This document shows positions 1 to 64,000 of a stretch of 64,000 nucleotides of DNA, one piece after another. The position numbers were made by a program, and so were the translations under genes. The notes under the pieces are model-generated. The model was given only the letters and a program-made list of their open reading frames with translations. It was not told the DNA's origin and ran no database searches. The stretch spans positions 1-64,000 of the IMG/VR virus record IMGVR_UViG_3300027759_000067; one strand, written 5' to 3'. The first letter of the stretch is position 1. Every line of letters begins with the position of its first letter. The DNA comes from a virus.

Positions 1-372
1 TCGCAGGTGCTGCTACAACTACTACAATCGGATCACTATCTGGATCTACTAAAATTCAAAGTACAACTGTTTCCACTAGTACTACTACAGGTGCATTACA
101 AGTTGTAGGTGGCGTTGGAATTGGTGGAAATATCTATGTCGGCGGCAACCAGGTTGTTTTAGGAGATATTGAAATACGTGGTGGTGATATTACCACTGAT
201 CAAACTACATTTAATTTAGTAAACACCAATGCTACTACTGTTAATATCGCAGGTGCTGCTACAACTACTACAATCGGATCACTATCTGGATCTACTAAAA
301 TTCAAAGTACAACTGTTTCCACTAGTACTACTACAGGTGCATTACAAGTTGTAGGTGGCGTTGGAATTGGTG
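1..372 (+). repeat. Direct repeat of ~126 bp (1-126 and 247-372; period 246 nt = 82 codons) inside the fibre gene
   Basis: The identical string tcgcaggtgctgctacaact...ggcgttggaattggtgg occurs at both positions. Confidence 0.9.
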
Positions 373-2432
373 GCGCATTATATGTTAGTAGTATTGGATA
401 TGTTAATAATGCTGTAATTGTAACAACAGCAACATTATCATCACAGAGTGTGGTAGCAATTACTGCAGGAACAGATACCGCAGTTTCAACATCTACTGGG
501 TCAATTCTTATATGGAACACAAGTACTTTACAAAGTATAACAAACAGAGGGTCCTCAACTACTAATATAATATCTATTACAAATATTACTGCTGCTTCAA
601 GTACAATTACTGGTGCATTAAGAGTGTCAGGTGGAGTTGGCATCGGTGGTAGATTGTATGTAGGTGATAGACTTACAATAAGTAGCACACTAATAGCCGC
701 GTCAACAATTACTGGAGCACTTGTTGTTTCAGGCGGAGTTGGCATTGGTGGTAATTTATATGTTGGTGGAAATATTATTGGAGTAATTACTACTGCTACA
801 AATATTTCTGGTGGTGCTGCTGGACAAATACATTACCAATCTGCTACTGGAATTACTGGGTTTTCTAATGCAGGAACTGCAGGACAATTATTAATTAGTC
901 AAGGTACATCGGCTCCACTGTTTGTTAATACAACTTCATTTACAATTGGGTATTCAGCAAATGTAGCAGGAGGCGATACTGGTTCGTTGTTATATCAAAG
1001 TTCGCCTAGTACTACTAATTTTATTGGAATAGGTTCAGCAGGATCATTCTTAAGAAGCAATGGAACAACAGCTACTTTTGTTACTACTGCATCTATGTAT
1101 GTAGGAGCAGCAGTTACTGCTACCAATGTAGTAGGTGGTGCTGTTGGATCAATGATTTATCAAAGTGCGCCTGGCACAACTACAATGTTACCAATTGGAA
1201 CTGGCGGATATCTATTAACTTCTAATGGATCTGCACCAGAATGGACGGCATTAAGTGGATTATCTGCAGGAACTGCAACCAATGTTGCTATAACAAATGA
1301 AGTTAGTAGTGCCAATGTACACTATATTGCTTTCATGAATACAACCACTGGCGATAGTGGTGTTAGAACATCAGGTCCAACAAAATTAACATATGTACCA
1401 AATACTGGTGATTTAGGAGTTGGCGGTTCAATAAGAATTGCAAGTAATACTGCTGCTTCAAGTACAATTACAGGTGCATTACAAGTAGTTGGCGGAGTTG
1501 GCATAGGTGGAAATATCTATGTAGGTGGTGACATTACCACAAATCAAACTACATTTAATTTAGTAAACACTAATGCTACTACTGTTAATATTGCAGGCGC
1601 AGGAACAACTGTTAGTATTGGTGCTTCTACAGGCAATACAAATGTTAAAAATAATTTAATTGTAACAGGCAATTTAACTGTACAAGGAACAACTACCATT
1701 GTTGATAGCACAGTAACTAACATAGTTGATCCTATTATTACATTAGGAGGATTAGCTAACAATGCTCCTTATGTTGTAGCAGATTCTAAAGATAAAGGTA
1801 TTGCTTTTAAATATTGGGGTGCAAGCACTTCTAAAGTTGGATTTTTTGGTTATAATGAAAGTACAGGTGCGTTTACTTATCTACTAGATGCAAGCATTAC
1901 CAACGAAATAGTTAGTGGTACAACCGGAGCAATAGAAGTAAACTTATACGGTGGAACATTGAACTCACTAGTATATCAAAGTGCTCCTAATGTAACATCA
2001 TTCCTTGCTAATGCATCTACCTCAGGATATGTATTATCTTCCATTGCTGGATCTGTTCCATCTTGGGCTTCGTTAAGTTCATTAGGAGCAGGAAGTGCAA
2101 CTACCGCTACACATTTAGCATCAGGCACAGCTGGACAAGTTCCATATCAAACTTCTCCAGGTCAAACTAGTTTCTTTGGTCCCGGTACTACAGGTAATAT
2201 TTTAGTAAGTAACGGAACTAGCGCTCCTGCATACCAAAATACATTAACGTTAGCTGGTACTACTGCTGCAACAAATACCACAACAGGGGCATTGCAAGTT
2301 AAAGGCGGAGTTGGTGTGGGCGGAAACATTTATTCTGGTAATAGAATTGGCTGGACGTCAGCTACAAATGTTAGTGCTGTATATCAATATTACAATGCTG
2401 CTACAAATAGTTTAGATACGGTATTTGGTTAA
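3..2432 (+). CDS. Tail fibre-like virion protein, 5' truncated by the window edge
   Basis: The frame of ORF 450..2432 is open from position 3. Gly/Thr/Ser-rich with repeated 'TGALQVVGGVGIGGNIYVGG' fibre motifs. Confidence 0.75.
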   Translation, partial: AGAATTTTIGSLSGSTKIQSTTVSTSTTTGALQVVGGVGIGGNIYVGGNQVVLGDIEIRGGDITTDQTTFNLVNTNATTVNIAGAATTTTIGSLSGSTKIQSTTVSTSTTTGALQVVGGVGIGGALYVSSIGYVNNAVIVTTATLSSQSVVAITAGTDTAVSTSTGSILIWNTSTLQSITNRGSSTTNIISITNITAASSTITGALRVSGGVGIGGRLYVGDRLTISSTLIAASTITGALVVSGGVGIGGNLYVGGNIIGVITTATNISGGAAGQIHYQSATGITGFSNAGTAGQLLISQGTSAPLFVNTTSFTIGYSANVAGGDTGSLLYQSSPSTTNFIGIGSAGSFLRSNGTTATFVTTASMYVGAAVTATNVVGGAVGSMIYQSAPGTTTMLPIGTGGYLLTSNGSAPEWTALSGLSAGTATNVAITNEVSSANVHYIAFMNTTTGDSGVRTSGPTKLTYVPNTGDLGVGGSIRIASNTAASSTITGALQVVGGVGIGGNIYVGGDITTNQTTFNLVNTNATTVNIAGAGTTVSIGASTGNTNVKNNLIVTGNLTVQGTTTIVDSTVTNIVDPIITLGGLANNAPYVVADSKDKGIAFKYWGASTSKVGFFGYNESTGAFTYLLDASITNEIVSGTTGAIEVNLYGGTLNSLVYQSAPNVTSFLANASTSGYVLSSIAGSVPSWASLSSLGAGSATTATHLASGTAGQVPYQTSPGQTSFFGPGTTGNILVSNGTSAPAYQNTLTLAGTTAATNTTTGALQVKGGVGVGGNIYSGNRIGWTSATNVSAVYQYYNAATNSLDTVFG

Positions 2433-2655
2433 TATGCCTATACTAGCATCACGTTTAACCTCAACAGGTACACTGTTTATCAGTGGAGAATTTAACGAGG
2501 TTGCTCAATCAAGCATTAAACTTACTACTACATCATATTATGCTGCTATGTTTGATGAAGTTTCTATATACGGCAGCAGCGTGGCTAAACGTGAAACAAG
2601 TACAGGAACATTTTTGGTATCTAACGGCTTTGATGAAGTAAATAAGCCAGTATAA
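2425..2655 (+). CDS. Small fibre-associated hypothetical protein
   Basis: 76-aa ORF between two fibre genes, with an internal repeat (STGTLFISGEFNEV / STGTFLVSNGFDEV). Start may be ATG 2434. Confidence 0.6.
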   Translation: MVNMPILASRLTSTGTLFISGEFNEVAQSSIKLTTTSYYAAMFDEVSIYGSSVAKRETSTGTFLVSNGFDEVNKPV

Positions 2656-2676
2656 CAATTAGGTAAATATTAGACT

Positions 2677-5250
2677 ATGGCACAACTCTTATCTGGAACA
2701 AGAATATACGGAACTGGTACAGTAGATACCCGTCTAATAATTAGTGGAGGTACCAACTCTAGTTCAACTGCAACAGGCGCATTAAATGTTGTAGGTGGAA
2801 TTGGAGTTGGAGGTAATATTCACTTTGGCGGTAATTTATATCAAAATGGTAGTTTATTTGTATCAGGTGCTCAAGGTACTGCTGGTAGTCAAGGTACGCA
2901 AGGTGCTAACGGTGTTCAAGGTATAACCGGTACTGGTAGTCAGGGCACTACAGGTAGTCAAGGCACTACGGGTAGTCAGGGTATAACTGGTAGTCAAGGT
3001 ACTAATGGTGCTCAAGGTACTACAGGCAGTCAAGGTACTACAGGCAGTCAAGGTGCTCAAGGAGCAAATGGTGCTCAGGGAACATTAGGTACACAAGGTA
3101 CATTAGGTACACAAGGTGCTCAAGGCCCACAGGGCATTCAAGGTACACAAGGTGCTCAGGGTATTACAGGTGGTCAAGGTACGCAAGGTGCTCAGGGTAT
3201 TACAGGTGGTCAAGGTACGCAAGGTGCTCAAGGATATCAAGGTGTTCAAGGACAAGCAGGTAATGTTCAAGGAGCAAATGGTAGTCAAGGCACCCAAGGA
3301 GCAAATGGTAGTCAAGGCACCCAAGGAACCCAGGGGCCACAGGGTATTCAAGGTAACTTTGGTACTCAAGGTACCGCAGGTGCTCAAGGTACATTAGGTA
3401 CACAAGGTACATTAGGTGCTCAAGGTACTACAGGTAGTCAGGGAACTCAAGGAGCAAATGGTGCTCAGGGAACTCAAGGAGCAAATGGTGCTCAGGGAAC
3501 TCAAGGTACATTAGGTACACAAGGCACACAAGGTGTACAAGGAAATAACGGAGTAGGATATGATGGTGTAACATCTACAACATCTGCTACACCAGCTGCT
3601 ACTGGAACAATTACATTGACTACTAATAAGCAAGGTGCATTTGTTACAGGTAGTCGAGTACGTGCGGTTAATAATGTATCAAATTTCTTTGAAGGCACTG
3701 TGACCATTACTGCTGGAACAACTTTTGCCATAGCTGCTGATTATAATGTAGGTACAACCACTGCTGCTAGTTGGACAATCACTGACGCTGGTGCTCGAGG
3801 TACTCAAGGTACACAGGGTGCTAATGGAAGTCAAGGAACTCAAGGAACTCAAGGAACCCAGGGGCCACAGGGTATTCAAGGTAACTTTGGTACTCAAGGT
3901 AACTTTGGTACTCAAGGTACATTAGGTACACAAGGTACATTAGGTGCTCAAGGTACTACAGGTAGTCAGGGAACTCAAGGAGCAAATGGTGCTCAGGGAA
4001 CTCAAGGCACCCAAGGAACCCAGGGGCCACAAGGTATTCAAGGTACATTAGGTACACAAGGTACACAAGGTATTCAAGGAAGTAATGGAGTAGGATATGA
4101 TGGAGTAACATCTACAACATCTGCTACACCAGCTGCTACTGGAACAATTACATTGACTACTAATAAGCAAGGTGCATTTGTTACAGGTAGTCGAGTACGT
4201 GCGGTTAATAGTGTAGCTAATTTCTTTGAAGGCACTGTGACCATTACTGGCAGCACAAGTTTTGCCATAGCTGCTGATTATAATGTAGGTACAAATTTTG
4301 CTACTTCGTGGACAATCACTGCCGCTGGTGCTCGCGGTGCTCAAGGTACTAATGGTAGTCAAGGTACCTTGGGTGCTCAAGGTACTAATGGTAGTCAAGG
4401 TACTTTGGGTGCTCAAGGTACTTTGGGTGCTCAAGGCACAGCTGGCACTGGTCTAAGTGCAGGCACGGCACAACAAGTTATCTTTAAAGATGCTTCAAAT
4501 GTAATAGCCGGTGATGCTAACTTATTATGGGCATTAAATGGCGTTGCTGCTGGAACAAAAACATTGTATATCGGCGGACCAGCAGGTACTAATAACTATG
4601 GTACATTTGCTAAATCACATAATTTTGCTACAAATAGCTCAATATTTGATTCAACAACTGGTGATAGATTAGATTTTGCTGTACAAGGCTCATCTAGGAT
4701 GTACTTGACCAGAGATGAGTTTGCTGTTCAAGCGCAAGGTGTAATACGAGCATCAGGGTTTGGCGGCAACACCGCGGCAGGACTACTGCGTTTTGGAGCC
4801 ACAGGTAGTGCAACTTATTTGGCCTATGATGCTGCCAATGTCAGCACCCTCGGCGTAGGATTTTTCTTTGCAGGTGGAGATGTAATTGTAGGAAACAGTA
4901 GAAATCTCAATGTAACTGGAGATATTGTTGCTCACTTTTCTTCTGATCAACGATTAAAAACCAACATTGAATTAATTACTGACGCTGTTAATAAAGTAGG
5001 TAAACTTGACGGGGTTACTTATAATTGGAATGAATTAGCCAACCAAATTGATAATAACAAAAAAACTAATGTAAGAGAATCTGGCCTGATTGCTCAACAA
5101 GTAGAAGCAGTATTACCAGAAGTAGTAGCCACAAGAGAAAATGGATATATGGCTGTTAAATATGAAAAAGTTGTTCCATTATTAGTTGAAGCTATCAAAG
5201 AACTTACCGGTCGGGTTGAAAAACTTGAAAAACAAGTAAAATTACTATAG
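2677..5250 (+). CDS. Collagen-like (Gly-X-Y) tail fibre with C-terminal peptidase S74 intramolecular chaperone domain
   Basis: Long GTQ/GAQ/GSQ triplet runs. C-terminal 'SSDQRLKTNI...GLIAQQVEAVLPEVV...YEKVVPLLVEAIKEL' is the S74 autochaperone signature. Confidence 0.9.
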   Translation: MAQLLSGTRIYGTGTVDTRLIISGGTNSSSTATGALNVVGGIGVGGNIHFGGNLYQNGSLFVSGAQGTAGSQGTQGANGVQGITGTGSQGTTGSQGTTGSQGITGSQGTNGAQGTTGSQGTTGSQGAQGANGAQGTLGTQGTLGTQGAQGPQGIQGTQGAQGITGGQGTQGAQGITGGQGTQGAQGYQGVQGQAGNVQGANGSQGTQGANGSQGTQGTQGPQGIQGNFGTQGTAGAQGTLGTQGTLGAQGTTGSQGTQGANGAQGTQGANGAQGTQGTLGTQGTQGVQGNNGVGYDGVTSTTSATPAATGTITLTTNKQGAFVTGSRVRAVNNVSNFFEGTVTITAGTTFAIAADYNVGTTTAASWTITDAGARGTQGTQGANGSQGTQGTQGTQGPQGIQGNFGTQGNFGTQGTLGTQGTLGAQGTTGSQGTQGANGAQGTQGTQGTQGPQGIQGTLGTQGTQGIQGSNGVGYDGVTSTTSATPAATGTITLTTNKQGAFVTGSRVRAVNSVANFFEGTVTITGSTSFAIAADYNVGTNFATSWTITAAGARGAQGTNGSQGTLGAQGTNGSQGTLGAQGTLGAQGTAGTGLSAGTAQQVIFKDASNVIAGDANLLWALNGVAAGTKTLYIGGPAGTNNYGTFAKSHNFATNSSIFDSTTGDRLDFAVQGSSRMYLTRDEFAVQAQGVIRASGFGGNTAAGLLRFGATGSATYLAYDAANVSTLGVGFFFAGGDVIVGNSRNLNVTGDIVAHFSSDQRLKTNIELITDAVNKVGKLDGVTYNWNELANQIDNNKKTNVRESGLIAQQVEAVLPEVVATRENGYMAVKYEKVVPLLVEAIKELTGRVEKLEKQVKLL
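3550..4340 (+). repeat. Internal duplication of a ~250-bp globular module in the collagen fibre (copies start at 3550 and 4087)
   Basis: GVGYDGVTSTTSATPAATGTITLTTNKQGAFVTGSRVRAVN occurs twice, nearly identical at DNA level. Confidence 0.9.
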
Positions 5251-5314
5251 GAATTTAAAAACAGATCAGTTATAATTAACAGAGTATATTATACTAATAA
5301 ATAAAAGCTCTGTT

Positions 5315-6295
5315 ATGACAAATCTTGCAAAATTCGCTTTAGAAAAAGGTGGAAGTATCCACCCACTTATTATTCCATCAATGCTTACCAATGGTACAGG
5401 ATTGATGAACCCCTCCATCTTACTTGACAATGGTAAAATAATAGTTAATATTCGACATGTTAACTATACATTTTTTCATTCTGAAAAGAAACTATTTCAA
5501 CATCCTTGGGGACCACTTACATATCTGCATCCTGAAAACGATATTCATCTTAGGACAGACAATTATTATTGTGAACTCAATGATAAATTTGAAATTACAC
5601 GTTATAATAAAGTAGACACATCAGCGTTTGATAACTATGAACCAATGTGGGACTTTGTAGGTCTCGAAGATGCAAGACTAATGCGTTGGGATGGAAAATT
5701 ATATATTTCAGGTGTACGTAGAGATACAACTACAAATGGTCAAGGACGTATGGAACTTTCTGAAATTGTAGTCACCAACGATGCAGTTAAAGAAATATCT
5801 AGATTTAGAATTCCACCTCCTAAAGATTTAAATTCTTATTGCGAAAAGAACTGGATGCCGGTTTTAGATATGCCCTATCATTACGTAAAATGGACAAATC
5901 CAACAGAGTTAGTAAGTGTTGATCCAATCAATAAAACTTCTAAGACAGAATATCTAAGTGGATCAATCTCATTGCCGAGAGATATACGAGGCGGCACACA
6001 AGTAATGGAATTTGACGGACATTATATAGCATTAACTCACGAAGTAGATTTATTTCAAAGTGAAGCTGGTCGTAAGGATGCTGTCTATAGACATAGGTTT
6101 ATTGTTTGGGATAAAAATTGGAATATAGTAAAACATACTTCTGATTTTTCTATTATGGACGCTCACGTTGAATTTGCTGTAGGTATTTGTAAATTACAAG
6201 ATGACATATTAATTACTTTTGGTTTTCAAGATAATGCTGCGTATTTGTTAAAAATTCCAGCTACAGTACTGGCTGATTTTATAAATTCTAACTGA
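5315..6295 (+). CDS. Predicted glycoside hydrolase-like beta-propeller protein (GH130/GH43-like)
   Basis: Motifs 'MNPSI', 'GLEDARL', 'EKNWMP', 'RGGT', 'VEFAVG', 'ITFGFQD'. Confidence 0.6.
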   Translation: MTNLAKFALEKGGSIHPLIIPSMLTNGTGLMNPSILLDNGKIIVNIRHVNYTFFHSEKKLFQHPWGPLTYLHPENDIHLRTDNYYCELNDKFEITRYNKVDTSAFDNYEPMWDFVGLEDARLMRWDGKLYISGVRRDTTTNGQGRMELSEIVVTNDAVKEISRFRIPPPKDLNSYCEKNWMPVLDMPYHYVKWTNPTELVSVDPINKTSKTEYLSGSISLPRDIRGGTQVMEFDGHYIALTHEVDLFQSEAGRKDAVYRHRFIVWDKNWNIVKHTSDFSIMDAHVEFAVGICKLQDDILITFGFQDNAAYLLKIPATVLADFINSN

Positions 6296-6302
6296 GTAAT
6301 GT

Positions 6303-8147
6303 ATGAATAGAACAGACATAATAAATTATTATATTGAAAAAACAAATGCTAAATCTTATTTAGAAATTGGAATTTCTGGTGGTGAAAATTTTGCCAAAAT
6401 TATTTGTAATAATAAAGTTGGAGTAGATCCAAGTCCAACTTCTCCTGCAACTATACATTTAACTTCCGATGATTTCTTTATTGAAAATAAAAATTCATTT
6501 GATGTAATTTTTATTGATGGGTTACATCATGCTGATCAAGTTGAAAAAGATATCTTAAATTCTTTAAACGTACTAAATGATGGCGGTGTAATTGTATGTC
6601 ATGATATGAAACCAGAAACAGAAAATGCTCAAATTATTCCATATCGTGGCGGCGAATGGAATGGCAATTGCTGGCGTGCATTTGTTAGTCTAAGACAAAC
6701 TCGCTCGGATTTAGAAATGTTTACCATTGACTGCGACCAAGGTGTATCGGTTATTACTCAAGGTAAACAAGACTTACTAAAAATTAATGGAGAAATAAAT
6801 TATGAAAATTTCTCAAAGAATAAAACAGAATGGCTAAATTTAATATCAGTGGATAAATTTAGTGAACGTATGAATATAAAAATGGATAACAATAACCTTA
6901 CACTTCTAATTAACAAATTTATATTAGACCCAGCAAATCCAGAAAATAACTTTGCACTGGCTATATATTACAATTATATAGGACAAACAGCATCTGCTGT
7001 ATCTTATTATATAAGAACAGCAGAAAGAACAGATAGCGATCTTTTGAAATACGAGTGTTTAATTAGAGCTGCTAGGTGCTTTGAATCTCAAGGAACAAGA
7101 GCATTTTCTGTAAAAGGATTGTTGCAACACGCTATATCGTTAATTCCTACTCGACCAGAAGCATATTATTTTTTAAGCAGAATACATGAAACATCCAAAG
7201 GCGATGGAGATATGTTTTCGTGTTATATGTTATCATCTATTGGATTGGGTGTTTGTGATTTTGATCCTCCTAGTTTAAGAACAGATGTTGGGTATCCAGG
7301 AAAATATGGATTACTATTTGAAAAAGCTGTTAGCAGTTGGTGGTGCGGATTATGTGATGAATCTAAGAATTTATTTAAAGATTTATTAAACAACTACGAG
7401 CTTGATGATACACATAGACAAGCTGTAATTAAAAATCTTAAATTTTTTAATATAACACATACAAAAGAATTAACATTATTCAATAAAGAAAAACATCAGC
7501 AATTAAGAGTAAAGTTTGCTGATTCAGATAAAATAGAAAAGAACTATGCTGAATCTTATCAAGATATGTTTGTATTGACTATGTTAAATGGAAAAAGAAA
7601 TGGTACATATTTAGAAATAGGTGCAGCAAATCCATTCTATGGAAATAATACAGCATTGTTAGAACAGAATTATAATTGGAAAGGTGTATCTTTGGATATT
7701 GAACAGCAGTTTGTTGATGCATTTTCAAAAGAAAGAAAGAATCCATGTTTGTTAAAAGATGCTACATTGATAAACTATGACAGATTTTTAACTGGGTTAG
7801 ATTTCCCTACTGATATAGATTATCTCCAATTAGATTGCGATCCACCTGACGTTACATATAAAATATTATTATCTATACCTTTTGAAAAATATAGATTTGC
7901 TACTATAACTTATGAACACGATTACTACTGTGATGAATCAAAGAGCTTTAGAGAAAAATCAAGAAAGTATTTAGAATCATTTGGATACATTATGGTTGCA
8001 GGAGATATTGCACCAGACGACTGGCGTAATTACGAAGATTGGTGGATACATCCAGACTTAGTAAGCAAAACTATTTTAAATCAGATGTTAAACACCGATG
8101 CAGCCACTAAAAAAGCCGAAGAATATATGTTAATGGAGAAAAAATGA
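6303..8147 (+). CDS. Fusion of class I SAM methyltransferase, TPR region and FkbM-like methyltransferase
   Basis: N-terminal 'YLEIG...FDVIFIDGLH...GGVIVCHD'; central 'PTRPEAYY' TPR-like helices; C-terminal 'QDMFV...GTYLEIGA...IDYLQLDCD...YEHD'. Confidence 0.75.
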   Translation: MNRTDIINYYIEKTNAKSYLEIGISGGENFAKIICNNKVGVDPSPTSPATIHLTSDDFFIENKNSFDVIFIDGLHHADQVEKDILNSLNVLNDGGVIVCHDMKPETENAQIIPYRGGEWNGNCWRAFVSLRQTRSDLEMFTIDCDQGVSVITQGKQDLLKINGEINYENFSKNKTEWLNLISVDKFSERMNIKMDNNNLTLLINKFILDPANPENNFALAIYYNYIGQTASAVSYYIRTAERTDSDLLKYECLIRAARCFESQGTRAFSVKGLLQHAISLIPTRPEAYYFLSRIHETSKGDGDMFSCYMLSSIGLGVCDFDPPSLRTDVGYPGKYGLLFEKAVSSWWCGLCDESKNLFKDLLNNYELDDTHRQAVIKNLKFFNITHTKELTLFNKEKHQQLRVKFADSDKIEKNYAESYQDMFVLTMLNGKRNGTYLEIGAANPFYGNNTALLEQNYNWKGVSLDIEQQFVDAFSKERKNPCLLKDATLINYDRFLTGLDFPTDIDYLQLDCDPPDVTYKILLSIPFEKYRFATITYEHDYYCDESKSFREKSRKYLESFGYIMVAGDIAPDDWRNYEDWWIHPDLVSKTILNQMLNTDAATKKAEEYMLMEKK

Positions 8148-8929
8148 ATAGTATACCAGTAATAGGAACTGCGGTAGTTAACAGCACATTTTGGGTATCT
8201 AGACTATTAATGAGTATAGATTACCCTGTTGATAACTTTGTTATTATCAATAATAATGGTAGAGGCGAACTAGATCACGAGTTAGATAATCTAAAAAAGA
8301 TGAATCACAAATTTGTTAAAAATATAGTAGTGTCTCATCTTCCTGCAAATATAGGATGTGGCGGCGCCTGGAATCTTATAATAAAATGTTATATGAATAG
8401 CCCTTATTGGGTTATGGTCAATGATGACGTAGCATTCGGTATTGGTATGTTAGAAGAAATGGCCACTTATGCCAACGAAGATCCTACTATAGGAATAATA
8501 CACGCTCACCCAGGCGATTTTAATGTAGGAAGTTGGGATTTATTTTTAATAAGAGATTTTATTATACAAGAATTTGGCCTCTTTGACGAAAACTTATATC
8601 CTGCATATTGTGAAGATGCTGATTATATAATGCGATTAATTCACAGACCTATTAGAAAATTAATGTCGTTGAATAAGACATATTATCATGGGTTTGGTGA
8701 ACGTGGAGAATATCTAGAACATGGAAAACAAACTCAAAAAACAGACCCGTCATTGATAGATAAGTTAGCAAGTGTTAATATTACTAATTTTGAGTATATG
8801 AATAAAAAATGGGGACCAGGATGGAGGGTTTGTGAACCAACAAAAGTACCATTTGAAAATGAAGAAAAACTCATATCACATACCACTTTTGATTTAGGAT
8901 TTGCCAGACAGAAGAATTTAGGATTTTAA
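8144..8929 (+). CDS. Glycosyltransferase family 2
   Basis: 'VIINNN', 'NIGCGGAWN', 'VNDD', 'GLFDENLYPAYCEDADY'. Confidence 0.8.
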   Translation: MNSIPVIGTAVVNSTFWVSRLLMSIDYPVDNFVIINNNGRGELDHELDNLKKMNHKFVKNIVVSHLPANIGCGGAWNLIIKCYMNSPYWVMVNDDVAFGIGMLEEMATYANEDPTIGIIHAHPGDFNVGSWDLFLIRDFIIQEFGLFDENLYPAYCEDADYIMRLIHRPIRKLMSLNKTYYHGFGERGEYLEHGKQTQKTDPSLIDKLASVNITNFEYMNKKWGPGWRVCEPTKVPFENEEKLISHTTFDLGFARQKNLGF

Positions 8930-9366
8930 AATAAATCCAATAATAATTCTAGTTTAGCTCTGATAATTTTATTATTAAAAGAGTTCTTTACTGCCCTATG
9001 TAAGGGTTTTGGCCATTGATCATAACTAGCCCAAGAATATCCATCGTGTTCTTCATTTAATGATGGAATAAATTCTCGATCAACTACTAGCACATAGGTA
9101 TTATACTGAAACTGTTGGTCGTTACTGATAAACAATTCTAAAGGAATTACTTTTTTTATAGTGGGCGTTTTGCCCACTTCTTCTTGTATTTCTCTGGTAA
9201 GAGCATCAAAGGGTGTACTATCAGATGGTTCTTTTTTACCACCGACTAATCCCCATGTACCTGCTGTTTTAGTCTGTGTTCTTGACAGTAATAAAAATCG
9301 TTTGGTATCTTTGGCAAGGAATAATCCACCACTACATATTACTTGATTTATAAAACTAGTCTCCAT
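8926..9366 (-). CDS. NUDIX hydrolase
   Basis: Nudix box 'GGKKEPSDSTPFDALTREIQEEVG'. Confidence 0.9.
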   Translation of the reverse strand: METSFINQVICSGGLFLAKDTKRFLLLSRTQTKTAGTWGLVGGKKEPSDSTPFDALTREIQEEVGKTPTIKKVIPLELFISNDQQFQYNTYVLVVDREFIPSLNEEHDGYSWASYDQWPKPLHRAVKNSFNNKIIRAKLELLLDLF

Positions 9367-10745
9367 AATGCTGCACTATAAACGCCCTCGTAACTCTTGC
9401 TCCATGATCCGCTTTCCCATTTGTATTGTGTGTTTGTATATGAATTAGTTATATATACAACAGTCTTATAGACTGCAGAACTGAATACTATATTCCAGTT
9501 AGTACCATTCCATTCAATTATATCATTGGCAAATGCTTGAAAATCACTACCGTCTGAATTTTGCCATGCAACTGGCCCTTGGTATCCTGGTTTTCCAAAT
9601 TGTGTATTATTATTAATATCTTCTAATATCAAATATCGTGTACCTGATGCAACTGTACCTGGATTATATGTCTCGGGGTTTATAACAGCATCAACAGTTC
9701 CTCTACCTGCAATAGTTGTATTGCTAGGAACGGTATCTATATTGATATTCAATCTCATGGCAAAATCATCACTAGGATCTAAGCTCATATAAGCAATAAC
9801 TTCGTTGCCATCGGATTGTGCAAATCTTAATTCACTTAATCCTGCCCTAAATTTTCCAGGATATAAATCTAATATTTTTAACCAAGACGCTGTATTCTTA
9901 GGAGATGTGATGTCTATGTTTTCTCCCATTCCGTTTGCATTTATAAGTCTTGCAGTATTGTTTAAAACTAATAAATCAAAATTACCTGGTGTTATGATCA
10001 CTGACGAATCTGGAGAAATATTTGAAAATACTTCTGCGGCCTGTGCTTGATCATATACAGATGCAATTGTTCCCTGTGCATTACTGGCAAATATATTAGA
10101 TATAATTTTAGTAATAACACCTAACTTCTTCACTTTAGCTGGAGGAGTTATCCATATTGGTGTATCAAATGTCATAGTCATTATATCAATATCTTCAGTA
10201 ACACCCTGTGGTATTTGTCTACTAGTAAAATTTACATCATCTAATCTAATGGTACTCAAGCTGGTCCAATCTAGATAATTGTCTGTAGTTTGTATTTCAA
10301 AACTTGGAGTAAAGAAAACTGCAATCTGTTCAAATATCTGTAATTTTTGATCTGTACTAGTGGCCCATATATCTGCATTTAATGTTAACTTGTAAGGACT
10401 TGGCATAATACGCTCTATGGTAAAATTGCTACCTTTAGTATCTAAATATTGATTAGTATTTTCATCAATGGCTCGTTCAATAACATTAATCTTACTAATG
10501 TATGTAGGGTCTTGTAAGCGCTCTCTATCAAATTCTAACTCTTTAATATAACAAGAAATAAAAGGAGCACTTGGAATTGCATTCTCGCTGTTTTTTCTCA
10601 ATATTTGACCAACTTGTCTGGTCATATCGCCATAGCGAACAGGGACTTGCACTAGATTGCCTTTGGCATCCTTGTAGGCAAAATTGCTGAATATCTGAAT
10701 AAATTGTGTCAAATATCTACGTATTTGACCGTCATAGAAGTAGTC
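9348..10745 (-). CDS. Tail sheath stabiliser / tail completion protein (T4 gp15-like); start codon unresolved
   Basis: The gp15-type N-terminus DYFYDGQIRRYLTQF begins at 10745, upstream of the TTG at 10712. Also 'VPVRYG', 'PSPYKL', 'QIFEQIAVFFTP'. Confidence 0.7.
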   Translation of the reverse strand, partial: DYFYDGQIRRYLTQFIQIFSNFAYKDAKGNLVQVPVRYGDMTRQVGQILRKNSENAIPSAPFISCYIKELEFDRERLQDPTYISKINVIERAIDENTNQYLDTKGSNFTIERIMPSPYKLTLNADIWATSTDQKLQIFEQIAVFFTPSFEIQTTDNYLDWTSLSTIRLDDVNFTSRQIPQGVTEDIDIMTMTFDTPIWITPPAKVKKLGVITKIISNIFASNAQGTIASVYDQAQAAEVFSNISPDSSVIITPGNFDLLVLNNTARLINANGMGENIDITSPKNTASWLKILDLYPGKFRAGLSELRFAQSDGNEVIAYMSLDPSDDFAMRLNINIDTVPSNTTIAGRGTVDAVINPETYNPGTVASGTRYLILEDINNNTQFGKPGYQGPVAWQNSDGSDFQAFANDIIEWNGTNWNIVFSSAVYKTVVYITNSYTNTQYKWESGSWSKSYEGVYSAALWRLVL

Positions 10746-10764
10746 CGATTTAGTACAGTCGGTG

Positions 10765-11331
10765 TTAAACCGCTGCCTCCGTGTTTAATTTTTTTCGAAG
10801 GGCAGTTGCTGCCATTGATTTTCTTCTGGCTTCTGCTACCTCGGGACCATAAATCTCTTCCCAAGTTTTACCCTTCATCTTACCCTTTAAAGTGCTAGTT
10901 CCTCCCTTGTTTGGATGTACTTTGCCCTTCATTGGTCCTCCATCTTTCCTGGTCCACCCTTGATCTGTACCCTTAATTTTTCTAAGAACCCTTGCTGCCT
11001 TTTGTGCTTCACTCATTCTCTTAATACTTTCAGGATGGTGTGTTTTATTTCCGCCGCCATTTCTAATATTAAATCCATTTGTGATACTATTAAATTTGGC
11101 AATATAGATTTCTTCTAAATTATTTAATTCTTCCAGAGTAGATGCATTAGCAATTATATCAAAAGTAAAAGCATCAACTCCGTATTTTTTCAAAGCATTA
11201 TGAAAATGATATGTTTTTGGTGTATGCCTACTATCACAAATATGCTCTAGTCTACGGTGATTAGGATCTTGTATAGTCTGCCCTATATAACATCTACCTG
11301 TTTCTATATGAGTAAATTTGTAAATAACCAT
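10765..11331 (-). mobile_element. Free-standing GIY-YIG homing endonuclease with NUMOD3-like C-terminus
   Basis: 'VIYKFTHIETGRCYIGQT', 'R..EH', 'E..YI', 'GFNI', 'HHPESIKRMSEA'. Inserted between neck and gp15-like genes. Confidence 0.9.
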
Positions 11332-11332
11332 G

Positions 11333-12532
11333 TTATAAATCTGCCCTTGGTTTTAATACTTGACTTAATGCTTGACGCTCCGTTACAACTTCTCCTGCAA
11401 TGGTAGCAGTATTGATATTGTTTATAAAACTTGCTTTGAGTTTTCTTCTTACCAGCAATGGGTTGTCAGTCTGCGTTTCGCCTAACATACTTGTTGTCAT
11501 TCTTACATCATCCTCGTATTTGAGCCAATGTATTCCATCAAATCTAAATAATCTGTTAGGCAAGTAATCTGTTCTTAAGAAAAAATCCCCCAAACCAGGA
11601 GTTACTGGAAACGAAATCCCAAATCCATAAGGAATACCATTAGGCGGAACACCGTTGCCTGTTAGATACCCAATATAATAATTTTTTCCAGGAGTATTCA
11701 ATACAGCAGATGAATCTAAGTATGATGATGTTGCTGTAACATCTGTGTTATCAATTGTAGTATCGGCTACGGATACCAATCCTGTCCCTGTATTACTAAC
11801 TGGCACAACATAAAATTGATCAGTTTTATAACCACTTTTTTCAACATCTGCTTGTGCTTGTTGAATAATCTGATTATTAATTTCTATATTTTTCTTATAT
11901 GATGATAATAAATCACGTAATGTACTACCATCTTCTGCTCCGCTATCTGCATCAAGTATTTCTTTAAATTCTTGACTATCTACTAGTGGTGAACATTTTG
12001 CTCTAACTAAATGTGGATACCAGGTCTGACTATAACCAGAAGCAGGCCGAGTAACTTCAGATACTACGTAGAATCTTCTCAATGCTACAAGGCTATCATC
12101 TAATGCATATTCATCTTTCTGATGTGGTAGTTCAATAACATCACCTGCCATAATTTTTCTACCTAACGCATCAAAACTGCTACGTAAGTGAAAGTTAATC
12201 ATAATATTGTCATTTTGCAAAAATAAACCAAATTGACTTAGATTAAAGTCCAAGTCTGCCATGGTATATATTCCTCGAATAACGTAAATATCTGGGTCAT
12301 AATGACGGTCTCTATTCTCCATGAATAGCAAATCTTGTATACCTAACTCATTGATTGGATTTAAATTATTAGGTTGTGTAGGAGTACTGTTTCCTTCTTC
12401 GGGATTAACAGGACCAAGATATTTGTGTACATATACATCTGTACCTCCAATCTGAAACTGCTCGTTTATAGCACGATCAAGGAATCTGAAGTCACTGCCT
12501 TTTTCCGGTTTGTATAATGATAGTCTTGGCAT
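11333..12532 (-). CDS. Neck / head-closure protein (T4 gp14-like)
   Basis: 'GGTDVYVHKY', 'LSQFGL', 'AGDVIELP'; lies between gp13-like and gp15-like genes. Confidence 0.6.
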   Translation of the reverse strand: MPRLSLYKPEKGSDFRFLDRAINEQFQIGGTDVYVHKYLGPVNPEEGNSTPTQPNNLNPINELGIQDLLFMENRDRHYDPDIYVIRGIYTMADLDFNLSQFGLFLQNDNIMINFHLRSSFDALGRKIMAGDVIELPHQKDEYALDDSLVALRRFYVVSEVTRPASGYSQTWYPHLVRAKCSPLVDSQEFKEILDADSGAEDGSTLRDLLSSYKKNIEINNQIIQQAQADVEKSGYKTDQFYVVPVSNTGTGLVSVADTTIDNTDVTATSSYLDSSAVLNTPGKNYYIGYLTGNGVPPNGIPYGFGISFPVTPGLGDFFLRTDYLPNRLFRFDGIHWLKYEDDVRMTTSMLGETQTDNPLLVRRKLKASFINNINTATIAGEVVTERQALSQVLKPRADL

Positions 12533-12560
12533 AGTATTCTATTTATCGCTAAATATTAGT

Positions 12561-13319
12561 ATGACTGAGAACGAAAACGAACGCCAGAAAATAGTAGAAT
12601 ATGTAAAAGCCATGTTGGGCAGCGGCATGATTGATGTAGAGTTAGATCCTGTACATTACAATACCGCTATTGATAGAGCATTATCTAAATTCCGCCAACG
12701 CAGCAGTAATGCTGTAGAGGAAAGTTTTGGATTTTTAACCCTGCAATTGGATCAAAACGAATACATAATGCCACAGGAAGTTACTAATGTTAGACAAATT
12801 TTCCGTCGTAGTATTGGTAGTAGAACAGGTGGCGGGCAAGGTGGTACACTTTATGAACCATTTAACCTAGCGTATTCTAACACTTATTTGCTAACAAGTA
12901 CAAATATGGGTGGATTAGCCACTTACTATGCGTTTGCTAGTTATCAAAAGTTGGTGGGTAAAATGTTTGGTGGTGAGATTAACTTCACATACAATAAAAC
13001 TACCAAAAAACTCACAGTTATGCAACGTCCTAGAGCCGAAGAAGAAGTTATGTTATGGTTATATAACTATCGCCCAGACTTTAACTTAATACAAGATCAG
13101 TTTGCAGGACAATGGCTTAAAGATTACAGCCTTGCAACCTGTAAAATTATGCTCGGTGAAGCACGTGAAAAGTTTGGTACGATTGCCAGCCCACAGGGTA
13201 GTACAACATTAAATGGCGCGGCTCTCAAATCTGAGGGCAAAGCTGAGATTGAAACGTTAGAACTCGATCTAATCAACTACAAAGACGGCGGTACTCCGCT
13301 TACTTTTGTAATTGGCTAA
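12561..13319 (+). CDS. Neck protein / head-tail adaptor (T4 gp13-like)
   Basis: 'LGSGMIDVELD', 'WLKDYSLA..K..LG..R.KF', 'LNG'. ATG 12561 follows a TAAATA box. Confidence 0.8.
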   Translation: MTENENERQKIVEYVKAMLGSGMIDVELDPVHYNTAIDRALSKFRQRSSNAVEESFGFLTLQLDQNEYIMPQEVTNVRQIFRRSIGSRTGGGQGGTLYEPFNLAYSNTYLLTSTNMGGLATYYAFASYQKLVGKMFGGEINFTYNKTTKKLTVMQRPRAEEEVMLWLYNYRPDFNLIQDQFAGQWLKDYSLATCKIMLGEAREKFGTIASPQGSTTLNGAALKSEGKAEIETLELDLINYKDGGTPLTFVIG

Positions 13320-13376
13320 CAAACTCTTGACATATTAACACAAACGTAGTAAATTATAGTATCACTAAAGGATGCT

Positions 13377-14012
13377 ATGATTATCGGTTTTGTAGGCTTA
13401 ATTGGGTCTGGTAAAGACACCGCTGCTGATTATTTGGTAAATTTTCACGAGTTTCGCAGAGAAAGTTTTGCTGGTACATTAAAAGACGCGGTCAGTATGG
13501 TGTTTGGTTGGGATCGCACCTTACTCGAAGGTCGTACAAAACAAGCCCGTGAATGGCGAGAGCAACGTGATAACTGGTGGAGCAACCGGTTAGGTATGGA
13601 AATTACTCCACGTTGGATTCTACAATGGTGGGGCACAGAAGTTTGTCGTCGTGGATTCCATGATGATATATGGATTGCTAGTTTAGAGAAAAAACTATAT
13701 GACAGCAAAGACGATATTGTTATCAGTGATTGTAGATTTCCTAATGAAATTAAATCAATTAAAGACGCTGGCGGCATTGTTGTAAGAGTTGTACGTGGAC
13801 TAGAGCCCGAGTGGTATGATACAGCCATACAAGCTAATCAAGGTAGTGATCCACACCGCGCCTTATTAGCAGAGCAAGGCATACATCCTAGCGAAACTTC
13901 CTGGATCGGCACTAAGTTTGATGCTGTATTAGATAACAATAAAACTATAGATGATTTGTTTAGTCAGATTAAAAATCTGGTTTCAGATCTCCCTGCCGCC
14001 AAGGCAGTTTGA
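13377..14012 (+). CDS. Deoxynucleoside monophosphate kinase (T4 gp1-like)
   Basis: 'GLIGSGKDT', 'TPRWILQWWGTE', 'ISDCRFPNE', 'HPSE'. Confidence 0.9.
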   Translation: MIIGFVGLIGSGKDTAADYLVNFHEFRRESFAGTLKDAVSMVFGWDRTLLEGRTKQAREWREQRDNWWSNRLGMEITPRWILQWWGTEVCRRGFHDDIWIASLEKKLYDSKDDIVISDCRFPNEIKSIKDAGGIVVRVVRGLEPEWYDTAIQANQGSDPHRALLAEQGIHPSETSWIGTKFDAVLDNNKTIDDLFSQIKNLVSDLPAAKAV

Positions 14013-14304
14013 GTTTATATAATATGCGCTGGCAGTTAGCGCATACTGTCTTTAAATTGGTGTATCTACAATTTGTTAAATTTCCATCAATGTAGAACAC
14101 GTTAAACTGTTCAGGATATTTAGACGTAAAGCCGCATTTATCGCAGGCAGCTTTTTTACTATATCCAGCTTTGGCCCATAGCGGCACACCGTCCTTGCGT
14201 TGACTTGCACAGTGGTCACACTTTGACCTATAGAATGGTCTACCTTCCTTGTAATAATTTATAGCAACAGGTCGTTGCCCACATTCATTGCATAGATCAC
14301 GCAT
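13969..14304 (-). CDS. Zinc-finger / degenerate HNH-like protein
   Basis: Four CxxC pairs and 'IDGNLTNCRYTNLKTVCANC'. Confidence 0.65.
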   Translation of the reverse strand: MRDLCNECGQRPVAINYYKEGRPFYRSKCDHCASQRKDGVPLWAKAGYSKKAACDKCGFTSKYPEQFNVFYIDGNLTNCRYTNLKTVCANCQRILYKLKLPWRQGDLKPDF

Positions 14305-14402
14305 ATTGCGCCCTTTTTGTTGCCCTTTCCTAAGTATTTAACCCTGTGTTTTTTCATATACTAGGTAAATAATTCAAGTAATCCAATTAGGAGATATTAC
14401 AT

Positions 14403-17400
14403 ATGGCAACATTGAATTCACCAGGCGTAAGCGTAACAGTAATCGACGAAAGTTTTTATAACCCAGCGTCACCGGGAACTGTTCCTCTAATATTTGTAGC
14501 GTCTGCACAAGATAAAACAAACGCAAGCGGTACCGTAGCAGCAGGTACTACAGCAGCTAATGCTGGTAAACTATGGTTAATGACCAGTCAACGCGATCTT
14601 GCTGATACATTTGGCGTACCACAATTTTACACTGACGCTAGTCAAAATCCTTTGCACGGAGACGAATTAAACGAATACGGATTGCAGGCCGCTTATAGTG
14701 TGTTAGGCATCAGTAGTCGTGCTTATGTCGTAAGAGCAGATATTAATACATCTAATTTAATCCCGTCGTCTAGTGTTCCAACAGGAAAACCAAATGGTGG
14801 ACAACATTGGATTGACACCGATGCTAGTATGTTTGGTATTAAAGAGTGGAACAATGTTACACTATCATTTACTGATATAACTCCGATTGTGCTTGATGAT
14901 AATACCGACAGCGGATCTTTTAAGAATGGTATTTGGTCTCAAGGGCCCGATCCTACTGTTGGACAAGTTAATAGCTATTGCATAATAATTACCAAAGATA
15001 ATCAAATTCAGTTATGGTTTAAAACAACTGGTATACTTTGGGAGACTGTAATAAGTGGTACAAATAACAAGTTAACAGTAATTAGTCCACATTATCAAGT
15101 ACCTAATTGGACTAGTGGAACTCCAAACAAGAGTGTTTGGGTTGTAACAACTAAAGAAAATAACGGTGCTAATTGGAGTGTAAAACGTTTTAATAGTTCT
15201 TCACAGGGTTGGGATACGCTATCTGCTCCAATTTATCCAAGTCTTCCAGCAGCGATTAAGACACTAGATCCAGTTGGTGGAAAAAATATACCAGTAGGAA
15301 CATTGGCGTTTGAGAGTAATTGGAATAAAAATATAGGCGAAACTGCAAGTTTTAAACTATGGAGACGTGCTGTTACTGGACCATTATCAATCACCAATGA
15401 TGGAACTCCGTACAAAACAAATCTATGGTATGATCGTGCTACTAATTCTCCAGGTGATAATTACCTTAGTACTGCATCTTTTACTATTAGATATACCAAG
15501 GCTAACTCAACAACCTGGAATACATCTACCACATATTATTCTGCGGGAAATATTAGTACTATAATTATAAGACCATCAGCTTATGGTTATAACTCTTCAA
15601 CAAGTATTGCATCATTAATTGCACCAGCAATAACAGCAGCAGGAATACCTGAGATTACAGCCTCATATAATGTGTCCACTGACCAAGTAACAATTACTCA
15701 TTTATTAGGCGGTGATTTTGAACTAACAGATACTTCTCTAAATACTGTATACAATGGAACTGGAAACTATCCTATTACATATTCTGGATTTAGTTCAACT
15801 ACTGATAACGTAATTGATGAGCCTTCTACTGATAGTAATGGTCTAAATACAGTTTTAGCATCAGGTTGGGCACCTTTATCTTTTAAAGCTACTGCCGGAA
15901 CACCTTATACTATTCCAGCAGACGGAACACTATGGTATGATTCTGTACACGACGAAGTAGATATTCTATACCATAATGGTACAACGTGGATTGGATATCG
16001 TAATGCATTTCCAACTACTGATGCTAATGGACCGATCGTGTCAGCTACTGAACCACTTACTCAATCAAATGGTACTACTTCATTGAAGACTGGTGACATT
16101 TGGATTTCTACAGCAAACTTAGAAACATATGGCAAAGACATTTATGTTTATAGCACCACTGCTGGATGGGTAGCACAAGATGTTACTGATCAATCAACAA
16201 GCAACGGTTGGTTATTTGCTGATGTACGTTGGGCCACCACAGGAACATCATTAACTTCTAGCGACATATATGCGTTGATTAGAAGTAATTACTTGGATCC
16301 AGATGCACCAGATCCTGCTATCTATCCAAGAGGAATGCGTCTATGGAATACTCGCCGCAGTGGATTTAATGTTAAGAAATACGTTTCTGGACATATTAAT
16401 ATCCATGCAAATAGTGGATTAAATCCTCGCTATCCATATGGAGCAGGAGAATTAATGGATGCCACCGGAAACGAATACGCAGCAGATCGTTGGGTAAGTC
16501 AACATAATGTTGCAGCCGACGGATCTGGTGTATTTGGACGTCATGCACAAAGAGCACAAATAGTACAAGCATTTAAATCAAGTATAGATACAAATGCAAT
16601 TATTAGAGATACAGATACTGTTAATTTTAATTTAATGGCCACTCCTGGATATTCAGAAGCTATACAAAATATGGTTGCACTTAATGTTGATCGTGGTCAA
16701 ACTGCATTTATCGTCGGTGATACACCGTTCCGTTTACAGCCAACTGGAACAGAGATAAGCAACTGGGGATTAAATACTGCCCAAGCAGTTGACAATGGAG
16801 ATGATGCAGCAGTTACATACGACGAATACCTAGCATTGTACTATCCAAGCGGTTATACAAATGACAATACAGGAAATTATATTGTTGTTCCACCTAGCCA
16901 CATGATGCTACGTACAATCATTAACAGTGATGCTAAGAGCTTCCAATGGTTTGCACCAGCAGGTACACGCCGAGGTGGAGTTGATAATGCTACATCAGTT
17001 GGTTATATCACTGGAGAAGGCGAATTCAAGTCTACTCCACTTTCACAAGGAATACGCGATGTAATGCAAAGTCCTAGCACTAAGGTTGCGATTAATCCAA
17101 TTGCAACATTGGCTGGAGTAGGAATTGTAGCCTACGGTCAACGTACTCGTGCAAAGAATGCAAGTTCATTAGATAGAATTAATGTTGTACGTTTAGTTTG
17201 CTATCTACGTAGACAATTAGATGTTCTTTCAAGACCATTCTTGTTTGAACCTAACGATGCACAGACACGTCGCGAAATTAAAGCAGCAGCAGAAAGTCTA
17301 ATGCTAGAGTTGGTAGGCCAACGTGCATTGTATGACTACGTTGTGGTCTGCGATGAAACTAACAATACCGCTGCGAGAATTGATCGCAATGAGTTATATA

Positions 17401-17492
17401 TGGATATCGCTATTGAGCCTGTTAAAGCAGTTGAGTTTATTTACATTCCTCTAAGACTGAAAAATACTGGTGACATCAAAGCTGGTCTATAA
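14403..17492 (+). CDS. Contractile tail sheath protein (T4 gp18-like)
   Basis: N-terminal 'LNSPGVSVTVIDES'; C-terminal 'WFAPAG..RG', 'LDRINVVRL', 'FEPND', 'VVCDETNNT...IDRN...P..AVEFIY'. Confidence 0.95.
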   Translation: MATLNSPGVSVTVIDESFYNPASPGTVPLIFVASAQDKTNASGTVAAGTTAANAGKLWLMTSQRDLADTFGVPQFYTDASQNPLHGDELNEYGLQAAYSVLGISSRAYVVRADINTSNLIPSSSVPTGKPNGGQHWIDTDASMFGIKEWNNVTLSFTDITPIVLDDNTDSGSFKNGIWSQGPDPTVGQVNSYCIIITKDNQIQLWFKTTGILWETVISGTNNKLTVISPHYQVPNWTSGTPNKSVWVVTTKENNGANWSVKRFNSSSQGWDTLSAPIYPSLPAAIKTLDPVGGKNIPVGTLAFESNWNKNIGETASFKLWRRAVTGPLSITNDGTPYKTNLWYDRATNSPGDNYLSTASFTIRYTKANSTTWNTSTTYYSAGNISTIIIRPSAYGYNSSTSIASLIAPAITAAGIPEITASYNVSTDQVTITHLLGGDFELTDTSLNTVYNGTGNYPITYSGFSSTTDNVIDEPSTDSNGLNTVLASGWAPLSFKATAGTPYTIPADGTLWYDSVHDEVDILYHNGTTWIGYRNAFPTTDANGPIVSATEPLTQSNGTTSLKTGDIWISTANLETYGKDIYVYSTTAGWVAQDVTDQSTSNGWLFADVRWATTGTSLTSSDIYALIRSNYLDPDAPDPAIYPRGMRLWNTRRSGFNVKKYVSGHINIHANSGLNPRYPYGAGELMDATGNEYAADRWVSQHNVAADGSGVFGRHAQRAQIVQAFKSSIDTNAIIRDTDTVNFNLMATPGYSEAIQNMVALNVDRGQTAFIVGDTPFRLQPTGTEISNWGLNTAQAVDNGDDAAVTYDEYLALYYPSGYTNDNTGNYIVVPPSHMMLRTIINSDAKSFQWFAPAGTRRGGVDNATSVGYITGEGEFKSTPLSQGIRDVMQSPSTKVAINPIATLAGVGIVAYGQRTRAKNASSLDRINVVRLVCYLRRQLDVLSRPFLFEPNDAQTRREIKAAAESLMLELVGQRALYDYVVVCDETNNTAARIDRNELYMDIAIEPVKAVEFIYIPLRLKNTGDIKAGL

Positions 17493-17524
17493 TCGGTAAA
17501 TAACATAGAATAAGGAGCATTTAT

Positions 17525-18172
17525 ATGCCAATTGCAAGTTTAAATAGATTTACAGTACCGTTACCGGCTGGTGCAGGCGCAACAACCCAGGGACTGTTAA
17601 TGCCAAAACTATCGTATCGCTTTCGCGTTACGTTAGATCAATTTGGTGTAGGCGGTAAACAAAGCACCGAATTAACTAAACAAGTTATGACTGTAAGCCG
17701 TCCGGATATTACATTTGATGATATGACATTAGATGTTTACAACAGTAGAATTAAATTGTTCGGCAAGCATAAGATCGGCGATGTTAAATTTAAAGTCAGA
17801 GATGATGCCAGCGGTGTTGTTTCTAAGAAAGTTGGCGAACAGATGCAGAAACAGTTTGACTTCTTTGAACAAAGCGGTGCAGCAAGTGCTGTTGATTACA
17901 AATTTAGAATGCGTGTTGAAATTTTAGACGGTGGTAATGGAGCATATGAACCAGTAACACTTGAAAGCTTTGAGTACTTAGGTTGCTATATCAAACAAAT
18001 TACCTATGCAGGTGGAGATTATACTAAGAACGATCCACTAGATATTGATATGACTATATCCGTTGATAATGTAATTCAACTTGAAGCACCAGGCGGAGCC
18101 GCAAGCGGAATTGGACTAGACGTTGGTAGAGTTGTTCGTGAGAATAAGAACCAAGGGCTAGCTACTGGTTAA
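17525..18172 (+). CDS. Tail tube protein (T4 gp19-like)
   Basis: 215-aa ORF directly after the sheath gene; 'PKLSYRFRV', 'VSRP', 'GCYI'. Confidence 0.8.
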   Translation: MPIASLNRFTVPLPAGAGATTQGLLMPKLSYRFRVTLDQFGVGGKQSTELTKQVMTVSRPDITFDDMTLDVYNSRIKLFGKHKIGDVKFKVRDDASGVVSKKVGEQMQKQFDFFEQSGAASAVDYKFRMRVEILDGGNGAYEPVTLESFEYLGCYIKQITYAGGDYTKNDPLDIDMTISVDNVIQLEAPGGAASGIGLDVGRVVRENKNQGLATG

Positions 18173-18193
18173 TAACTATTAACTATAAAGTTG

Positions 18194-18220
18194 AACCTGG
18201 ATTTATCCAGGTTTTTCTTT
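18194..18220 (+). terminator. Rho-independent terminator after the tube gene
   Basis: aacctgga-ttta-tccaggtt stem followed by a T run. Confidence 0.8.
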
Positions 18221-18234
18221 GACTAAATATTAAT

Positions 18235-19395
18235 ATGACTTCACAACATTTTCAAAATTTTGTAACCAACGGAACTGGCAACACAGTTATGAAAGACTTT
18301 CAACATGCAAATAGATTGTATGTTAATAATGGCTTTGCAAGAGCACCCAAAGTTGGATTTTTATATTTTGTAAGATTTAATATTAATAAAGATGCAATAA
18401 TAGACAAAACATGGAATGAAAAGAGTGTCAATAGCGTAGGATTACTGGCTAAAAAAGCAGATCTTCCTAAATTTACAATTGCCACAGAAACAATAAATCA
18501 ATATAATAGAAAAACCATAGTACAAAAGAGTATAAGTTATAGTCCTATTAATATAGATCTACATGACGATAATTCAGATATTACCCACTCACTTTGGGAA
18601 AACTATTACAAACATTATTATGTTGATGGATTTCAATCTCCGGCTGCATATGGTGATACAAAATATGGAGAGAAAGATTACAATTATGGTAGATATGATT
18701 CGTTACATAATCAGGGCAGCCGATCAAATACAAAACCAGTATCTGAAAAGTTCTTTGAGTCAATTGACATTTATGTATTACATCAAAAGAATTTTACCAA
18801 ATACACGTTAGTTAATCCTAAAATCAAAGATTGGAAACACGATCAAGTTGACCAATCATCGGGCAATAAAATGTTACAAAATAGTATGACCGTTGAATAC
18901 GAAAGTGTATTTTATAAAAAAGGTGAACTTAAAAAAACTGGTGACAATTATATGGATTTAACTTACTATGATCAAACACCAAGTCCACACACTATTGGCA
19001 ATGATGGATATGAATATCGTAGAAGCTCTACTGCATTTGATGACCCATTAAAAACACAGACTTTTGGAGTAAAGAATAGACCAGGCGAAGCTGGATTATT
19101 GGCGCAACTTGGAACAACTGTACTTAAAAATTATATAAATCAAAACGGACTTACTAGACAAACATCTACCGCATATAATATTGCAGGTAGTGCTTTAACT
19201 GCTGCGTTAAGTTCGGGCCCAGGCAAATTTGGAGCCGCCGGTCCTGTAAATGACTATGCCGAAACACCGGGTAATCAACCCGGAGTGTTTAACTTGTTTG
19301 GCGGCGTTAAAATTGATTTATTTAAAGGATTTAATGTCAGTGTTGACGGTATTACTAGAGCCAATCCAGCATCACTATTATTTCGTAGAGGTTAA
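18235..19395 (+). CDS. Tube-like baseplate/tail initiator protein (gp54/gp19 superfamily)
   Basis: 'KKADLPKF...NQYNRK...YSPINIDLHDD', 'YTLVNPKI', 'MTVEYE'. Confidence 0.6.
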   Translation: MTSQHFQNFVTNGTGNTVMKDFQHANRLYVNNGFARAPKVGFLYFVRFNINKDAIIDKTWNEKSVNSVGLLAKKADLPKFTIATETINQYNRKTIVQKSISYSPINIDLHDDNSDITHSLWENYYKHYYVDGFQSPAAYGDTKYGEKDYNYGRYDSLHNQGSRSNTKPVSEKFFESIDIYVLHQKNFTKYTLVNPKIKDWKHDQVDQSSGNKMLQNSMTVEYESVFYKKGELKKTGDNYMDLTYYDQTPSPHTIGNDGYEYRRSSTAFDDPLKTQTFGVKNRPGEAGLLAQLGTTVLKNYINQNGLTRQTSTAYNIAGSALTAALSSGPGKFGAAGPVNDYAETPGNQPGVFNLFGGVKIDLFKGFNVSVDGITRANPASLLFRRG

Positions 19396-19862
19396 TGATG
19401 GCAACATATTCTAATTTACCACCAGCTGATATTGCACAAACAAATGCTACGTTGAACGCATTTGATAATTATTATTCACAACCAGTTGAATTAAGTTCAT
19501 CAGTATTAGCAGCAATGAAGGCATACTTTACCAATAGAGGGTTTGGCGAAGTATCTGCAGAGTCTATTTCTATAACCATAATGACACAGGCCAAGCAGGA
19601 TGGTTATAATCCTATGCAAATATTAGACACACTTAAAGGTCTTAACAATCTTCAATTGTCTGGTATAGTGTCAGAAGTATTAAATTATAATAGATTTAAA
19701 TCTAGTAGTTTAGGTTATGCACAAACATTTATATCTAATCCAGAAATACAAAGAACTATCATAGACGGTTATTCTACAACCACACTACCATCCACTATAG
19801 TTACTGATGAGAGTGGAGAATTATTAGCCGACGAGCTTAGAGAATATTTAACAACGGAATAA
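19395..19862 (+). CDS. Hypothetical virion-associated protein
   Basis: 155-aa ORF within the structural operon. Confidence 0.6.
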   Translation: MMATYSNLPPADIAQTNATLNAFDNYYSQPVELSSSVLAAMKAYFTNRGFGEVSAESISITIMTQAKQDGYNPMQILDTLKGLNNLQLSGIVSEVLNYNRFKSSSLGYAQTFISNPEIQRTIIDGYSTTTLPSTIVTDESGELLADELREYLTTE

Positions 19863-19867
19863 TTAAT

Positions 19868-21310
19868 ATGCCAAAAATTACACAAATAACAACTACACCG
19901 ACTATTGCTGACGAATCTACTTTTGTTGTAGTTAATGAAGGTCTTGTACGTAGATATTCTTATCAAGATTTTAAATCCAATCTTTCAATAGTTGGAAACG
20001 GTGGTACACAAGGTACGCAAGGTGCCCAGGGGCCGGACAATAGTACGCAAGGTACGCAAGGTACGCAAGGCCCTTCGGGAATAACAACCTATACAGCAAT
20101 TCTCAATAGTTATGTTGGTAGTACACGAACTGCCGCTGCTAAATTTAGCGAGATACGTAGTGTTAAAGATTTTGGTGCCATAGGTGATGGTGTTACGGAT
20201 GACACTTTGGCAATTCAGAAAACCATTGATGCTTTATCTAACAGCACCAATGGTGGCACGGTATTCTTACCAGCAGGCGCCTACAAGATCACTGACAATC
20301 TTACAATAACATGGCCGTTGGCAACCACTGATCAAGATGTACCTAGCGGCAGAGTTGTCATTAAAGGCGAAGGATCTAGTATATCATTTATCTATGATTA
20401 TCGATCAGATACTATTGCTAATACTCCTGGCAATGGAGCAATTGCTATGACTACAACTGGAACCGGTGGGCAAGGCGCCAGATACTTTACTATGGATATG
20501 GGTGGATTTACTATAATTAAAAAGATTAATGCAACAACGATAGGTGATGTAGGTGGCGAATTAGGCTACACAAATTTAGGAACAGGCGTTGGTCTTAGTT
20601 TAATCGGAATTCCTGGTGGCGGATTATTTCACGACATTCGAATTAGAGGACATTATGCTGGAGTTAAACTAGATGATAGTCTAGGATTATCATTTTCTAA
20701 TATTCAGATTTTTGGAACAAATATTGGTATTCTTGCTGGCATTACTAGTTTTTCCGAACCAACTTCTACTCATTTTTTAAATTGTGCTCTAGTGGCGTGT
20801 AAAGCATTTGGATATATGTTCCAGGGAGGCACAATTAAAATTGACGGCGGATTCCTACAGACCTGTGGCGTTGTCAGCGGCAGTGATCAAGGAATAGCCG
20901 GCGCAATTTATCATAGACAAACAGACTTTTTACCAAACCAATTAAACGTTATTGGTACGTATTTTGAAAATAATCGCGGCGAGGCAGATATATATATTCA
21001 TAACACTGCCACTTCACTTGCTACTGTTGTTAATAATATATCTAATTGTATGTTTGCTCGCCCTGATCACAGTGCTGATCCAGCTCCAATTGTTGGATAT
21101 GTTCAAAATATGATATATGTAAATAATCAAAATAGTGATCCAAATGTAAAGATTATAGTTAATGTTACAGGCTGCGGGTTTAAGAGTTATCCTCCTTATC
21201 CAGCAGATAGTGGACGTAAATATATTAGCACAAGTGGATCTAATATTATTATGAATGCGTCTGCGTTGACTAATTTATACTACGATCCTACAGAAACTCC
21301 AAGTTTTTAA
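19868..21310 (+). CDS. Pectate-lyase-like beta-helix protein (tailspike/depolymerase) with short collagen linker
   Basis: 'SVKDFGAIGDGVTDDTLAIQ...GGTVFLPAGAY' Pectate_lyase_3 motif; GTQ triplets near the N-terminus. Confidence 0.8.
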   Translation: MPKITQITTTPTIADESTFVVVNEGLVRRYSYQDFKSNLSIVGNGGTQGTQGAQGPDNSTQGTQGTQGPSGITTYTAILNSYVGSTRTAAAKFSEIRSVKDFGAIGDGVTDDTLAIQKTIDALSNSTNGGTVFLPAGAYKITDNLTITWPLATTDQDVPSGRVVIKGEGSSISFIYDYRSDTIANTPGNGAIAMTTTGTGGQGARYFTMDMGGFTIIKKINATTIGDVGGELGYTNLGTGVGLSLIGIPGGGLFHDIRIRGHYAGVKLDDSLGLSFSNIQIFGTNIGILAGITSFSEPTSTHFLNCALVACKAFGYMFQGGTIKIDGGFLQTCGVVSGSDQGIAGAIYHRQTDFLPNQLNVIGTYFENNRGEADIYIHNTATSLATVVNNISNCMFARPDHSADPAPIVGYVQNMIYVNNQNSDPNVKIIVNVTGCGFKSYPPYPADSGRKYISTSGSNIIMNASALTNLYYDPTETPSF

Positions 21311-21312
21311 AA

Positions 21313-21756
21313 ATGAGTTTAAAATTTAGTCAGGGTGTCTACCAAGTAAAAAATATTGAAAAATATATTGGCAGTAAACCTCCCTATTGCCGTAGCAGTT
21401 GGGAAACTACATTTTGTATGTTCTGTGATAATAATCCCAGTATACAAGAATGGGCCAGCGAACCTGTAAAGATACCTTATAGAGATCCACTAACGGGCAA
21501 AGCTACAGTATATGTTCCTGATTTCTTAATTTCTTACATTGATAAGCATATGAAAAAACACGCAGAACTTATAGAAATTAAACCTGCCAATCAAATGCTC
21601 AAAGAACGTGTGGGTAAAAATCCCTACAATCAAGCACAGTTTGTTAAGAATCAAGCCAAGTGGGCTGCTGCTGGAAAATGGTGTCAACAGCAGGGAATTA
21701 AGTTTAGAGTCCTCAACGAGCACGATATTTTTTCCAATACTAAAAAATCTAAATAA
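21313..21756 (+). CDS. Head completion nuclease (T4 gp4-like, TnsA-type fold)
   Basis: 'RSSWE..F...CD.NP....WASE...IPY...YVPDF...IEIKP...KWAAA'. Confidence 0.9.
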   Translation: MSLKFSQGVYQVKNIEKYIGSKPPYCRSSWETTFCMFCDNNPSIQEWASEPVKIPYRDPLTGKATVYVPDFLISYIDKHMKKHAELIEIKPANQMLKERVGKNPYNQAQFVKNQAKWAAAGKWCQQQGIKFRVLNEHDIFSNTKKSK

Positions 21757-21764
21757 GTAAGTAT

Positions 21765-22250
21765 ATGACTAAAAAACTTGAAGACCTCTTAGATTTACCA
21801 AATACAGTAGACACTGTAATGATGCCCACTACAGTGGATGCCGAGCCTGTACCTACTATCGATATTGAAGATAAATTGGAAGAATTTGACAAAATATCAG
21901 CCGCCCTGCCTAAAGTAAAAGGGCTAGGCGATATCAGCGATGCTGAATTTGATGAACTTGCTGCTAAAGCAGAACAAGCCTATGATGATCTAATGGACTT
22001 GGGTATGAATGTAGAAGCAAGATACGGCAGCAGAATGTTTGAAGTTGCAGCATCTATGCTGACTGCTGCAATTACTGCAAAAAGTGCTAAAATTGACAAG
22101 AAATTGAAGATGATTGATCTACAGATTAAGAAATTAGCTGTGGATAAGAAGCACGGAAACGAAGGCGAAGGCAATACCGTAAACGGCGAAGGGTACATCC
22201 TTACAGACAGAAATAGCATACTTGCTAAGTTAAAAGATTTGAAATCTTAA
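21765..22250 (+). CDS. Probable terminase small subunit (gp16-like)
   Basis: Helical protein with 'RMFEVAASML', upstream of TerL. Confidence 0.5.
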   Translation: MTKKLEDLLDLPNTVDTVMMPTTVDAEPVPTIDIEDKLEEFDKISAALPKVKGLGDISDAEFDELAAKAEQAYDDLMDLGMNVEARYGSRMFEVAASMLTAAITAKSAKIDKKLKMIDLQIKKLAVDKKHGNEGEGNTVNGEGYILTDRNSILAKLKDLKS

Positions 22251-22261
22251 TAAATAATACT

Positions 22262-22852
22262 ATGAAAACATTTACTCAATACCTATCCGAGTCTACTAAA
22301 AAGTATGACTTCCGTGTGAAAGTTGCCGGGGAGTTTACAACTGAGCAAGAATCATCAATGAAATCATTGTTGAGCAAATACGCAGTTAGCGGCTTTAAAA
22401 AGACCGGTACTACTCCTATCCAAACATTACCATTAGACTTTCCTCAGGTTAAAAACTGCGAAGTAAGTATCTATGAAGTTAGTTTAGATTATCCTACAAC
22501 ACAACAAGAACTTACAGAATATCTAAGTTCCTCATTGGGAGTGGGTAAGAGTCATCTTGTAGTACGTAGCCCATTTGAACACACTGAAGAATATCAGCAT
22601 ATTGAAGAGCCACGTAAAGGTGCATTGTTAGACGATCCTAACTACGCAGAAGCCGGTAGTCCTAAATTTGAAGATTACTATGGCGATAAGTACAACAGCG
22701 GTTTTGTTAAAGAATTAAATGATATTCTTAAACTTCAACGCAAAGCCCGTGGAGAAGAAATCCCCACAGAAGGTGCAGCTAAATTTAACACTGACACCGA
22801 TGAAAAGCAACCGAGCCTGTTGAAATTTCAGGCCGAAGACCTAAGGAAATAA
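22262..22852 (+). CDS. Hypothetical head-associated protein
   Basis: N-terminal 'MKTFTQYLSES' resembles capsid-targeted proteins of T4-like phages; TAAATA box upstream. Confidence 0.55.
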   Translation: MKTFTQYLSESTKKYDFRVKVAGEFTTEQESSMKSLLSKYAVSGFKKTGTTPIQTLPLDFPQVKNCEVSIYEVSLDYPTTQQELTEYLSSSLGVGKSHLVVRSPFEHTEEYQHIEEPRKGALLDDPNYAEAGSPKFEDYYGDKYNSGFVKELNDILKLQRKARGEEIPTEGAAKFNTDTDEKQPSLLKFQAEDLRK

Positions 22853-22854
22853 TT

Positions 22855-23499
22855 ATGCAAATGATCGATGTAATGAAGCGTTTAGCTGAACTTGATAGTA
22901 AAAATCCTACTATCGTTAAAGAAAATCAACAGGTAGAAGAATGCGGTATCATGCCTGAAATGGGTATGGGTATGCCTATGGACAAGCCAGCAATGCCAGC
23001 AAGTATTAATATGACAGCAGGCAGCGGCGAAGAACTCAGCGATATGCTTGCTACCATTATGCAATTAGCAGGTGTTAAACAACACGGTGCCGAAGAGCCA
23101 ATGAGTGCCGAGCCAGCAGTAGCATTAACTGCTGAACCAGAAATGGGCAGCGATGCTACATCTGATATGCGTTCTATGATTGACAAATTAAATCCAATGG
23201 ATGGCGACGATCAAGGTGGTGATGATGGCGTTAGCGTAGCACACGGTGATGTTGACAATGACGGCGATCACGATATGGCCGATCACGAAGCAGAAAAAGA
23301 TGAAGAAGAAACAGACGAAGGACAGTATGATAATAGCCCTTCTGACCCAACTAAGCCACCTCCTTTCAAAGCTAACCAATTTGCCCACCAGGAAAACCAA
23401 CCTGGACAAGGTGATAGAATGGATGGCAATATGCCTAAGGCCACAATGGAACAACAATTGATGGCTGATTATAAGAATTTTATCTCTGAAAACAATTAA
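22855..23499 (+). CDS. Acidic low-complexity protein (possible prohead core/scaffold)
   Basis: 214 aa, rich in Asp/Glu/Met. Confidence 0.5.
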   Translation: MQMIDVMKRLAELDSKNPTIVKENQQVEECGIMPEMGMGMPMDKPAMPASINMTAGSGEELSDMLATIMQLAGVKQHGAEEPMSAEPAVALTAEPEMGSDATSDMRSMIDKLNPMDGDDQGGDDGVSVAHGDVDNDGDHDMADHEAEKDEEETDEGQYDNSPSDPTKPPPFKANQFAHQENQPGQGDRMDGNMPKATMEQQLMADYKNFISENN

Positions 23500-23520
23500 T
23501 CAAAACTTAGAACGTAGTTC

Positions 23521-23548
23521 AAATAGCCTCTTCGGAGGCTATTTTTTT
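23521..23548 (+). terminator. Rho-independent terminator with cUUCGg loop
   Basis: aaatagcctc-ttcg-gaggctattt followed by a T run. Confidence 0.9.
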
Positions 23549-23562
23549 CATTAAATAAGATT

Positions 23563-24486
23563 ATGGGATCAAAAAACTTAGACGGGCAACTGGTAAAAAA
23601 AGCTCACAGCACACAAAAGTTTACAGAACAAGATATTGAAGATCTATTACAATGTTCTGACCCTATTAATGGTCCGCACTATTTCTTAGAGCATTTCTTC
23701 CACATACAACATCCTATTAAGGGTAAACTATTGTATGAGCCATTTGATTATCAACGTAGGTTAATAGATAGCTATCATAACAATCGCTTCAACGTAAATC
23801 TACTTCCTCGCCAAACTGGTAAGACAACCACAGCAGCAGGATATTTACTCTGGTTCGCTATGTTTGTTCCAGATAGTACTATTCTTGTAGCAGCGCATAA
23901 GCATACAGGTGCCCAGGAAATTATGGCACGTATTAGATATGCCTACGAATTATGTCCTGATCATATTAGATGTGGTGCCACAAGTTATAACAAACAAAGT
24001 TTAGAATTTGACAATGGTAGCCGTATCATAGCTCAGACAACCACAGAAACAACAGGTCGTGGTATGTCATTATCATTACTCTACGCAGACGAGTTTGCGT
24101 TTGTACCACCTAACATTGCCAGTGAATTCTGGACTTCAATATCACCTACACTATCAACTGGTGGTAAGGCAATTATTACAAGCACGCCTAACAGCGACGA
24201 AGATCAATTTGCACAGATCTGGAAAGAAGCAAACTATCAATTCGACGAACACGGTAATGAGCAAGATGTAGGACGTAATGGTTTTGCACCATTTAGAGCA
24301 TACTGGCATGAACACCCCGATCGCGACGAAGCATGGGCATCGGAAGAACGTGGACGTATTGGTGAAGAACGTTTCCGTCGTGAGCACGATTGTATAGCTG
24401 GAAACTCTTATATAACTGTTAAATGGCCAGATGGAAAAATAAGAAAAATATCAGTTGAAGAATTGAAAAATATTTTAAGTTCATAA
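23563..24486 (+). CDS. terL: Terminase large subunit N-terminal part (ATPase) fused to 31-aa split-intein N fragment
   Basis: Walker A 'PRQTGKTT', Walker B 'LLYADEFAF', 'ITSTPN'; ends RFRREHD|CIAGNSYITV... Confidence 0.95.
   Translation: MGSKNLDGQLVKKAHSTQKFTEQDIEDLLQCSDPINGPHYFLEHFFHIQHPIKGKLLYEPFDYQRRLIDSYHNNRFNVNLLPRQTGKTTTAAGYLLWFAMFVPDSTILVAAHKHTGAQEIMARIRYAYELCPDHIRCGATSYNKQSLEFDNGSRIIAQTTTETTGRGMSLSLLYADEFAFVPPNIASEFWTSISPTLSTGGKAIITSTPNSDEDQFAQIWKEANYQFDEHGNEQDVGRNGFAPFRAYWHEHPDRDEAWASEERGRIGEERFRREHDCIAGNSYITVKWPDGKIRKISVEELKNILSS
24391..24483 (+). other. Split intein N-fragment (IntN, 31 aa)
   Basis: Block A 'CIAGNSYITV...KISVEEL' followed by a stop. Confidence 0.9.
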
Positions 24487-24512
24487 TATTTGACGAAATG
24501 ATAAATAATATT

Positions 24513-25196
24513 ATGAAAACTCACAAACATCATATTATACCCAAGCATGTTGGTGGAACAGATGAGCAATCCAATCTTGTAGAATTATCAATAGAAGATC
24601 ATGCCAACGCTCACAAAATTTTATATGAAACACACGGACGTTGGCAAGATAGAGTAGCATGGCTCAGTTTATCTGGAATAATGAAGGACGAAGAAAGAAT
24701 ATATGAAATATTAAAAAACTCCAATCCTGGAGGATATAAACATACAGAGGAAACTAAACAGAAATTATCAGAAATGCGATTGGGTGAAAAAAATCCAATG
24801 TATGGAAAAACAGCACACAATTACGGGAAAAAACGACCAGGTGTTGGTGGTAGAAAAAAAGGAACAGGCTGGTCTGATAAAGAACGAAAAACACAAGAAT
24901 TAGTTAGAGCTACACCCGGATATTATGAATTTACTAAAGATCCTGCTAGAAATAAAAAAATCAGTGACTCTAAAAAAGGAACAATTGGAAATGCCAAGGG
25001 AAAAACTTGGTATAATAATGGAACTACAGAAACTTACAAAGATTATTGCCCCGAAGGATTTATGAAAGGTAGACTACATCGTTTACAAATAGGAAAAAGA
25101 GGAATGAAATGGTATAACAATGGAATTAATAATAGACAATTTAAAGAAAATACTCAACCAGAAGGATACCAATGTGGAAGAATTACTAAAAAATAG
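24513..25196 (+). mobile_element. Free-standing HNH homing endonuclease between the two terL halves
   Basis: 'HKHHIIPKHVGGTDEQSNLVELSIEDHANAH', NUMOD3 'HTEETKQKLSE', two 'WYNNG' repeats. ATG 24513 follows a TAAATA box. Confidence 0.9.
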
Positions 25197-26262
25197 TTTA
25201 GGATTGCAGGTTCTTACAGACACTGGATGGAGTAATTTTGAAGGATTACTACTCAAAGGATTTAGAAAAACTGTTGAGGTAAAAACACAAACTCGATCTA
25301 TTATCTGTACACCCGATCATAAATTCTTTGACAAACAATTTAACCCAATTGAGGCTAAAAAATTAAAACCAGGATCGAGAATAAAAAACAATTTAGGAAT
25401 TGATCAAGTAGTTTCTATTACGTTAAAAAATACAGAACCTGTCTACGACTTATATAATGTTGAAAAAAATCATAGATTTTATGCTAACGATATATTAGTA
25501 AAAAATTGTGAATTCTTGGTATTTGATGAAACATTGATCAACAGTATGAAATTAGCCACTTTAGATGGTAGCAAACCTATAATGAATATGGGTGAAGCAC
25601 GTTGGTATAAAAAGATTAACCCGCAATCAACTTATCTTGTTAGTCTCGATCCAAGTTTAGGCACAGGAGGAGATCCTGCTGCTATACAAGTTTTAGAAAT
25701 ACCCAGTTTTGAGCAAGTAGCAGAATGGCAGCATAATCTAACAGTTATACAAAGTCAAGTACGTATAATGCGTGATATTTGTACCTACATTAATGACGAA
25801 TGTACCAACAGAGGAGCAACATCCAGCATATACTACAGTGTAGAAAACAATAATATAGGTGAAGCTGCATTAGTTGCTATCAACGAAATTGGTGAAGAAA
25901 GCATCCCTGGATTGTTCCTCAGTGAACCTATTAAGAAAGGTCATGTACGTAGATATCGCAAGGGATTTAACACCACACATTCTGTTAAAATCAACGCCTG
26001 TGCCAAGCTAAAATACTTAATTGAAAGCGATAGATTAAAGATACATTCTCGTGCTTTTATCAGTGAATTAAAGACATATGTGGCAAAAGGACTGAGTTTT
26101 GAAGCTAAAGTAGGCGCACATGATGACCTTGTTAGTGCTATGTTGCTGGTAATTCGTATGACATTAGTACTGCAAGATTGGGATCCTGCTATCTACGATA
26201 GGATGCGTGAGGAGCGTGAGGACGAGTTTATCATGCCCATGCCCATCTATATTAGTTCCTAA
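25120..26262 (+). CDS. terL: Split-intein C fragment fused to terminase large subunit C-terminal nuclease part (likely start GTG 25174)
   Basis: Intein block B 'CTPDH', block F 'VYDL', block G 'FYANDILVKN|C'. Then 'CEF', 'SLDPSLG', 'VENN', 'HDDLV'. Confidence 0.95.
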   Translation: MELIIDNLKKILNQKDTNVEELLKNSLGLQVLTDTGWSNFEGLLLKGFRKTVEVKTQTRSIICTPDHKFFDKQFNPIEAKKLKPGSRIKNNLGIDQVVSITLKNTEPVYDLYNVEKNHRFYANDILVKNCEFLVFDETLINSMKLATLDGSKPIMNMGEARWYKKINPQSTYLVSLDPSLGTGGDPAAIQVLEIPSFEQVAEWQHNLTVIQSQVRIMRDICTYINDECTNRGATSSIYYSVENNNIGEAALVAINEIGEESIPGLFLSEPIKKGHVRRYRKGFNTTHSVKINACAKLKYLIESDRLKIHSRAFISELKTYVAKGLSFEAKVGAHDDLVSAMLLVIRMTLVLQDWDPAIYDRMREEREDEFIMPMPIYISS

Positions 26263-26278
26263 TTAAATAAATAATACT

Positions 26279-29200
26279 ATGAAACCTATACAACTAATAT
26301 CGCAAGATCTCTTTGACAAAGTCCGCAGCCGTTTTACTAATTTAGAAATGGGCGACGAAACAGGTGCAGTTACCATTGACCCAGCAGAAGCACGTTTCTT
26401 TGATTTTGACTTTGTTAACGAAGGGGTTGATCTTGGTCGTGTTAGTATGAGTTTAAATGATCTTGGCAGTTTGAAGATTTATTACAGCCAAGGCATTACA
26501 GAAAATCAAGATGATCACGCTACACAAATGTGGTACAATTTCCTTAAAGAAATGAGATTGTTTGCCATGCGTAGATTGCTGAGATTTGATACAAGAGACA
26601 TTGCAAAAACTAATTTAGACAAGAATGATTTTCAACACTTGGCCGCAACACAAGGCCCTAAGGAAGAACCAGATATGAATACTATGAACGAAACTAAAAA
26701 AATTAAAAAGAGTGTGGCGGAAGGCTCGCATGAAGAACAAGTTGCAAGATTGGCCGCATATAATGAAAAAATGGCTGGTAAAAATCCACCAATTGAATTG
26801 GGTCTGCGAGAAGTAGGCAACTGGGCAAAAGTTGGTCACTATGGCGATCCTATCAAAACAGCCTGGCTCAATATAGCAAAATACGGAGTTAGAAATAATA
26901 GATTCAATAACTCAGTTGAAAAAGTAATGTCAGCAATTAGTGAATTCCCTGATCTTGAGGACGAAGTATACGACATGTATGATATTAACCAAGATGAAGT
27001 GGATATATTATATAATGCCTATGAAACAGTATATGACCAATGGGAACAATTACAAGGTCAGCAAGGTGTAGCGGAAGGCCTGCAAGAATCACGTTGGAAC
27101 AATAAGAGTTCCAGAAAAACTAGCCGCGCAGTACAGGGCAAAACAGAAGTTATTGTACGTCACGCACACGCAGTAGAAGAAACATATCCAGGCGCACGTA
27201 GTCAGAGCAAAAACATCAAGGCAATTTTTATACAGAACGCAGACGGCGAACGTTTCAAGTATCCATTTATACACACAGCAGGTGCGTTCGCAATGGCACA
27301 ACACGTAGATCACGGTGGTGTTCCACATGATCCAGCAGGCAAAGCAATTATTAAAATGAGTGAGAATATTGCAAAGTTAGGCGAATTCCAACGACATATA
27401 CAACGTAGTTCCTTGCACGCCGATGCACATGGAATTGCAGAACGTGCCATAGGCCACATGAATGAACTTAAAACAAGAATCGCAGCATTAGGAAAACGCC
27501 ATCATTATCAAGCATGGAAAGAAGAATTTGAAGCGTCAGGAATGGGTGAGCCTGCAGACGAAATGATGCTTGACGCAGTAACATTAGAAGATTACAAGAG
27601 TAAATTTACACAAACAAATTTCCAAGAAGAATTAGTTGGGTTCTTCCCACTACTACATAGCATCATGCGTGAAGCTAATACCGTTGACCTTGAAGAATAT
27701 GTAGAGGAAGCAGCAGCACCTTGGGAAGACGAAGAAGCTGATGATAGTGAAAAAGACAAAGACGACCAAACAAATACCAAAGGTTCTGATGGAGCCGAAC
27801 ACGGTGGGCATTCAAGAGCAAGACACTTGGCAAGACAGGCAATTCCAAAAGAAAAATCAGCAGCAGAAAGCATCAACTCTTTTGAAGAATGGGCAGATTC
27901 TACAGAACAAGGCAAACTCACAGACGACCAAATGAATCATCTTAAGGCAGCAATTGAGGCATTACCACAGGGACCAAATGGACCACAATTAGACTCTGCG
28001 GTGGCTAATGATTTCTTTAGCGACCCAGAATTAGGCTTAACAGAATTACCAAATTTTGAAGAATTAACTCAGGCATTACAAGACGAAGAAGGACGCGATG
28101 AAGAAATTAGAGCAACTCCTTTACAATTATTCCAAACTTGGGCAAAAGAAAATAATCCAGAACTATTAGCATCATTAGGCATGACAGGTGCTGAAGAACC
28201 AGCACCTGCTCCAGAAGCACCTCCTGCTCCAGAGCCTGCACCCGAACAACCAGTAGCAGAAGGCAAGAGCAGTATGGTACACGAAGTAGCCAAGATTGTT
28301 AAGAGTTTTTATAACGCTGATAATGAAAGCGTTGGACCATTCCGTGCAGAAGAAAACATCGCATTGGATTGCAAAAAGCAAATTAGTGAGAAGTTTGGTG
28401 AGAAAGCCGGAGAACAAGCCTACGAAATGGCCGAAGCATTTATTAATAAACTTACACAAGAATGGCAACAAAAACACGGACAGATACAAAAACATAGTCC
28501 AGTTGATCAAGGCGACGGCCTAAGTGTAGATAGTTTGAAAGAAATATTAGGCAGAATTAAAAGTAAAGTAGAAGGTATTGGAAAACCAGAAATGGAAGAA
28601 AAAGATGAGTGGCATCCATCCAAACATGTCACTGATCCACAAAAGAAAAAAGAACTTGAACCTCATGATAAAGATGTCAAGCGTGGCAGTTATGCCGACC
28701 GCGCCAACTACTTAGATGCTGCCGGTGTTAAACGTGATACACAACAAGACGAAGGCTTTGTGGGCAATATGATTGACAAGGCTAAAGGTATGTTTGGAAA
28801 GACACCAGCAGCACCGGCCGCTCCAGCACCAGCAACAGGTAACAACGGAGCCCATGCCGATGGTAAGCCAAATTCTTGGATGGAACCAGACATGCGTAAG
28901 GACTTTGAAAATACAGAAATTTCTACTTTTCTCTTATATAACATTCGTATGATATATAGATGGGCTAAAGAAGGTCGTAACATACGCAATTATATTCAAG
29001 ACTTGAAGAAATTAGAACACGAAAATATCAGTAAGCCAACAACAGCAGCAGCCTTTAAATTCATTATGGACAATCTTGCTAGTGGTGAAGTAACTGATCC
29101 TAAAATGATAATGCAAATAGCAGATAAAGCCCACACATTAATGGGACATAGCGATATTGAACAAGCAACTCGTGAAGGCGTAGACAAGAGCCAAGTTCCT

Positions 29201-29371
29201 GCGGTTATGCGTAAGGAAAAAGGCGGGGACTGGAAAATGTCCACTCAAGATTTAGAAAAAGAACGAGATCAAAGCAGAACAACCAAACCAGGTTTAGACG
29301 CACACAAGGCCAAACTAGGTATGAGTGAAGAGATTGCCGATATTATGAGATTGGTAAATCACAAAAAATAA
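26279..29371 (+). CDS. Large acidic modular protein, probably head/internal
   Basis: 1030 aa, follows a TAAATA box; several VAEG-type Glu motifs and Pro/Ala linkers. Confidence 0.6.
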   Translation: MKPIQLISQDLFDKVRSRFTNLEMGDETGAVTIDPAEARFFDFDFVNEGVDLGRVSMSLNDLGSLKIYYSQGITENQDDHATQMWYNFLKEMRLFAMRRLLRFDTRDIAKTNLDKNDFQHLAATQGPKEEPDMNTMNETKKIKKSVAEGSHEEQVARLAAYNEKMAGKNPPIELGLREVGNWAKVGHYGDPIKTAWLNIAKYGVRNNRFNNSVEKVMSAISEFPDLEDEVYDMYDINQDEVDILYNAYETVYDQWEQLQGQQGVAEGLQESRWNNKSSRKTSRAVQGKTEVIVRHAHAVEETYPGARSQSKNIKAIFIQNADGERFKYPFIHTAGAFAMAQHVDHGGVPHDPAGKAIIKMSENIAKLGEFQRHIQRSSLHADAHGIAERAIGHMNELKTRIAALGKRHHYQAWKEEFEASGMGEPADEMMLDAVTLEDYKSKFTQTNFQEELVGFFPLLHSIMREANTVDLEEYVEEAAAPWEDEEADDSEKDKDDQTNTKGSDGAEHGGHSRARHLARQAIPKEKSAAESINSFEEWADSTEQGKLTDDQMNHLKAAIEALPQGPNGPQLDSAVANDFFSDPELGLTELPNFEELTQALQDEEGRDEEIRATPLQLFQTWAKENNPELLASLGMTGAEEPAPAPEAPPAPEPAPEQPVAEGKSSMVHEVAKIVKSFYNADNESVGPFRAEENIALDCKKQISEKFGEKAGEQAYEMAEAFINKLTQEWQQKHGQIQKHSPVDQGDGLSVDSLKEILGRIKSKVEGIGKPEMEEKDEWHPSKHVTDPQKKKELEPHDKDVKRGSYADRANYLDAAGVKRDTQQDEGFVGNMIDKAKGMFGKTPAAPAAPAPATGNNGAHADGKPNSWMEPDMRKDFENTEISTFLLYNIRMIYRWAKEGRNIRNYIQDLKKLEHENISKPTTAAAFKFIMDNLASGEVTDPKMIMQIADKAHTLMGHSDIEQATREGVDKSQVPAVMRKEKGGDWKMSTQDLEKERDQSRTTKPGLDAHKAKLGMSEEIADIMRLVNHKK

Positions 29372-29397
29372 TTGGCAAAATTAAGCAGCCAAATAGG

Positions 29398-29426
29398 TTG
29401 CAATGATAAATAAAACTGTGTATAGT
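29398..29426 (+). promoter_or_regulatory. sigma70-like promoter for the gp32/UvsX operon
   Basis: TTGCAA-17 bp-TATAGT. Confidence 0.6.
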
Positions 29427-29508
29427 TAACGCTATGCACAGTTTTTCTTTTAGTCAGTTGGCTTTAAGAAAGCGGCATAATTAAAACATTTATTAAGGAA
29501 AAATCATT

Positions 29509-30504
29509 ATGGCAACTTTAGCAGAAATTCGCGCAAAACTTCAAGCATCATCTCAACAAGGCGGCAGCAATGCAGGCGGCGGAGATAACGGTGTATTCCC
29601 CCATTGGAATATGCCAGAAGGATCAACTACCACAGTTCGATTCTTACCCGACCAAGACCCAAACAACACTTTTTTCTGGATCGAACGTGCAATGATCAAA
29701 TTGCCTTTCGCTGGTATTAAAGGTGAAACAAATTCCAAACCCGTTACTGTACAAGTTCCTTGTATGGAAATGTGGGGCGAGACTTGTCCAGTATTGACAG
29801 AAGTCCGTCCATGGTTCAAAGATAAATCTTTGGAAGATATGGGTCGTAAGTACTGGAAAAAGAAATCTTATCTATTCCAAGGATTTGTCACTGACAGCAA
29901 ACTTGTAGAAGAAGGTAAGACACCTGAGAATCCAATCCGTCGTTTCATCATCGGCTCACAAATCTTCAATATCGTTAAAAACGCATTAATGGATGCTGAG
30001 ATCGAAGAACTACCTACAGACTATGTTCGCGGTCTTGACTTCAAGATTGCTAAAACTAGCAAAGGTGGTTATGCTGACTATTCTACTTCTACTTGGGCTC
30101 GTCGTGAACGTGCTCTTGCTGAAATGGAACAAGCAGCAATTAAACAACACGGTTTGTTTGATTTGAAGAGCTTCCTACCTAAGAAACCAGGCGAAGTTGA
30201 ACTCAAAGTTATCGCAGAAATGTTTGCAGCATCAGTTGATGGTGAAGCATACGATGGCGAGCGTTGGGGTCAATACTTCAAGCCAGCAGGCTTTGGTGGT
30301 AGTGGTTCAGCAACTGGTTCTACATCAGCACCAAAAGCAGCGCCAGCACCAGCAGCAGGTATTGAGGAAGACGACGTCCCTTTTGAACGTGCGGCAGCAA
30401 CACCCGCTAAAGTGGTTGCAGAAGAAGCACCAGCTACAAGCAATGCAGGCAGCAGAGCAGCAGACATTCTTGCAGTAATCCGTAGTCGCCAACAAGCAAA
30501 CTAA
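29509..30504 (+). CDS. Single-stranded DNA-binding protein (T4 gp32-like)
   Basis: 'VRFLP', 'CPV', 'GYADYSTS', acidic 'EEDDVPF' tail; adjacent to UvsX. Confidence 0.9.
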   Translation: MATLAEIRAKLQASSQQGGSNAGGGDNGVFPHWNMPEGSTTTVRFLPDQDPNNTFFWIERAMIKLPFAGIKGETNSKPVTVQVPCMEMWGETCPVLTEVRPWFKDKSLEDMGRKYWKKKSYLFQGFVTDSKLVEEGKTPENPIRRFIIGSQIFNIVKNALMDAEIEELPTDYVRGLDFKIAKTSKGGYADYSTSTWARRERALAEMEQAAIKQHGLFDLKSFLPKKPGEVELKVIAEMFAASVDGEAYDGERWGQYFKPAGFGGSGSATGSTSAPKAAPAPAAGIEEDDVPFERAAATPAKVVAEEAPATSNAGSRAADILAVIRSRQQAN

Positions 30505-30514
30505 GGAGTAACAG

Positions 30515-31570
30515 ATGGGAAAAGCATTTGATATTTCTAAGTTTAGAAAGTCAATTACTAAGTCCATTGACGGACTTGGTATTGGCTTCAATGATCCAAC
30601 TGACTGGATCTCAACCGGCAACTATGCTCTTAACTATCTTATCAGTGGGGACTTCTTTAAGGGAATTCCTCTTGGTAAGGTAACTGTGTTTGCTGGTGAA
30701 TCCGGCGCAGGTAAATCTTATATCTGTTCTGGAAACATTATTCGACACGCACAGGAACAAGGCATATTTGTTATTCTTGTTGACAGCGAAAACGCCCTTG
30801 ACGAAAAGTGGTTAATTGATCTTGGTGTTGATACCAGTGATGAAAAACTACTTAAACTTAATATGGCTATGATTGATGATGTGGCTAAAACCATTTCTGA
30901 ATTCATGAAAGAATACAAAGTTATGCCTGAGGAATCACGTCCTAAGGTGTTGTTTGTAATTGATAGTTTGGGTATGTTGTTGACTCCTACAGACGTTAAT
31001 CAATTTGAAGCAGGTGAAATGAAAGGTGATATGGGCCGTAAACCTAAAGCACTTACATCACTGGTTCGTAATTGTGTTAATATGTTTGGCTCGTGGAATG
31101 TTGGATTGGTTTGTACCAACCATACATATGCAAGTCAAGATATGTTCGATCCAGATGACAAAATCTCAGGTGGACAAGGCTTTATCTATGCAAGCTCTAT
31201 TGTAGTTGCGATGCGTAAATTGAAGTTGAAAACCGACGAAGATGGTAATAAAACTACCACTGTTAACGGTATTCGTTCAGCTTGTAAGATTATGAAAACA
31301 CGTTACTCTAAACCTTTTGAATCAGTACAAGTTGAGATTCCGTACTCAACTGGTATGAGTCCATTCAGTGGTTTAGTTGATTTATTTGAAGCCAAGGGTA
31401 AGTTGAAGAAAGAAGGCAACAGTCTTGTTTATGTAACTAAAGATGGCGAAATTATCAAACAATTCCGCAAGGCATGGAACAGTAATGACAAAGATGGATT
31501 AACCATAGTTATGGCTGAGTGGGATGATACTATTGTGCCTGTAGAGGCAGTGGAAACAGAGGAAGCATAA
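30515..31570 (+). CDS. uvsX: RecA-like recombinase
   Basis: 'ISTGNYALN', Walker A 'GESGAGKS', 'VIDSLG', 'TNHTY', 'SGG'. Confidence 0.95.
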   Translation: MGKAFDISKFRKSITKSIDGLGIGFNDPTDWISTGNYALNYLISGDFFKGIPLGKVTVFAGESGAGKSYICSGNIIRHAQEQGIFVILVDSENALDEKWLIDLGVDTSDEKLLKLNMAMIDDVAKTISEFMKEYKVMPEESRPKVLFVIDSLGMLLTPTDVNQFEAGEMKGDMGRKPKALTSLVRNCVNMFGSWNVGLVCTNHTYASQDMFDPDDKISGGQGFIYASSIVVAMRKLKLKTDEDGNKTTTVNGIRSACKIMKTRYSKPFESVQVEIPYSTGMSPFSGLVDLFEAKGKLKKEGNSLVYVTKDGEIIKQFRKAWNSNDKDGLTIVMAEWDDTIVPVEAVETEEA

Positions 31571-31571
31571 A

Positions 31572-31817
31572 ATGGAAGAAGATCAAATTATCGGTGTATG
31601 GGACACTTTTAAAGATTATGTCCCTGAAAAAAATCGAGATGCCGCAGCATCACATTTTGTAGAATTTATAATTGGACAAGATGTTGAATTATCAGTTCTT
31701 GAATCAGTTATAGGATTTGATCCACATCTCGACTCTGCTATCCAACTCGTTGTTGAAGAATTTAAAGACGAAGATCAGATAGACGACGATCTTGACTACT
31801 ACGAAAACGAGGACTGA
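31572..31817 (+). CDS. Hypothetical acidic protein
   Basis: 81-aa ORF with GGAGG RBS, coupled to uvsX. Confidence 0.65.
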   Translation: MEEDQIIGVWDTFKDYVPEKNRDAAASHFVEFIIGQDVELSVLESVIGFDPHLDSAIQLVVEEFKDEDQIDDDLDYYENED

Positions 31818-31819
31818 TC

Positions 31820-32275
31820 GTGAATTGGTACAGCAAAGTAAGCAAGGATATTGCTCACTTGCCAGGCTGTATTGATTACTATTACCTTGAATTAGACACA
31901 GCAAGGGCAGAGGTTAAAATTCACGGAAACGTGGAAAAATCCTCTGCTGCTTTGCCTGGTCTTGTTGCTCATCGATTTAATCAACTTCAAGAAATTGAAG
32001 GTATTTTAGAATATCTAAACATCGAACTACGCCGCTTACGTTCCAAAACTTTTAAGAAATATTTGGAAAACTATCAACGTGCTCTTAGCAGTAGAGATGT
32101 TGAAAAGTATGTAGAAGGTGAGGCAGATGTGGTTGATATGGAAAAGATCATCAATGAGTTTGCACTACTACGCAATCAATGGCTGGGCATTATCAAGGGC
32201 TTGGATATCAAACAGTGGCAACTAAGTAATATTATTAAACTCCGAACAGCGGGTATGGAAGACGTTGTTATTTGA
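31820..32275 (+). CDS. uvsY: Recombination mediator (UvsY-like)
   Basis: Helical 151-aa protein, 'DVEKYVEGE...IIKGLDIKQWQLSNIIKL..AG'; synteny with uvsX/uvsW. Confidence 0.75.
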   Translation: MNWYSKVSKDIAHLPGCIDYYYLELDTARAEVKIHGNVEKSSAALPGLVAHRFNQLQEIEGILEYLNIELRRLRSKTFKKYLENYQRALSSRDVEKYVEGEADVVDMEKIINEFALLRNQWLGIIKGLDIKQWQLSNIIKLRTAGMEDVVI

Positions 32276-32325
32276 CACAGAAAGGACTTGCGTCCTTTCT
32301 TATTTTGTAGTATAATAAATGTATC

Positions 32326-33498
32326 ATGTATATTGAAGATTTACTCCACACATTGATGTACTCTGTTAAGACCAATCGTTATGATTCAACGTTGGTCCAG
32401 AGTTTCTATGAGCAAATAAATTACAAAAGTTTGGGTTTCACAGAAAAACAAGCTACCATAATGCTGAAAATCTCAAAAGCATACAAACAACAGATCTGTA
32501 CACATCTTGGTAAAGATATAACTCCATTATTGGACAATCCACAATTTAAATTTAGTATCAGAACTATCAGTATGGTAAAACATATCTCTGTAATTCCTAA
32601 TACTAACAATACCAAATTCATTATGGTGAAATTTCCCTATGATGAAACATTGGTTAAAGATATAAAAAGTGTAAGACAGAAATTTATATCCGCTGAATGG
32701 AATCAAGATGAAAAAGCCTGGGTTTTTTCCTTAGAAGGATTGACTGTTGAATATTTTAGTGCATACGTTATCTCCAAGGGATTCACTGCGGATGACCAAT
32801 TTAAAGGATACATGGAGCAAGCCCTGGAAATTACCAACAATGTTGAAAAATATGCTCCTATGCTAACCATTGAGCAAGGAATGCCTAAAATTATCAATAT
32901 TCCTGCTCATGTTCCGCAACCTAATAGCACAGACATTGTTCAATCATTGTTTGAAGCAAGACGTGTGGGTGTTACTACCTGGGATCATTTAATTGATAAC
33001 GTCCTACTTGAATCCAATCAATCCTCTTTGATTAAAAATTTCATAAAATCTGAGATAGGTGAGGCATTTTCCATAAATTTAGAAGAAAATTCAATTTTAG
33101 ATTTGAAACCCATTGTGAAGCATTTGTTGCCCTGCATCGTTACTGTACCAGGTGGTAATGAATTAAGCAAAATGCAACAAGCATTAGAATTGTTAAAAGA
33201 CATCGGTATTGAAAATCAAGAAATTAGTGTTTTATTCCGCTTGCCCAACGAAACAGGTGGTGAATTTAACAAATTTGTCAAAGAAGAAAAATTAAATTCT
33301 CCTGTATCTGAAACAACCAAAGTAGTAATCCTCAGTGGAAAACTTCCTAAGCCATTGTTTGAATCTGAACTAAAATTTAATTGTGTGTTGAACTTTAATT
33401 TCTACAATGTTCACTATACTCTTGCTAATTTTATGAAAAACAAGCATAATGTTATTAACGTGTTAGCAGATAAAAAACAAAAGACCCTACTATTTTGA
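32326..33498 (+). CDS. Hypothetical protein with HARP-like segment
   Basis: 'VKFPYDETLVKDIK....AEWNQDEKAW'; sigma70-like promoter upstream; overlaps uvsW start. Confidence 0.55.
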   Translation: MYIEDLLHTLMYSVKTNRYDSTLVQSFYEQINYKSLGFTEKQATIMLKISKAYKQQICTHLGKDITPLLDNPQFKFSIRTISMVKHISVIPNTNNTKFIMVKFPYDETLVKDIKSVRQKFISAEWNQDEKAWVFSLEGLTVEYFSAYVISKGFTADDQFKGYMEQALEITNNVEKYAPMLTIEQGMPKIINIPAHVPQPNSTDIVQSLFEARRVGVTTWDHLIDNVLLESNQSSLIKNFIKSEIGEAFSINLEENSILDLKPIVKHLLPCIVTVPGGNELSKMQQALELLKDIGIENQEISVLFRLPNETGGEFNKFVKEEKLNSPVSETTKVVILSGKLPKPLFESELKFNCVLNFNFYNVHYTLANFMKNKHNVINVLADKKQKTLLF

Positions 33499-34949
33499 GC
33501 ACCTGTAAAGTTATCATTAAAGATGAAGTAAATGTTAAGATTGATAATTTAGATCTTGACACTCGCAAAGCATTGGTTAAAAAATTCAAGTATGAAGACC
33601 CTACTGCCCGCTTCAGACCCAGCTTCAAATTAGGTCGGTGGGATGGCAGCATCAGTTTTTTTGGTCTCGGTGGATCAACTTATCTAAGTATGCTCGGACC
33701 AGTGTTAGAGTACCTTGAAAGCAAAAACTACTACATTGAAGTTGAAGATCTCAGGACCAGCAGTGCCCTGGAATTTCCTGAAATTTCTGAGGATTTTTGG
33801 GGTGATTTATGCTGGCCCAAAGGACATGTTCAGGAGGGGCAACTTATCCGTATGCGTGACTATCAATGCGACGTTGTAAATAATTTCTTGAAGAATCCCC
33901 AGTGTTTACAGGAAGTTGCCACTGGTGCAGGTAAGACAATTATCACCGCAACTTTGAGCAAAATCTGTGAAAAATATGGTCGAACAATAACCATTGTTCC
34001 TAACAAAAGTTTAGTGGAACAAACGGAAGAAGACTTTATTAATTGCGGATTAGACGTTGGTGTGTACTACGGAGATAGAAAAAATCTCAACAAAACCCAC
34101 ACTATTTGTACCTGGCAAAGTTTGAATATTTTAGACAAAAAATCACAAGACAATGACGAGTTATTGACCTTGGCAGAATTTCTAGACGGTGTGAGCACAG
34201 TCATAGTTGACGAGGTACATATGGCCAAAGCCGATGTATTGAAGAAATTATTGACTCAGAATCTCGCCAATGCTCCTATACGTTGGGGATTGACCGGAAC
34301 CATACCAAAAGCCGATCATGAGTATCAAGCATTGCGGGCAAGTTTGGGAGATGTTATTCATCACATATCTGCACATGAATTACAGGCTCGCGGTGTGTTG
34401 AGTAATTGCCACGTTAATGTTGTACAAACAGCTGAGTGGAAAGAATTTGGAAGTTATGCAGAAGAATTGAAATATCTTGTCACTGATAGCACTAGGATGA
34501 CCTATATCAGCAACATGATTCGCAATATTGCAACATCAGGAAATACCTTAGTCTTGGTTAATAGAATTGACTCTGGTAAATTTATTATTGAACAAATACC
34601 AGAGGCGGTGTTTGTTTCAGGTGAAGTTAAATCTACAACAAGAAAAGAAGAGTACGATGAAATTAAAACTGCTGATAACAAGATTATTGTGGCGACTTTT
34701 GGTGTGGCCGCTGTGGGTATTAATATCCCTAGGATTTTTAATCTGGTTCTTTTGGAACCCGGAAAGAGCTTTGTTAGAGTTATACAAAGCATTGGGCGAG
34801 GTATTAGAAAAGCTGACGACAAAGACTTCGTCCAAATCTGGGATATAACTGCTTCCGCCAAATACGCTAAACGTCATCTGACAGAGAGAAAGAGGTTTTA
34901 TAAAGAAGCCAAATACCCATTTAATATTGAGAAAGTAAAATACCTATAA
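33495..34949 (+). CDS. uvsW: Superfamily II DNA helicase
   Basis: 'RDYQ', 'ATGAGKT', 'VDEVH', 'GLTGT', 'QSIGRGIR'. Confidence 0.92.
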   Translation: MSTCKVIIKDEVNVKIDNLDLDTRKALVKKFKYEDPTARFRPSFKLGRWDGSISFFGLGGSTYLSMLGPVLEYLESKNYYIEVEDLRTSSALEFPEISEDFWGDLCWPKGHVQEGQLIRMRDYQCDVVNNFLKNPQCLQEVATGAGKTIITATLSKICEKYGRTITIVPNKSLVEQTEEDFINCGLDVGVYYGDRKNLNKTHTICTWQSLNILDKKSQDNDELLTLAEFLDGVSTVIVDEVHMAKADVLKKLLTQNLANAPIRWGLTGTIPKADHEYQALRASLGDVIHHISAHELQARGVLSNCHVNVVQTAEWKEFGSYAEELKYLVTDSTRMTYISNMIRNIATSGNTLVLVNRIDSGKFIIEQIPEAVFVSGEVKSTTRKEEYDEIKTADNKIIVATFGVAAVGINIPRIFNLVLLEPGKSFVRVIQSIGRGIRKADDKDFVQIWDITASAKYAKRHLTERKRFYKEAKYPFNIEKVKYL

Positions 34950-35452
34950 TGCAGATTTTAACATTGAACAACGAGATTTTTTATCTCAACGACTTACCAG
35001 AAGAAGTAGATGAAGATCTAAGATTTGCTGTATTGGATAATAGTGATAATTCGAACCCTGACTATTTCTTCATTCCACTTATATTCTTGGAGAGCTTTAC
35101 CGGGCCAGCAGCCGTACTAAAAATTGGACCACACGAACTTACCATGCCCTTGGATTGGTGTGCCATTGTTGGCGATCCTGAAGGTCCTGAAATGGAAGTG
35201 CTTCCATTAACAAGTTTAAATGATCGTGGATTTAGAACATTCTGCTTTAATCCATTGAGCAGTTTTAGACCAGAGTTTCATGAGATTGATATCATTGATG
35301 TTTATCAAGATGTTAAATGGTATTTTCCAAAGATGAAGCCTGGACAACTATTATGCACACCATTGGAAACAGGGCCTAAACCAACCTGTGCATATTTTGT
35401 CAAAGAAGTTAGTCGTCAAAGTGAATTGGTAGATTATACAAGGTGCTGGTAA
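34949..35452 (+). CDS. Conserved-looking hypothetical protein
   Basis: 167-aa ORF coupled to uvsW. Confidence 0.65.
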   Translation: MQILTLNNEIFYLNDLPEEVDEDLRFAVLDNSDNSNPDYFFIPLIFLESFTGPAAVLKIGPHELTMPLDWCAIVGDPEGPEMEVLPLTSLNDRGFRTFCFNPLSSFRPEFHEIDIIDVYQDVKWYFPKMKPGQLLCTPLETGPKPTCAYFVKEVSRQSELVDYTRCW

Positions 35453-36265
35453 ATGAAAAGCTGGTTTATTAAAAATTGGAATTTATCATATAGCGAAAAA
35501 CTTAAAAATTTTCCTTCAGTTAATTATACAAGTTTACGTGAAAGCGTTGACCGTAGAAAATTTATGCAGGATCAATTTGATCACTTTGGAATAACTAAAA
35601 CATCTGTATATCAAACTGAAAGATATACAGAAATTTCTGATTACGTTAAATGTACAGGAACTGGAGTAGTAAACGATGCTGTAACTTCACAACTAGGAAC
35701 TATGATTTCTCATTTAAATCTTATGAGAAATTGGTATGTATCTACTAACGAAGACTATGCTATTTTTTGTGAAGATGATGTTAGTTTTGAAAGTATCAAA
35801 TATTGGAATTTCACTTGGGAAGATTTTGTTGAACATCTTCCTGAAAATTGGGAATGCATACAATTAACAAAAGTAATGGTTCCGTGTGATGCTGGATGTA
35901 AAGGTAGTAAAGAGTTTAATCTTAAATTAACTTGGGGCAGATGGTGGGGCGCTTACTCATTAATGAAACGATCATACGTTAAAAAAATATTAGATAAAAC
36001 TTGTATAGGATATAATGAATATTGTTTTGATATAATATATGGAGATATTGATTATGAACCTATTATTGAAAATTTATTATATATAGGCATGGCAACAGTT
36101 TATAATTTTCCTATGTTAGTCGAACAACGTGAATTTAATACAACTTTCTTTTACAAAAACGAAACAGCAACTACATCACAAGAATGGTCACATCATTTTG
36201 TATTAGAAGAATGGCAGACTAATGGAAAAACTTTAGATCTTGATTACGCAATGAGAATAAATTAA
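35453..36265 (+). CDS. Glycosyltransferase family 25-like
   Basis: 'SL.ESVDRR..M..QF', 'G...SH', 'AIFCEDD'. Confidence 0.8.
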   Translation: MKSWFIKNWNLSYSEKLKNFPSVNYTSLRESVDRRKFMQDQFDHFGITKTSVYQTERYTEISDYVKCTGTGVVNDAVTSQLGTMISHLNLMRNWYVSTNEDYAIFCEDDVSFESIKYWNFTWEDFVEHLPENWECIQLTKVMVPCDAGCKGSKEFNLKLTWGRWWGAYSLMKRSYVKKILDKTCIGYNEYCFDIIYGDIDYEPIIENLLYIGMATVYNFPMLVEQREFNTTFFYKNETATTSQEWSHHFVLEEWQTNGKTLDLDYAMRIN

Positions 36266-36266
36266 A

Positions 36267-36503
36267 ATGAATATATTTGAAAGTCCGGACGGTGGCAAAA
36301 CTATATATCAACGTGAATCACCATACACCGCTGAACGTAAATTAGTCAAAGAAGATTTTTCAATTATATCAAGAATAAAAGAACGGCAGTTGTGGGATGA
36401 TATTCGACAAGCGGCTATGACCAATAATACTTTACATGAAGCCATGGAACGTGTTAAAGTAATATACTACCTGAGCAAAGATAATGGCAACAGCAAAACT
36501 TGA
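36267..36503 (+). CDS. Hypothetical protein
   Basis: 78 aa, 'IFESPDGGKTIY'. Confidence 0.65.
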   Translation: MNIFESPDGGKTIYQRESPYTAERKLVKEDFSIISRIKERQLWDDIRQAAMTNNTLHEAMERVKVIYYLSKDNGNSKT

Positions 36504-36948
36504 TATCAAACGTGAACTCAATGCTGTAGATCGTAAGACCTACAACTTCTACGACAATCTCACTGACGAGGAACGTAAAGCATTTAGTCCTTATATCTTA
36601 ATGCGATATACAGCCAGCGTTCAAGGCGATAGAGATACACAAGAATGGTTCCTTGAAATGACTAATGAAATGGTTAATAAAAATCATTGGGATCTCAGTA
36701 AGAATCATAAGGCTTTATTGTGGAAATTATTTGCCGGAGTAGGCACCGGCGCCACTGCTTATCATCCATACTTGGCGGCAGGTAAGAAAGAGAAAGCCAA
36801 TAAGATTGAAAAATTATTGTGCGAACTTAATCCAGCAATGAAGATGGCAGATATTAAACTAATGGCCAAAATGATGGATAAGAAAGACAAAGAAGAACTA
36901 TTTGATAAAATGGGGTTTGATAAGAAACAACGGAAAGAATACGAATGA
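36484..36948 (+). CDS. Possible clamp-loader small subunit (gp62-like)
   Basis: 'KAFSPYILMRY...NEMVN' loosely resembles gp62; weak. Confidence 0.4.
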   Translation: MATAKLDIKRELNAVDRKTYNFYDNLTDEERKAFSPYILMRYTASVQGDRDTQEWFLEMTNEMVNKNHWDLSKNHKALLWKLFAGVGTGATAYHPYLAAGKKEKANKIEKLLCELNPAMKMADIKLMAKMMDKKDKEELFDKMGFDKKQRKEYE

Positions 36949-37163
36949 GTTCTTTAGGTGGCAATTTTAAAATGTTTAAATGGGTACCAGACGGCACCTA
37001 TGACTATAGCGAATATTATGTAAGATATGTTATAATTAACTCTAACCCAATAATAGTTATTGCTAAAGAATGGTTAGACAAGGGTGGTCCAACAGATGTA
37101 TCTGAATCATTACGTCAACCTTGGGGCGCATTTCCTAACTTTCCTCCTAAACCAAAAAAATGA
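36945..37163 (+). CDS. Hypothetical protein
   Basis: 72-aa ORF with ATGA overlaps on both sides. Confidence 0.6.
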   Translation: MSSLGGNFKMFKWVPDGTYDYSEYYVRYVIINSNPIIVIAKEWLDKGGPTDVSESLRQPWGAFPNFPPKPKK

Positions 37164-37855
37164 TTGATCTTGTAGAACAACCTTATACTTGCGTACATTG
37201 CGGCAAAAGTTTTATGAAAGATAAAACTTTGGTTGCCCATATGTGCGAACGCAAACGTCGTGCTCTACAGAAAGATGAGAAACGTGTACAAGCAGGCTTT
37301 ATGGCATTTAATCGCTTTTGGCAATTGACGCAAAATGCTAAACAACCTAAGACCTATGATAACTTTGCTGACAGCAGTTACTATAATGCCTTTGTAAAGT
37401 TTGGCAGCTTCATTAATAATGTCAATCCACTTTATCCAGATAAGTTTGTTGACTATGTGATTAAGAGTGGTGTCAAATTGGATCACTGGTGTAGAGATGA
37501 ACTCTACGAAAGATATCTGTTTGATATGCTTAAAACAGAACCTGTGGAAAGTGCTGTACAAAGAACTCTACAAAATATGATGGAATGGGGCGATGCAAAC
37601 AATGCCAACTATGCACATTATTTTAATTATGTAAGTCTTAACAAAGCGGTACACGACATACTGAATGGTAAGATTAGTTTCTGGATGATACTTAATAGTA
37701 CTCCTGGTAAAACTATGATTAGTAATATGAGTGATGAACAATTAATGATGATTGCTCCTGTGTTTGATGTTCCACATTGGATGAAGAAGTTTAAACAAAG
37801 TCCAGCAGATGTTGCATTGGTACAAGAAATATGTGCAGAGGTTGGAATAAAATGA
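37160..37855 (+). CDS. Zinc-finger-containing hypothetical protein
   Basis: 'YTCVHCGKSF.....L..HMC'. Confidence 0.7.
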   Translation: MIDLVEQPYTCVHCGKSFMKDKTLVAHMCERKRRALQKDEKRVQAGFMAFNRFWQLTQNAKQPKTYDNFADSSYYNAFVKFGSFINNVNPLYPDKFVDYVIKSGVKLDHWCRDELYERYLFDMLKTEPVESAVQRTLQNMMEWGDANNANYAHYFNYVSLNKAVHDILNGKISFWMILNSTPGKTMISNMSDEQLMMIAPVFDVPHWMKKFKQSPADVALVQEICAEVGIK

Positions 37856-38241
37856 GTGTAGATAATATTGGAAAATTTCTAAAGTATCATGATATGCAGG
37901 TCATTGATGATAACAAACGTGCCTATAAACATACACGTATGAATGTAAAATATTTTAACAACTTTGCTGACTATAACGAATTAACGGCAACGGATGCAAT
38001 TCGATACGATACTGAAAAACTACTGACAGTAGAAATTACAGAGAGTGAGTTACAACGTATTGCAGACTTTGAAGCAGAAGTTTTTAATAACTTAAAAGAA
38101 CACGGTCATTATAGAATGTTTGAACATATGACTCAATTAAAAGAACGTGAAAAATATCTTAAGAACAAATATCCAGCAGTGAAGAAAGCCTACGAACATT
38201 ATAGTCTAATGTTAAAATTAGCAGAAAGTGGTGAACTATGA
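37852..38241 (+). CDS. Hypothetical protein
   Basis: ATGA overlap with the previous gene. Confidence 0.6.
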   Translation: MSVDNIGKFLKYHDMQVIDDNKRAYKHTRMNVKYFNNFADYNELTATDAIRYDTEKLLTVEITESELQRIADFEAEVFNNLKEHGHYRMFEHMTQLKEREKYLKNKYPAVKKAYEHYSLMLKLAESGEL

Positions 38242-38705
38242 ATATGCTCAAAGGTCAAAACAGCTATGACTCTACATCCACAGGTGCGGTGATTCCTTTC
38301 CTTAATAGAAACGTTACACCCTATGCCACAGAGGCAGGTGGTTTTAAATTTGATCTTGTTCCTGTTGAGAAGCAAAAAGATATTATGCTCAATGTTGGCA
38401 GAATGCATGCCGAACAAGAATATAATCGTATCATGGAATTAGTTCGAGTATTAGAAGGCCAAGCTCAGCAAATTAAACGTAGATTGGAAATAACCGATGC
38501 TGTTCATGCCGCTGAATATCAATTCCAAACATATCACGGACAAACATATTGGTTAGTATTTGAACGAGAAAAAAAGAAAACTATATTGGCAAAAAAAGGA
38601 CCTAACGATTGGTCCAGTAGCGCACCAGAAGAATATGAATACATTGCAGCAGTGAAATGGTTAGGCGATCACACTTGGATAGAAGTAACAGAGGAACAAC
38701 AATGA
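38238..38705 (+). CDS. DUF2452-like protein
   Basis: 'A.YQFQTYHGQTYWL...GPNDW...Y..AV..LGDHTW'. Confidence 0.6.
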   Translation: MNMLKGQNSYDSTSTGAVIPFLNRNVTPYATEAGGFKFDLVPVEKQKDIMLNVGRMHAEQEYNRIMELVRVLEGQAQQIKRRLEITDAVHAAEYQFQTYHGQTYWLVFEREKKKTILAKKGPNDWSSSAPEEYEYIAAVKWLGDHTWIEVTEEQQ

Positions 38706-38893
38706 ACATACCCAAAGAAGGCAGTAAATGGACCAGCATCAACGAAACATTCGTTGTTATCCATACAATTGAATTAGATGGACATACATGGATACACTAT
38801 AGAAAAGAGACCAGCGGACAAGAATATAGTTGCTATGCAGAAAGTTTCTTAGATAGATTTACAGAAATACACAATGAAACAAAAGTTTATTGA
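38702..38893 (+). CDS. Hypothetical protein
   Basis: MNIPKEGSKW...; GAGG RBS and ATGA overlap. Confidence 0.55.
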   Translation: MNIPKEGSKWTSINETFVVIHTIELDGHTWIHYRKETSGQEYSCYAESFLDRFTEIHNETKVY

Positions 38894-39302
38894 TCTATAC
38901 ATGGACTGGGCAGCTCGTACTGCTCAACTTAGCCATGCTCAACGACTACAGGTAGGTGCGGTGATCGTAAAGGATGACAGCGTGATTAGTTACGGTTATA
39001 ATGGTACACCCGCAGGGTGGGATAATAACTGCGAGGACATAGTAAGTTATAATTTAGGCGAACCAATATTAAAAACTAAACCAGAGGTATTACATGCTGA
39101 ATCAAATGCCGTGGCAAAATTGGCCAAAAGTACAAATAGCGGTATGGGCGCTACTATGTTCATTACCCACGCTCCATGTATGGAGTGTGCCAAACTTATA
39201 TACCAAAGCGGTATTGGGCATGTTCTATATCGTAGTTCTTATCGGGATATTAGTGGCATCACGTTTCTTGAAAAATCCGGTGTAAAGGTTGAACAAATAT
39301 AA
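38874..39302 (+). CDS. dCMP deaminase
   Basis: 'VGAVIV', 'GYNG', 'HAESNA', 'PCMEC'. Confidence 0.95.
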   Translation: MKQKFIDLYMDWAARTAQLSHAQRLQVGAVIVKDDSVISYGYNGTPAGWDNNCEDIVSYNLGEPILKTKPEVLHAESNAVAKLAKSTNSGMGATMFITHAPCMECAKLIYQSGIGHVLYRSSYRDISGITFLEKSGVKVEQI

Positions 39303-39877
39303 TGGACATTGATATAGACTTTCCTGATAGAAAAAAAGTGCTTGATATAATTAAGCATATTCCAGCACGGCTCGAAGATGGAAAGAAACATAACACAGGT
39401 GTCTATTGTCATAACATTCCCTATGACCCTATTAATGATACCGCAAGTTTAGATTATAAATCTGCAGAGGAACGTGGATACTTTAAGATTGACTTCTTGA
39501 ATGTTAATGCTTATGCTGGTGTTAGAGATGAAGCCCATATCATTGAATTACTCAACAATGAACCATTGTGGGATTTGTTATATGAAAAAGATGTGTGCGA
39601 TCAATTATTCCACGTTAATGGATATCACAACTTATTGGCTGAGTTAAAACCTACAAGTATTCTTGATCTAGCCAAGGTCCTGGCCATGATTAGACCGGGC
39701 AAGAAACATCTCATCCCAATATGCAAGGAACAAGGATTCCAGGCTATCAAGGATGAAATATGGACTAAAACTGAAGATGCCTATTTCTTTAAGAAGGCTC
39801 ATGCTGTTTCCTATGCTAGTGTTATTGTGGTACAGTTAAATTTAATCTGCGAAAAAATTAGTTACGGTTATGGTTAA
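39302..39877 (+). CDS. Miniature DnaE-like (Pol III alpha, family C) polymerase core
   Basis: 'DIDIDF', 'HNTGV', 'KIDFL', 'LAMIRPG', 'FKKAHAVSY' in DnaE order. Confidence 0.8.
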   Translation: MDIDIDFPDRKKVLDIIKHIPARLEDGKKHNTGVYCHNIPYDPINDTASLDYKSAEERGYFKIDFLNVNAYAGVRDEAHIIELLNNEPLWDLLYEKDVCDQLFHVNGYHNLLAELKPTSILDLAKVLAMIRPGKKHLIPICKEQGFQAIKDEIWTKTEDAYFFKKAHAVSYASVIVVQLNLICEKISYGYG

Positions 39878-40248
39878 CGAACTGCTCTCATTGATCGCAC
39901 TAATTGTATTGATTTGCGTTTGATGCGTTTCTCAGCTATTTCACCAAGATTCACTGTGGGTCCAAATACTACTTCTATATCCTTACTGCTAAATGTTTTT
40001 ATGTAAGGTCTGAACTTTTGCATCTCTTGCTTAAGAAATATGTTGATTGGTATTTTACGATTGCTTTCCCACCACCAAACTTCACCTAATTCTAAAAATA
40101 TTACACGTTCCTGCTCATCTATTATCATAGATAAATCATAGATGCTGGAAACATAGTCATCGCAATTGACTACAATACCCACATATTCACGATCGTTGGA
40201 CTTTAGACACGATATAAATGGGAATTTTTCCTGGAATTGGTTACTCAT
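39874..40248 (-). CDS. Conserved-looking hypothetical protein
   Basis: 124 aa, 'LGEVWWWESNRKIPINIFL'. Confidence 0.65.
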   Translation of the reverse strand: MSNQFQEKFPFISCLKSNDREYVGIVVNCDDYVSSIYDLSMIIDEQERVIFLELGEVWWWESNRKIPINIFLKQEMQKFRPYIKTFSSKDIEVVFGPTVNLGEIAEKRIKRKSIQLVRSMRAVR

Positions 40249-40269
40249 TGGGTTTTAAATAAATACATT

Positions 40270-41106
40270 ATGCAAATTTTACCAATCTATTTATACGCAA
40301 ACAAACTCGATGTTACACTAGATTTGGACGCTACAATCAGGGGAGTTAATCAGGTTATGTATCAACGAGACCTAACAGTACAAAAAGGAATTAAGAATCA
40401 AATTAGGATTCAATTCAAAAACAGCGACCAAAAACGTATATCCATCTCTACTAGCACTATATTTGTGTTTAGTATGTTTGATGCTATAAATCAACGTTTA
40501 ATAGTGGAGAAGGACCTTGAAGTCCTCCCAGAAACTACTAGTACCAAAGGTATGGCATTGCTTACCCTTAACGAAAGCGATACCCTGGATCTTGATAAAT
40601 CTAGCTATACCTATAGCGTGAAACAACAAGACACAGACGGAACTTATACACCGGCATATGCTAATACCTATTACGGTATGAACGGTACACTACATATATC
40701 CACTGACATTTATCCAGTATTACAGGATAGTACCACTGTTACTAGCTTTAATCCTACTTTTAATTCTAGTACAGGTTTGTACGAACATAAGAGCGGAAAT
40801 ATACACGCTAACCCTGCCTTTAATGGTAATACTGCATTGCATACCGTGGCATTTTATATGACTGCCTATAAAGGTACAGTTAATATCCAAGCCGCATTGG
40901 ATAATAATCCTACAGGCGATCACAGCTATTATACCATTGTTTCCAAAGCCTATAATGGTAAATCTGGTGTGGATTATGTTAACTTTGATGGCGTGTTTAC
41001 TTATATCCGAATTGTACATATTCCAGCCGCTGGCCCACCCCCTAATACTTCCAACGACACCCCTGGTTTCTTCGGTTCATTTGACAAGGTACTATATAGA
41101 AGTTAA
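40270..41106 (+). CDS. Hypothetical virion structural protein
   Basis: Beta-rich; ATG 40270 follows a TAAATA box. Confidence 0.55.
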   Translation: MQILPIYLYANKLDVTLDLDATIRGVNQVMYQRDLTVQKGIKNQIRIQFKNSDQKRISISTSTIFVFSMFDAINQRLIVEKDLEVLPETTSTKGMALLTLNESDTLDLDKSSYTYSVKQQDTDGTYTPAYANTYYGMNGTLHISTDIYPVLQDSTTVTSFNPTFNSSTGLYEHKSGNIHANPAFNGNTALHTVAFYMTAYKGTVNIQAALDNNPTGDHSYYTIVSKAYNGKSGVDYVNFDGVFTYIRIVHIPAAGPPPNTSNDTPGFFGSFDKVLYRS

Positions 41107-41109
41107 AAT
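41081..41109 (+). promoter_or_regulatory. sigma70-like promoter for primase/helicase
   Basis: TTGACA-17 bp-TAAAAT. Confidence 0.65.
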
Positions 41110-41114
41110 AGTGC

Positions 41115-42110
41115 ATGAATCAAATTCAGGCAGCACTACAGTCTTTACTACCCGCTAATCGAAAACTAACCACCGGCGGTTGGATAAGTTTCAACGCGGT
41201 TTGCTGCTCACATAGAGGCGATAGACCAGATACTAAGAAACGCGGTGGCGTGATGTTTAACGACGAAAGCTTCACCTACCATTGCTTTAATTGCGGATTC
41301 AAAGCAGGGTGGAGCCCAGGTAAACTACTCAGCAACAATACTAAACTATTATACAAATGGTTGGGCTTGGGCGATACGGATATCAGCAAACTAGGATTGG
41401 TAACTTTAAAATTTAAAGAAGATCAACCTCAGCTGAAAAAAACATTGGTCTTTGATCTAATGGAAAAACCATTACCTAACGAATGCCAAAGTATTACTAA
41501 ATGGGTTGAACAAGATTGCCAAGACCCTGAGCTAATAGCTGTGATTGACTATCTACTCAATAGGGGTATGGAATACGATTGGTACAACTGGCACTGGAGT
41601 TCAGCACCCGGATTTAGAGATAGAGTTATTGTTCCATTCTATGATAAAGGTCAAGTAGTGGGCTATACAGGACGTAAGATCACAGATGGTAAACCTAAGT
41701 ATCTTACTGATAGCCAAAGTGGTTATGTGTTTAACCTAGATAGACAGACCTACGATAGATCTTGTGTTATAGTAGTTGAAGGACAGTTTGATGCTATCGC
41801 TGTAGATGGCGTGGCCATTATGACCAACGAACCTAACGAAACTCAATGTGCTAGATTAAATGCTGTGGGTAAACAAATCATTGTTGTACCAGATAGAGAT
41901 CGCCCAGGTGCTAAGATGATTAAAGCTGCACTGGCTAATGGCTGGGCAGTGAGCTTACCACCCTGGGAAAACAATATTAAAGACGTTGCCGATGCTGTAA
42001 AGAAATATGGTAGACTTTATACTCTAACCACAATTTTACACTATCGAGAAACTAATAAGATAAAAATACAATTGCTACAGAAAAAATTAGAGGCCCTAAC
42101 AGATGAATAA
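41115..42110 (+). CDS. DNA primase (T4 gp61-like)
   Basis: Zn-finger 'YHCFNCG', 'YLLNRG', 'PKY', TOPRIM 'VVEGQFDA', 'PDRD', 'KD'. Confidence 0.9.
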   Translation: MNQIQAALQSLLPANRKLTTGGWISFNAVCCSHRGDRPDTKKRGGVMFNDESFTYHCFNCGFKAGWSPGKLLSNNTKLLYKWLGLGDTDISKLGLVTLKFKEDQPQLKKTLVFDLMEKPLPNECQSITKWVEQDCQDPELIAVIDYLLNRGMEYDWYNWHWSSAPGFRDRVIVPFYDKGQVVGYTGRKITDGKPKYLTDSQSGYVFNLDRQTYDRSCVIVVEGQFDAIAVDGVAIMTNEPNETQCARLNAVGKQIIVVPDRDRPGAKMIKAALANGWAVSLPPWENNIKDVADAVKKYGRLYTLTTILHYRETNKIKIQLLQKKLEALTDE

Positions 42111-43584
42111 AAAAGAGAAAACTCCTAAACCAAACTATACTGCTGAGATGCAGAAACTATACTTGGAGATGTTCTTATCAGATGCTGAAACTTTTGTACG
42201 TTGCCAAAACATTTTTGATCCACTGAACTTTGATCAAAGATTCCAGGATACAGCAGAATTTATTACCAAGTATGTAGATGACTATAAAGTCATGCCCGAG
42301 GTTGCAATTGTTAACGCAAGTTGTAGATCAGAACTCCAATCTATACAATTACCTAAAGAAAACTACGAATGGCTCATGGACGAGTTTGAGAACTTTAGTA
42401 GACATAAAGGACTGGAACGTGCCATTATAGAAAGTGCTGATCTACTCGAAGCCGGCGACTATGGACCAGTGGAAAAACTGATCAAAGACGCTATACAGAT
42501 ATCACTGAACAAGGATATGGGTACAGATTACTTTGAGGATCCAAGAGCACGTTTGACTAAACTTAAAGACGGTAATGGACAAATTAGTACAGGGTGGCCT
42601 AGCATTGATCGCAAGTTGTATGGTGGGTTCAATCGTGGTGAACTGAATATCTTCTGTGCAGGATCAGGCGGTGGTAAAAGTCTATTCTTGGCCAATATGG
42701 GCGTGAACTGGGCACTACAAGGTCTTAACGTATTGTATCTAACATTTGAGTTGAGCGAGGGCTTGGTGGCCATGCGTTTGGATAGTATGATGACCGGTAT
42801 TGGTACTAGAGAGATCTTTAAGAATCTAGACGACGTTGAACTTAAAGTCAAAGTCCTAGGCAAGAAGTCTGGAAATCTACAAGTAAAATATATGCCCAGC
42901 GGTAAGAACTGTAATGACATTAGAGCCTATCTAAAAGAATATCAGGTTAAGAAAGGATGTAAACCTGACGTTATCCTTATTGACTATTTGGACTTAATGA
43001 TGCCATTGAGCGTTAAGGTTAGTCCTAGCGACTTGTTTGTTAAGGACAAATATGTATCTGAAGAGATCCGTAATCTAGCTATGGAAACACAATGTATTAC
43101 GGTGACTGCTAGTCAGTTGAATCGTAGTGCAGTTGAAGAGATTGAGTTTGATCACAGTCATATCTCTGGTGGACTATCTAAGATCATGACAGCAGATAAT
43201 GTTATTGGTATCTTTACATCTAGAGCAATGAAAGAACGTGGACGGTATCAAATCCAGTTTATGAAGACACGTTCAAGTTCCGGTGTTGGACAAAAGGTTG
43301 ATTTGGAATTTAATGTTGATACTCTACGTATCAGCGACTTAGGTGAAGATGAAGAAACTAGCTTTAGTCAACAAAAAGCAGAAAACGGTACAAGCTCTAT
43401 GATGAAGGGCTTTAAACGTACTAGTACAGTGACTACCAGCACAGATGAAACTACTGGTGAAGTTAAATGGGAAAGACCTACTCCTGCCGAAGGGTGGAGC
43501 ATTGATAAACCTAATAGAAACCCACTTAAGGTTGCAGGCGATATTAGATCAATGTTGGCTAATATGAACAGCGAAAAAGATTAG
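42103..43584 (+). CDS. Replicative DnaB-like helicase (T4 gp41-like)
   Basis: 'AGSGGGKS', 'YLTFEL', 'LIDYLDL', 'TASQLNR', 'MKTR'. Confidence 0.95.
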   Translation: MNKKEKTPKPNYTAEMQKLYLEMFLSDAETFVRCQNIFDPLNFDQRFQDTAEFITKYVDDYKVMPEVAIVNASCRSELQSIQLPKENYEWLMDEFENFSRHKGLERAIIESADLLEAGDYGPVEKLIKDAIQISLNKDMGTDYFEDPRARLTKLKDGNGQISTGWPSIDRKLYGGFNRGELNIFCAGSGGGKSLFLANMGVNWALQGLNVLYLTFELSEGLVAMRLDSMMTGIGTREIFKNLDDVELKVKVLGKKSGNLQVKYMPSGKNCNDIRAYLKEYQVKKGCKPDVILIDYLDLMMPLSVKVSPSDLFVKDKYVSEEIRNLAMETQCITVTASQLNRSAVEEIEFDHSHISGGLSKIMTADNVIGIFTSRAMKERGRYQIQFMKTRSSSGVGQKVDLEFNVDTLRISDLGEDEETSFSQQKAENGTSSMMKGFKRTSTVTTSTDETTGEVKWERPTPAEGWSIDKPNRNPLKVAGDIRSMLANMNSEKD

Positions 43585-44141
43585 AACCAATTGGCTACTT
43601 GCTGTTTACTGGAATCAGCAATGACTTTATGCCACTGATCTATGTCTGTATAACCAAATACTAATTCAGGCTCTGCACGGGTGAATGACCAACTTTGATT
43701 GATGTTCCAGGGCGCCTCACCTAATATCTCACCTTCTATATGCCCGGGCAACCAACGTGTAAACCCTGCTACTGCACGAAACTGACTGGGCCCTTCATGT
43801 CTACTAATAGCTGTTAATACGGATACATCACTACTGATGCCTATTTGCTCTGTGAGCTTGTTAGTGGTGGGACTAAACCAATCCAACGTATGTATGATGT
43901 GTATACGATTGGTGCTTTCACTACCTCCTATATACAAGGGTTGATCGCCATCCATGTTTAATCCTATATTACGCATTACACTATCAACAGTGACGTTATT
44001 GGTGTAAGGCCTATTAATTTGTAAACCTATGGCACCTGAGGTGTCATGATCTATGACTAATATGGCACTCCTGCGTAGAGAAGTATCTGTTCGTTTTGGA
44101 TGAGCGGCTAATAAGAAGCCAGTGTAGTTTTGTTCGTACAT
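43581..44141 (-). CDS. YqgE/AlgH family (DUF179) protein
   Basis: 'LLAAHP', 'GAIGLQINRP', 'LYIGG', 'GFTRWLPGHIEGEI', 'W'. Confidence 0.85.
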   Translation of the reverse strand: MYEQNYTGFLLAAHPKRTDTSLRRSAILVIDHDTSGAIGLQINRPYTNNVTVDSVMRNIGLNMDGDQPLYIGGSESTNRIHIIHTLDWFSPTTNKLTEQIGISSDVSVLTAISRHEGPSQFRAVAGFTRWLPGHIEGEILGEAPWNINQSWSFTRAEPELVFGYTDIDQWHKVIADSSKQQVANWF

Positions 44142-44170
44142 GAAATTATTTAACCGATAAATAATTTTAT

Positions 44171-44863
44171 ATGGCGATACTTGACTTTAATCTGGGGTTT
44201 GAAACTCACTCTACACTTAACCCACGTTTGTGGCGCAATAACGAACTGGACAAAGATGTGGAGTCGGCACTGATTAAAATAGCCCAAGACTTTAAAAAGT
44301 TTATAGATGTACCATTTGATGTAGTGGATGTGCGTATAACGGGCGGACAAGTATCATACTTCTATACTGAACATAGTGATTTGGATCTGCATCTAATAGC
44401 GGATTTCTCTAGTGTTCGATGCGATAGAGAAGCTGCTGAACTATTTGACGCTAAACGTTTACTCTATAAAGAGAAATACTCTATTACAGTCAAGGGTATT
44501 CCTGTGGAACTATACGTGGAAGATTTGGATCACCCTGCTGTTAGTGCTGCTTATAGCATACAAACTAGATCTTGGATTACACAACCAAAAAAAGATCTTG
44601 GCCCTTTTGACATCGACGAAATTGAAAGACTAAGCAATGTATGGGGCGAAATAATTCAGCATAGTTTGAGGCTGAAAAACATTAAAACTGCTAGAAAAAC
44701 CTTGGATTTATTACGCAAATTCCGCCATTTAGGCCTCAAAATACACGGAGAATATTCCACGGCTAATCTAGTATATAAGACACTGAGAAACAGCGATCTT
44801 ATTAAGAAACTACAGAATTTTATAGACACTGAACACGAGAACAATCTGAGCGTAACTGGCTAG
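44171..44863 (+). CDS. Pol-beta superfamily nucleotidyltransferase-like protein
   Basis: 'ITGGQVSYFYTEHSDLDLHL', 'PVELYV', 'GEYSTANLVYK.LR'. Confidence 0.75.
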   Translation: MAILDFNLGFETHSTLNPRLWRNNELDKDVESALIKIAQDFKKFIDVPFDVVDVRITGGQVSYFYTEHSDLDLHLIADFSSVRCDREAAELFDAKRLLYKEKYSITVKGIPVELYVEDLDHPAVSAAYSIQTRSWITQPKKDLGPFDIDEIERLSNVWGEIIQHSLRLKNIKTARKTLDLLRKFRHLGLKIHGEYSTANLVYKTLRNSDLIKKLQNFIDTEHENNLSVTG

Positions 44864-44933
44864 CGCGAGACCTTTCCCCGCGCAGCGCCAGCGCAAAAAA
44901 AAAGATTTTCTAATCTATTATACTAGCACTTTA

Positions 44934-45629
44934 TTACCAAACCCACATAGGATAGTTAGAATCTATATAACCTAGATCATACTCACTATACCATCTACCA
45001 CTTCCTCCAGCTAGACCGGATAACTTGGATCGCGGTCCATGGGTTAACCCTACTCGATCTACTAATAATTCATAACAACAATGCTCTACTGCTTTTACCC
45101 TGTCGTCAGCTTCTAATAATTTGGGTACTAGACTATTAACAGCAAACTCTAGACTAGAATAGAAGAATCTTGTATCTACGTATGTGGTGTTGAAACCTAC
45201 TCGATCATCATAATGCTGCCAGAAACACGAAGACTTACCCTGCATATATCTGCTAATTTCAGCAAAATTCCTGCAATAGACTTTACCTGTACACTTGTAA
45301 AAACTAGACTCGGAATTTAATAATACGCTATTATTCAAAGCATATTCTAATAGTCGCGCTTCTCCATAACCTTTTCCACGCTGTTGAACTAATTCCGTGT
45401 TTTGCTGATAACTAAGTTGCTCAACTTCTATATCAAAATTGGCAAACTCTTCAGGAGAGAATAATACACTGTCTGTGGCATCTACTATGACTACTTTTTT
45501 GATACCACTTAATATCCAAAATCCTAGAGCTGATCGCGCTGCTAATCGCCTGCTAGCACTATCTACTAATTGTAGATGCGGTACTCCACTAGGAGGCCTG
45601 TTGGCTGTGGTTATTAATACCACACTCAT
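44934..45629 (-). CDS. Hypothetical protein, possibly glycosyltransferase-related
   Basis: 'GKGYGEA', 'YKCTGK', 'DTRFF' resemble proteins of polysaccharide loci. Confidence 0.5.
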   Translation of the reverse strand: MSVVLITTANRPPSGVPHLQLVDSASRRLAARSALGFWILSGIKKVVIVDATDSVLFSPEEFANFDIEVEQLSYQQNTELVQQRGKGYGEARLLEYALNNSVLLNSESSFYKCTGKVYCRNFAEISRYMQGKSSCFWQHYDDRVGFNTTYVDTRFFYSSLEFAVNSLVPKLLEADDRVKAVEHCCYELLVDRVGLTHGPRSKLSGLAGGSGRWYSEYDLGYIDSNYPMWVW

Positions 45630-45632
45630 GGT

Positions 45633-46190
45633 TTATAAAGTCTCAACTATGAGTCTACGTAGATCTAAACTATGCGCTATATTCTCTACCCTAGACTCAT
45701 AATCCGCAGCTAACTCTAAGATCACACTATCTAAACTACGATCAACTTTGAAACTTAGACCACCGGCACGAGACCAATCTCGGCAGTTATCTAATCGATC
45801 ATCTACTAATATATCACCGGGATTACAATGTAGATGCTTGTCTACACTATAGGGCCCAAAATGTACCGCTATATCTGTGAAATGTAATTTGGCCCACTCG
45901 GCTTTATCATGAAATGCCCAGGGTAGATCATTATTGTGCGGTATTGCCGTTAGAAACATTAATTCCCAACCTAGTTGATCTCTATACTGACGGGCTATGT
46001 TGACTAACTCTGTGGCACGGGGCATTACGGGTAAATGTAAGAATAGATGCGGGTTATTACGCAATCTATGCCAATCTGCATCTGGATACATCTCTCCAGG
46101 TGCTGCTTCTTTACCTAATATACGTAGAGAATTGGCTCTCCAATCTGCTACTACTCCATCCATGTCTAAATATATCTTTGGTTTATTCAT
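45633..46190 (-). CDS. 5'(3')-deoxyribonucleotidase (HAD, NT5C)
   Basis: 'YLDMDGVVAD', 'LTA', 'K..W', 'ILVDDR..N...W..AGG'. Confidence 0.9.
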   Translation of the reverse strand: MNKPKIYLDMDGVVADWRANSLRILGKEAAPGEMYPDADWHRLRNNPHLFLHLPVMPRATELVNIARQYRDQLGWELMFLTAIPHNNDLPWAFHDKAEWAKLHFTDIAVHFGPYSVDKHLHCNPGDILVDDRLDNCRDWSRAGGLSFKVDRSLDSVILELAADYESRVENIAHSLDLRRLIVETL

Positions 46191-46620
46191 AACTGTAGTT
46201 TACACTGTCTTCATTGATGTTTAACACTTGAGCACCATTACGCAAGTGAAATACCCGGGCCATTTCAGTGGGTGGACTTAGTGTAACATACTTCTTTATA
46301 CTAGGTCTACTACTTTGAATATGCGACCTTGCTGCAACAATTAACTTTCTCCCTGCTCCGGGTACATAACTCCATATGGTGTAGAATACTGCTACTACTG
46401 GCTCATAGGATGCATACTCTAATAACTCTTCTCGACTACGCGGTACACTGTCTCTATACAATACACATACTACAGCACTGGGCTTACCATACTCATCTTG
46501 CGCTACTATGATTTCACTCGATTCACTGACTCGAAACTCTATACCAATTTCTGGACGTACTGGATCATCTTTGATTAATTGTACAAGTGGATCTAACGGT
46601 GAACTTATGATGTGTAGCAT
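46183..46620 (-). CDS. Small GNAT-fold protein resembling the malonyl-CoA decarboxylase core
   Basis: 'AVFYTIWS...GAGRKLI...KKYVTLSP...FHLRNGA'. Confidence 0.55.
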   Translation of the reverse strand: MLHIISSPLDPLVQLIKDDPVRPEIGIEFRVSESSEIIVAQDEYGKPSAVVCVLYRDSVPRSREELLEYASYEPVVAVFYTIWSYVPGAGRKLIVAARSHIQSSRPSIKKYVTLSPPTEMARVFHLRNGAQVLNINEDSVNYSYE

Positions 46621-46701
46621 GGCGATACCTTAATAATACACGTACTTATCTATTCTATTCAAATTATACGAGTTTAATGACTATAAACAGTAAGTAACAT
46701 T

Positions 46702-46920
46702 ATGAACAACTTATTCCTAAAATTAACCAACGCTAATCCAGTGAACAGAAGCATGCCACTGGCTATACGCAAAGACCTTGTGCTTACTGTACACTCTAAT
46801 ATGGCTGTACGTGAGGATTCTAGTATAGAAATGGTAACCTACGTTTTTGGACCTCCACACGGTACTTGGGAAGTACTGGAAACCTACGAATACGTAATGG
46901 ATCAACTTACACAAGAATAA
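46702..46920 (+). CDS. Hypothetical protein
   Basis: 72-aa ORF. Confidence 0.55.
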   Translation: MNNLFLKLTNANPVNRSMPLAIRKDLVLTVHSNMAVREDSSIEMVTYVFGPPHGTWEVLETYEYVMDQLTQE

Positions 46921-47141
46921 TGTATTTGGTGTTTCCATCAAGTACTGACTACGGTATAGAACTGTTGATACTACGTAGACATCTACTCTTTTGGAGCGAG
47001 CAAAATAATATTCCACATACTTGTACTGTGGAGAATTCAGAGTTTAGAGTGAGATTACCCAAGCAACAACATTATACCCAATTTGTACTACAGTGGCAGG
47101 GCCCAGAATTCTATATAGTACCAAAAAAAATTGCTGCGTAA
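46920..47141 (+). CDS. Hypothetical protein
   Basis: ATG 46920 overlaps the previous stop (TAATG). Confidence 0.5.
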   Translation: MYLVFPSSTDYGIELLILRRHLLFWSEQNNIPHTCTVENSEFRVRLPKQQHYTQFVLQWQGPEFYIVPKKIAA

Positions 47142-47342
47142 AATTTTAACAACCCAGAAAATCTTTACACTAGAGCAAATTTTTGCCGCGTATTTAAAAG
47201 CACTTCTGTTATTAATCTCCCCAGGCCGTTCTAATCTAACTCAACTTTTTTAATGGTGAATTTTGGTGAGAACTTTTTGCAAGCGGGCTTGCTAGCTTGC
47301 TAGGGCAGGGACCATTGCTGCTCCCCACACCCCTCACTCCCC

Positions 47343-47627
47343 TCAGTGTTCCCTGATCCCCTCAAAGTCTAAAACCGACTCAATGCTGGGATCTGGAAGG
47401 ATTTCTTCACCGTAGAGATCGAACCCCTCAGCTTCCAAGATGTCGCAGGCCTCCTGGAACAGTTGGATGACCATACGGGTACGCTGGGCCTGTAGTGTGT
47501 CCTTCTTACGCTGCCGACCGCTGCCCACCTTGTAGACTAGTGCGTAGTGTTCAGCGCAGTAGCTACGGCCCTCTAGTGCAGGATGTGTACAGCGTGGCCC
47601 TGTGCCTATGTATGTGCATGTAGTCAT
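47343..47627 (-). CDS. Small Cys/His (Zn-binding) early protein
   Basis: 'CTYIG....C.......SYCAEH'. Confidence 0.6.
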   Translation of the reverse strand: MTTCTYIGTGPRCTHPALEGRSYCAEHYALVYKVGSGRQRKKDTLQAQRTRMVIQLFQEACDILEAEGFDLYGEEILPDPSIESVLDFEGIREH

Positions 47628-47875
47628 TAGTCTTCCTGCCTTACTTTGACGACCAGTTCGATCATGTCCTTGCGTTGTTCTTCAGTCATGTCCACCCACA
47701 TCTCCATAGCGGTTGACACTCCAGTCTCCACACCGTCCTGATAGTGTAGGAAGTTGCTGGTCCAGAGTAGGGCAATGATAGCCCAGAACTCCCAGGTGTC
47801 TACATTATGACCCATGGCATACAGGGCGATGCCCAGTGTTACCGCTATGGCTATGCGTTGTAGGTTCTCGTTCAT
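47627..47875 (-). CDS. Small membrane protein
   Basis: Two hydrophobic segments; TAATG coupling. Confidence 0.6.
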   Translation of the reverse strand: MNENLQRIAIAVTLGIALYAMGHNVDTWEFWAIIALLWTSNFLHYQDGVETGVSTAMEMWVDMTEEQRKDMIELVVKVRQED

Positions 47876-48744
47876 TATCGTTTCATACAAGTGGTCTTCA
47901 CCATTGCGGTCCAGTTGTTAGGGAAGCCCTTCTTTAGATCAGCGATCTTCAATACCATACGCAGGCTGAGCTCACGAAGCTTGTCCTGGTTCTGTTCTAC
48001 GAACTCAATGAGCTCGTCCTCTACACAGGCATCAAAGTCGTAGCGTTCCAGCATCTGGCCTTGTTTAACTACCTGTTTGATTCTAAGGATCTTCTCACGT
48101 GCGGTATCCATTTGGAGATCAATGTAGTGGCAGCGGCTTTCCAGGGCATCCAAGTGATCTCTGAGCTTCTTGCTACGTACATGTTCAAACTTGATGTTGG
48201 TGATAAAGATAGCGGCACCCTTGAACTCAAAGCGATCCGGTATGCCTTCTGATCTAAGTATGCGGCTGTCTGTGTTCCAGCTGATGTAGCGGCGGCTACC
48301 ACTGTCCAATGCACCCTTAAGGATGTTCAGGCTAAGGTCTTCCATAAGGATACTATCGCAGTCGTCGAAGACCACAACGTTACCTTCAGCGGAGAACTCG
48401 TAGAGTTTGCTGTAGAGTCCGATGGAGCTCATGGCACCCTTGACCACTTCGAACTTGGGCTTCTTCTCTGCCAAGATGTTGAACAGCTCGGACTTGAGCA
48501 GGACTTTCTCTACTCCGAAGCTTTTGCCAACACCGGGTGGGCCACTGACAATCATAGCACGGATCTGTCCGTCTTTGACTGCCTTGGTCATTTGATCCAG
48601 GATTTCGAAGCGTTCACCCAGACGTTGGTAGATCTCGTCGTCTGTTTCTCTGGCCACAGCGTCTTGGGTACGTTTGATTGCTGCTTCGTCAAACTCTAGT
48701 ACGGTAGCGCCCTTGCTGGGTTTTTGTGCTGCTCTTGTTGCCAT
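47875..48744 (-). CDS. AAA+ ATPase (start ATG 48744)
   Basis: Walker A 'GPPGVGKS', Walker B 'VVVFDDCD', 'FITN', 'ALESRC'; own promoter and AAGGA RBS. Confidence 0.85.
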   Translation of the reverse strand: MATRAAQKPSKGATVLEFDEAAIKRTQDAVARETDDEIYQRLGERFEILDQMTKAVKDGQIRAMIVSGPPGVGKSFGVEKVLLKSELFNILAEKKPKFEVVKGAMSSIGLYSKLYEFSAEGNVVVFDDCDSILMEDLSLNILKGALDSGSRRYISWNTDSRILRSEGIPDRFEFKGAAIFITNIKFEHVRSKKLRDHLDALESRCHYIDLQMDTAREKILRIKQVVKQGQMLERYDFDACVEDELIEFVEQNQDKLRELSLRMVLKIADLKKGFPNNWTAMVKTTCMKR

Positions 48745-48803
48745 AGTGTTCCTTGGTGTGTTTAAAAGTGTATTATAACAGGGACCTAAGTCCCTGTCAA
48801 TGT

Positions 48804-49130
48804 TCAGTCTGCCCGACCGCCTGCGTAGGCTGTGACACCCAGTCGTTCTTTCAGGATCCGAGCGGCAGCTGAGGCACCCGCTTCTTTCACTGACATGCTC
48901 TGGGTACCGTGGCCACTTGGGTTCCACCATTGGAGACCGCCACCGTAGGCTTTGCTGAAGCCTGCTTTAATCAATGCGCGGCCCAGTTTGGTTGAGCCTT
49001 TCTCGTAGACGTTAACCCAAGCAAAGCCGCAGTACCAGTCCTCACCGTGTTGGGTGATGTGGTCTTGTGCGGCTTGGGCAGCGGCTTGTTGGGCTTCTGC
49101 TACAGCGGCGTTGACGATTGCTTGTTCCAT
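48804..49130 (-). CDS. Early hypothetical protein
   Basis: 'CGFAWV' motif; own promoter and RBS. Confidence 0.75.
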   Translation of the reverse strand: MEQAIVNAAVAEAQQAAAQAAQDHITQHGEDWYCGFAWVNVYEKGSTKLGRALIKAGFSKAYGGGLQWWNPSGHGTQSMSVKEAGASAAARILKERLGVTAYAGGRAD

Positions 49131-49190
49131 TTAGTGCTCCTTAGTGTGTAAGTAAGTATTATAACAGGGAGTTGCCTCCCTGTCAACCTT

Positions 49191-49454
49191 TTAGTTGTTG
49201 TTTATTGTGTACAATGCATTATCTAAATATTCTGAGATAATTTGCTTTTTGTAAGTGTTAACAATAGTTTCTTGTAGTGTTTCGCAAGCGCACAATAAGT
49301 TAGTGTCGCTGTCGTCTTCTTCTAGCACATAATTAATAACTTGCAGCATTGTTTTACCCGTACGCACTGCTTCGGCAAATACAATTGCTTCGCAATTGTT
49401 AACGTTGTTATTTACAGCGTGGAATCCGTTTGCAGTTTGTGTTACTTGTAACAT
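49191..49454 (-). CDS. Early hypothetical protein (Pro-free, GA/GG-depleted template)
   Basis: Own promoter and RBS. Confidence 0.75.
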   Translation of the reverse strand: MLQVTQTANGFHAVNNNVNNCEAIVFAEAVRTGKTMLQVINYVLEEDDSDTNLLCACETLQETIVNTYKKQIISEYLDNALYTINNN

Positions 49455-49543
49455 AGTGTTTCCTTTTAGTGTTTAAGTGTGTATTATAACGCTAAAGGGC
49501 TCCGCTGTCAACCTGTGTTGCAAAGCCCTTTCACTTTACTCTA

Positions 49544-49822
49544 CTATTTGTTATAACTTGCGTTAATGCGTAAGTATGTACGCCCCCCGCTCCTAAAACC
49601 CATGCAGCCTGTGTAATTGCTTGTTGTTGCTTTAACTCTGTTAGTAAAGCCCACAAGTGTAAACAAGTCTTGTATCTCTTTTACTAATGCGTGTTTATCC
49701 GCATAGTTAATGTCCCATGTTAGCAAGCGTGTATTATTAACACCTTTGTCTGTGTATTTTGCACTGTCCCCTACAATATTGTTTACAATATTGCGTATTG
49801 CTTGCGTATCCGCTAGTTGCAT
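49544..49822 (-). CDS. Early hypothetical protein (Pro-free, GA/GG-free template)
   Basis: Own promoter and AAGGAG RBS. Confidence 0.75.
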   Translation of the reverse strand: MQLADTQAIRNIVNNIVGDSAKYTDKGVNNTRLLTWDINYADKHALVKEIQDLFTLVGFTNRVKATTSNYTGCMGFRSGGRTYLRINASYNK

Positions 49823-49861
49823 AAAAAGCTCCTTTAGTGTTTAAGTGTGTATTATAGCAGT

Positions 49862-50038
49862 TTAGTCTGCTGTTGTCAAGTCTTTTTGTGTAAAGTTAAA
49901 CAGCTCGTTGTAACAAGCAACCAGCTGCTCGTCTGTCATTTTGTAGCAAGCACTATTAGTGTCGTATTCCATTTTAATATTATACAACATTTCCCAACGT
50001 GTTAGTCCGTTGCTTAATTTACGTTTTGTAAAATACAT
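49862..50038 (-). CDS. Early hypothetical protein (Pro-free, GA/GG-free template)
   Basis: AAGGAG RBS before ATG 50038. Confidence 0.7.
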   Translation of the reverse strand: MYFTKRKLSNGLTRWEMLYNIKMEYDTNSACYKMTDEQLVACYNELFNFTQKDLTTAD

Positions 50039-50048
50039 ATAGTTCTCC

Positions 50049-50339
50049 TTATTTGCAGCAATATTTGTTAGCACTAATTAGTGCGTTATCTTCTATGTAC
50101 AATAGCACACTAATGTAAAATTCGCGTACTAATGTATCTTGCATAATAATTGCGTTATGCAATGCTAGTACATTTTTGTCTGTGTTAAACTGCACTAGTG
50201 CGTTAACGTTATATGCCACGTCCTCTGCAAACATAGTGTCTATGTCCTCTTCGTTAGCAAATACGTTAATATATTCCTCTGTTGTTTTAAGTAATAGCAC
50301 GTTAATTTGTGCAATGTGTTTTGCTGTTAGTTTTTGCAT
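50049..50339 (-). CDS. Early hypothetical protein (Pro-free, GA/GG-free template)
   Basis: Own promoter and AAGGA RBS. Confidence 0.75.
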   Translation of the reverse strand: MQKLTAKHIAQINVLLLKTTEEYINVFANEEDIDTMFAEDVAYNVNALVQFNTDKNVLALHNAIIMQDTLVREFYISVLLYIEDNALISANKYCCK

Positions 50340-50425
50340 ATAGTTCCTTTTTGTTTATGTGTGTATTATAACGCAGAATAGCACACTTGTCAAGTGTGCT
50401 GTTAATAACCCTGCTAGCGGTAAGG

Positions 50426-50596
50426 TTATTTCTTGGTGGCTGGGGCCTGCTGTATCTGAACGCAGGTGCCTTTGAATTGCTGTTTCTGTAGGTCCTGAAG
50501 AGCCGCCTGGCATATGGCCTGCTCCTGGAACTGCCCTATGTAGGTCACGCTGGGTGCTGTGGTTCCTATGCCAATGAGTGCTATTGCCCAGAACAT
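50426..50596 (-). CDS. 56-aa hypothetical protein (not in ORF track)
   Basis: MFWAIALIGIG...ATKK*; GGAGG RBS. Confidence 0.6.
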   Translation of the reverse strand: MFWAIALIGIGTTAPSVTYIGQFQEQAICQAALQDLQKQQFKGTCVQIQQAPATKK

Positions 50597-50597
50597 A

Positions 50598-50816
50598 TCA
50601 CGCCTCCTTCTTGGTTAGGGTGGACTTGAACAGCAGGGCGAACAGGAACTGGAGTCCCCAGGCCTGTAGCCAACCTATCTCTCGTGTGCCCTCTACAGCA
50701 GGTACAAGGCATTGGTTCCACAGTTCCATCACCGGCCAAGCCAGTAGGAAGGATAGGAACAGTAGGGTAGCGATACTGGCTACGATTGCACCTAATGCTA
50801 CGATTGCGTCTTTCAT
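50598..50816 (-). CDS. Small membrane protein
   Basis: Hydrophobic 72 aa; GAGG RBS. Confidence 0.7.
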   Translation of the reverse strand: MKDAIVALGAIVASIATLLFLSFLLAWPVMELWNQCLVPAVEGTREIGWLQAWGLQFLFALLFKSTLTKKEA

Positions 50817-50825
50817 AACAACCTC

Positions 50826-50927
50826 TTACAAAAATGTGTACACAATAGCAATCCCTATAAAGTACAGGAAAAGTGATCCTACTGCTACAATAGCGGCAAA
50901 CTCGAGTGTTTCTTTTAACAGTTGCAT
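50826..50927 (-). CDS. 33-aa membrane peptide (not in ORF track)
   Basis: MQLLKETLEFAAIVAVGSLFLYFIGIAIVYTFL*; AGGAG RBS directly after a promoter. Confidence 0.6.
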   Translation of the reverse strand: MQLLKETLEFAAIVAVGSLFLYFIGIAIVYTFL

Positions 50928-50955
50928 TTCTATCTCCTAAAATTGTATTATAGCA

Positions 50956-51174
50956 TCAAATGCGGAATTGGTCAAGCACTTCTTTAGCCTCGTCTACAGT
51001 GGTGATCTCATCAACGAATGCTGCCAGCATCATTTGGATCAGTGTACGGCACTCGAGTCGTTCTGGCCGGGGCAAGGTAGCGATGAATGCCTCCACTGCC
51101 GCGTATTCCTCAAGACCCCACATAATGTCGCACAGGGCCTTCTGTTTAGCGTTGAGTCCAGTGATAGTGATCAT
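50956..51174 (-). CDS. Early hypothetical protein
   Basis: MITITGLNA...; TAATG-coupled. Confidence 0.65.
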   Translation of the reverse strand: MITITGLNAKQKALCDIMWGLEEYAAVEAFIATLPRPERLECRTLIQMMLAAFVDEITTVDEAKEVLDQFRI

Positions 51175-51263
51175 TACATTCTCCAAAAGTAGATTACAAA
51201 GGGTCCGCCGATTAGGGCTGCGACTGCGGTAGCTTGTGCTAGGTCGATTAGTGCTTGTTTCAT
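51174..51263 (-). CDS. 29-aa leaderless membrane peptide (not in ORF track)
   Basis: ATG 6 nt downstream of a -10 box; MKQALIDLAQATAVAALIGGPFVIYFWRM*. Confidence 0.5.
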   Translation of the reverse strand: MKQALIDLAQATAVAALIGGPFVIYFWRM

Positions 51264-51294
51264 GTATGTATTATAGCCGAGAACTTGGGTCTCG

Positions 51295-51600
51295 TCAACC
51301 TATTTCTAAGACTTTATTCATATCGATGTTGAAGCCGGCAGCATGGACGTAGACTGCTCGTAGTGAAGATTGGGCAAATCGTTGCTCTACCCGTTGTATA
51401 GCCTGGTTCAATGAAGGGGCGCGAACCCGGTATGTATCCTGATTGCCGTCGGCCCACTCTACAGTGACTAGGTGCCAGGTGTTGTTCTCTGCGACTGCAT
51501 ACAGACCGTTGACCAATAGGACCAACACTCCGGTGATGAGTGTCTCACTATGGGCCAGGCTGGACCCTAGCATCAGGGCTAGGATTACGGCCTTCTTCAT
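51295..51600 (-). CDS. Early protein with signal-peptide-like N-terminus
   Basis: MKKAVILALMLGSSLAHS. Confidence 0.6.
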   Translation of the reverse strand: MKKAVILALMLGSSLAHSETLITGVLVLLVNGLYAVAENNTWHLVTVEWADGNQDTYRVRAPSLNQAIQRVEQRFAQSSLRAVYVHAAGFNIDMNKVLEIG

Positions 51601-51818
51601 ACAGCGCCCACCTTTCGGAACAGGTCCATAAAGGCACCGTTGATCTCGTCCATCTCTTCTTGCTCGACATAGAAGTCTGAGCGTGGATCATAGTACTGAC
51701 CTTCCTTGGGATCGTAGTAGAGAACACGTCCGGAGAAGTTGAATGGGCCTTCTAAGCCCTTGCGTGGACCGTAATTGTCACGCATGTTGTCCACAGTGTT
51801 CAAAACGCGATATCCCAT
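51597..51818 (-). CDS. Early hypothetical protein
   Basis: 'GLEGPF...LYYDPKEGQYYDPRSDFY'; own promoter. Confidence 0.75.
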   Translation of the reverse strand: MGYRVLNTVDNMRDNYGPRKGLEGPFNFSGRVLYYDPKEGQYYDPRSDFYVEQEEMDEINGAFMDLFRKVGAV

Positions 51819-51875
51819 CTGGTGCTCCTTAGTGTGTAAGTATGTATTATAGCCTCAGATGGGCTGCTTGTCAAC

Positions 51876-52103
51876 CTATTTTTTGGTAATTTCTTCAAGT
51901 TTCTCTTTGTACTCTAGTTCGGACACTTGCATCAAGTAGACTTCACGCAGAGCATAAACGGTTCCAATCAGGAGCATAGTGACGAAGAATGCCTCACCGC
52001 CGAAGAAGTAGACAAAGGTCAGTGCTGCTAGACCACCGAGCACAGCAGAGCCAAAGAGTTTAGCCACGTGTACAGCGGCCTTTTGTTTCAATGTAAGCAT
52101 CAT
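51876..52103 (-). CDS. Small membrane protein
   Basis: Two hydrophobic helices; own promoter. Confidence 0.7.
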   Translation of the reverse strand: MMLTLKQKAAVHVAKLFGSAVLGGLAALTFVYFFGGEAFFVTMLLIGTVYALREVYLMQVSELEYKEKLEEITKK

Positions 52104-52134
52104 AGTATTTTCCTTTTAAAAATGTATTATAGCA

Positions 52135-52500
52135 TCAAGTTGACACCCGGTCAACCTTAAAATAGCCGTAAGGTAGGCCAACCAGGTAGCACAGGAACTC
52201 GTCGTCCCCATTGCTGCCCTCTGCTTCGTGGATCCAACGCAGGGCCATCTCACGGTCCTTAGCACCGCAGGCTAGGATAGATTGGACACGCATCTCAAAG
52301 GCATGTGCTGCCTCGTGCTCGGCGATCTTGCGTTCTTGATCGTTCTTGACAATCTCGTTCTGCAGGAAGTCAAACTCCCGGTTGAACTTGGACTCATCCC
52401 AGAGGTGTGTGCTGATGCCACGTGGGCGGAAACCGTAGGCATCCTTGTACATATCCCAGAAGATGCTTTGGAGTTCTTCCATGCGGGTCATTGTTTCCAT
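52135..52500 (-). CDS. Early hypothetical protein
   Basis: 'DMYKDAYGFRPR'; GGAG RBS before ATG 52500. Confidence 0.75.
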   Translation of the reverse strand: METMTRMEELQSIFWDMYKDAYGFRPRGISTHLWDESKFNREFDFLQNEIVKNDQERKIAEHEAAHAFEMRVQSILACGAKDREMALRWIHEAEGSNGDDEFLCYLVGLPYGYFKVDRVST

Positions 52501-52573
52501 AGTGTGCTCCAGTGTGTTGCTGTTCATGTGTGTATTATAGCAGGAAACAATGCCCTTGTCAACCAAAGGGTCT

Positions 52574-52807
52574 TTACAGATTCTCACCAGAGATTGTATC
52601 AATGGCACCAGTGTAGACCGCAACGACGCCGTTGCCTTCCTCAAGCCAGCCATTTATGTTCCAGACGTCACGATGTCGATTGTAGGATTCCACCCACATG
52701 AGTGCATCCTCACGGGTGTCGAACTCTTCCTCTCCGAGCACCTTGTGATCATTCACATGACCAGCATAGATAGGGTAGATTTGAACATTGTGTACGATTG
52801 CCATCAT
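52574..52807 (-). CDS. Early hypothetical protein downstream of the structured RNA
   Basis: GGAG RBS. Confidence 0.7.
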   Translation of the reverse strand: MMAIVHNVQIYPIYAGHVNDHKVLGEEEFDTREDALMWVESYNRHRDVWNINGWLEEGNGVVAVYTGAIDTISGENL

Positions 52808-52813
52808 GTGCTC

Positions 52814-53025
52814 CAGTTAGGAAAAAGTTAGAGGAACTTTGCTGATCAATTCTGAGCTAGCTACTCTCAGATCAATCGCCGTCATTACTGCCTGCCTATT
52901 TCGTCTGCTTCTCCTTGCGGATTGCCATCTTGTAAGTGGAGGAGTAGCCTGCTAAGGCGGGGCTCAAACCCATAATCCCATCACTCACCTAACGATGCAG
53001 GTAACCTCTAACTCTTTCCTAACTG
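52814..53025 (-). ncRNA. Candidate structured RNA (~210 nt) closed by a 21-bp stem
   Basis: Arms 53005-53025 and 52814-52834 pair fully on the minus strand (one G-U). It starts just after the -10 at 53037 and contains internal hairpins. Confidence 0.6.
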
Positions 53026-53069
53026 TCTATGCTTGTATTATAACGCACATAGACAGCCTTGTCAACCTT

Positions 53070-53312
53070 TTATTCGTCTCCGCCCCAATCTTTTTTCTCT
53101 CCAAACTCTTCATTGTACTCATAGCCTGCGGTGTAGGCTGTGATCTCCGCTGCTGTCATATCCTTCAAACCAATGCGTGGTGTTGAGTAGGTATCGCCCA
53201 CATAGTAGTGTGGATCATATCTACGATTGTAATGGCTGTCGGCACTGCCGCGATCCCAAGGGCCACCGTGACGTTGATCGTAGTATGCTGAACGTGTTGC
53301 TTCTGCCATCAT
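53070..53312 (-). CDS. Early hypothetical protein
   Basis: 'RHGGPWDRGSADSHY'; own promoter. Confidence 0.75.
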   Translation of the reverse strand: MMAEATRSAYYDQRHGGPWDRGSADSHYNRRYDPHYYVGDTYSTPRIGLKDMTAAEITAYTAGYEYNEEFGEKKDWGGDE

Positions 53313-53496
53313 ATCTCTTGCTCCTAAAATTGTATTATAGCACCGTTTGAATAACCTGTCAACCTCTAAGGTCTTTGGTTGACCAGAATAGGTGAACCTC
53401 GTATACTTTGCGGCATACGAGGTTCTGGGGGTTGCCTGAAGACACTACCCTTCAGGGCTTGTGTCTGCTACGCGACAGCAGACTTTGGAGCGTTCT

Positions 53497-53772
53497 TTAG
53501 ACTAGGCCAAGAGCCATAGCGCGGTAACCAGCTGCAATCAACTTGCGAGTAGGTTGTCCGATTTCGTATTCGGTAACTTGAACGTGGTTGCCAGCGGTAC
53601 GGGTGTTAGCGTACACCGCAAATCCTGCTTGGCGGATACGGCTGACTTCAGCTGAAACGTTCTTGATGCCAAAACGCTTCTCAGCTTGGCTTGCGGTTAC
53701 CTTATCACCACTCTTAAGAGCAGTGAAGAGCTTATGGGTCTTAGTGCCCTGATTGATGTTATAAGTTTGCAT
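53497..53772 (-). CDS. Winged helix-turn-helix DNA-binding protein
   Basis: 'L..ALKSG..VTASQAEKRFGIKNVSAEVSRIRQAG'. Confidence 0.7.
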   Translation of the reverse strand: MQTYNINQGTKTHKLFTALKSGDKVTASQAEKRFGIKNVSAEVSRIRQAGFAVYANTRTAGNHVQVTEYEIGQPTRKLIAAGYRAMALGLV

Positions 53773-53822
53773 TTTTGTTTTCCTTAATGTTATACTGTTT
53801 GCACAGTTACAACAATATTACA

Positions 53823-54125
53823 TTATTCCTTGATGAGAGTCAAGTGATTTTGGAGATCTTTCCTGGCTCGCTCTTTACCTTCTTCCAGGTACTTCTCAAC
53901 ATCCCTTAACGTTTTGGTATTACCAAACTCTCGATCAGTGTAGTACTCAATGAGTCTACGTTGGATCATAGTCAGCAAGTCACCGTTCTCGTCGTCGATG
54001 ATGAAACGTACAGGGCAGCGGCTCCAAGATCTACGTGCTTGGAACTCTGCAAACCACTCACGATGCTGCTTGTTATAAGCATCGAATACAATCCAGGGTC
54101 TACCATAAAAGGCTAATCTACTCAT
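53823..54125 (-). CDS. Early hypothetical protein
   Basis: 'FDAYNKQHR...W..CPVRF'; AAGGAG RBS. Confidence 0.7.
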   Translation of the reverse strand: MSRLAFYGRPWIVFDAYNKQHREWFAEFQARRSWSRCPVRFIIDDENGDLLTMIQRRLIEYYTDREFGNTKTLRDVEKYLEEGKERARKDLQNHLTLIKE

Positions 54126-54231
54126 TGTGTTGCTCCTTAAGTGTCTTAGTTAAACAGAGTACTCATTTCCTTCGTCGCTCGGCACTCTGTTTAACTAAGA
54201 GGGGCATATAGCCCCAATACCCCGCTATGGG

Positions 54232-54624
54232 TTAGAAGGGTGCTTCTTCCAATGTTGCATCAACCTTAGGAGCCTTGGCCTTGGCAGCAACTGCACGGGC
54301 TTTGATAGCATCCATTGTAGGAGTGCTCTTGGCCTTAGGAGCTGCTTTGGCCTTAACAGCCTTAACAGCCCGGACAGCAGGAGTACGCTTCTCCAGGCCT
54401 TCTTCAAGAGCGGCGCGGATGTTAGCGTTGCCGTTGTCGAAGTTGATGCTGATCAGGAACTGGATAGCAGCCGCTTTGGTCATTGGCTCTTTGAGCTCGA
54501 TCAGATCAATGTCGGAACTTCCGGTCTTGGCCAGAACCTTGACACGCATTTGGTCATTAGCAAAGCGAGCCTTGATAACACCATTACGAGTAGAAACACC
54601 TGCAAATTTAAAAGTCTTTTCCAT
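54232..54624 (-). CDS. Protein with Lys/Ala/Pro-rich histone-like tail
   Basis: MEKTFKFAGVS...; C-terminal 'AVKAVKAKAAPKAK'. Confidence 0.7.
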   Translation of the reverse strand: MEKTFKFAGVSTRNGVIKARFANDQMRVKVLAKTGSSDIDLIELKEPMTKAAAIQFLISINFDNGNANIRAALEEGLEKRTPAVRAVKAVKAKAAPKAKSTPTMDAIKARAVAAKAKAPKVDATLEEAPF

Positions 54625-54724
54625 AATATACCTCTTTCTATGTGTGTGTTGTATGGATTGCACTATTGCTTTCCATACGTTAATTATACAACGGTTTGGG
54701 TCCGTTGTCAACCTCTTTTTGGCA

Positions 54725-54907
54725 TTAGGAGTTGAAAGTTTCGTATGGGCTCATCTCCTCTTGTGGGTTTTCTGCCACAAAGTTGCTTTCAATCCAACCA
54801 TAGACGATCTCTATGGGGCACTCCAGTTGAACTGCAATACTGCGGGCACTGAACCCTGCAATGTACATCTGCTCAATATCGTAACTTAGATCTGCCATCT
54901 TACTCAT
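54725..54907 (-). CDS. Early hypothetical protein (small HTH-like)
   Basis: 'GFSARSIAVQLECPIEIVYGW'. Confidence 0.6.
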   Translation of the reverse strand: MSKMADLSYDIEQMYIAGFSARSIAVQLECPIEIVYGWIESNFVAENPQEEMSPYETFNS

Positions 54908-55112
54908 CGTAGGCCTCCTCGCCCATTTCGGTTACTGTTTCTTCAAACACCCGAACATCAACGATGCGGGCTGTTTGTTCCTCATTGCTAACACCTTCAA
55001 ACGCCTCTCGGAAACTTTGGCAATCTGCCAAGAAGTTGAAAACATCCTCTCGGCCCCAAGTGCCCGGCACTTCCAACACCTGTACCAGTTCTGTGCGTAC
55101 TGTGACTTTCAT
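54900..55112 (-). CDS. Early hypothetical protein
   Basis: AAGGA RBS; overlaps neighbours. Confidence 0.65.
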   Translation of the reverse strand: MKVTVRTELVQVLEVPGTWGREDVFNFLADCQSFREAFEGVSNEEQTARIVDVRVFEETVTEMGEEAYDE

Positions 55113-55585
55113 GCTGTTTCCTTTGTTTCAACTAAAGCCAACACCAACAATTCATAAGCAGCATCGTGGCACTTCACATACCAGTTGCCGTCTTTGCGCA
55201 GGATGTACTCGTATTCCTCATACTGGTGATGAGCCAAGTAGTCCTGAAAGTCAACGAACTGCTCTTTGGTCAAGTCTTCGCCACGGTCACGTGCGTAGAA
55301 AGTAGTATAGCCTGCTTCTCTAGCCTTGTCAACTTCTTTCTGGATCTTAGCCTTCTTCACAATGTCAGTCTCATTGTAAGCAGGACCAAAGGGATGCTTC
55401 TTGCCGATGACCTTGCCCAGCGAACTGATGCCGCCCATGTCGATCAAGTCGCGCAGTTTGAACGGATCGCTGTAATGCTCAGCGAGGATCTTGCCGTTGT
55501 GCTCCAAGTAACCGTCCCAGTGGCAGTAGATTTGCTCTACTGTGCCATCTGCAAACTCTAGTGCGATAGTGCTGCGTGTACCCAT
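55109..55585 (-). CDS. Conserved phage early protein
   Basis: 'MGTRS.I....IYCHWDGY...G..L', 'EYEY'; own promoter. Confidence 0.8.
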   Translation of the reverse strand: MGTRSTIALEFADGTVEQIYCHWDGYLEHNGKILAEHYSDPFKLRDLIDMGGISSLGKVIGKKHPFGPAYNETDIVKKAKIQKEVDKAREAGYTTFYARDRGEDLTKEQFVDFQDYLAHHQYEEYEYILRKDGNWYVKCHDAAYELLVLALVETKETA

Positions 55586-55647
55586 TTGCTCTGCTCCTTA
55601 GTGTGTAAGCGTTAATTATAGCACCGAAGTGCTGTCCTGTCAACCAA

Positions 55648-55845
55648 TTAGCGATTGGCAAACTCGCAGTCGGCACCCTCGGGGCCAACCTTCACTTCGT
55701 CATAAAAAACAATCTCATGCCCGAAGTCCTCACCTTCCAACACTGCCATGCGAGCCTTAGCCAGCTCAGCAGTGGGATACACTCCGTAGATGATGCTCTC
55801 AGGAGCGCCACAGTCCTCAGCACGAACAATAAAAATAGAAGTCAT
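55648..55845 (-). CDS. Early hypothetical protein
   Basis: Own promoter and RBS. Confidence 0.7.
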   Translation of the reverse strand: MTSIFIVRAEDCGAPESIIYGVYPTAELAKARMAVLEGEDFGHEIVFYDEVKVGPEGADCEFANR

Positions 55846-55907
55846 TTTGTTTCCTTAGTGTGTGTAAGTGTTAATTATAACAAGGTTTTACCACCTTGTC
55901 AACCTCT

Positions 55908-56192
55908 TTATGCAACGTCTACCCAAATATTGCGACCGTACGTGTTCTCTACAACAAAGCCCGGGCTGCAAGGGCAAGAGCAACCTGCAAACTGCGACCA
56001 TTTTACCTTTGTGTCGGCACTCCAACCCAATTGGCTAAACAACTTGGGCAACACCTCTTTACGGTAGAACGTATGCGGGCGCTGTCGGCGATTCATTATG
56101 TTTTCCATAACTGTCTCGCCCACTGGGCTAACATATATGCGGGTCTTGCTGTAACGACGCTCTTGCTCACCTACTTGTACTGTGATTTCCAT
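55908..56192 (-). CDS. Early hypothetical protein
   Basis: 'WSQFAGCSCPCSPGF'; own promoter. Confidence 0.75.
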   Translation of the reverse strand: MEITVQVGEQERRYSKTRIYVSPVGETVMENIMNRRQRPHTFYRKEVLPKLFSQLGWSADTKVKWSQFAGCSCPCSPGFVVENTYGRNIWVDVA

Positions 56193-56253
56193 TTGCTCTG
56201 CTCCTTAGTGTGTAAGCGTTAATTATACAATGGTTTTACCACTTTGTCAACCG

Positions 56254-56469
56254 TTAAGCATAAAAGGTTGTTGTAAATTCACAACGGCTGTAGATCATTT
56301 CCCGTACTGCGGTGTCGTTGATCTCACCAAATTGATCACTCTTCTGATCGCCGATGAATCGCATAATGCTCATAGTCTGCTTCCAATCAAGCCCTGCAGC
56401 CTTGGCCAGCTCTACAATCTTGTCTGCAACCAAGTTGCCTTGGTCTGTGAACATATCATAATCTTTCAT
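56254..56469 (-). CDS. Early hypothetical protein
   Basis: MKDYDMFTDQGN...; GGAG RBS. Confidence 0.65.
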   Translation of the reverse strand: MKDYDMFTDQGNLVADKIVELAKAAGLDWKQTMSIMRFIGDQKSDQFGEINDTAVREMIYSRCEFTTTFYA

Positions 56470-56470
56470 A

Positions 56471-56743
56471 TCACTCTCCAGTGTAAAGTTCGTAGATGAC
56501 CCGTGCTGCTCCGGGATCCAACTCATTGAGCTGACGGGCAGCAGTGATCAACTTGCGATGACGGGCTTGCAACTCTGCACCACGCAGTTCGCCATCACAG
56601 GTTAGGTTCTCTGGGCTTAGATCGCAGTCAATGGTCTCTGCGATGCGCTGCCGGTCTGTGGCGTTGTCCAGGCTTAGAGGTGCCTGCTTAAAGATGGCAC
56701 GCCACCGGTTCTTCTCGGCAACATAGTTTGTCAATGCGTTCAT
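56471..56743 (-). CDS. Early hypothetical protein
   Basis: 'LSPENLTCDGEL'; own promoter. Confidence 0.75.
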   Translation of the reverse strand: MNALTNYVAEKNRWRAIFKQAPLSLDNATDRQRIAETIDCDLSPENLTCDGELRGAELQARHRKLITAARQLNELDPGAARVIYELYTGE

Positions 56744-56800
56744 GATAGCTCCTTAGTGTGTAAGCGTGTATTATAACAGGGAGTTGCCTCCCTGTCAACC

Positions 56801-57085
56801 TCACATTGAGTGATATCGTTCCATGCTTGGGTCGCATGGGCCACCGCGGTCTTCACGGCGGATCATAACTTCCTTGCCCGTAAGTATGTTCTTTACACCG
56901 ACCAGCTGCTGCCCGTTGAACTTCTCTACGATGTTGATGAACTCTTTCTGCTTGCGTTTGGGCAAGAGGCTGAGCATATCTACTGCCAATTGCGTGGCAT
57001 AGCCTGCTGCGAATGCAGGTTCGTGATCTGCATAAAGTTGACTCAGTGCGTCATTGAGTGCTACTTGGTTGTCTGTACGAAACAT
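56801..57085 (-). CDS. Early hypothetical protein
   Basis: 'VKNILTG....CDPSMERYHSM'; own promoter. Confidence 0.75.
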   Translation of the reverse strand: MFRTDNQVALNDALSQLYADHEPAFAAGYATQLAVDMLSLLPKRKQKEFINIVEKFNGQQLVGVKNILTGKEVMIRREDRGGPCDPSMERYHSM

Positions 57086-57160
57086 TCTAGCTCCTTAGTG
57101 TTTAAGCAGTAATTATACAACGGTTTTACCAACTTGTCAACCCCTAAATCTGTTGTCTTT

Positions 57161-57391
57161 TTACAACGGAAGTGGTACTCCTAATAACCCTATAGCATAT
57201 ATGGCTAATAGTACTGCATTGACAATGACCAAGTTCATCTCCCGTATCCGCATAGCCCAGATCATATACACTAGAGCACCTAGGTTCAATAGCATAATGT
57301 TCAAGGGATCTATACGCAAACTGGTACATAGGGCACCGGCAATGACCAAAGCCATGCCAGTCCACTTCAATATGTTATTAAGCAAGAGCAT
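57161..57391 (-). CDS. Small multi-pass membrane protein
   Basis: Three hydrophobic segments. Confidence 0.7.
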   Translation of the reverse strand: MLLLNNILKWTGMALVIAGALCTSLRIDPLNIMLLNLGALVYMIWAMRIREMNLVIVNAVLLAIYAIGLLGVPLPL

Positions 57392-57749
57392 TCTCCCGAT
57401 CCACTTGCTCGCTCAATGCAGCGAACTTCTTGCTTAGTCGATATACTTGAGCCTTGGCTTCTTTCATAGCCTCGTCAATGAAGTCCTCGGCAGTCCCGTC
57501 ACTAAGGACTTCGCGGGCATCTTCGTATAAGCATCCCCCAAGGTAGGCACTGCCCAACTCGAGCCCTTCGACGAGTACACGTACCCGCAACATGAACCAT
57601 TCGTAGGTCCCGTTGTCAATCTTACGGAGGATCTCGTCGATGTTGTCGTCTTCGAAATGATCCCTGGGGTTAATATCTTCATAGGTCTTATCCACAATTA
57701 CGGTAAAGCCATCACGCTCAAAACGCTCAATTAGATCATAGTGTTGCAT
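57378..57749 (-). CDS. Early hypothetical protein
   Basis: 123 aa, TAATG-coupled. Confidence 0.7.
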   Translation of the reverse strand: MQHYDLIERFERDGFTVIVDKTYEDINPRDHFEDDNIDEILRKIDNGTYEWFMLRVRVLVEGLELGSAYLGGCLYEDAREVLSDGTAEDFIDEAMKEAKAQVYRLSKKFAALSEQVDRENALA

Positions 57750-58036
57750 TATGCCAATTCCTTTTCAGTTAATGTAAGCATATTCGCAGGCACCCTCCAC
57801 AGGCCCATGTTAGTCTTAACTGTGACGAACTTGATAGCAATCTTCTCTACAGTGCCCTGCATGACTCGGCCTGTCTTAGAACTAGTGAAACTGACCTCGT
57901 CGCCGTAGCGTAGGCTTCGCTTGTTCTTCTCCATAAGGCGTGCTCGTGCAAACTTGACAGCATCTATGATCGATGTCAATTCATCGTTGGTAAAGCCGCT
58001 TTGCAAGATTGCGGTGTTGATCTGCGTAATGTTCAT
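57749..58036 (-). CDS. Early protein with SH3/KOW-like C-terminus
   Basis: 'GDEVSF...GTVEKI..KFVTV....WRVP..ML'; own promoter. Confidence 0.7.
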   Translation of the reverse strand: MNITQINTAILQSGFTNDELTSIIDAVKFARARLMEKNKRSLRYGDEVSFTSSKTGRVMQGTVEKIAIKFVTVKTNMGLWRVPANMLTLTEKELA

Positions 58037-58088
58037 CTCATGCTCCTTAGTGTGTAAGTATGTATTATAACGCCGTTAGGCACTCTTG

Positions 58089-58334
58089 TCAACCTAATAC
58101 CACTACACGACGAACGGACTCTAGGTAGTCGCCAGTCTCTTCGTCGTAGCAGTCCTCGTCGTCAACCAGCTTGTCCATGCGGTGGTACTCACTGAACTCT
58201 ACAACACCTTCACTTACCTCGCCTACCTTGGGCGCTACAGTAGTGCGCCAGTGGTCGCCGTAACTGTAGGCAAAGTGTACTTCAGCGTTGGGGTCCAAAT
58301 ACTCTAGCTGCTCTATTAGTTGAAATACTTGCAT
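58089..58334 (-). CDS. Early hypothetical protein
   Basis: Own promoter and RBS. Confidence 0.75.
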   Translation of the reverse strand: MQVFQLIEQLEYLDPNAEVHFAYSYGDHWRTTVAPKVGEVSEGVVEFSEYHRMDKLVDDEDCYDEETGDYLESVRRVVVLG

Positions 58335-58400
58335 GACTGCTCCTTAGTGTGTAAGTGCTAATTATAGCGTGGTTTTACCAATGTGTCAACCAAAGACCCT

Positions 58401-58619
58401 TTAGCAGTCAGGGTCAAAGTCTGCCCACTCTTGCTCTTCATCGGGCTGACCGTCGTAGTCCTCGTCGTCTTCATCAAAACGCTCGCTCAACTCGTTGGCA
58501 TCTAGCAGGTCTTCAACTTCGCTTTCGCTCATGAAAGCGATGCACATGTCAACCACTTGCTCGTGAGTGATAACACCCTGATCTAGCAAGTCGTATAGTC
58601 TCTCTCTAGCTTTAGTCAT
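58401..58619 (-). CDS. Very acidic early protein (possible DNA mimic)
   Basis: 'DEDDEDYDGQPDEEQEWADFDPDC'; own promoter. Confidence 0.7.
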   Translation of the reverse strand: MTKARERLYDLLDQGVITHEQVVDMCIAFMSESEVEDLLDANELSERFDEDDEDYDGQPDEEQEWADFDPDC

Positions 58620-58657
58620 CTCTGCTCCTTAGTGTATGCGTGTATTATAGCAGTCTT

Positions 58658-59008
58658 TTACTGATTTGTCAAGTCACCGCGAATGTCCGTGTTCAGCATA
58701 GGGTTAATCAAACGTCGTAGCTCAACTTCCCGCCGGTGAGCAGCAGCCTTACCACGTATGATCTCATGCACACGGATCTCAATCTCCGACTTGTCAGATA
58801 ACTCACGCAAAGCCACGCACAATGCCCAGTCCTTGTTCTCAGTCTTAGCACGGTAGAAATGCTTGTTAGCACGTACACGCACGCTCTTGAGTACAGTGCT
58901 CTCAGTCTTGGCAGTGACACCAATGTAGTTCATGCCATTGACTACGAGCTCATAGATGATGTGATTGCGATCTACACGTTTCTTGCGAGTGTTAAGTTCT
59001 TTGTTCAT
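58658..59008 (-). CDS. GIY-YIG-like nuclease, leaderless start
   Basis: 'IIYEL...NYIGVT', 'R..KH', 'E..L....P.LN'; ATG 6 nt after a -10 box. Confidence 0.7.
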   Translation of the reverse strand: MNKELNTRKKRVDRNHIIYELVVNGMNYIGVTAKTESTVLKSVRVRANKHFYRAKTENKDWALCVALRELSDKSEIEIRVHEIIRGKAAAHRREVELRRLINPMLNTDIRGDLTNQ

Positions 59009-59749
59009 GTGTGTATTATAGCGTGGTTTTACCATTCTGTCAACCCCATAATGCCTTAAGGGTTATTTGTTGTCTTTTCACCACATTGCCGGCACTCCAC
59101 GCCAGGTTAACATAACGCCAAAAGAAAACCTGATACCCTACTCGGATACCAGGTCTCTTAGTCAGCATACTTAGCAAGTCTCTAGCACACTGCCCGTTCA
59201 GCTTGTTCCAGTATACACTTGTTATACGAGCCTTTACCACCGGAAGTCGTGGTCACTGATTCGACTCAAATAGCGTACAATCTATGACTGTACTCAATAT
59301 AACCATATAAACTGCTTGGCTTCCGGTCCGTTGAGTTTATATCTTATATCTATCTCCAAGTCTACGGTTTCGATATACATTAGACATTGTGGAATTCACT
59401 GTCTACAACAGTTAAGTCTAGTGTATAGTATAACATACTTATAAGGTTTGGACAACACAGTGTAGATCTCGTGTAGTCTATACACAACATTGACAATATA
59501 TAGTGTATAAACTGATGCTAGAATGGAGACCAAACAGGCTCAGAATCGTGGATTTACGGTGGAGAAATGGTCAAAAATCCCAGAAATCCCACCGTTTTGG
59601 CTCAATTTTCACAGTAAATCTACAGTAGATCTATAGTGATTTTAGATTTCTGCATGGTGGGGATGAGAGGCTATCGTACAATACTCCCACCATAGACCAA
59701 AGAAAATCACAGTATAGATCGTTTATTCTTTGGTCTTCCCAGGCCGTTG

Positions 59750-59903
59750 CAGCGGGGTATTTGTGTAGGTGTATACAGCGGGGTATTAGGATGTATATAG
59801 TCTAATGTTAGTATGTATAGATCATGCTGTCACACGCTGTCACTACTACATTCGGCAAGTGTATACAGCGGGGTATTAGTGTGTAAGTGTATAGTGGGGT
59901 ATT
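59750..59903 (+). repeat. Four copies of CAGCGGGGTATT-like motif in a non-coding region
   Basis: Copies at 59750, 59776 and 59866, plus degenerate TAGTGGGGTATT at 59892. Confidence 0.75.
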
Positions 59904-60113
59904 GATCACCAATTCATTTTATCGCATACATAAGCAGTTGCAAGTATAATCAATGGTGCGCCAATAATAGATAGTAGTTCTAACATAGTATATTCTCCTT
60001 TTTTGTTATATAAGTATTTAATATTGTTATTAAAAAAATATCTGCTGCAGATGCTAGTGCATTATGTCAGGGTATGGTAAATATTGATTATAAACTTATA
60101 TAGAAGCAACACA

Positions 60114-60932
60114 ATGGCATTACCATCATTTCCAGGGCCGATAAGCCTAAGTCAACTACAAACTGAGTTTGGAGGTACTAATCCCATAAGACTAGGTGGA
60201 GAGTATCATGCAGGGCAAGGGTTAGTAGCACCTGGGCTCAGTGGATACCCTATTGTTGATGGTGTTAGTACAAAAACATTAATACCCAGTGGCACCACAA
60301 GCAGGATCAGTTTAGGTAATTTCTTTGGAGGGGACGTCACAGAGTTTTATTTTGTAGCAGATTATATAATATTAACCTATTATTTTGCCACTGGATTAGA
60401 TTTAGACACACGTACACGTATGACCAGTCCGTATTCTGCAGGCACATATGTAGGGTGGGGGCAAAGTGGAAGTGGACAAACTCGAGCTGAAGATCTCGCA
60501 TATCCAGAATACAGTCAAGATCTACCCAATGGAGCAATAGCCTTACTATGGGCAGGGGATAACACAAATACAGGGTTAGAATCAGTTCAAATCAACGTAG
60601 CAAATATTCGTTCGTACTATGGTAACACCACCATAAGTCTTGATCTAAGGGCACAATGGTATATGACAGTAGGAACCACGCCGGTAAAAATACAAGCTGA
60701 CCTGTACAAAGGTGGAACCATGGTATATTCCAGTGGGAACTTCACCTGGACCAACCCCACTGCTACCAGCAGTTTATTAGACATTGCTTCGGGAGAAGTT
60801 GCTGCCAGTATCATCAGAGGGCCCACATTTGGTGGCGATCCGGATAATGGGTTCAGTGAGATTGGTACTAGTGTAGCTGTTATGACCTACAACACATTAT
60901 CCGGAGTAGGCCGCTTTGACATGACGGGTTAA
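60114..60932 (+). CDS. Virion/fibre-associated protein
   Basis: 'MALPSFPGPISLSQLQTEFGG.NPI.L..Y', 'ISLGNFFG'; TAAATA box upstream. Confidence 0.65.
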   Translation: MALPSFPGPISLSQLQTEFGGTNPIRLGGEYHAGQGLVAPGLSGYPIVDGVSTKTLIPSGTTSRISLGNFFGGDVTEFYFVADYIILTYYFATGLDLDTRTRMTSPYSAGTYVGWGQSGSGQTRAEDLAYPEYSQDLPNGAIALLWAGDNTNTGLESVQINVANIRSYYGNTTISLDLRAQWYMTVGTTPVKIQADLYKGGTMVYSSGNFTWTNPTATSSLLDIASGEVAASIIRGPTFGGDPDNGFSEIGTSVAVMTYNTLSGVGRFDMTG

Positions 60933-61588
60933 GTAATCAACCAGTGATTAATACTAGGTTTAATTTTAGGTCTACGACTGGACATTATAGCTTCTCTAGT
61001 CCACAGATACATATAGCGTTCAGCGTGTCCGGGAATCCAATCACTGATGTTATATAAGTAGTTCTGTTCAAGATTAACAGGGTTATTAAACAAGTTCAGT
61101 TGTCTATAGTCGCCGGAAGTAATAATGTTATTATCAGCGTAGGTATGTGAAGTAAGCAAGAGATATTTTATATTACTTTTAAGGAAGTTATCAAAGAAGT
61201 GATTGATATCCTCAAAGCTAAGATGCATCAAGCAATCTCTACATATCATAAGATCAGCAATGGGTAGTGGATCTTTAGTTATATCCAGTTGACTCCAGGT
61301 ATGTTCTGGGAATTTAGTTTTTAGGTCATTGATCAGAGGTTCGACTATGTCAGCGCCGTGATATTTGTAGTTGTTCAGTTGTGCCAATACTAATGGCATC
61401 CAATTAAAGTCTCCGCAGGCAGCGTCCAAGATAGTGTATATATTCAGTTCTTTGATGATATTAGGTAGTTCTTTAACTAGATTTTCTGTATAGAGTAGGC
61501 TACTGCCCGGACCGCTGTAGGTATTTGGATCTGAGTCTTTATTAGTCCAGAACTGTGTTTGATATATGTTGGTAAAGTGTTCTTGCAT
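60929..61588 (-). CDS. Class I SAM-dependent methyltransferase
   Basis: 'SGPGS', 'ILDAACGD', 'GADIV', 'DLMICRDCLMHL'. Confidence 0.85.
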   Translation of the reverse strand: MQEHFTNIYQTQFWTNKDSDPNTYSGPGSSLLYTENLVKELPNIIKELNIYTILDAACGDFNWMPLVLAQLNNYKYHGADIVEPLINDLKTKFPEHTWSQLDITKDPLPIADLMICRDCLMHLSFEDINHFFDNFLKSNIKYLLLTSHTYADNNIITSGDYRQLNLFNNPVNLEQNYLYNISDWIPGHAERYMYLWTREAIMSSRRPKIKPSINHWLIT

Positions 61589-61676
61589 ACTGATATTTAT
61601 TATACTAGTATATAACGGACATCAAATATTAATCAGTGTAGTGTGGTAAATACTGTTTAATCAGCAGAAATAAAGC

Positions 61677-62060
61677 ATGGCAACACTAACAGCAGCATTA
61701 ACGGGACTCACATATTCCAATAGTGGTTATACACAAACCACAACAGCTTGGATATACAGGAATCAGACCTGGACCAATGTCACGGCTAGTAGGGCGTTCG
61801 CCACACAATACACCAATAGTTTAACCTACCCTATAGAAGTAAGGGTTAGTGTTTATCAAGGGGCAGTAGCATCGTCGGCCAATCTAGTACAGTGTATTAT
61901 TAATAACACCCAGTACGTGGTGCAGTCGCAATTTTTTGGATTATCGTCATTGGCCTATGAAAGTCTAACGTTTCATGTACCGCCCAGTTCCATATATCAA
62001 GTAAATGTATTTGGTACACAGGGTAATCCCACATTAACCTCTTGGTGGGAGTTAAGATAG
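61677..62060 (+). CDS. Stand-alone fibre-tip-like protein (paralogue 1)
   Basis: 'QTWTNVTASRA....YTN....PI.V.V', 'F.VPP...Y.V', 'W.ELR'. Confidence 0.65.
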   Translation: MATLTAALTGLTYSNSGYTQTTTAWIYRNQTWTNVTASRAFATQYTNSLTYPIEVRVSVYQGAVASSANLVQCIINNTQYVVQSQFFGLSSLAYESLTFHVPPSSIYQVNVFGTQGNPTLTSWWELR

Positions 62061-62061
62061 T

Positions 62062-62454
62062 ATGGCAGCAACCACATTCGGCAATGGTATAGTAACTTTT
62101 CCAGATGCCACAGTTCAAAGCACAGCAGGGGTTGAGTTTGGCAATTTTCTTCAATGCATACCCGAAGTTACCAATACAGCCATCAACACCACATATACCA
62201 ATAGTACAGGAAAATCGCAGTATTGGTTTGTCCGTGTTACCAATTCTTATAGTGGACTTGGAGCATTGACCGCTAATTTCATAGTAAATGGTAATACCAT
62301 ATCCAGTAACACCATTATCTACAATGTCAGTGGGTTTTTCACTTGGGTAGGGGGATTGGTCAAGAATGGGGAAACATATCAAGTTCAGGCCAGTGAATAT
62401 CTTGCTCGTGGCACACCCACTGCCACGTGGTTGAAATATGTTTCGGAAAATTAA
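62062..62454 (+). CDS. Stand-alone fibre-tip-like protein (paralogue 2)
   Basis: 'TFPDATVQST', 'TTYTNSTGK', 'V.NG.TYQV'. Confidence 0.6.
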   Translation: MAATTFGNGIVTFPDATVQSTAGVEFGNFLQCIPEVTNTAINTTYTNSTGKSQYWFVRVTNSYSGLGALTANFIVNGNTISSNTIIYNVSGFFTWVGGLVKNGETYQVQASEYLARGTPTATWLKYVSEN

Positions 62455-62456
62455 CT

Positions 62457-62837
62457 ATGGCACAAGTAACACTAGGCGCAAGCACGTTAAAGTATGGAGA
62501 TAATACTCTACAAACATATCCACCATGGAAAAAGAGTATGGCCTGGACTGATTTATCGGGCAGTAGGGTTCTAGGTACATATTATACTGTACCAGCCACC
62601 ACCCCTGTTCGATGGGTATCAGTAGTAGCTGTGACCTCCAATCCCGGCGCAAACAATTTGACCATAGCCGCCTATATAGGCACAGGTGTTCTAACTCAGT
62701 ATAGAATTTCTTATAGTGCCAACAATGGTTATGGTAATGGTGTATATTTTTCAGTACCCCCGGGTCTGCCCTATACTGTCACTGCTTCGGAACTTGCTGG
62801 ATATACGCCCAGTATTTACTGGTATGAAATGTCATAA
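62457..62837 (+). CDS. Stand-alone fibre-tip-like protein (paralogue 3)
   Basis: 'WTDLSGSR..GT.YT', 'FSVPPG..Y.V', 'WYEMS'. Confidence 0.6.
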   Translation: MAQVTLGASTLKYGDNTLQTYPPWKKSMAWTDLSGSRVLGTYYTVPATTPVRWVSVVAVTSNPGANNLTIAAYIGTGVLTQYRISYSANNGYGNGVYFSVPPGLPYTVTASELAGYTPSIYWYEMS

Positions 62838-62848
62838 ATATACACATT

Positions 62849-63142
62849 ATGAAACACTTTTTAAACCCTGTTACACAAGACATCTATGCCTACGAAGCTG
62901 ATGGTAGTCAAGATTCGATTATACCCAAAGATTACATCCCCTTAACAGATGCAGAAGTTGCAGCACATCGTGAGCAGCGTAGACAAGCTCATTTAGCCAC
63001 TATAACCTATGATCAATGGCGTAGAAGTTCATATCCTCCAATGGAAGACTATTTAGATGCTATAGTCAAGGGTGATCAAGCACTAATACAAAAGTATATT
63101 GATGCTTGTCTAGCTGTTAAAGCCCGATATCCCAAGCCTTAA
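62849..63142 (+). CDS. Tail fibre assembly chaperone-like protein
   Basis: 'IYAYEADGSQD', 'R..SYPP....LDAI....VKARYPKP'. Confidence 0.6.
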   Translation: MKHFLNPVTQDIYAYEADGSQDSIIPKDYIPLTDAEVAAHREQRRQAHLATITYDQWRRSSYPPMEDYLDAIVKGDQALIQKYIDACLAVKARYPKP

Positions 63143-63897
63143 TTTGGTACGCCGATACTTCGAGCTGCTGGGTTAAGATTTGGGTTAGTCAACCATGTCC
63201 AATGATTAGCCTGTACAGGCGTTAGTCCAATATGGCTACGTGGAATAAAATAGTTGTCATCCCCAATACTCATTTGATCCACTATATTAGAAAACACAGA
63301 ATCCACCAATACCAAACTTTGGGCACGTTCTAAGATCATTAGCCAATCAAAGATGTTATCTGTTTTATCAGGTGTAATCTCAATAGTTTGCCAACCTTCG
63401 GGCACCATACTAGGGTCCCAACCTGCACGATGGTCTGACCCTTCTAGATGTACAACAACATAGTTAGGGTTGGTGACTAAACGATCGTACAATGCTTGTT
63501 CTCTAGCAGGGTTACGTGTAATACATCGGGCCAATTGCCATTTTTCAATAAAAGGAACACCTGTACGTAGGTATTTGTATTGATCAAACTTAGTATGTTG
63601 GAAGTATACTTCGTTATGGAAGTCCTGTCCAGTTAATGCTTGATATAGTGGAATGATCTCATCGCATTTAAAGTTCTTCAAACGTTTTAGTGGTTCTTCG
63701 TAGAAGAATGGACCCTGATCTGGAGCAACTGGTATCCATTTAATCCAAGGGCAAGCAGCAGTCATTTGATCAACCCAAGAGTCAATGATAGGCCAGTATA
63801 CTTCCCAACCTTCTCGATGATAATGATGTGCAATAGGTATGGAGATGATTATATCTCCGAGTCCTCTAGTTTGTATAAGTCCAAGCTTCTTAGCCAT
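63139..63897 (-). CDS. Glycosyltransferase (GT9/heptosyltransferase-like, GT-B)
   Basis: 'RGLGDIII..PIA', 'YVVVH', 'ILERA..LVLVDS'. Confidence 0.7.
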   Translation of the reverse strand: MAKKLGLIQTRGLGDIIISIPIAHHYHREGWEVYWPIIDSWVDQMTAACPWIKWIPVAPDQGPFFYEEPLKRLKNFKCDEIIPLYQALTGQDFHNEVYFQHTKFDQYKYLRTGVPFIEKWQLARCITRNPAREQALYDRLVTNPNYVVVHLEGSDHRAGWDPSMVPEGWQTIEITPDKTDNIFDWLMILERAQSLVLVDSVFSNIVDQMSIGDDNYFIPRSHIGLTPVQANHWTWLTNPNLNPAARSIGVPN

Positions 63898-64000
63898 TTA
63901 AAAGTATTCTCCATTAGGGTGATCAGGGAAGTAGCATTCATTGCGTTCTAGTGGCATATCGTCTCTAGCTTCACAGGCAAAGTTAACGCCTAGACCAATA

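What the first reader, a model, noticed from the sequence alone, without database searches (positions are those of the whole stretch)
49500..50375. ~875-nt island of early genes whose template strand has zero GA and zero GG (mRNAs lack UC and CC)
Seen: between 49500 and 50375 on the + strand I counted about 150 G residues by hand, and every one is followed by C or T. The + strand is the template for three minus-strand genes (49544-49822, 49862-50038, 50049-50339). The first GA appears at 50376, in the promoter spacer upstream of the -10 box and outside that transcript. The fourth gene (49191-49454) has only five exceptions. All four proteins lack Pro, and the three clean genes can use only AGY for Ser, so the constraint shaped protein sequence. 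Neighbouring early genes contain GA/GG freely, while the shared early leader (ctccttagtgtgtaagt) is also GR-free. Known: 7-deazaguanine (dPreQ0) hypermodification in phage CAjan occurs at GA and GGC motifs. Inference: these genes are written to be expressed despite a sequence-specific DNA or RNA modification or attack. One option is that the phage's own G(A/G) modification blocks host RNA polymerase on the template. Another is a host defence that modifies or cleaves GR-DNA or YC-RNA. The four unknown proteins would then be pioneer factors or anti-defence proteins. This is the best candidate here for an undescribed system.
Basis: partly seen in the sequence, partly recalled or inferred. Interest (0 to 1): 0.92.

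Follow-up and report, generated by a model that had tools for sequence, protein, structure and literature searches.

The report
Phage early genes written without TC/CC
Three small early genes of an uncultured freshwater giant phage, and their counterparts in dozens of related phages, are kept by selection completely free of the two-letter steps TC and CC on the message strand, so something in the infected cell must read exactly those steps, and what it is remains unknown.

Summary
On the + strand, 49499-50375 has 148 G and no GA or GG. This is the only such gap in the 89.7-kb contig; the next longest is 138 nt and lies next to it. The mRNA strand therefore has no TC or CC (YC). About 62 are expected from base composition, and about 30 if the proteins are kept and codons resampled.

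The gap is one early transcription unit: a sigma70 promoter, genes A, B and C, and a strong terminal stem-loop. Relatives from many lake metagenomes keep it: 46 non-redundant YC-free zones total 28.4 kb, the longest 1,536 nt. Gene copies that have diverged to 40-58 % nucleotide identity still have none.

Selection maintains it. Among close relatives, 2 of 78 C/T differences lie after a pyrimidine, against 23 expected. TT and CT are not in excess, so this is not a deamination footprint. Exact zeros are eight times the Poisson expectation, which suggests every single site counts.

My best reading (0.42) is immunity of these messages to an unidentified YC-specific, single-hit agent acting on RNA.

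This scan has noted the same pattern in other phage genomes. I found no published description.

The parts
49499..50375 (.). Zone with no GA/GG on the + strand, which means no TC/CC on the minus (mRNA) strand
   Evidence: 878-nt gap, unique in the 89.7-kb contig.
50365..50393 (-). Promoter of unit A-B-C (TTGACA 50393-50388, 17-nt spacer, TATAAT 50370-50365). The last YC (TTC in the spacer) lies at about -18.
   Evidence: The boundary at -18 recurs in the close relatives.
50049..50339 (-). Gene A, 96 aa, helical bundle, conserved C-terminal CC, no Pro, 0 YC
   Evidence: 56 metagenomic homologues; pLDDT 89; no fold match.
49862..50038 (-). Gene B, 58 aa from the ATG (70 aa from an upstream GTG), no Pro, 0 YC
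   Evidence: family of 10, all with 0 YC.
49851..49879 (-). Internal perfect promoter with a weak stem-loop whose two arms are both YC-free
   Evidence: -5.7 kcal/mol.
49544..49822 (-). Gene C, 92 aa, small alpha/beta protein, no Pro, 0 YC
   Evidence: family down to 21 % identity; pLDDT 83; no fold match.
49483..49531 (-). Strong stem-loop that closes unit A-B-C (arms 49524-49531 and 49494-49501). The promoter of gene D (49511-49483) is embedded in it. Its 3' arm AGCCC carries the first YC after the zone.
   Evidence: -24.2 kcal/mol, z -5.0.
49191..49454 (-). Gene D, 87 aa, no Pro, own promoter, partly depleted (5 YC against 10.9 expected)
49158..49186 (-). Promoter-plus-stem-loop cassette that closes unit D and starts the next gene, which has normal YC content
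   Evidence: -17.5 kcal/mol.
48772..59043 (-). Context: an array of about 24 perfect sigma70 promoters, many with a stem-loop in the spacer (PeSL-type early cassettes). Only the units above are YC-depleted.
   Evidence: PMC2839356 and PMC4122927 for PeSLs.

Best explanation
Unit A-B-C (and, more weakly, gene D) is written so that its transcript contains no 5'-YC-3' in any single-stranded part. Purifying selection keeps it so, site by site. The most likely reason is that an agent in the infected cell acts on YC in single-stranded RNA, and one hit is enough to inactivate a message. The agent could be an endoribonuclease or an RNA-modifying enzyme such as an ADP-ribosyltransferase or a deaminase. 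It could belong to a host defence or to the phage's own shut-off of host and early messages. Messages without YC are the only ones it cannot touch, so the small proteins A-C (function unknown; plausibly take-over or counter-defence factors) can still be made while it is active. Shown here: the ban exists, it is strand-specific, it coincides with a transcription unit, it is conserved, and selection maintains it. The agent itself is not identified.
For: (1) The ban covers all three codon phases, the untranslated leaders and the intergenic spacers, so it acts on nucleic acid and not on codons or tRNAs. (2) It starts at or upstream of the transcription start: at about -18, or at -47 to -67 in the upstream terminator arm. 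It ends at the next stem-loop with a T-run in 26 of 43 zones, against 26 % of control YC sites. The only YC inside the transcript lie in the paired arm of the closing stem-loop. (3) Conservation: there are 46 non-redundant YC-free zones totalling 28.4 kb, the longest 1,536 nt. Five gene families keep many members at exactly 0 YC while diverging to 40-58 % nucleotide identity, although one random substitution in four would create a YC. (4) Ongoing selection: among relatives at 85 % identity or more, the island has 76 C/T differences after a purine and 2 after a pyrimidine, where 23 are expected. (5) Single-hit logic: of 941 distinct ORFs, 90 have exactly 0 YC. The Poisson expectation among low-density genes is 11, and the main peak is at 8-9 per 100 nt. 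An attractor at exactly zero is expected if the first site costs most. (6) C itself is kept (17-18 %, all as AC or GC), and no other 3-mer or 4-mer is banned, so the motif really is Y followed by C. (7) Agents that read a dinucleotide in single-stranded nucleic acid exist: CmdT (GA in ssRNA, PMC11618068), Can2 (CA) and CARD1 (T-G/A) (PMC10783487). T4 has its own sequence-specific early-mRNA nuclease, RegB (PMC2988021). (8) Metatranscriptome contigs from several studies cover the island, and their variants stay GR-free on the + strand.
Against: No enzyme with YC specificity on RNA is known, and none was found in the 25 % of the genome at hand. Intermediate densities are common (gene D has 5 YC; about 160 ORFs have 0-4 per 100 nt), so the effect is not strictly all-or-none. 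Sequence alone cannot separate a reader of RNA from a reader of the displaced coding DNA strand or of the template strand. Ribosomal and transfer RNAs would have to survive such an agent for the immune messages to be translated.
Confidence: 0.42

Rival explanations
1. Rho evasion. Host termination factor Rho loads onto nascent RNA through primary binding clefts that each hold a 5'-YC dinucleotide. A transcript without YC offers it nothing to bind, so the unit is immune to Rho-dependent termination and polarity even when translation falters.
For: Rho is the only known factor whose specificity is exactly Y then C on single-stranded RNA (PMC12360218; PMC6144790, where YC content and spaced YC dimers rank among the best predictors). 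It is near-universal in bacteria. YC in paired stems would be tolerated, as seen here. Rho restricts T4 transcription to immediate-early RNA in vitro (PMC2988021). The unit is polycistronic.
Against: Rho needs several suitably spaced YC, so the last few sites should be nearly neutral. Yet exact zeros are 8 times over-represented, and new YC are purged even among close relatives. G-rich sequence counteracts Rho, but G is lower in the island (20 % against 26 %). The genes have strong Shine-Dalgarno sites and gaps of 10-39 nt, so ribosomes should already shield them. Longer early units in the same array, such as the one from the promoter at 48800, have normal YC.
Confidence: 0.22
2. Template-strand guanine modification or lesion. 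G in 5'-GR-3' on DNA is modified, either by the phage (a DpdA-type 7-deazaguanine exchange) or by a host enzyme. This hinders host RNA polymerase when it lies on the template, and the clean units are the ones that can be read at once.
For: Motif-specific G modification exists in phages (CAjan: GA and GGC, PMC7544227). The ban sits on the template strand and begins at the promoter. Earlier notes of this scan report relatives in which GA, GG, TC and CC are all banned on one strand, which would suit a DNA-step reader (not seen in my loci).
Against: No TGT/DpdA, QueC or FolE was found in this contig or in the related viral records searched. One weak QueC-like PP-loop protein beside a radical-SAM gene turned up in a single relative. 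About twenty other early units with identical promoters have normal GR. Closing stem-loops carry GGG or GA on the template. In these loci there is no specific GR ban on the coding strand: TG is reduced more than GA or GG, and stretches free of both GR and YC reach at most 107 nt. 7-Deazaguanines sit in the major groove and pair normally (my own knowledge).
Confidence: 0.12
3. Attack on the displaced coding DNA strand. In the transcription bubbles of very strongly transcribed early genes the non-template strand is single-stranded. A YC-preferring ssDNA enzyme would then hit TC/CC there. Candidates are a cytosine deaminase of the TC/CC-preferring kind, a dC-specific nuclease like T4 endonuclease IV (prefers 5'-TCA-3', PMC1635256), or a DarT2-like ADP-ribosyltransferase (TNTC, PMC11543638).
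For: It explains both the strand specificity and the restriction to transcribed DNA. In flanking genes, C/T differences after a pyrimidine are 1.5 times as frequent per site as after a purine, with no such bias for the complementary context (weak, z about 2.2, and possibly confounded by codon position).
Against: The other early units have equally perfect promoters and are not protected. Damage anywhere in the genome would be as harmful. TT and CT are not in excess in YC-free genes, so there is no C-to-T flux signature. DarT2 and EndoIV would explain TC but not CC.
Confidence: 0.1
4. Pure mutational footprint: one-off or continuous hypermutation at YC, without selection for a YC-free message.
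For: GG to AG and GA to AA on the + strand is the classical deaminase signature, and the zone is AT-richer than its flanks.
Against: The reading frames are intact and the proteins conserved. The product dinucleotides TT and CT are below, not above, expectation. The state persists through sequence divergence to 40 % identity in many lineages. The boundaries follow promoters and terminators.
Confidence: 0.02

Closest known systems
Rho utilisation (rut) sites and Rho's primary binding site
   Same: Identical motif: 5'-YC-3' (UC or CC) read on single-stranded nascent RNA. Structured RNA is exempt. Rho is relevant to early transcription in T4-type phages (PMC12360218, PMC6144790, PMC2988021).
   Different: Rho binds several spaced YC cooperatively. 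Here every single YC is purged, C as such is retained, and G is not raised. No phage is described as escaping Rho by writing YC-free messages; known phage answers are proteins such as lambda N and Q and P4 Psu.
CmdTAC defence (CmdT ADP-ribosylates adenine in GA dinucleotides of single-stranded RNA; PMC11618068)
   Same: An anti-phage effector that reads a bare dinucleotide in mRNA, blocks translation with single hits, and acts against T4-type phages. This is the kind of agent that would select for dinucleotide-free messages.
   Different: The motif is GA, not YC. No ADP-ribosyltransferase was found here.
Single-strand nucleases with dinucleotide preference in type III CRISPR immunity (Can2: CA; CARD1: T-G/A; PMC10783487)
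   Same: Defence nucleases that cut ssRNA and ssDNA with a two-base preference.
   Different: Their motifs differ and their preference is relative, not absolute. CA is actually enriched in the island.
T4 weapons that discriminate by sequence or base: RegB (cuts early mRNAs, often in the Shine-Dalgarno sequence), Alc (terminates transcription on dC-DNA at discrete sites), endonuclease IV (ssDNA, 5'-TCA-3') (PMC2988021, PMC1635256)
   Same: Phage-encoded agents of T4-type phages that spare some templates or messages and destroy others. Endonuclease IV reads T before C.
   Different: T4 protects itself by modifying all its cytosines, not by avoiding a motif. No RegB, Alc or denB homologue was recognised in the available sequence.
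Motif-specific 7-deazaguanine DNA modification (DpdA; CAjan: GA and GGC; PMC7544227)
   Same: It concerns G followed by A (or G) in phage DNA.
   Different: It modifies both strands genome-wide to block restriction and is not known to hinder transcription. The motif is not GR, and no pathway gene was found here.
PeSL promoter-early stem-loop cassettes of T4-type phages (PMC2839356, PMC4122927)
   Same: The island lies in such an array: strong early sigma70 promoters combined with stem-loops flank small, variable genes.
   Different: PeSLs explain the modular layout, not the dinucleotide ban. No compositional ban is described for them.
Dinucleotide avoidance in eukaryotic viruses (CpG and ZAP, UpA and RNase L, TC and APOBEC3); my own knowledge
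   Same: A virus removes a dinucleotide that a host factor reads.
   Different: Those depletions are partial and genome-wide. This one is absolute, strand-specific and confined to single transcription units of a phage.

Membership tests
PeSL-type early cassette array (T4-type phages) | Near-consensus sigma70 early promoter in front of each small gene or short operon | tested here: met
   about 24 perfect TTGACA-N17-TATAAT promoters on the minus strand at 48800-59043, four of them in 49158-50393.
PeSL-type early cassette array (T4-type phages) | Stem-loop combined with the promoter, acting as terminator for the upstream unit | tested here: met
   stem-loops of -24.2, -17.5 and -18 kcal/mol overlap the promoters at 49511, 49186 and 50393. 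Termination itself was not tested.
Rho-resistant (rut-less) transcript | Absence of spaced 5'-YC dimers in single-stranded RNA | tested here: met
   0 YC in 877 nt. The only YC in the transcript lie in the paired arm of the closing stem-loop.
Rho-resistant (rut-less) transcript | Composition that disfavours Rho (C below G, G-rich, structured) | tested here: inconclusive
   C 17.9 % is below G 20.2 %, but the flanks also have C below G, and G is lower in the island than in the flanks.
Rho-resistant (rut-less) transcript | Termination or expression that depends on Rho when YC is restored | not testable with these tools
   Needs in vitro transcription with Rho, or bicyclomycin or rho mutants.
DpdA / 7-deazaguanine DNA modification system | DpdA (TGT-family transglycosylase) gene in the phage | tested here: inconclusive
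   no PF01702 match in this contig (about 25 % of the genome) or in nine related viral records (2-31 % complete each).
DpdA / 7-deazaguanine DNA modification system | preQ0 synthesis genes (FolE, QueD, QueE, QueC) | tested here: inconclusive
   no FolE. One weak QueC-like PP-loop ORF (E=1e-5) lies beside a radical-SAM gene in one relative (L099). QueD and QueE were not searched.
DpdA / 7-deazaguanine DNA modification system | Modified G present in virion DNA | not testable with these tools
   Needs LC-MS/MS or nanopore/SMRT analysis of virion DNA. The phage is uncultured.
CmdT-type mRNA ADP-ribosylation target avoidance | Avoidance of GA in the message | tested here: not met
   the mRNA strand has 42 GA and 35 GG in the zone; the reduction of GA/GG is no greater than that of TG.
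Deaminase (APOBEC-like) hypermutation footprint | Excess of the product dinucleotides (TT and CT on the edited strand), damaged reading frames, not conserved | tested here: not met
   TT and CT are below expectation (z -6.9 and -3.4). The ORFs are intact and conserved.
DarT2-type ssDNA ADP-ribosylation target avoidance | The motif TNTC is the unit avoided | tested here: not met
   CC is banned as strictly as TC, and TC is banned whatever lies two bases upstream. Motif from PMC11543638.

The most novel reading that the evidence does not exclude
Cells infected by this clade of giant phages contain an undescribed agent that recognises the bare dinucleotide 5'-YC-3' in single-stranded RNA (or in the displaced coding DNA strand) and inactivates a message with one hit. 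It could be a new class of defence effector or a phage shut-off enzyme. The YC-free cassettes would then be a dedicated immune expression channel for the phage's first-line take-over or counter-defence proteins. This would define a new form of phage-host conflict fought at the level of dinucleotide composition.
Probability: 0.45. Interest if true: 0.92.

Novelty: new variant of a known kind. Interest (0 to 1): 0.82.

Why it matters
An absolute, strand-specific ban on a dinucleotide is one of the strongest footprints selection can leave. This one strips proline from the proteins and persists through saturating divergence. It says that a factor with exactly this specificity acts in infected cells, yet none is known except Rho, whose cooperative binding fits poorly. 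The island also marks a small set of unknown proteins (families A-D and at least four more) as the ones the phage most needs to express. That makes them prime candidates for counter-defence or take-over functions. As a practical matter, YC-free coding could serve as a design rule for protected messages. The test is direct: recode the genes synonymously and measure.

Tried and rejected
1. DNA and protein searches of the island against 50,697 phage records found nothing. Relatives exist only in metagenomes.

I used the search for related loci instead.

3. The four island proteins have no significant PHROG hit. AlphaFold models of A (pLDDT 89) and C (pLDDT 83) have no significant structural match in PDB (both) or, for C, in BFVD.

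4. Pfam scans of 39 further ORFs found replication, recombination and structural genes, methyltransferases, a dCMP-deaminase-like protein and an HNH nuclease. They found no recognisable RNase, ADP-ribosyltransferase or DNA-modification pathway.

5. A GR ban on the coding strand, reported for other genomes in earlier notes, is not present here. Stretches free of both GR and YC reach at most 107 nt, and the lower GA/GG is part of a general loss of G.

6. No other 3-mer or 4-mer is absent from 28.4 kb of pooled YC-free zones.

7. CRISPR PAM avoidance (CC, TTC) was considered and rejected. Interference works on both strands and anywhere in the genome, so a one-strand, 1-kb ban gives no protection.

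8. A codon- or tRNA-level explanation was rejected because codon junctions and untranslated parts obey the ban.

9. DarT1 was considered for G on ssDNA, but it has no consensus motif (PMC11543638).

10. Laying metatranscriptome contigs shows presence only. Depth, transcript ends and editing cannot be read from contigs, and uncovered parts mean nothing.

11. The 320-kb relative (contig behind L067) could not be searched whole.

Full report
**1.

On the + strand, 49500-50375 contains 148 G, all followed by C (52) or T (96). The GA/GG-free gap runs from 49499 to 50375 (878 nt). It is the only one of its kind in the whole 89,707-bp contig. The next gaps are 138 nt (adjacent, inside gene D) and 96 nt. 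The mirror class (TC/CC on the + strand) never leaves more than 119 nt free.

Gene D (49191-49454) has exactly five exceptions, and the flanking early genes have 10-30 GA/GG per 200 nt.

Read on the message strand, the statement is that no C is preceded by a pyrimidine: no TC and no CC ("YC").

Base composition predicts 62 YC in the zone. Keeping the proteins and resampling synonymous codons with the genome's usage predicts 11.5, 5.8 and 13.2 for genes A, B and C (observed 0, 0, 0), and 10.9 for D (observed 5). None of the four proteins has a proline, against a genome mean of 4.1 %.

**2. What the genome is.**

The contig is a fragment of an uncultured myovirus; CheckV puts it at about 25 % of the genome. 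Its tail sheath is 43 % identical to those of 280-490-kb jumbo phages such as PA5oct. It carries UvsX/RecA, helicases, primase, ligase and a dCMP-deaminase-like gene.

Positions 48800-59043 (minus strand) hold about 24 perfect TTGACA-N17-TATAAT promoters, many with a stem-loop in or around the spacer. This is the PeSL layout described for T4-type phages (PMC2839356, PMC4122927).

Only two units of this array are depleted. The first runs from the promoter at 50393 through genes A, B and C, with an internal promoter at 49879. The second, more weakly depleted, runs from the promoter at 49511 through gene D.

The island is AT-richer than its flanks (35-40 % GC against about 50 %).

**3. The ban follows the transcription unit.**

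The last YC upstream is a TTC in the promoter spacer, about 18 nt before the start site. The first YC downstream is the CCC in the 3' arm of a strong stem-loop (-24.2 kcal/mol, z -5.0) that closes unit A-B-C. The internal promoter's weak stem-loop is built without YC on either arm.

The same holds across relatives:
- The 5' boundary lies at -18, or at -47 to -67 in the upstream terminator arm. It is almost never inside the transcript.
- The 3' boundary coincides with a paired segment followed by a T-run in 26 of 43 zones, against 26 % of random YC sites.

Leaders, spacers and all three codon phases obey the ban. The constraint therefore acts on nucleic acid, not on codons.

**4. It is conserved and selected.**

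The island proteins have no match in phage records or PHROGs. Gene A, however, has 56 metagenomic homologues. I fetched 98 related loci, of which 74 are non-duplicate.

In these loci the strand that encodes the homologues carries YC-free stretches of up to 1,536 nt (L062), with others of 1,342, 1,290, 1,241 and 1,185 nt. The background is 7-10 YC per 100 nt. Pooled and made non-redundant, 46 zones total 28.4 kb with no YC, and no other 3-mer or 4-mer is banned. Across all loci the longest YC gap is 1,536 nt, whereas nine other dinucleotide classes give 79-215 nt.

The property belongs to specific gene families. Families A, B, C and D, plus families of about 123, 51, 83, 55 and 60 residues, are depleted in many lineages. 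Flanking families always have normal content.

Members with exactly zero YC have diverged to 40-58 % nucleotide identity, although one random substitution in four would create a YC. Among close relatives (85 % identity or more), the island shows 76 C/T differences after a purine and 2 after a pyrimidine, where 23 are expected. Purging is therefore ongoing.

This is not a deamination footprint. In YC-free genes the product dinucleotides TT and CT are below expectation, and the frames are intact and conserved.

A few homologue loci (L012, L013, L034, L080, L096) have normal YC, so the state can be lost or was never gained there.

**5. Shape of the constraint.**

Of 941 distinct ORFs in families with five or more members, 90 have exactly 0 YC. 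A flat shoulder of 30-47 ORFs per bin fills 0-6 per 100 nt, and the main peak is at 8-9. Among low-density genes, exact zeros are eight times the Poisson expectation (90 against 11).

An attractor at exactly zero is what one expects if the first site costs the most, that is, if one hit inactivates the molecule. It is the opposite of what a cooperative, multi-site binder predicts.

C itself is retained (17-18 %) but only as AC or GC. So the 5' neighbour is read sharply.

**6. Candidate readers.**

(a) **Rho.** Its primary binding clefts hold 5'-YC (PMC12360218), and YC dimers rank among the best predictors of Rho-dependent terminators (PMC6144790). Rho limits T4 transcription to immediate-early RNA in vitro (PMC2988021). 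The motif match is exact, and paired YC would be exempt. Four points count against it:
- Rho's multi-site binding makes the last few YC nearly neutral.
- G is lowered, not raised.
- The genes are tightly translated.
- Longer units in the same array are unprotected.

(b) **An unidentified single-hit agent on RNA.** Dinucleotide-reading effectors exist: CmdT at GA in ssRNA (PMC11618068), Can2 at CA and CARD1 at T-G/A (PMC10783487). T4 itself has a sequence-specific early-mRNA nuclease, RegB (PMC2988021). Cytidine ADP-ribosylation has been described (PMC12945103). None of these has YC specificity, and CmdT is excluded because the message keeps 77 GA/GG.

CAjan does modify GA and GGC (PMC7544227). 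I found no TGT/DpdA in this contig or in nine related viral records, and no QueC or FolE in this contig or four of them. The one exception is a weak QueC-like PP-loop ORF in a single relative. All these records are fragments, so the result is inconclusive. Against the idea:
- Twenty sister units with the same promoters carry normal GR.
- The closing stem-loops have GGG or GA on the template.
- There is no specific GR ban on the coding strand here.

(d) **Attack on the displaced coding DNA strand** by a deaminase, a nuclease like T4 endonuclease IV (5'-TCA-3', PMC1635256) or DarT2 (TNTC, PMC11543638). This explains the strand bias. It does not explain why equally strongly transcribed neighbours are spared, nor, for the last two, why CC is banned.

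I rank (b) 0.42, (a) 0.22, (c) 0.12, (d) 0.10, and a pure mutational origin 0.02.

**7. The proteins.**

A is a five-helix bundle with an invariant C-terminal Cys-Cys. C is a small alpha/beta protein. Neither has a structural relative at a significant score. Other island families are small and acidic.

Metatranscriptome contigs from several studies cover parts of the island, and their variants keep the + strand GR-free. This shows presence in RNA libraries only.

**8. Novelty.**

My literature searches found no description of such a ban. Earlier notes of this same scan report the pattern in at least six other phage genomes. Some of those have all four of GA, GG, TC and CC banned, which I could not reproduce in this clade.

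In kind, this is motif avoidance by a virus, which is known. In form it is new: absolute, strand-specific, limited to single transcription units, at the level of a dinucleotide, and with an unknown reader.

Noticed in passing
window 48772-59043 (minus strand): About 24 perfect TTGACA-N17-TATAAT promoters, nearly one per small gene, many with a stem-loop inside the 17-nt spacer (for example CAGGGAGGCAACTCCCTG at 49186 and again at 56798). This is a very dense PeSL-type early cassette array.
   Followed up: partly
window 38874-39302 (+): A 142-aa zinc deaminase (dCMP_cyt_deam_1, E=6e-22, with weaker MafB19 and APOBEC-like cross-hits). It is most likely a dCMP deaminase for dTTP supply. Its substrate was not tested, and it is the only cytosine deaminase fold in the contig.
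   Followed up: no
contig 85279-86202 (L101:2279-3202, +), outside the window: A phage-borne TctC/Bug-family periplasmic solute-binding protein (E=5e-26). The family is greatly expanded in Burkholderiales, which hints at the host group or at an auxiliary metabolic gene.
   Followed up: no
window 9348-10712 (-) and 14403-17492 (+): Two different tail-sheath-like genes (454 aa and 1,029 aa) in one structural module.
   Followed up: no
window 6303-8147 (+), 60929-61588 (-); L101:256-1008 (+): Three SAM-methyltransferase-domain proteins, one of them 614 aa with a PHROG 'DNA methyltransferase' hit. Their targets are unknown, and they could bear on DNA or RNA modification.
   Followed up: no
L099 (related viral record G004, 20240-23407): A QueC-like PP-loop ATPase (206 aa, E=1e-5) lies next to a 359-aa radical-SAM-like protein in a relative that also has a 1,185-nt YC-free zone. 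This is a possible nucleoside-modification pair.
   Followed up: partly
L094 5288-5474; L075, L083, L079, L069, L086 (about 140 nt each): In some relatives the coding strand just upstream of and into gene A has GA/GG-free stretches of 140-188 nt. These are longer than elsewhere (typical maximum 80-110 nt), but far from the all-four-dinucleotide bans noted for other genomes.
   Followed up: partly
contig 78011-79015 and 73281-77963 (L100), outside the window: A papain-family cysteine protease sits next to a 1,560-aa protein with PA14/GLEYA and endosialidase-like domains. A 1,377-aa protein with an Mtd-like N-terminus and beta-propeller repeats follows. These are probably host-recognition fibres.
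   Followed up: no
window 47875-48930 (-): A conserved AAA-type ATPase (PHROG 1250; T4 nrdC.10-like; 46 % identical to PA5oct-group proteins that are variously mis-annotated as 'thioredoxin'). The long ORF overlaps the upstream gene, and the real start is probably the ATG just after the promoter at 48800.
   Followed up: no
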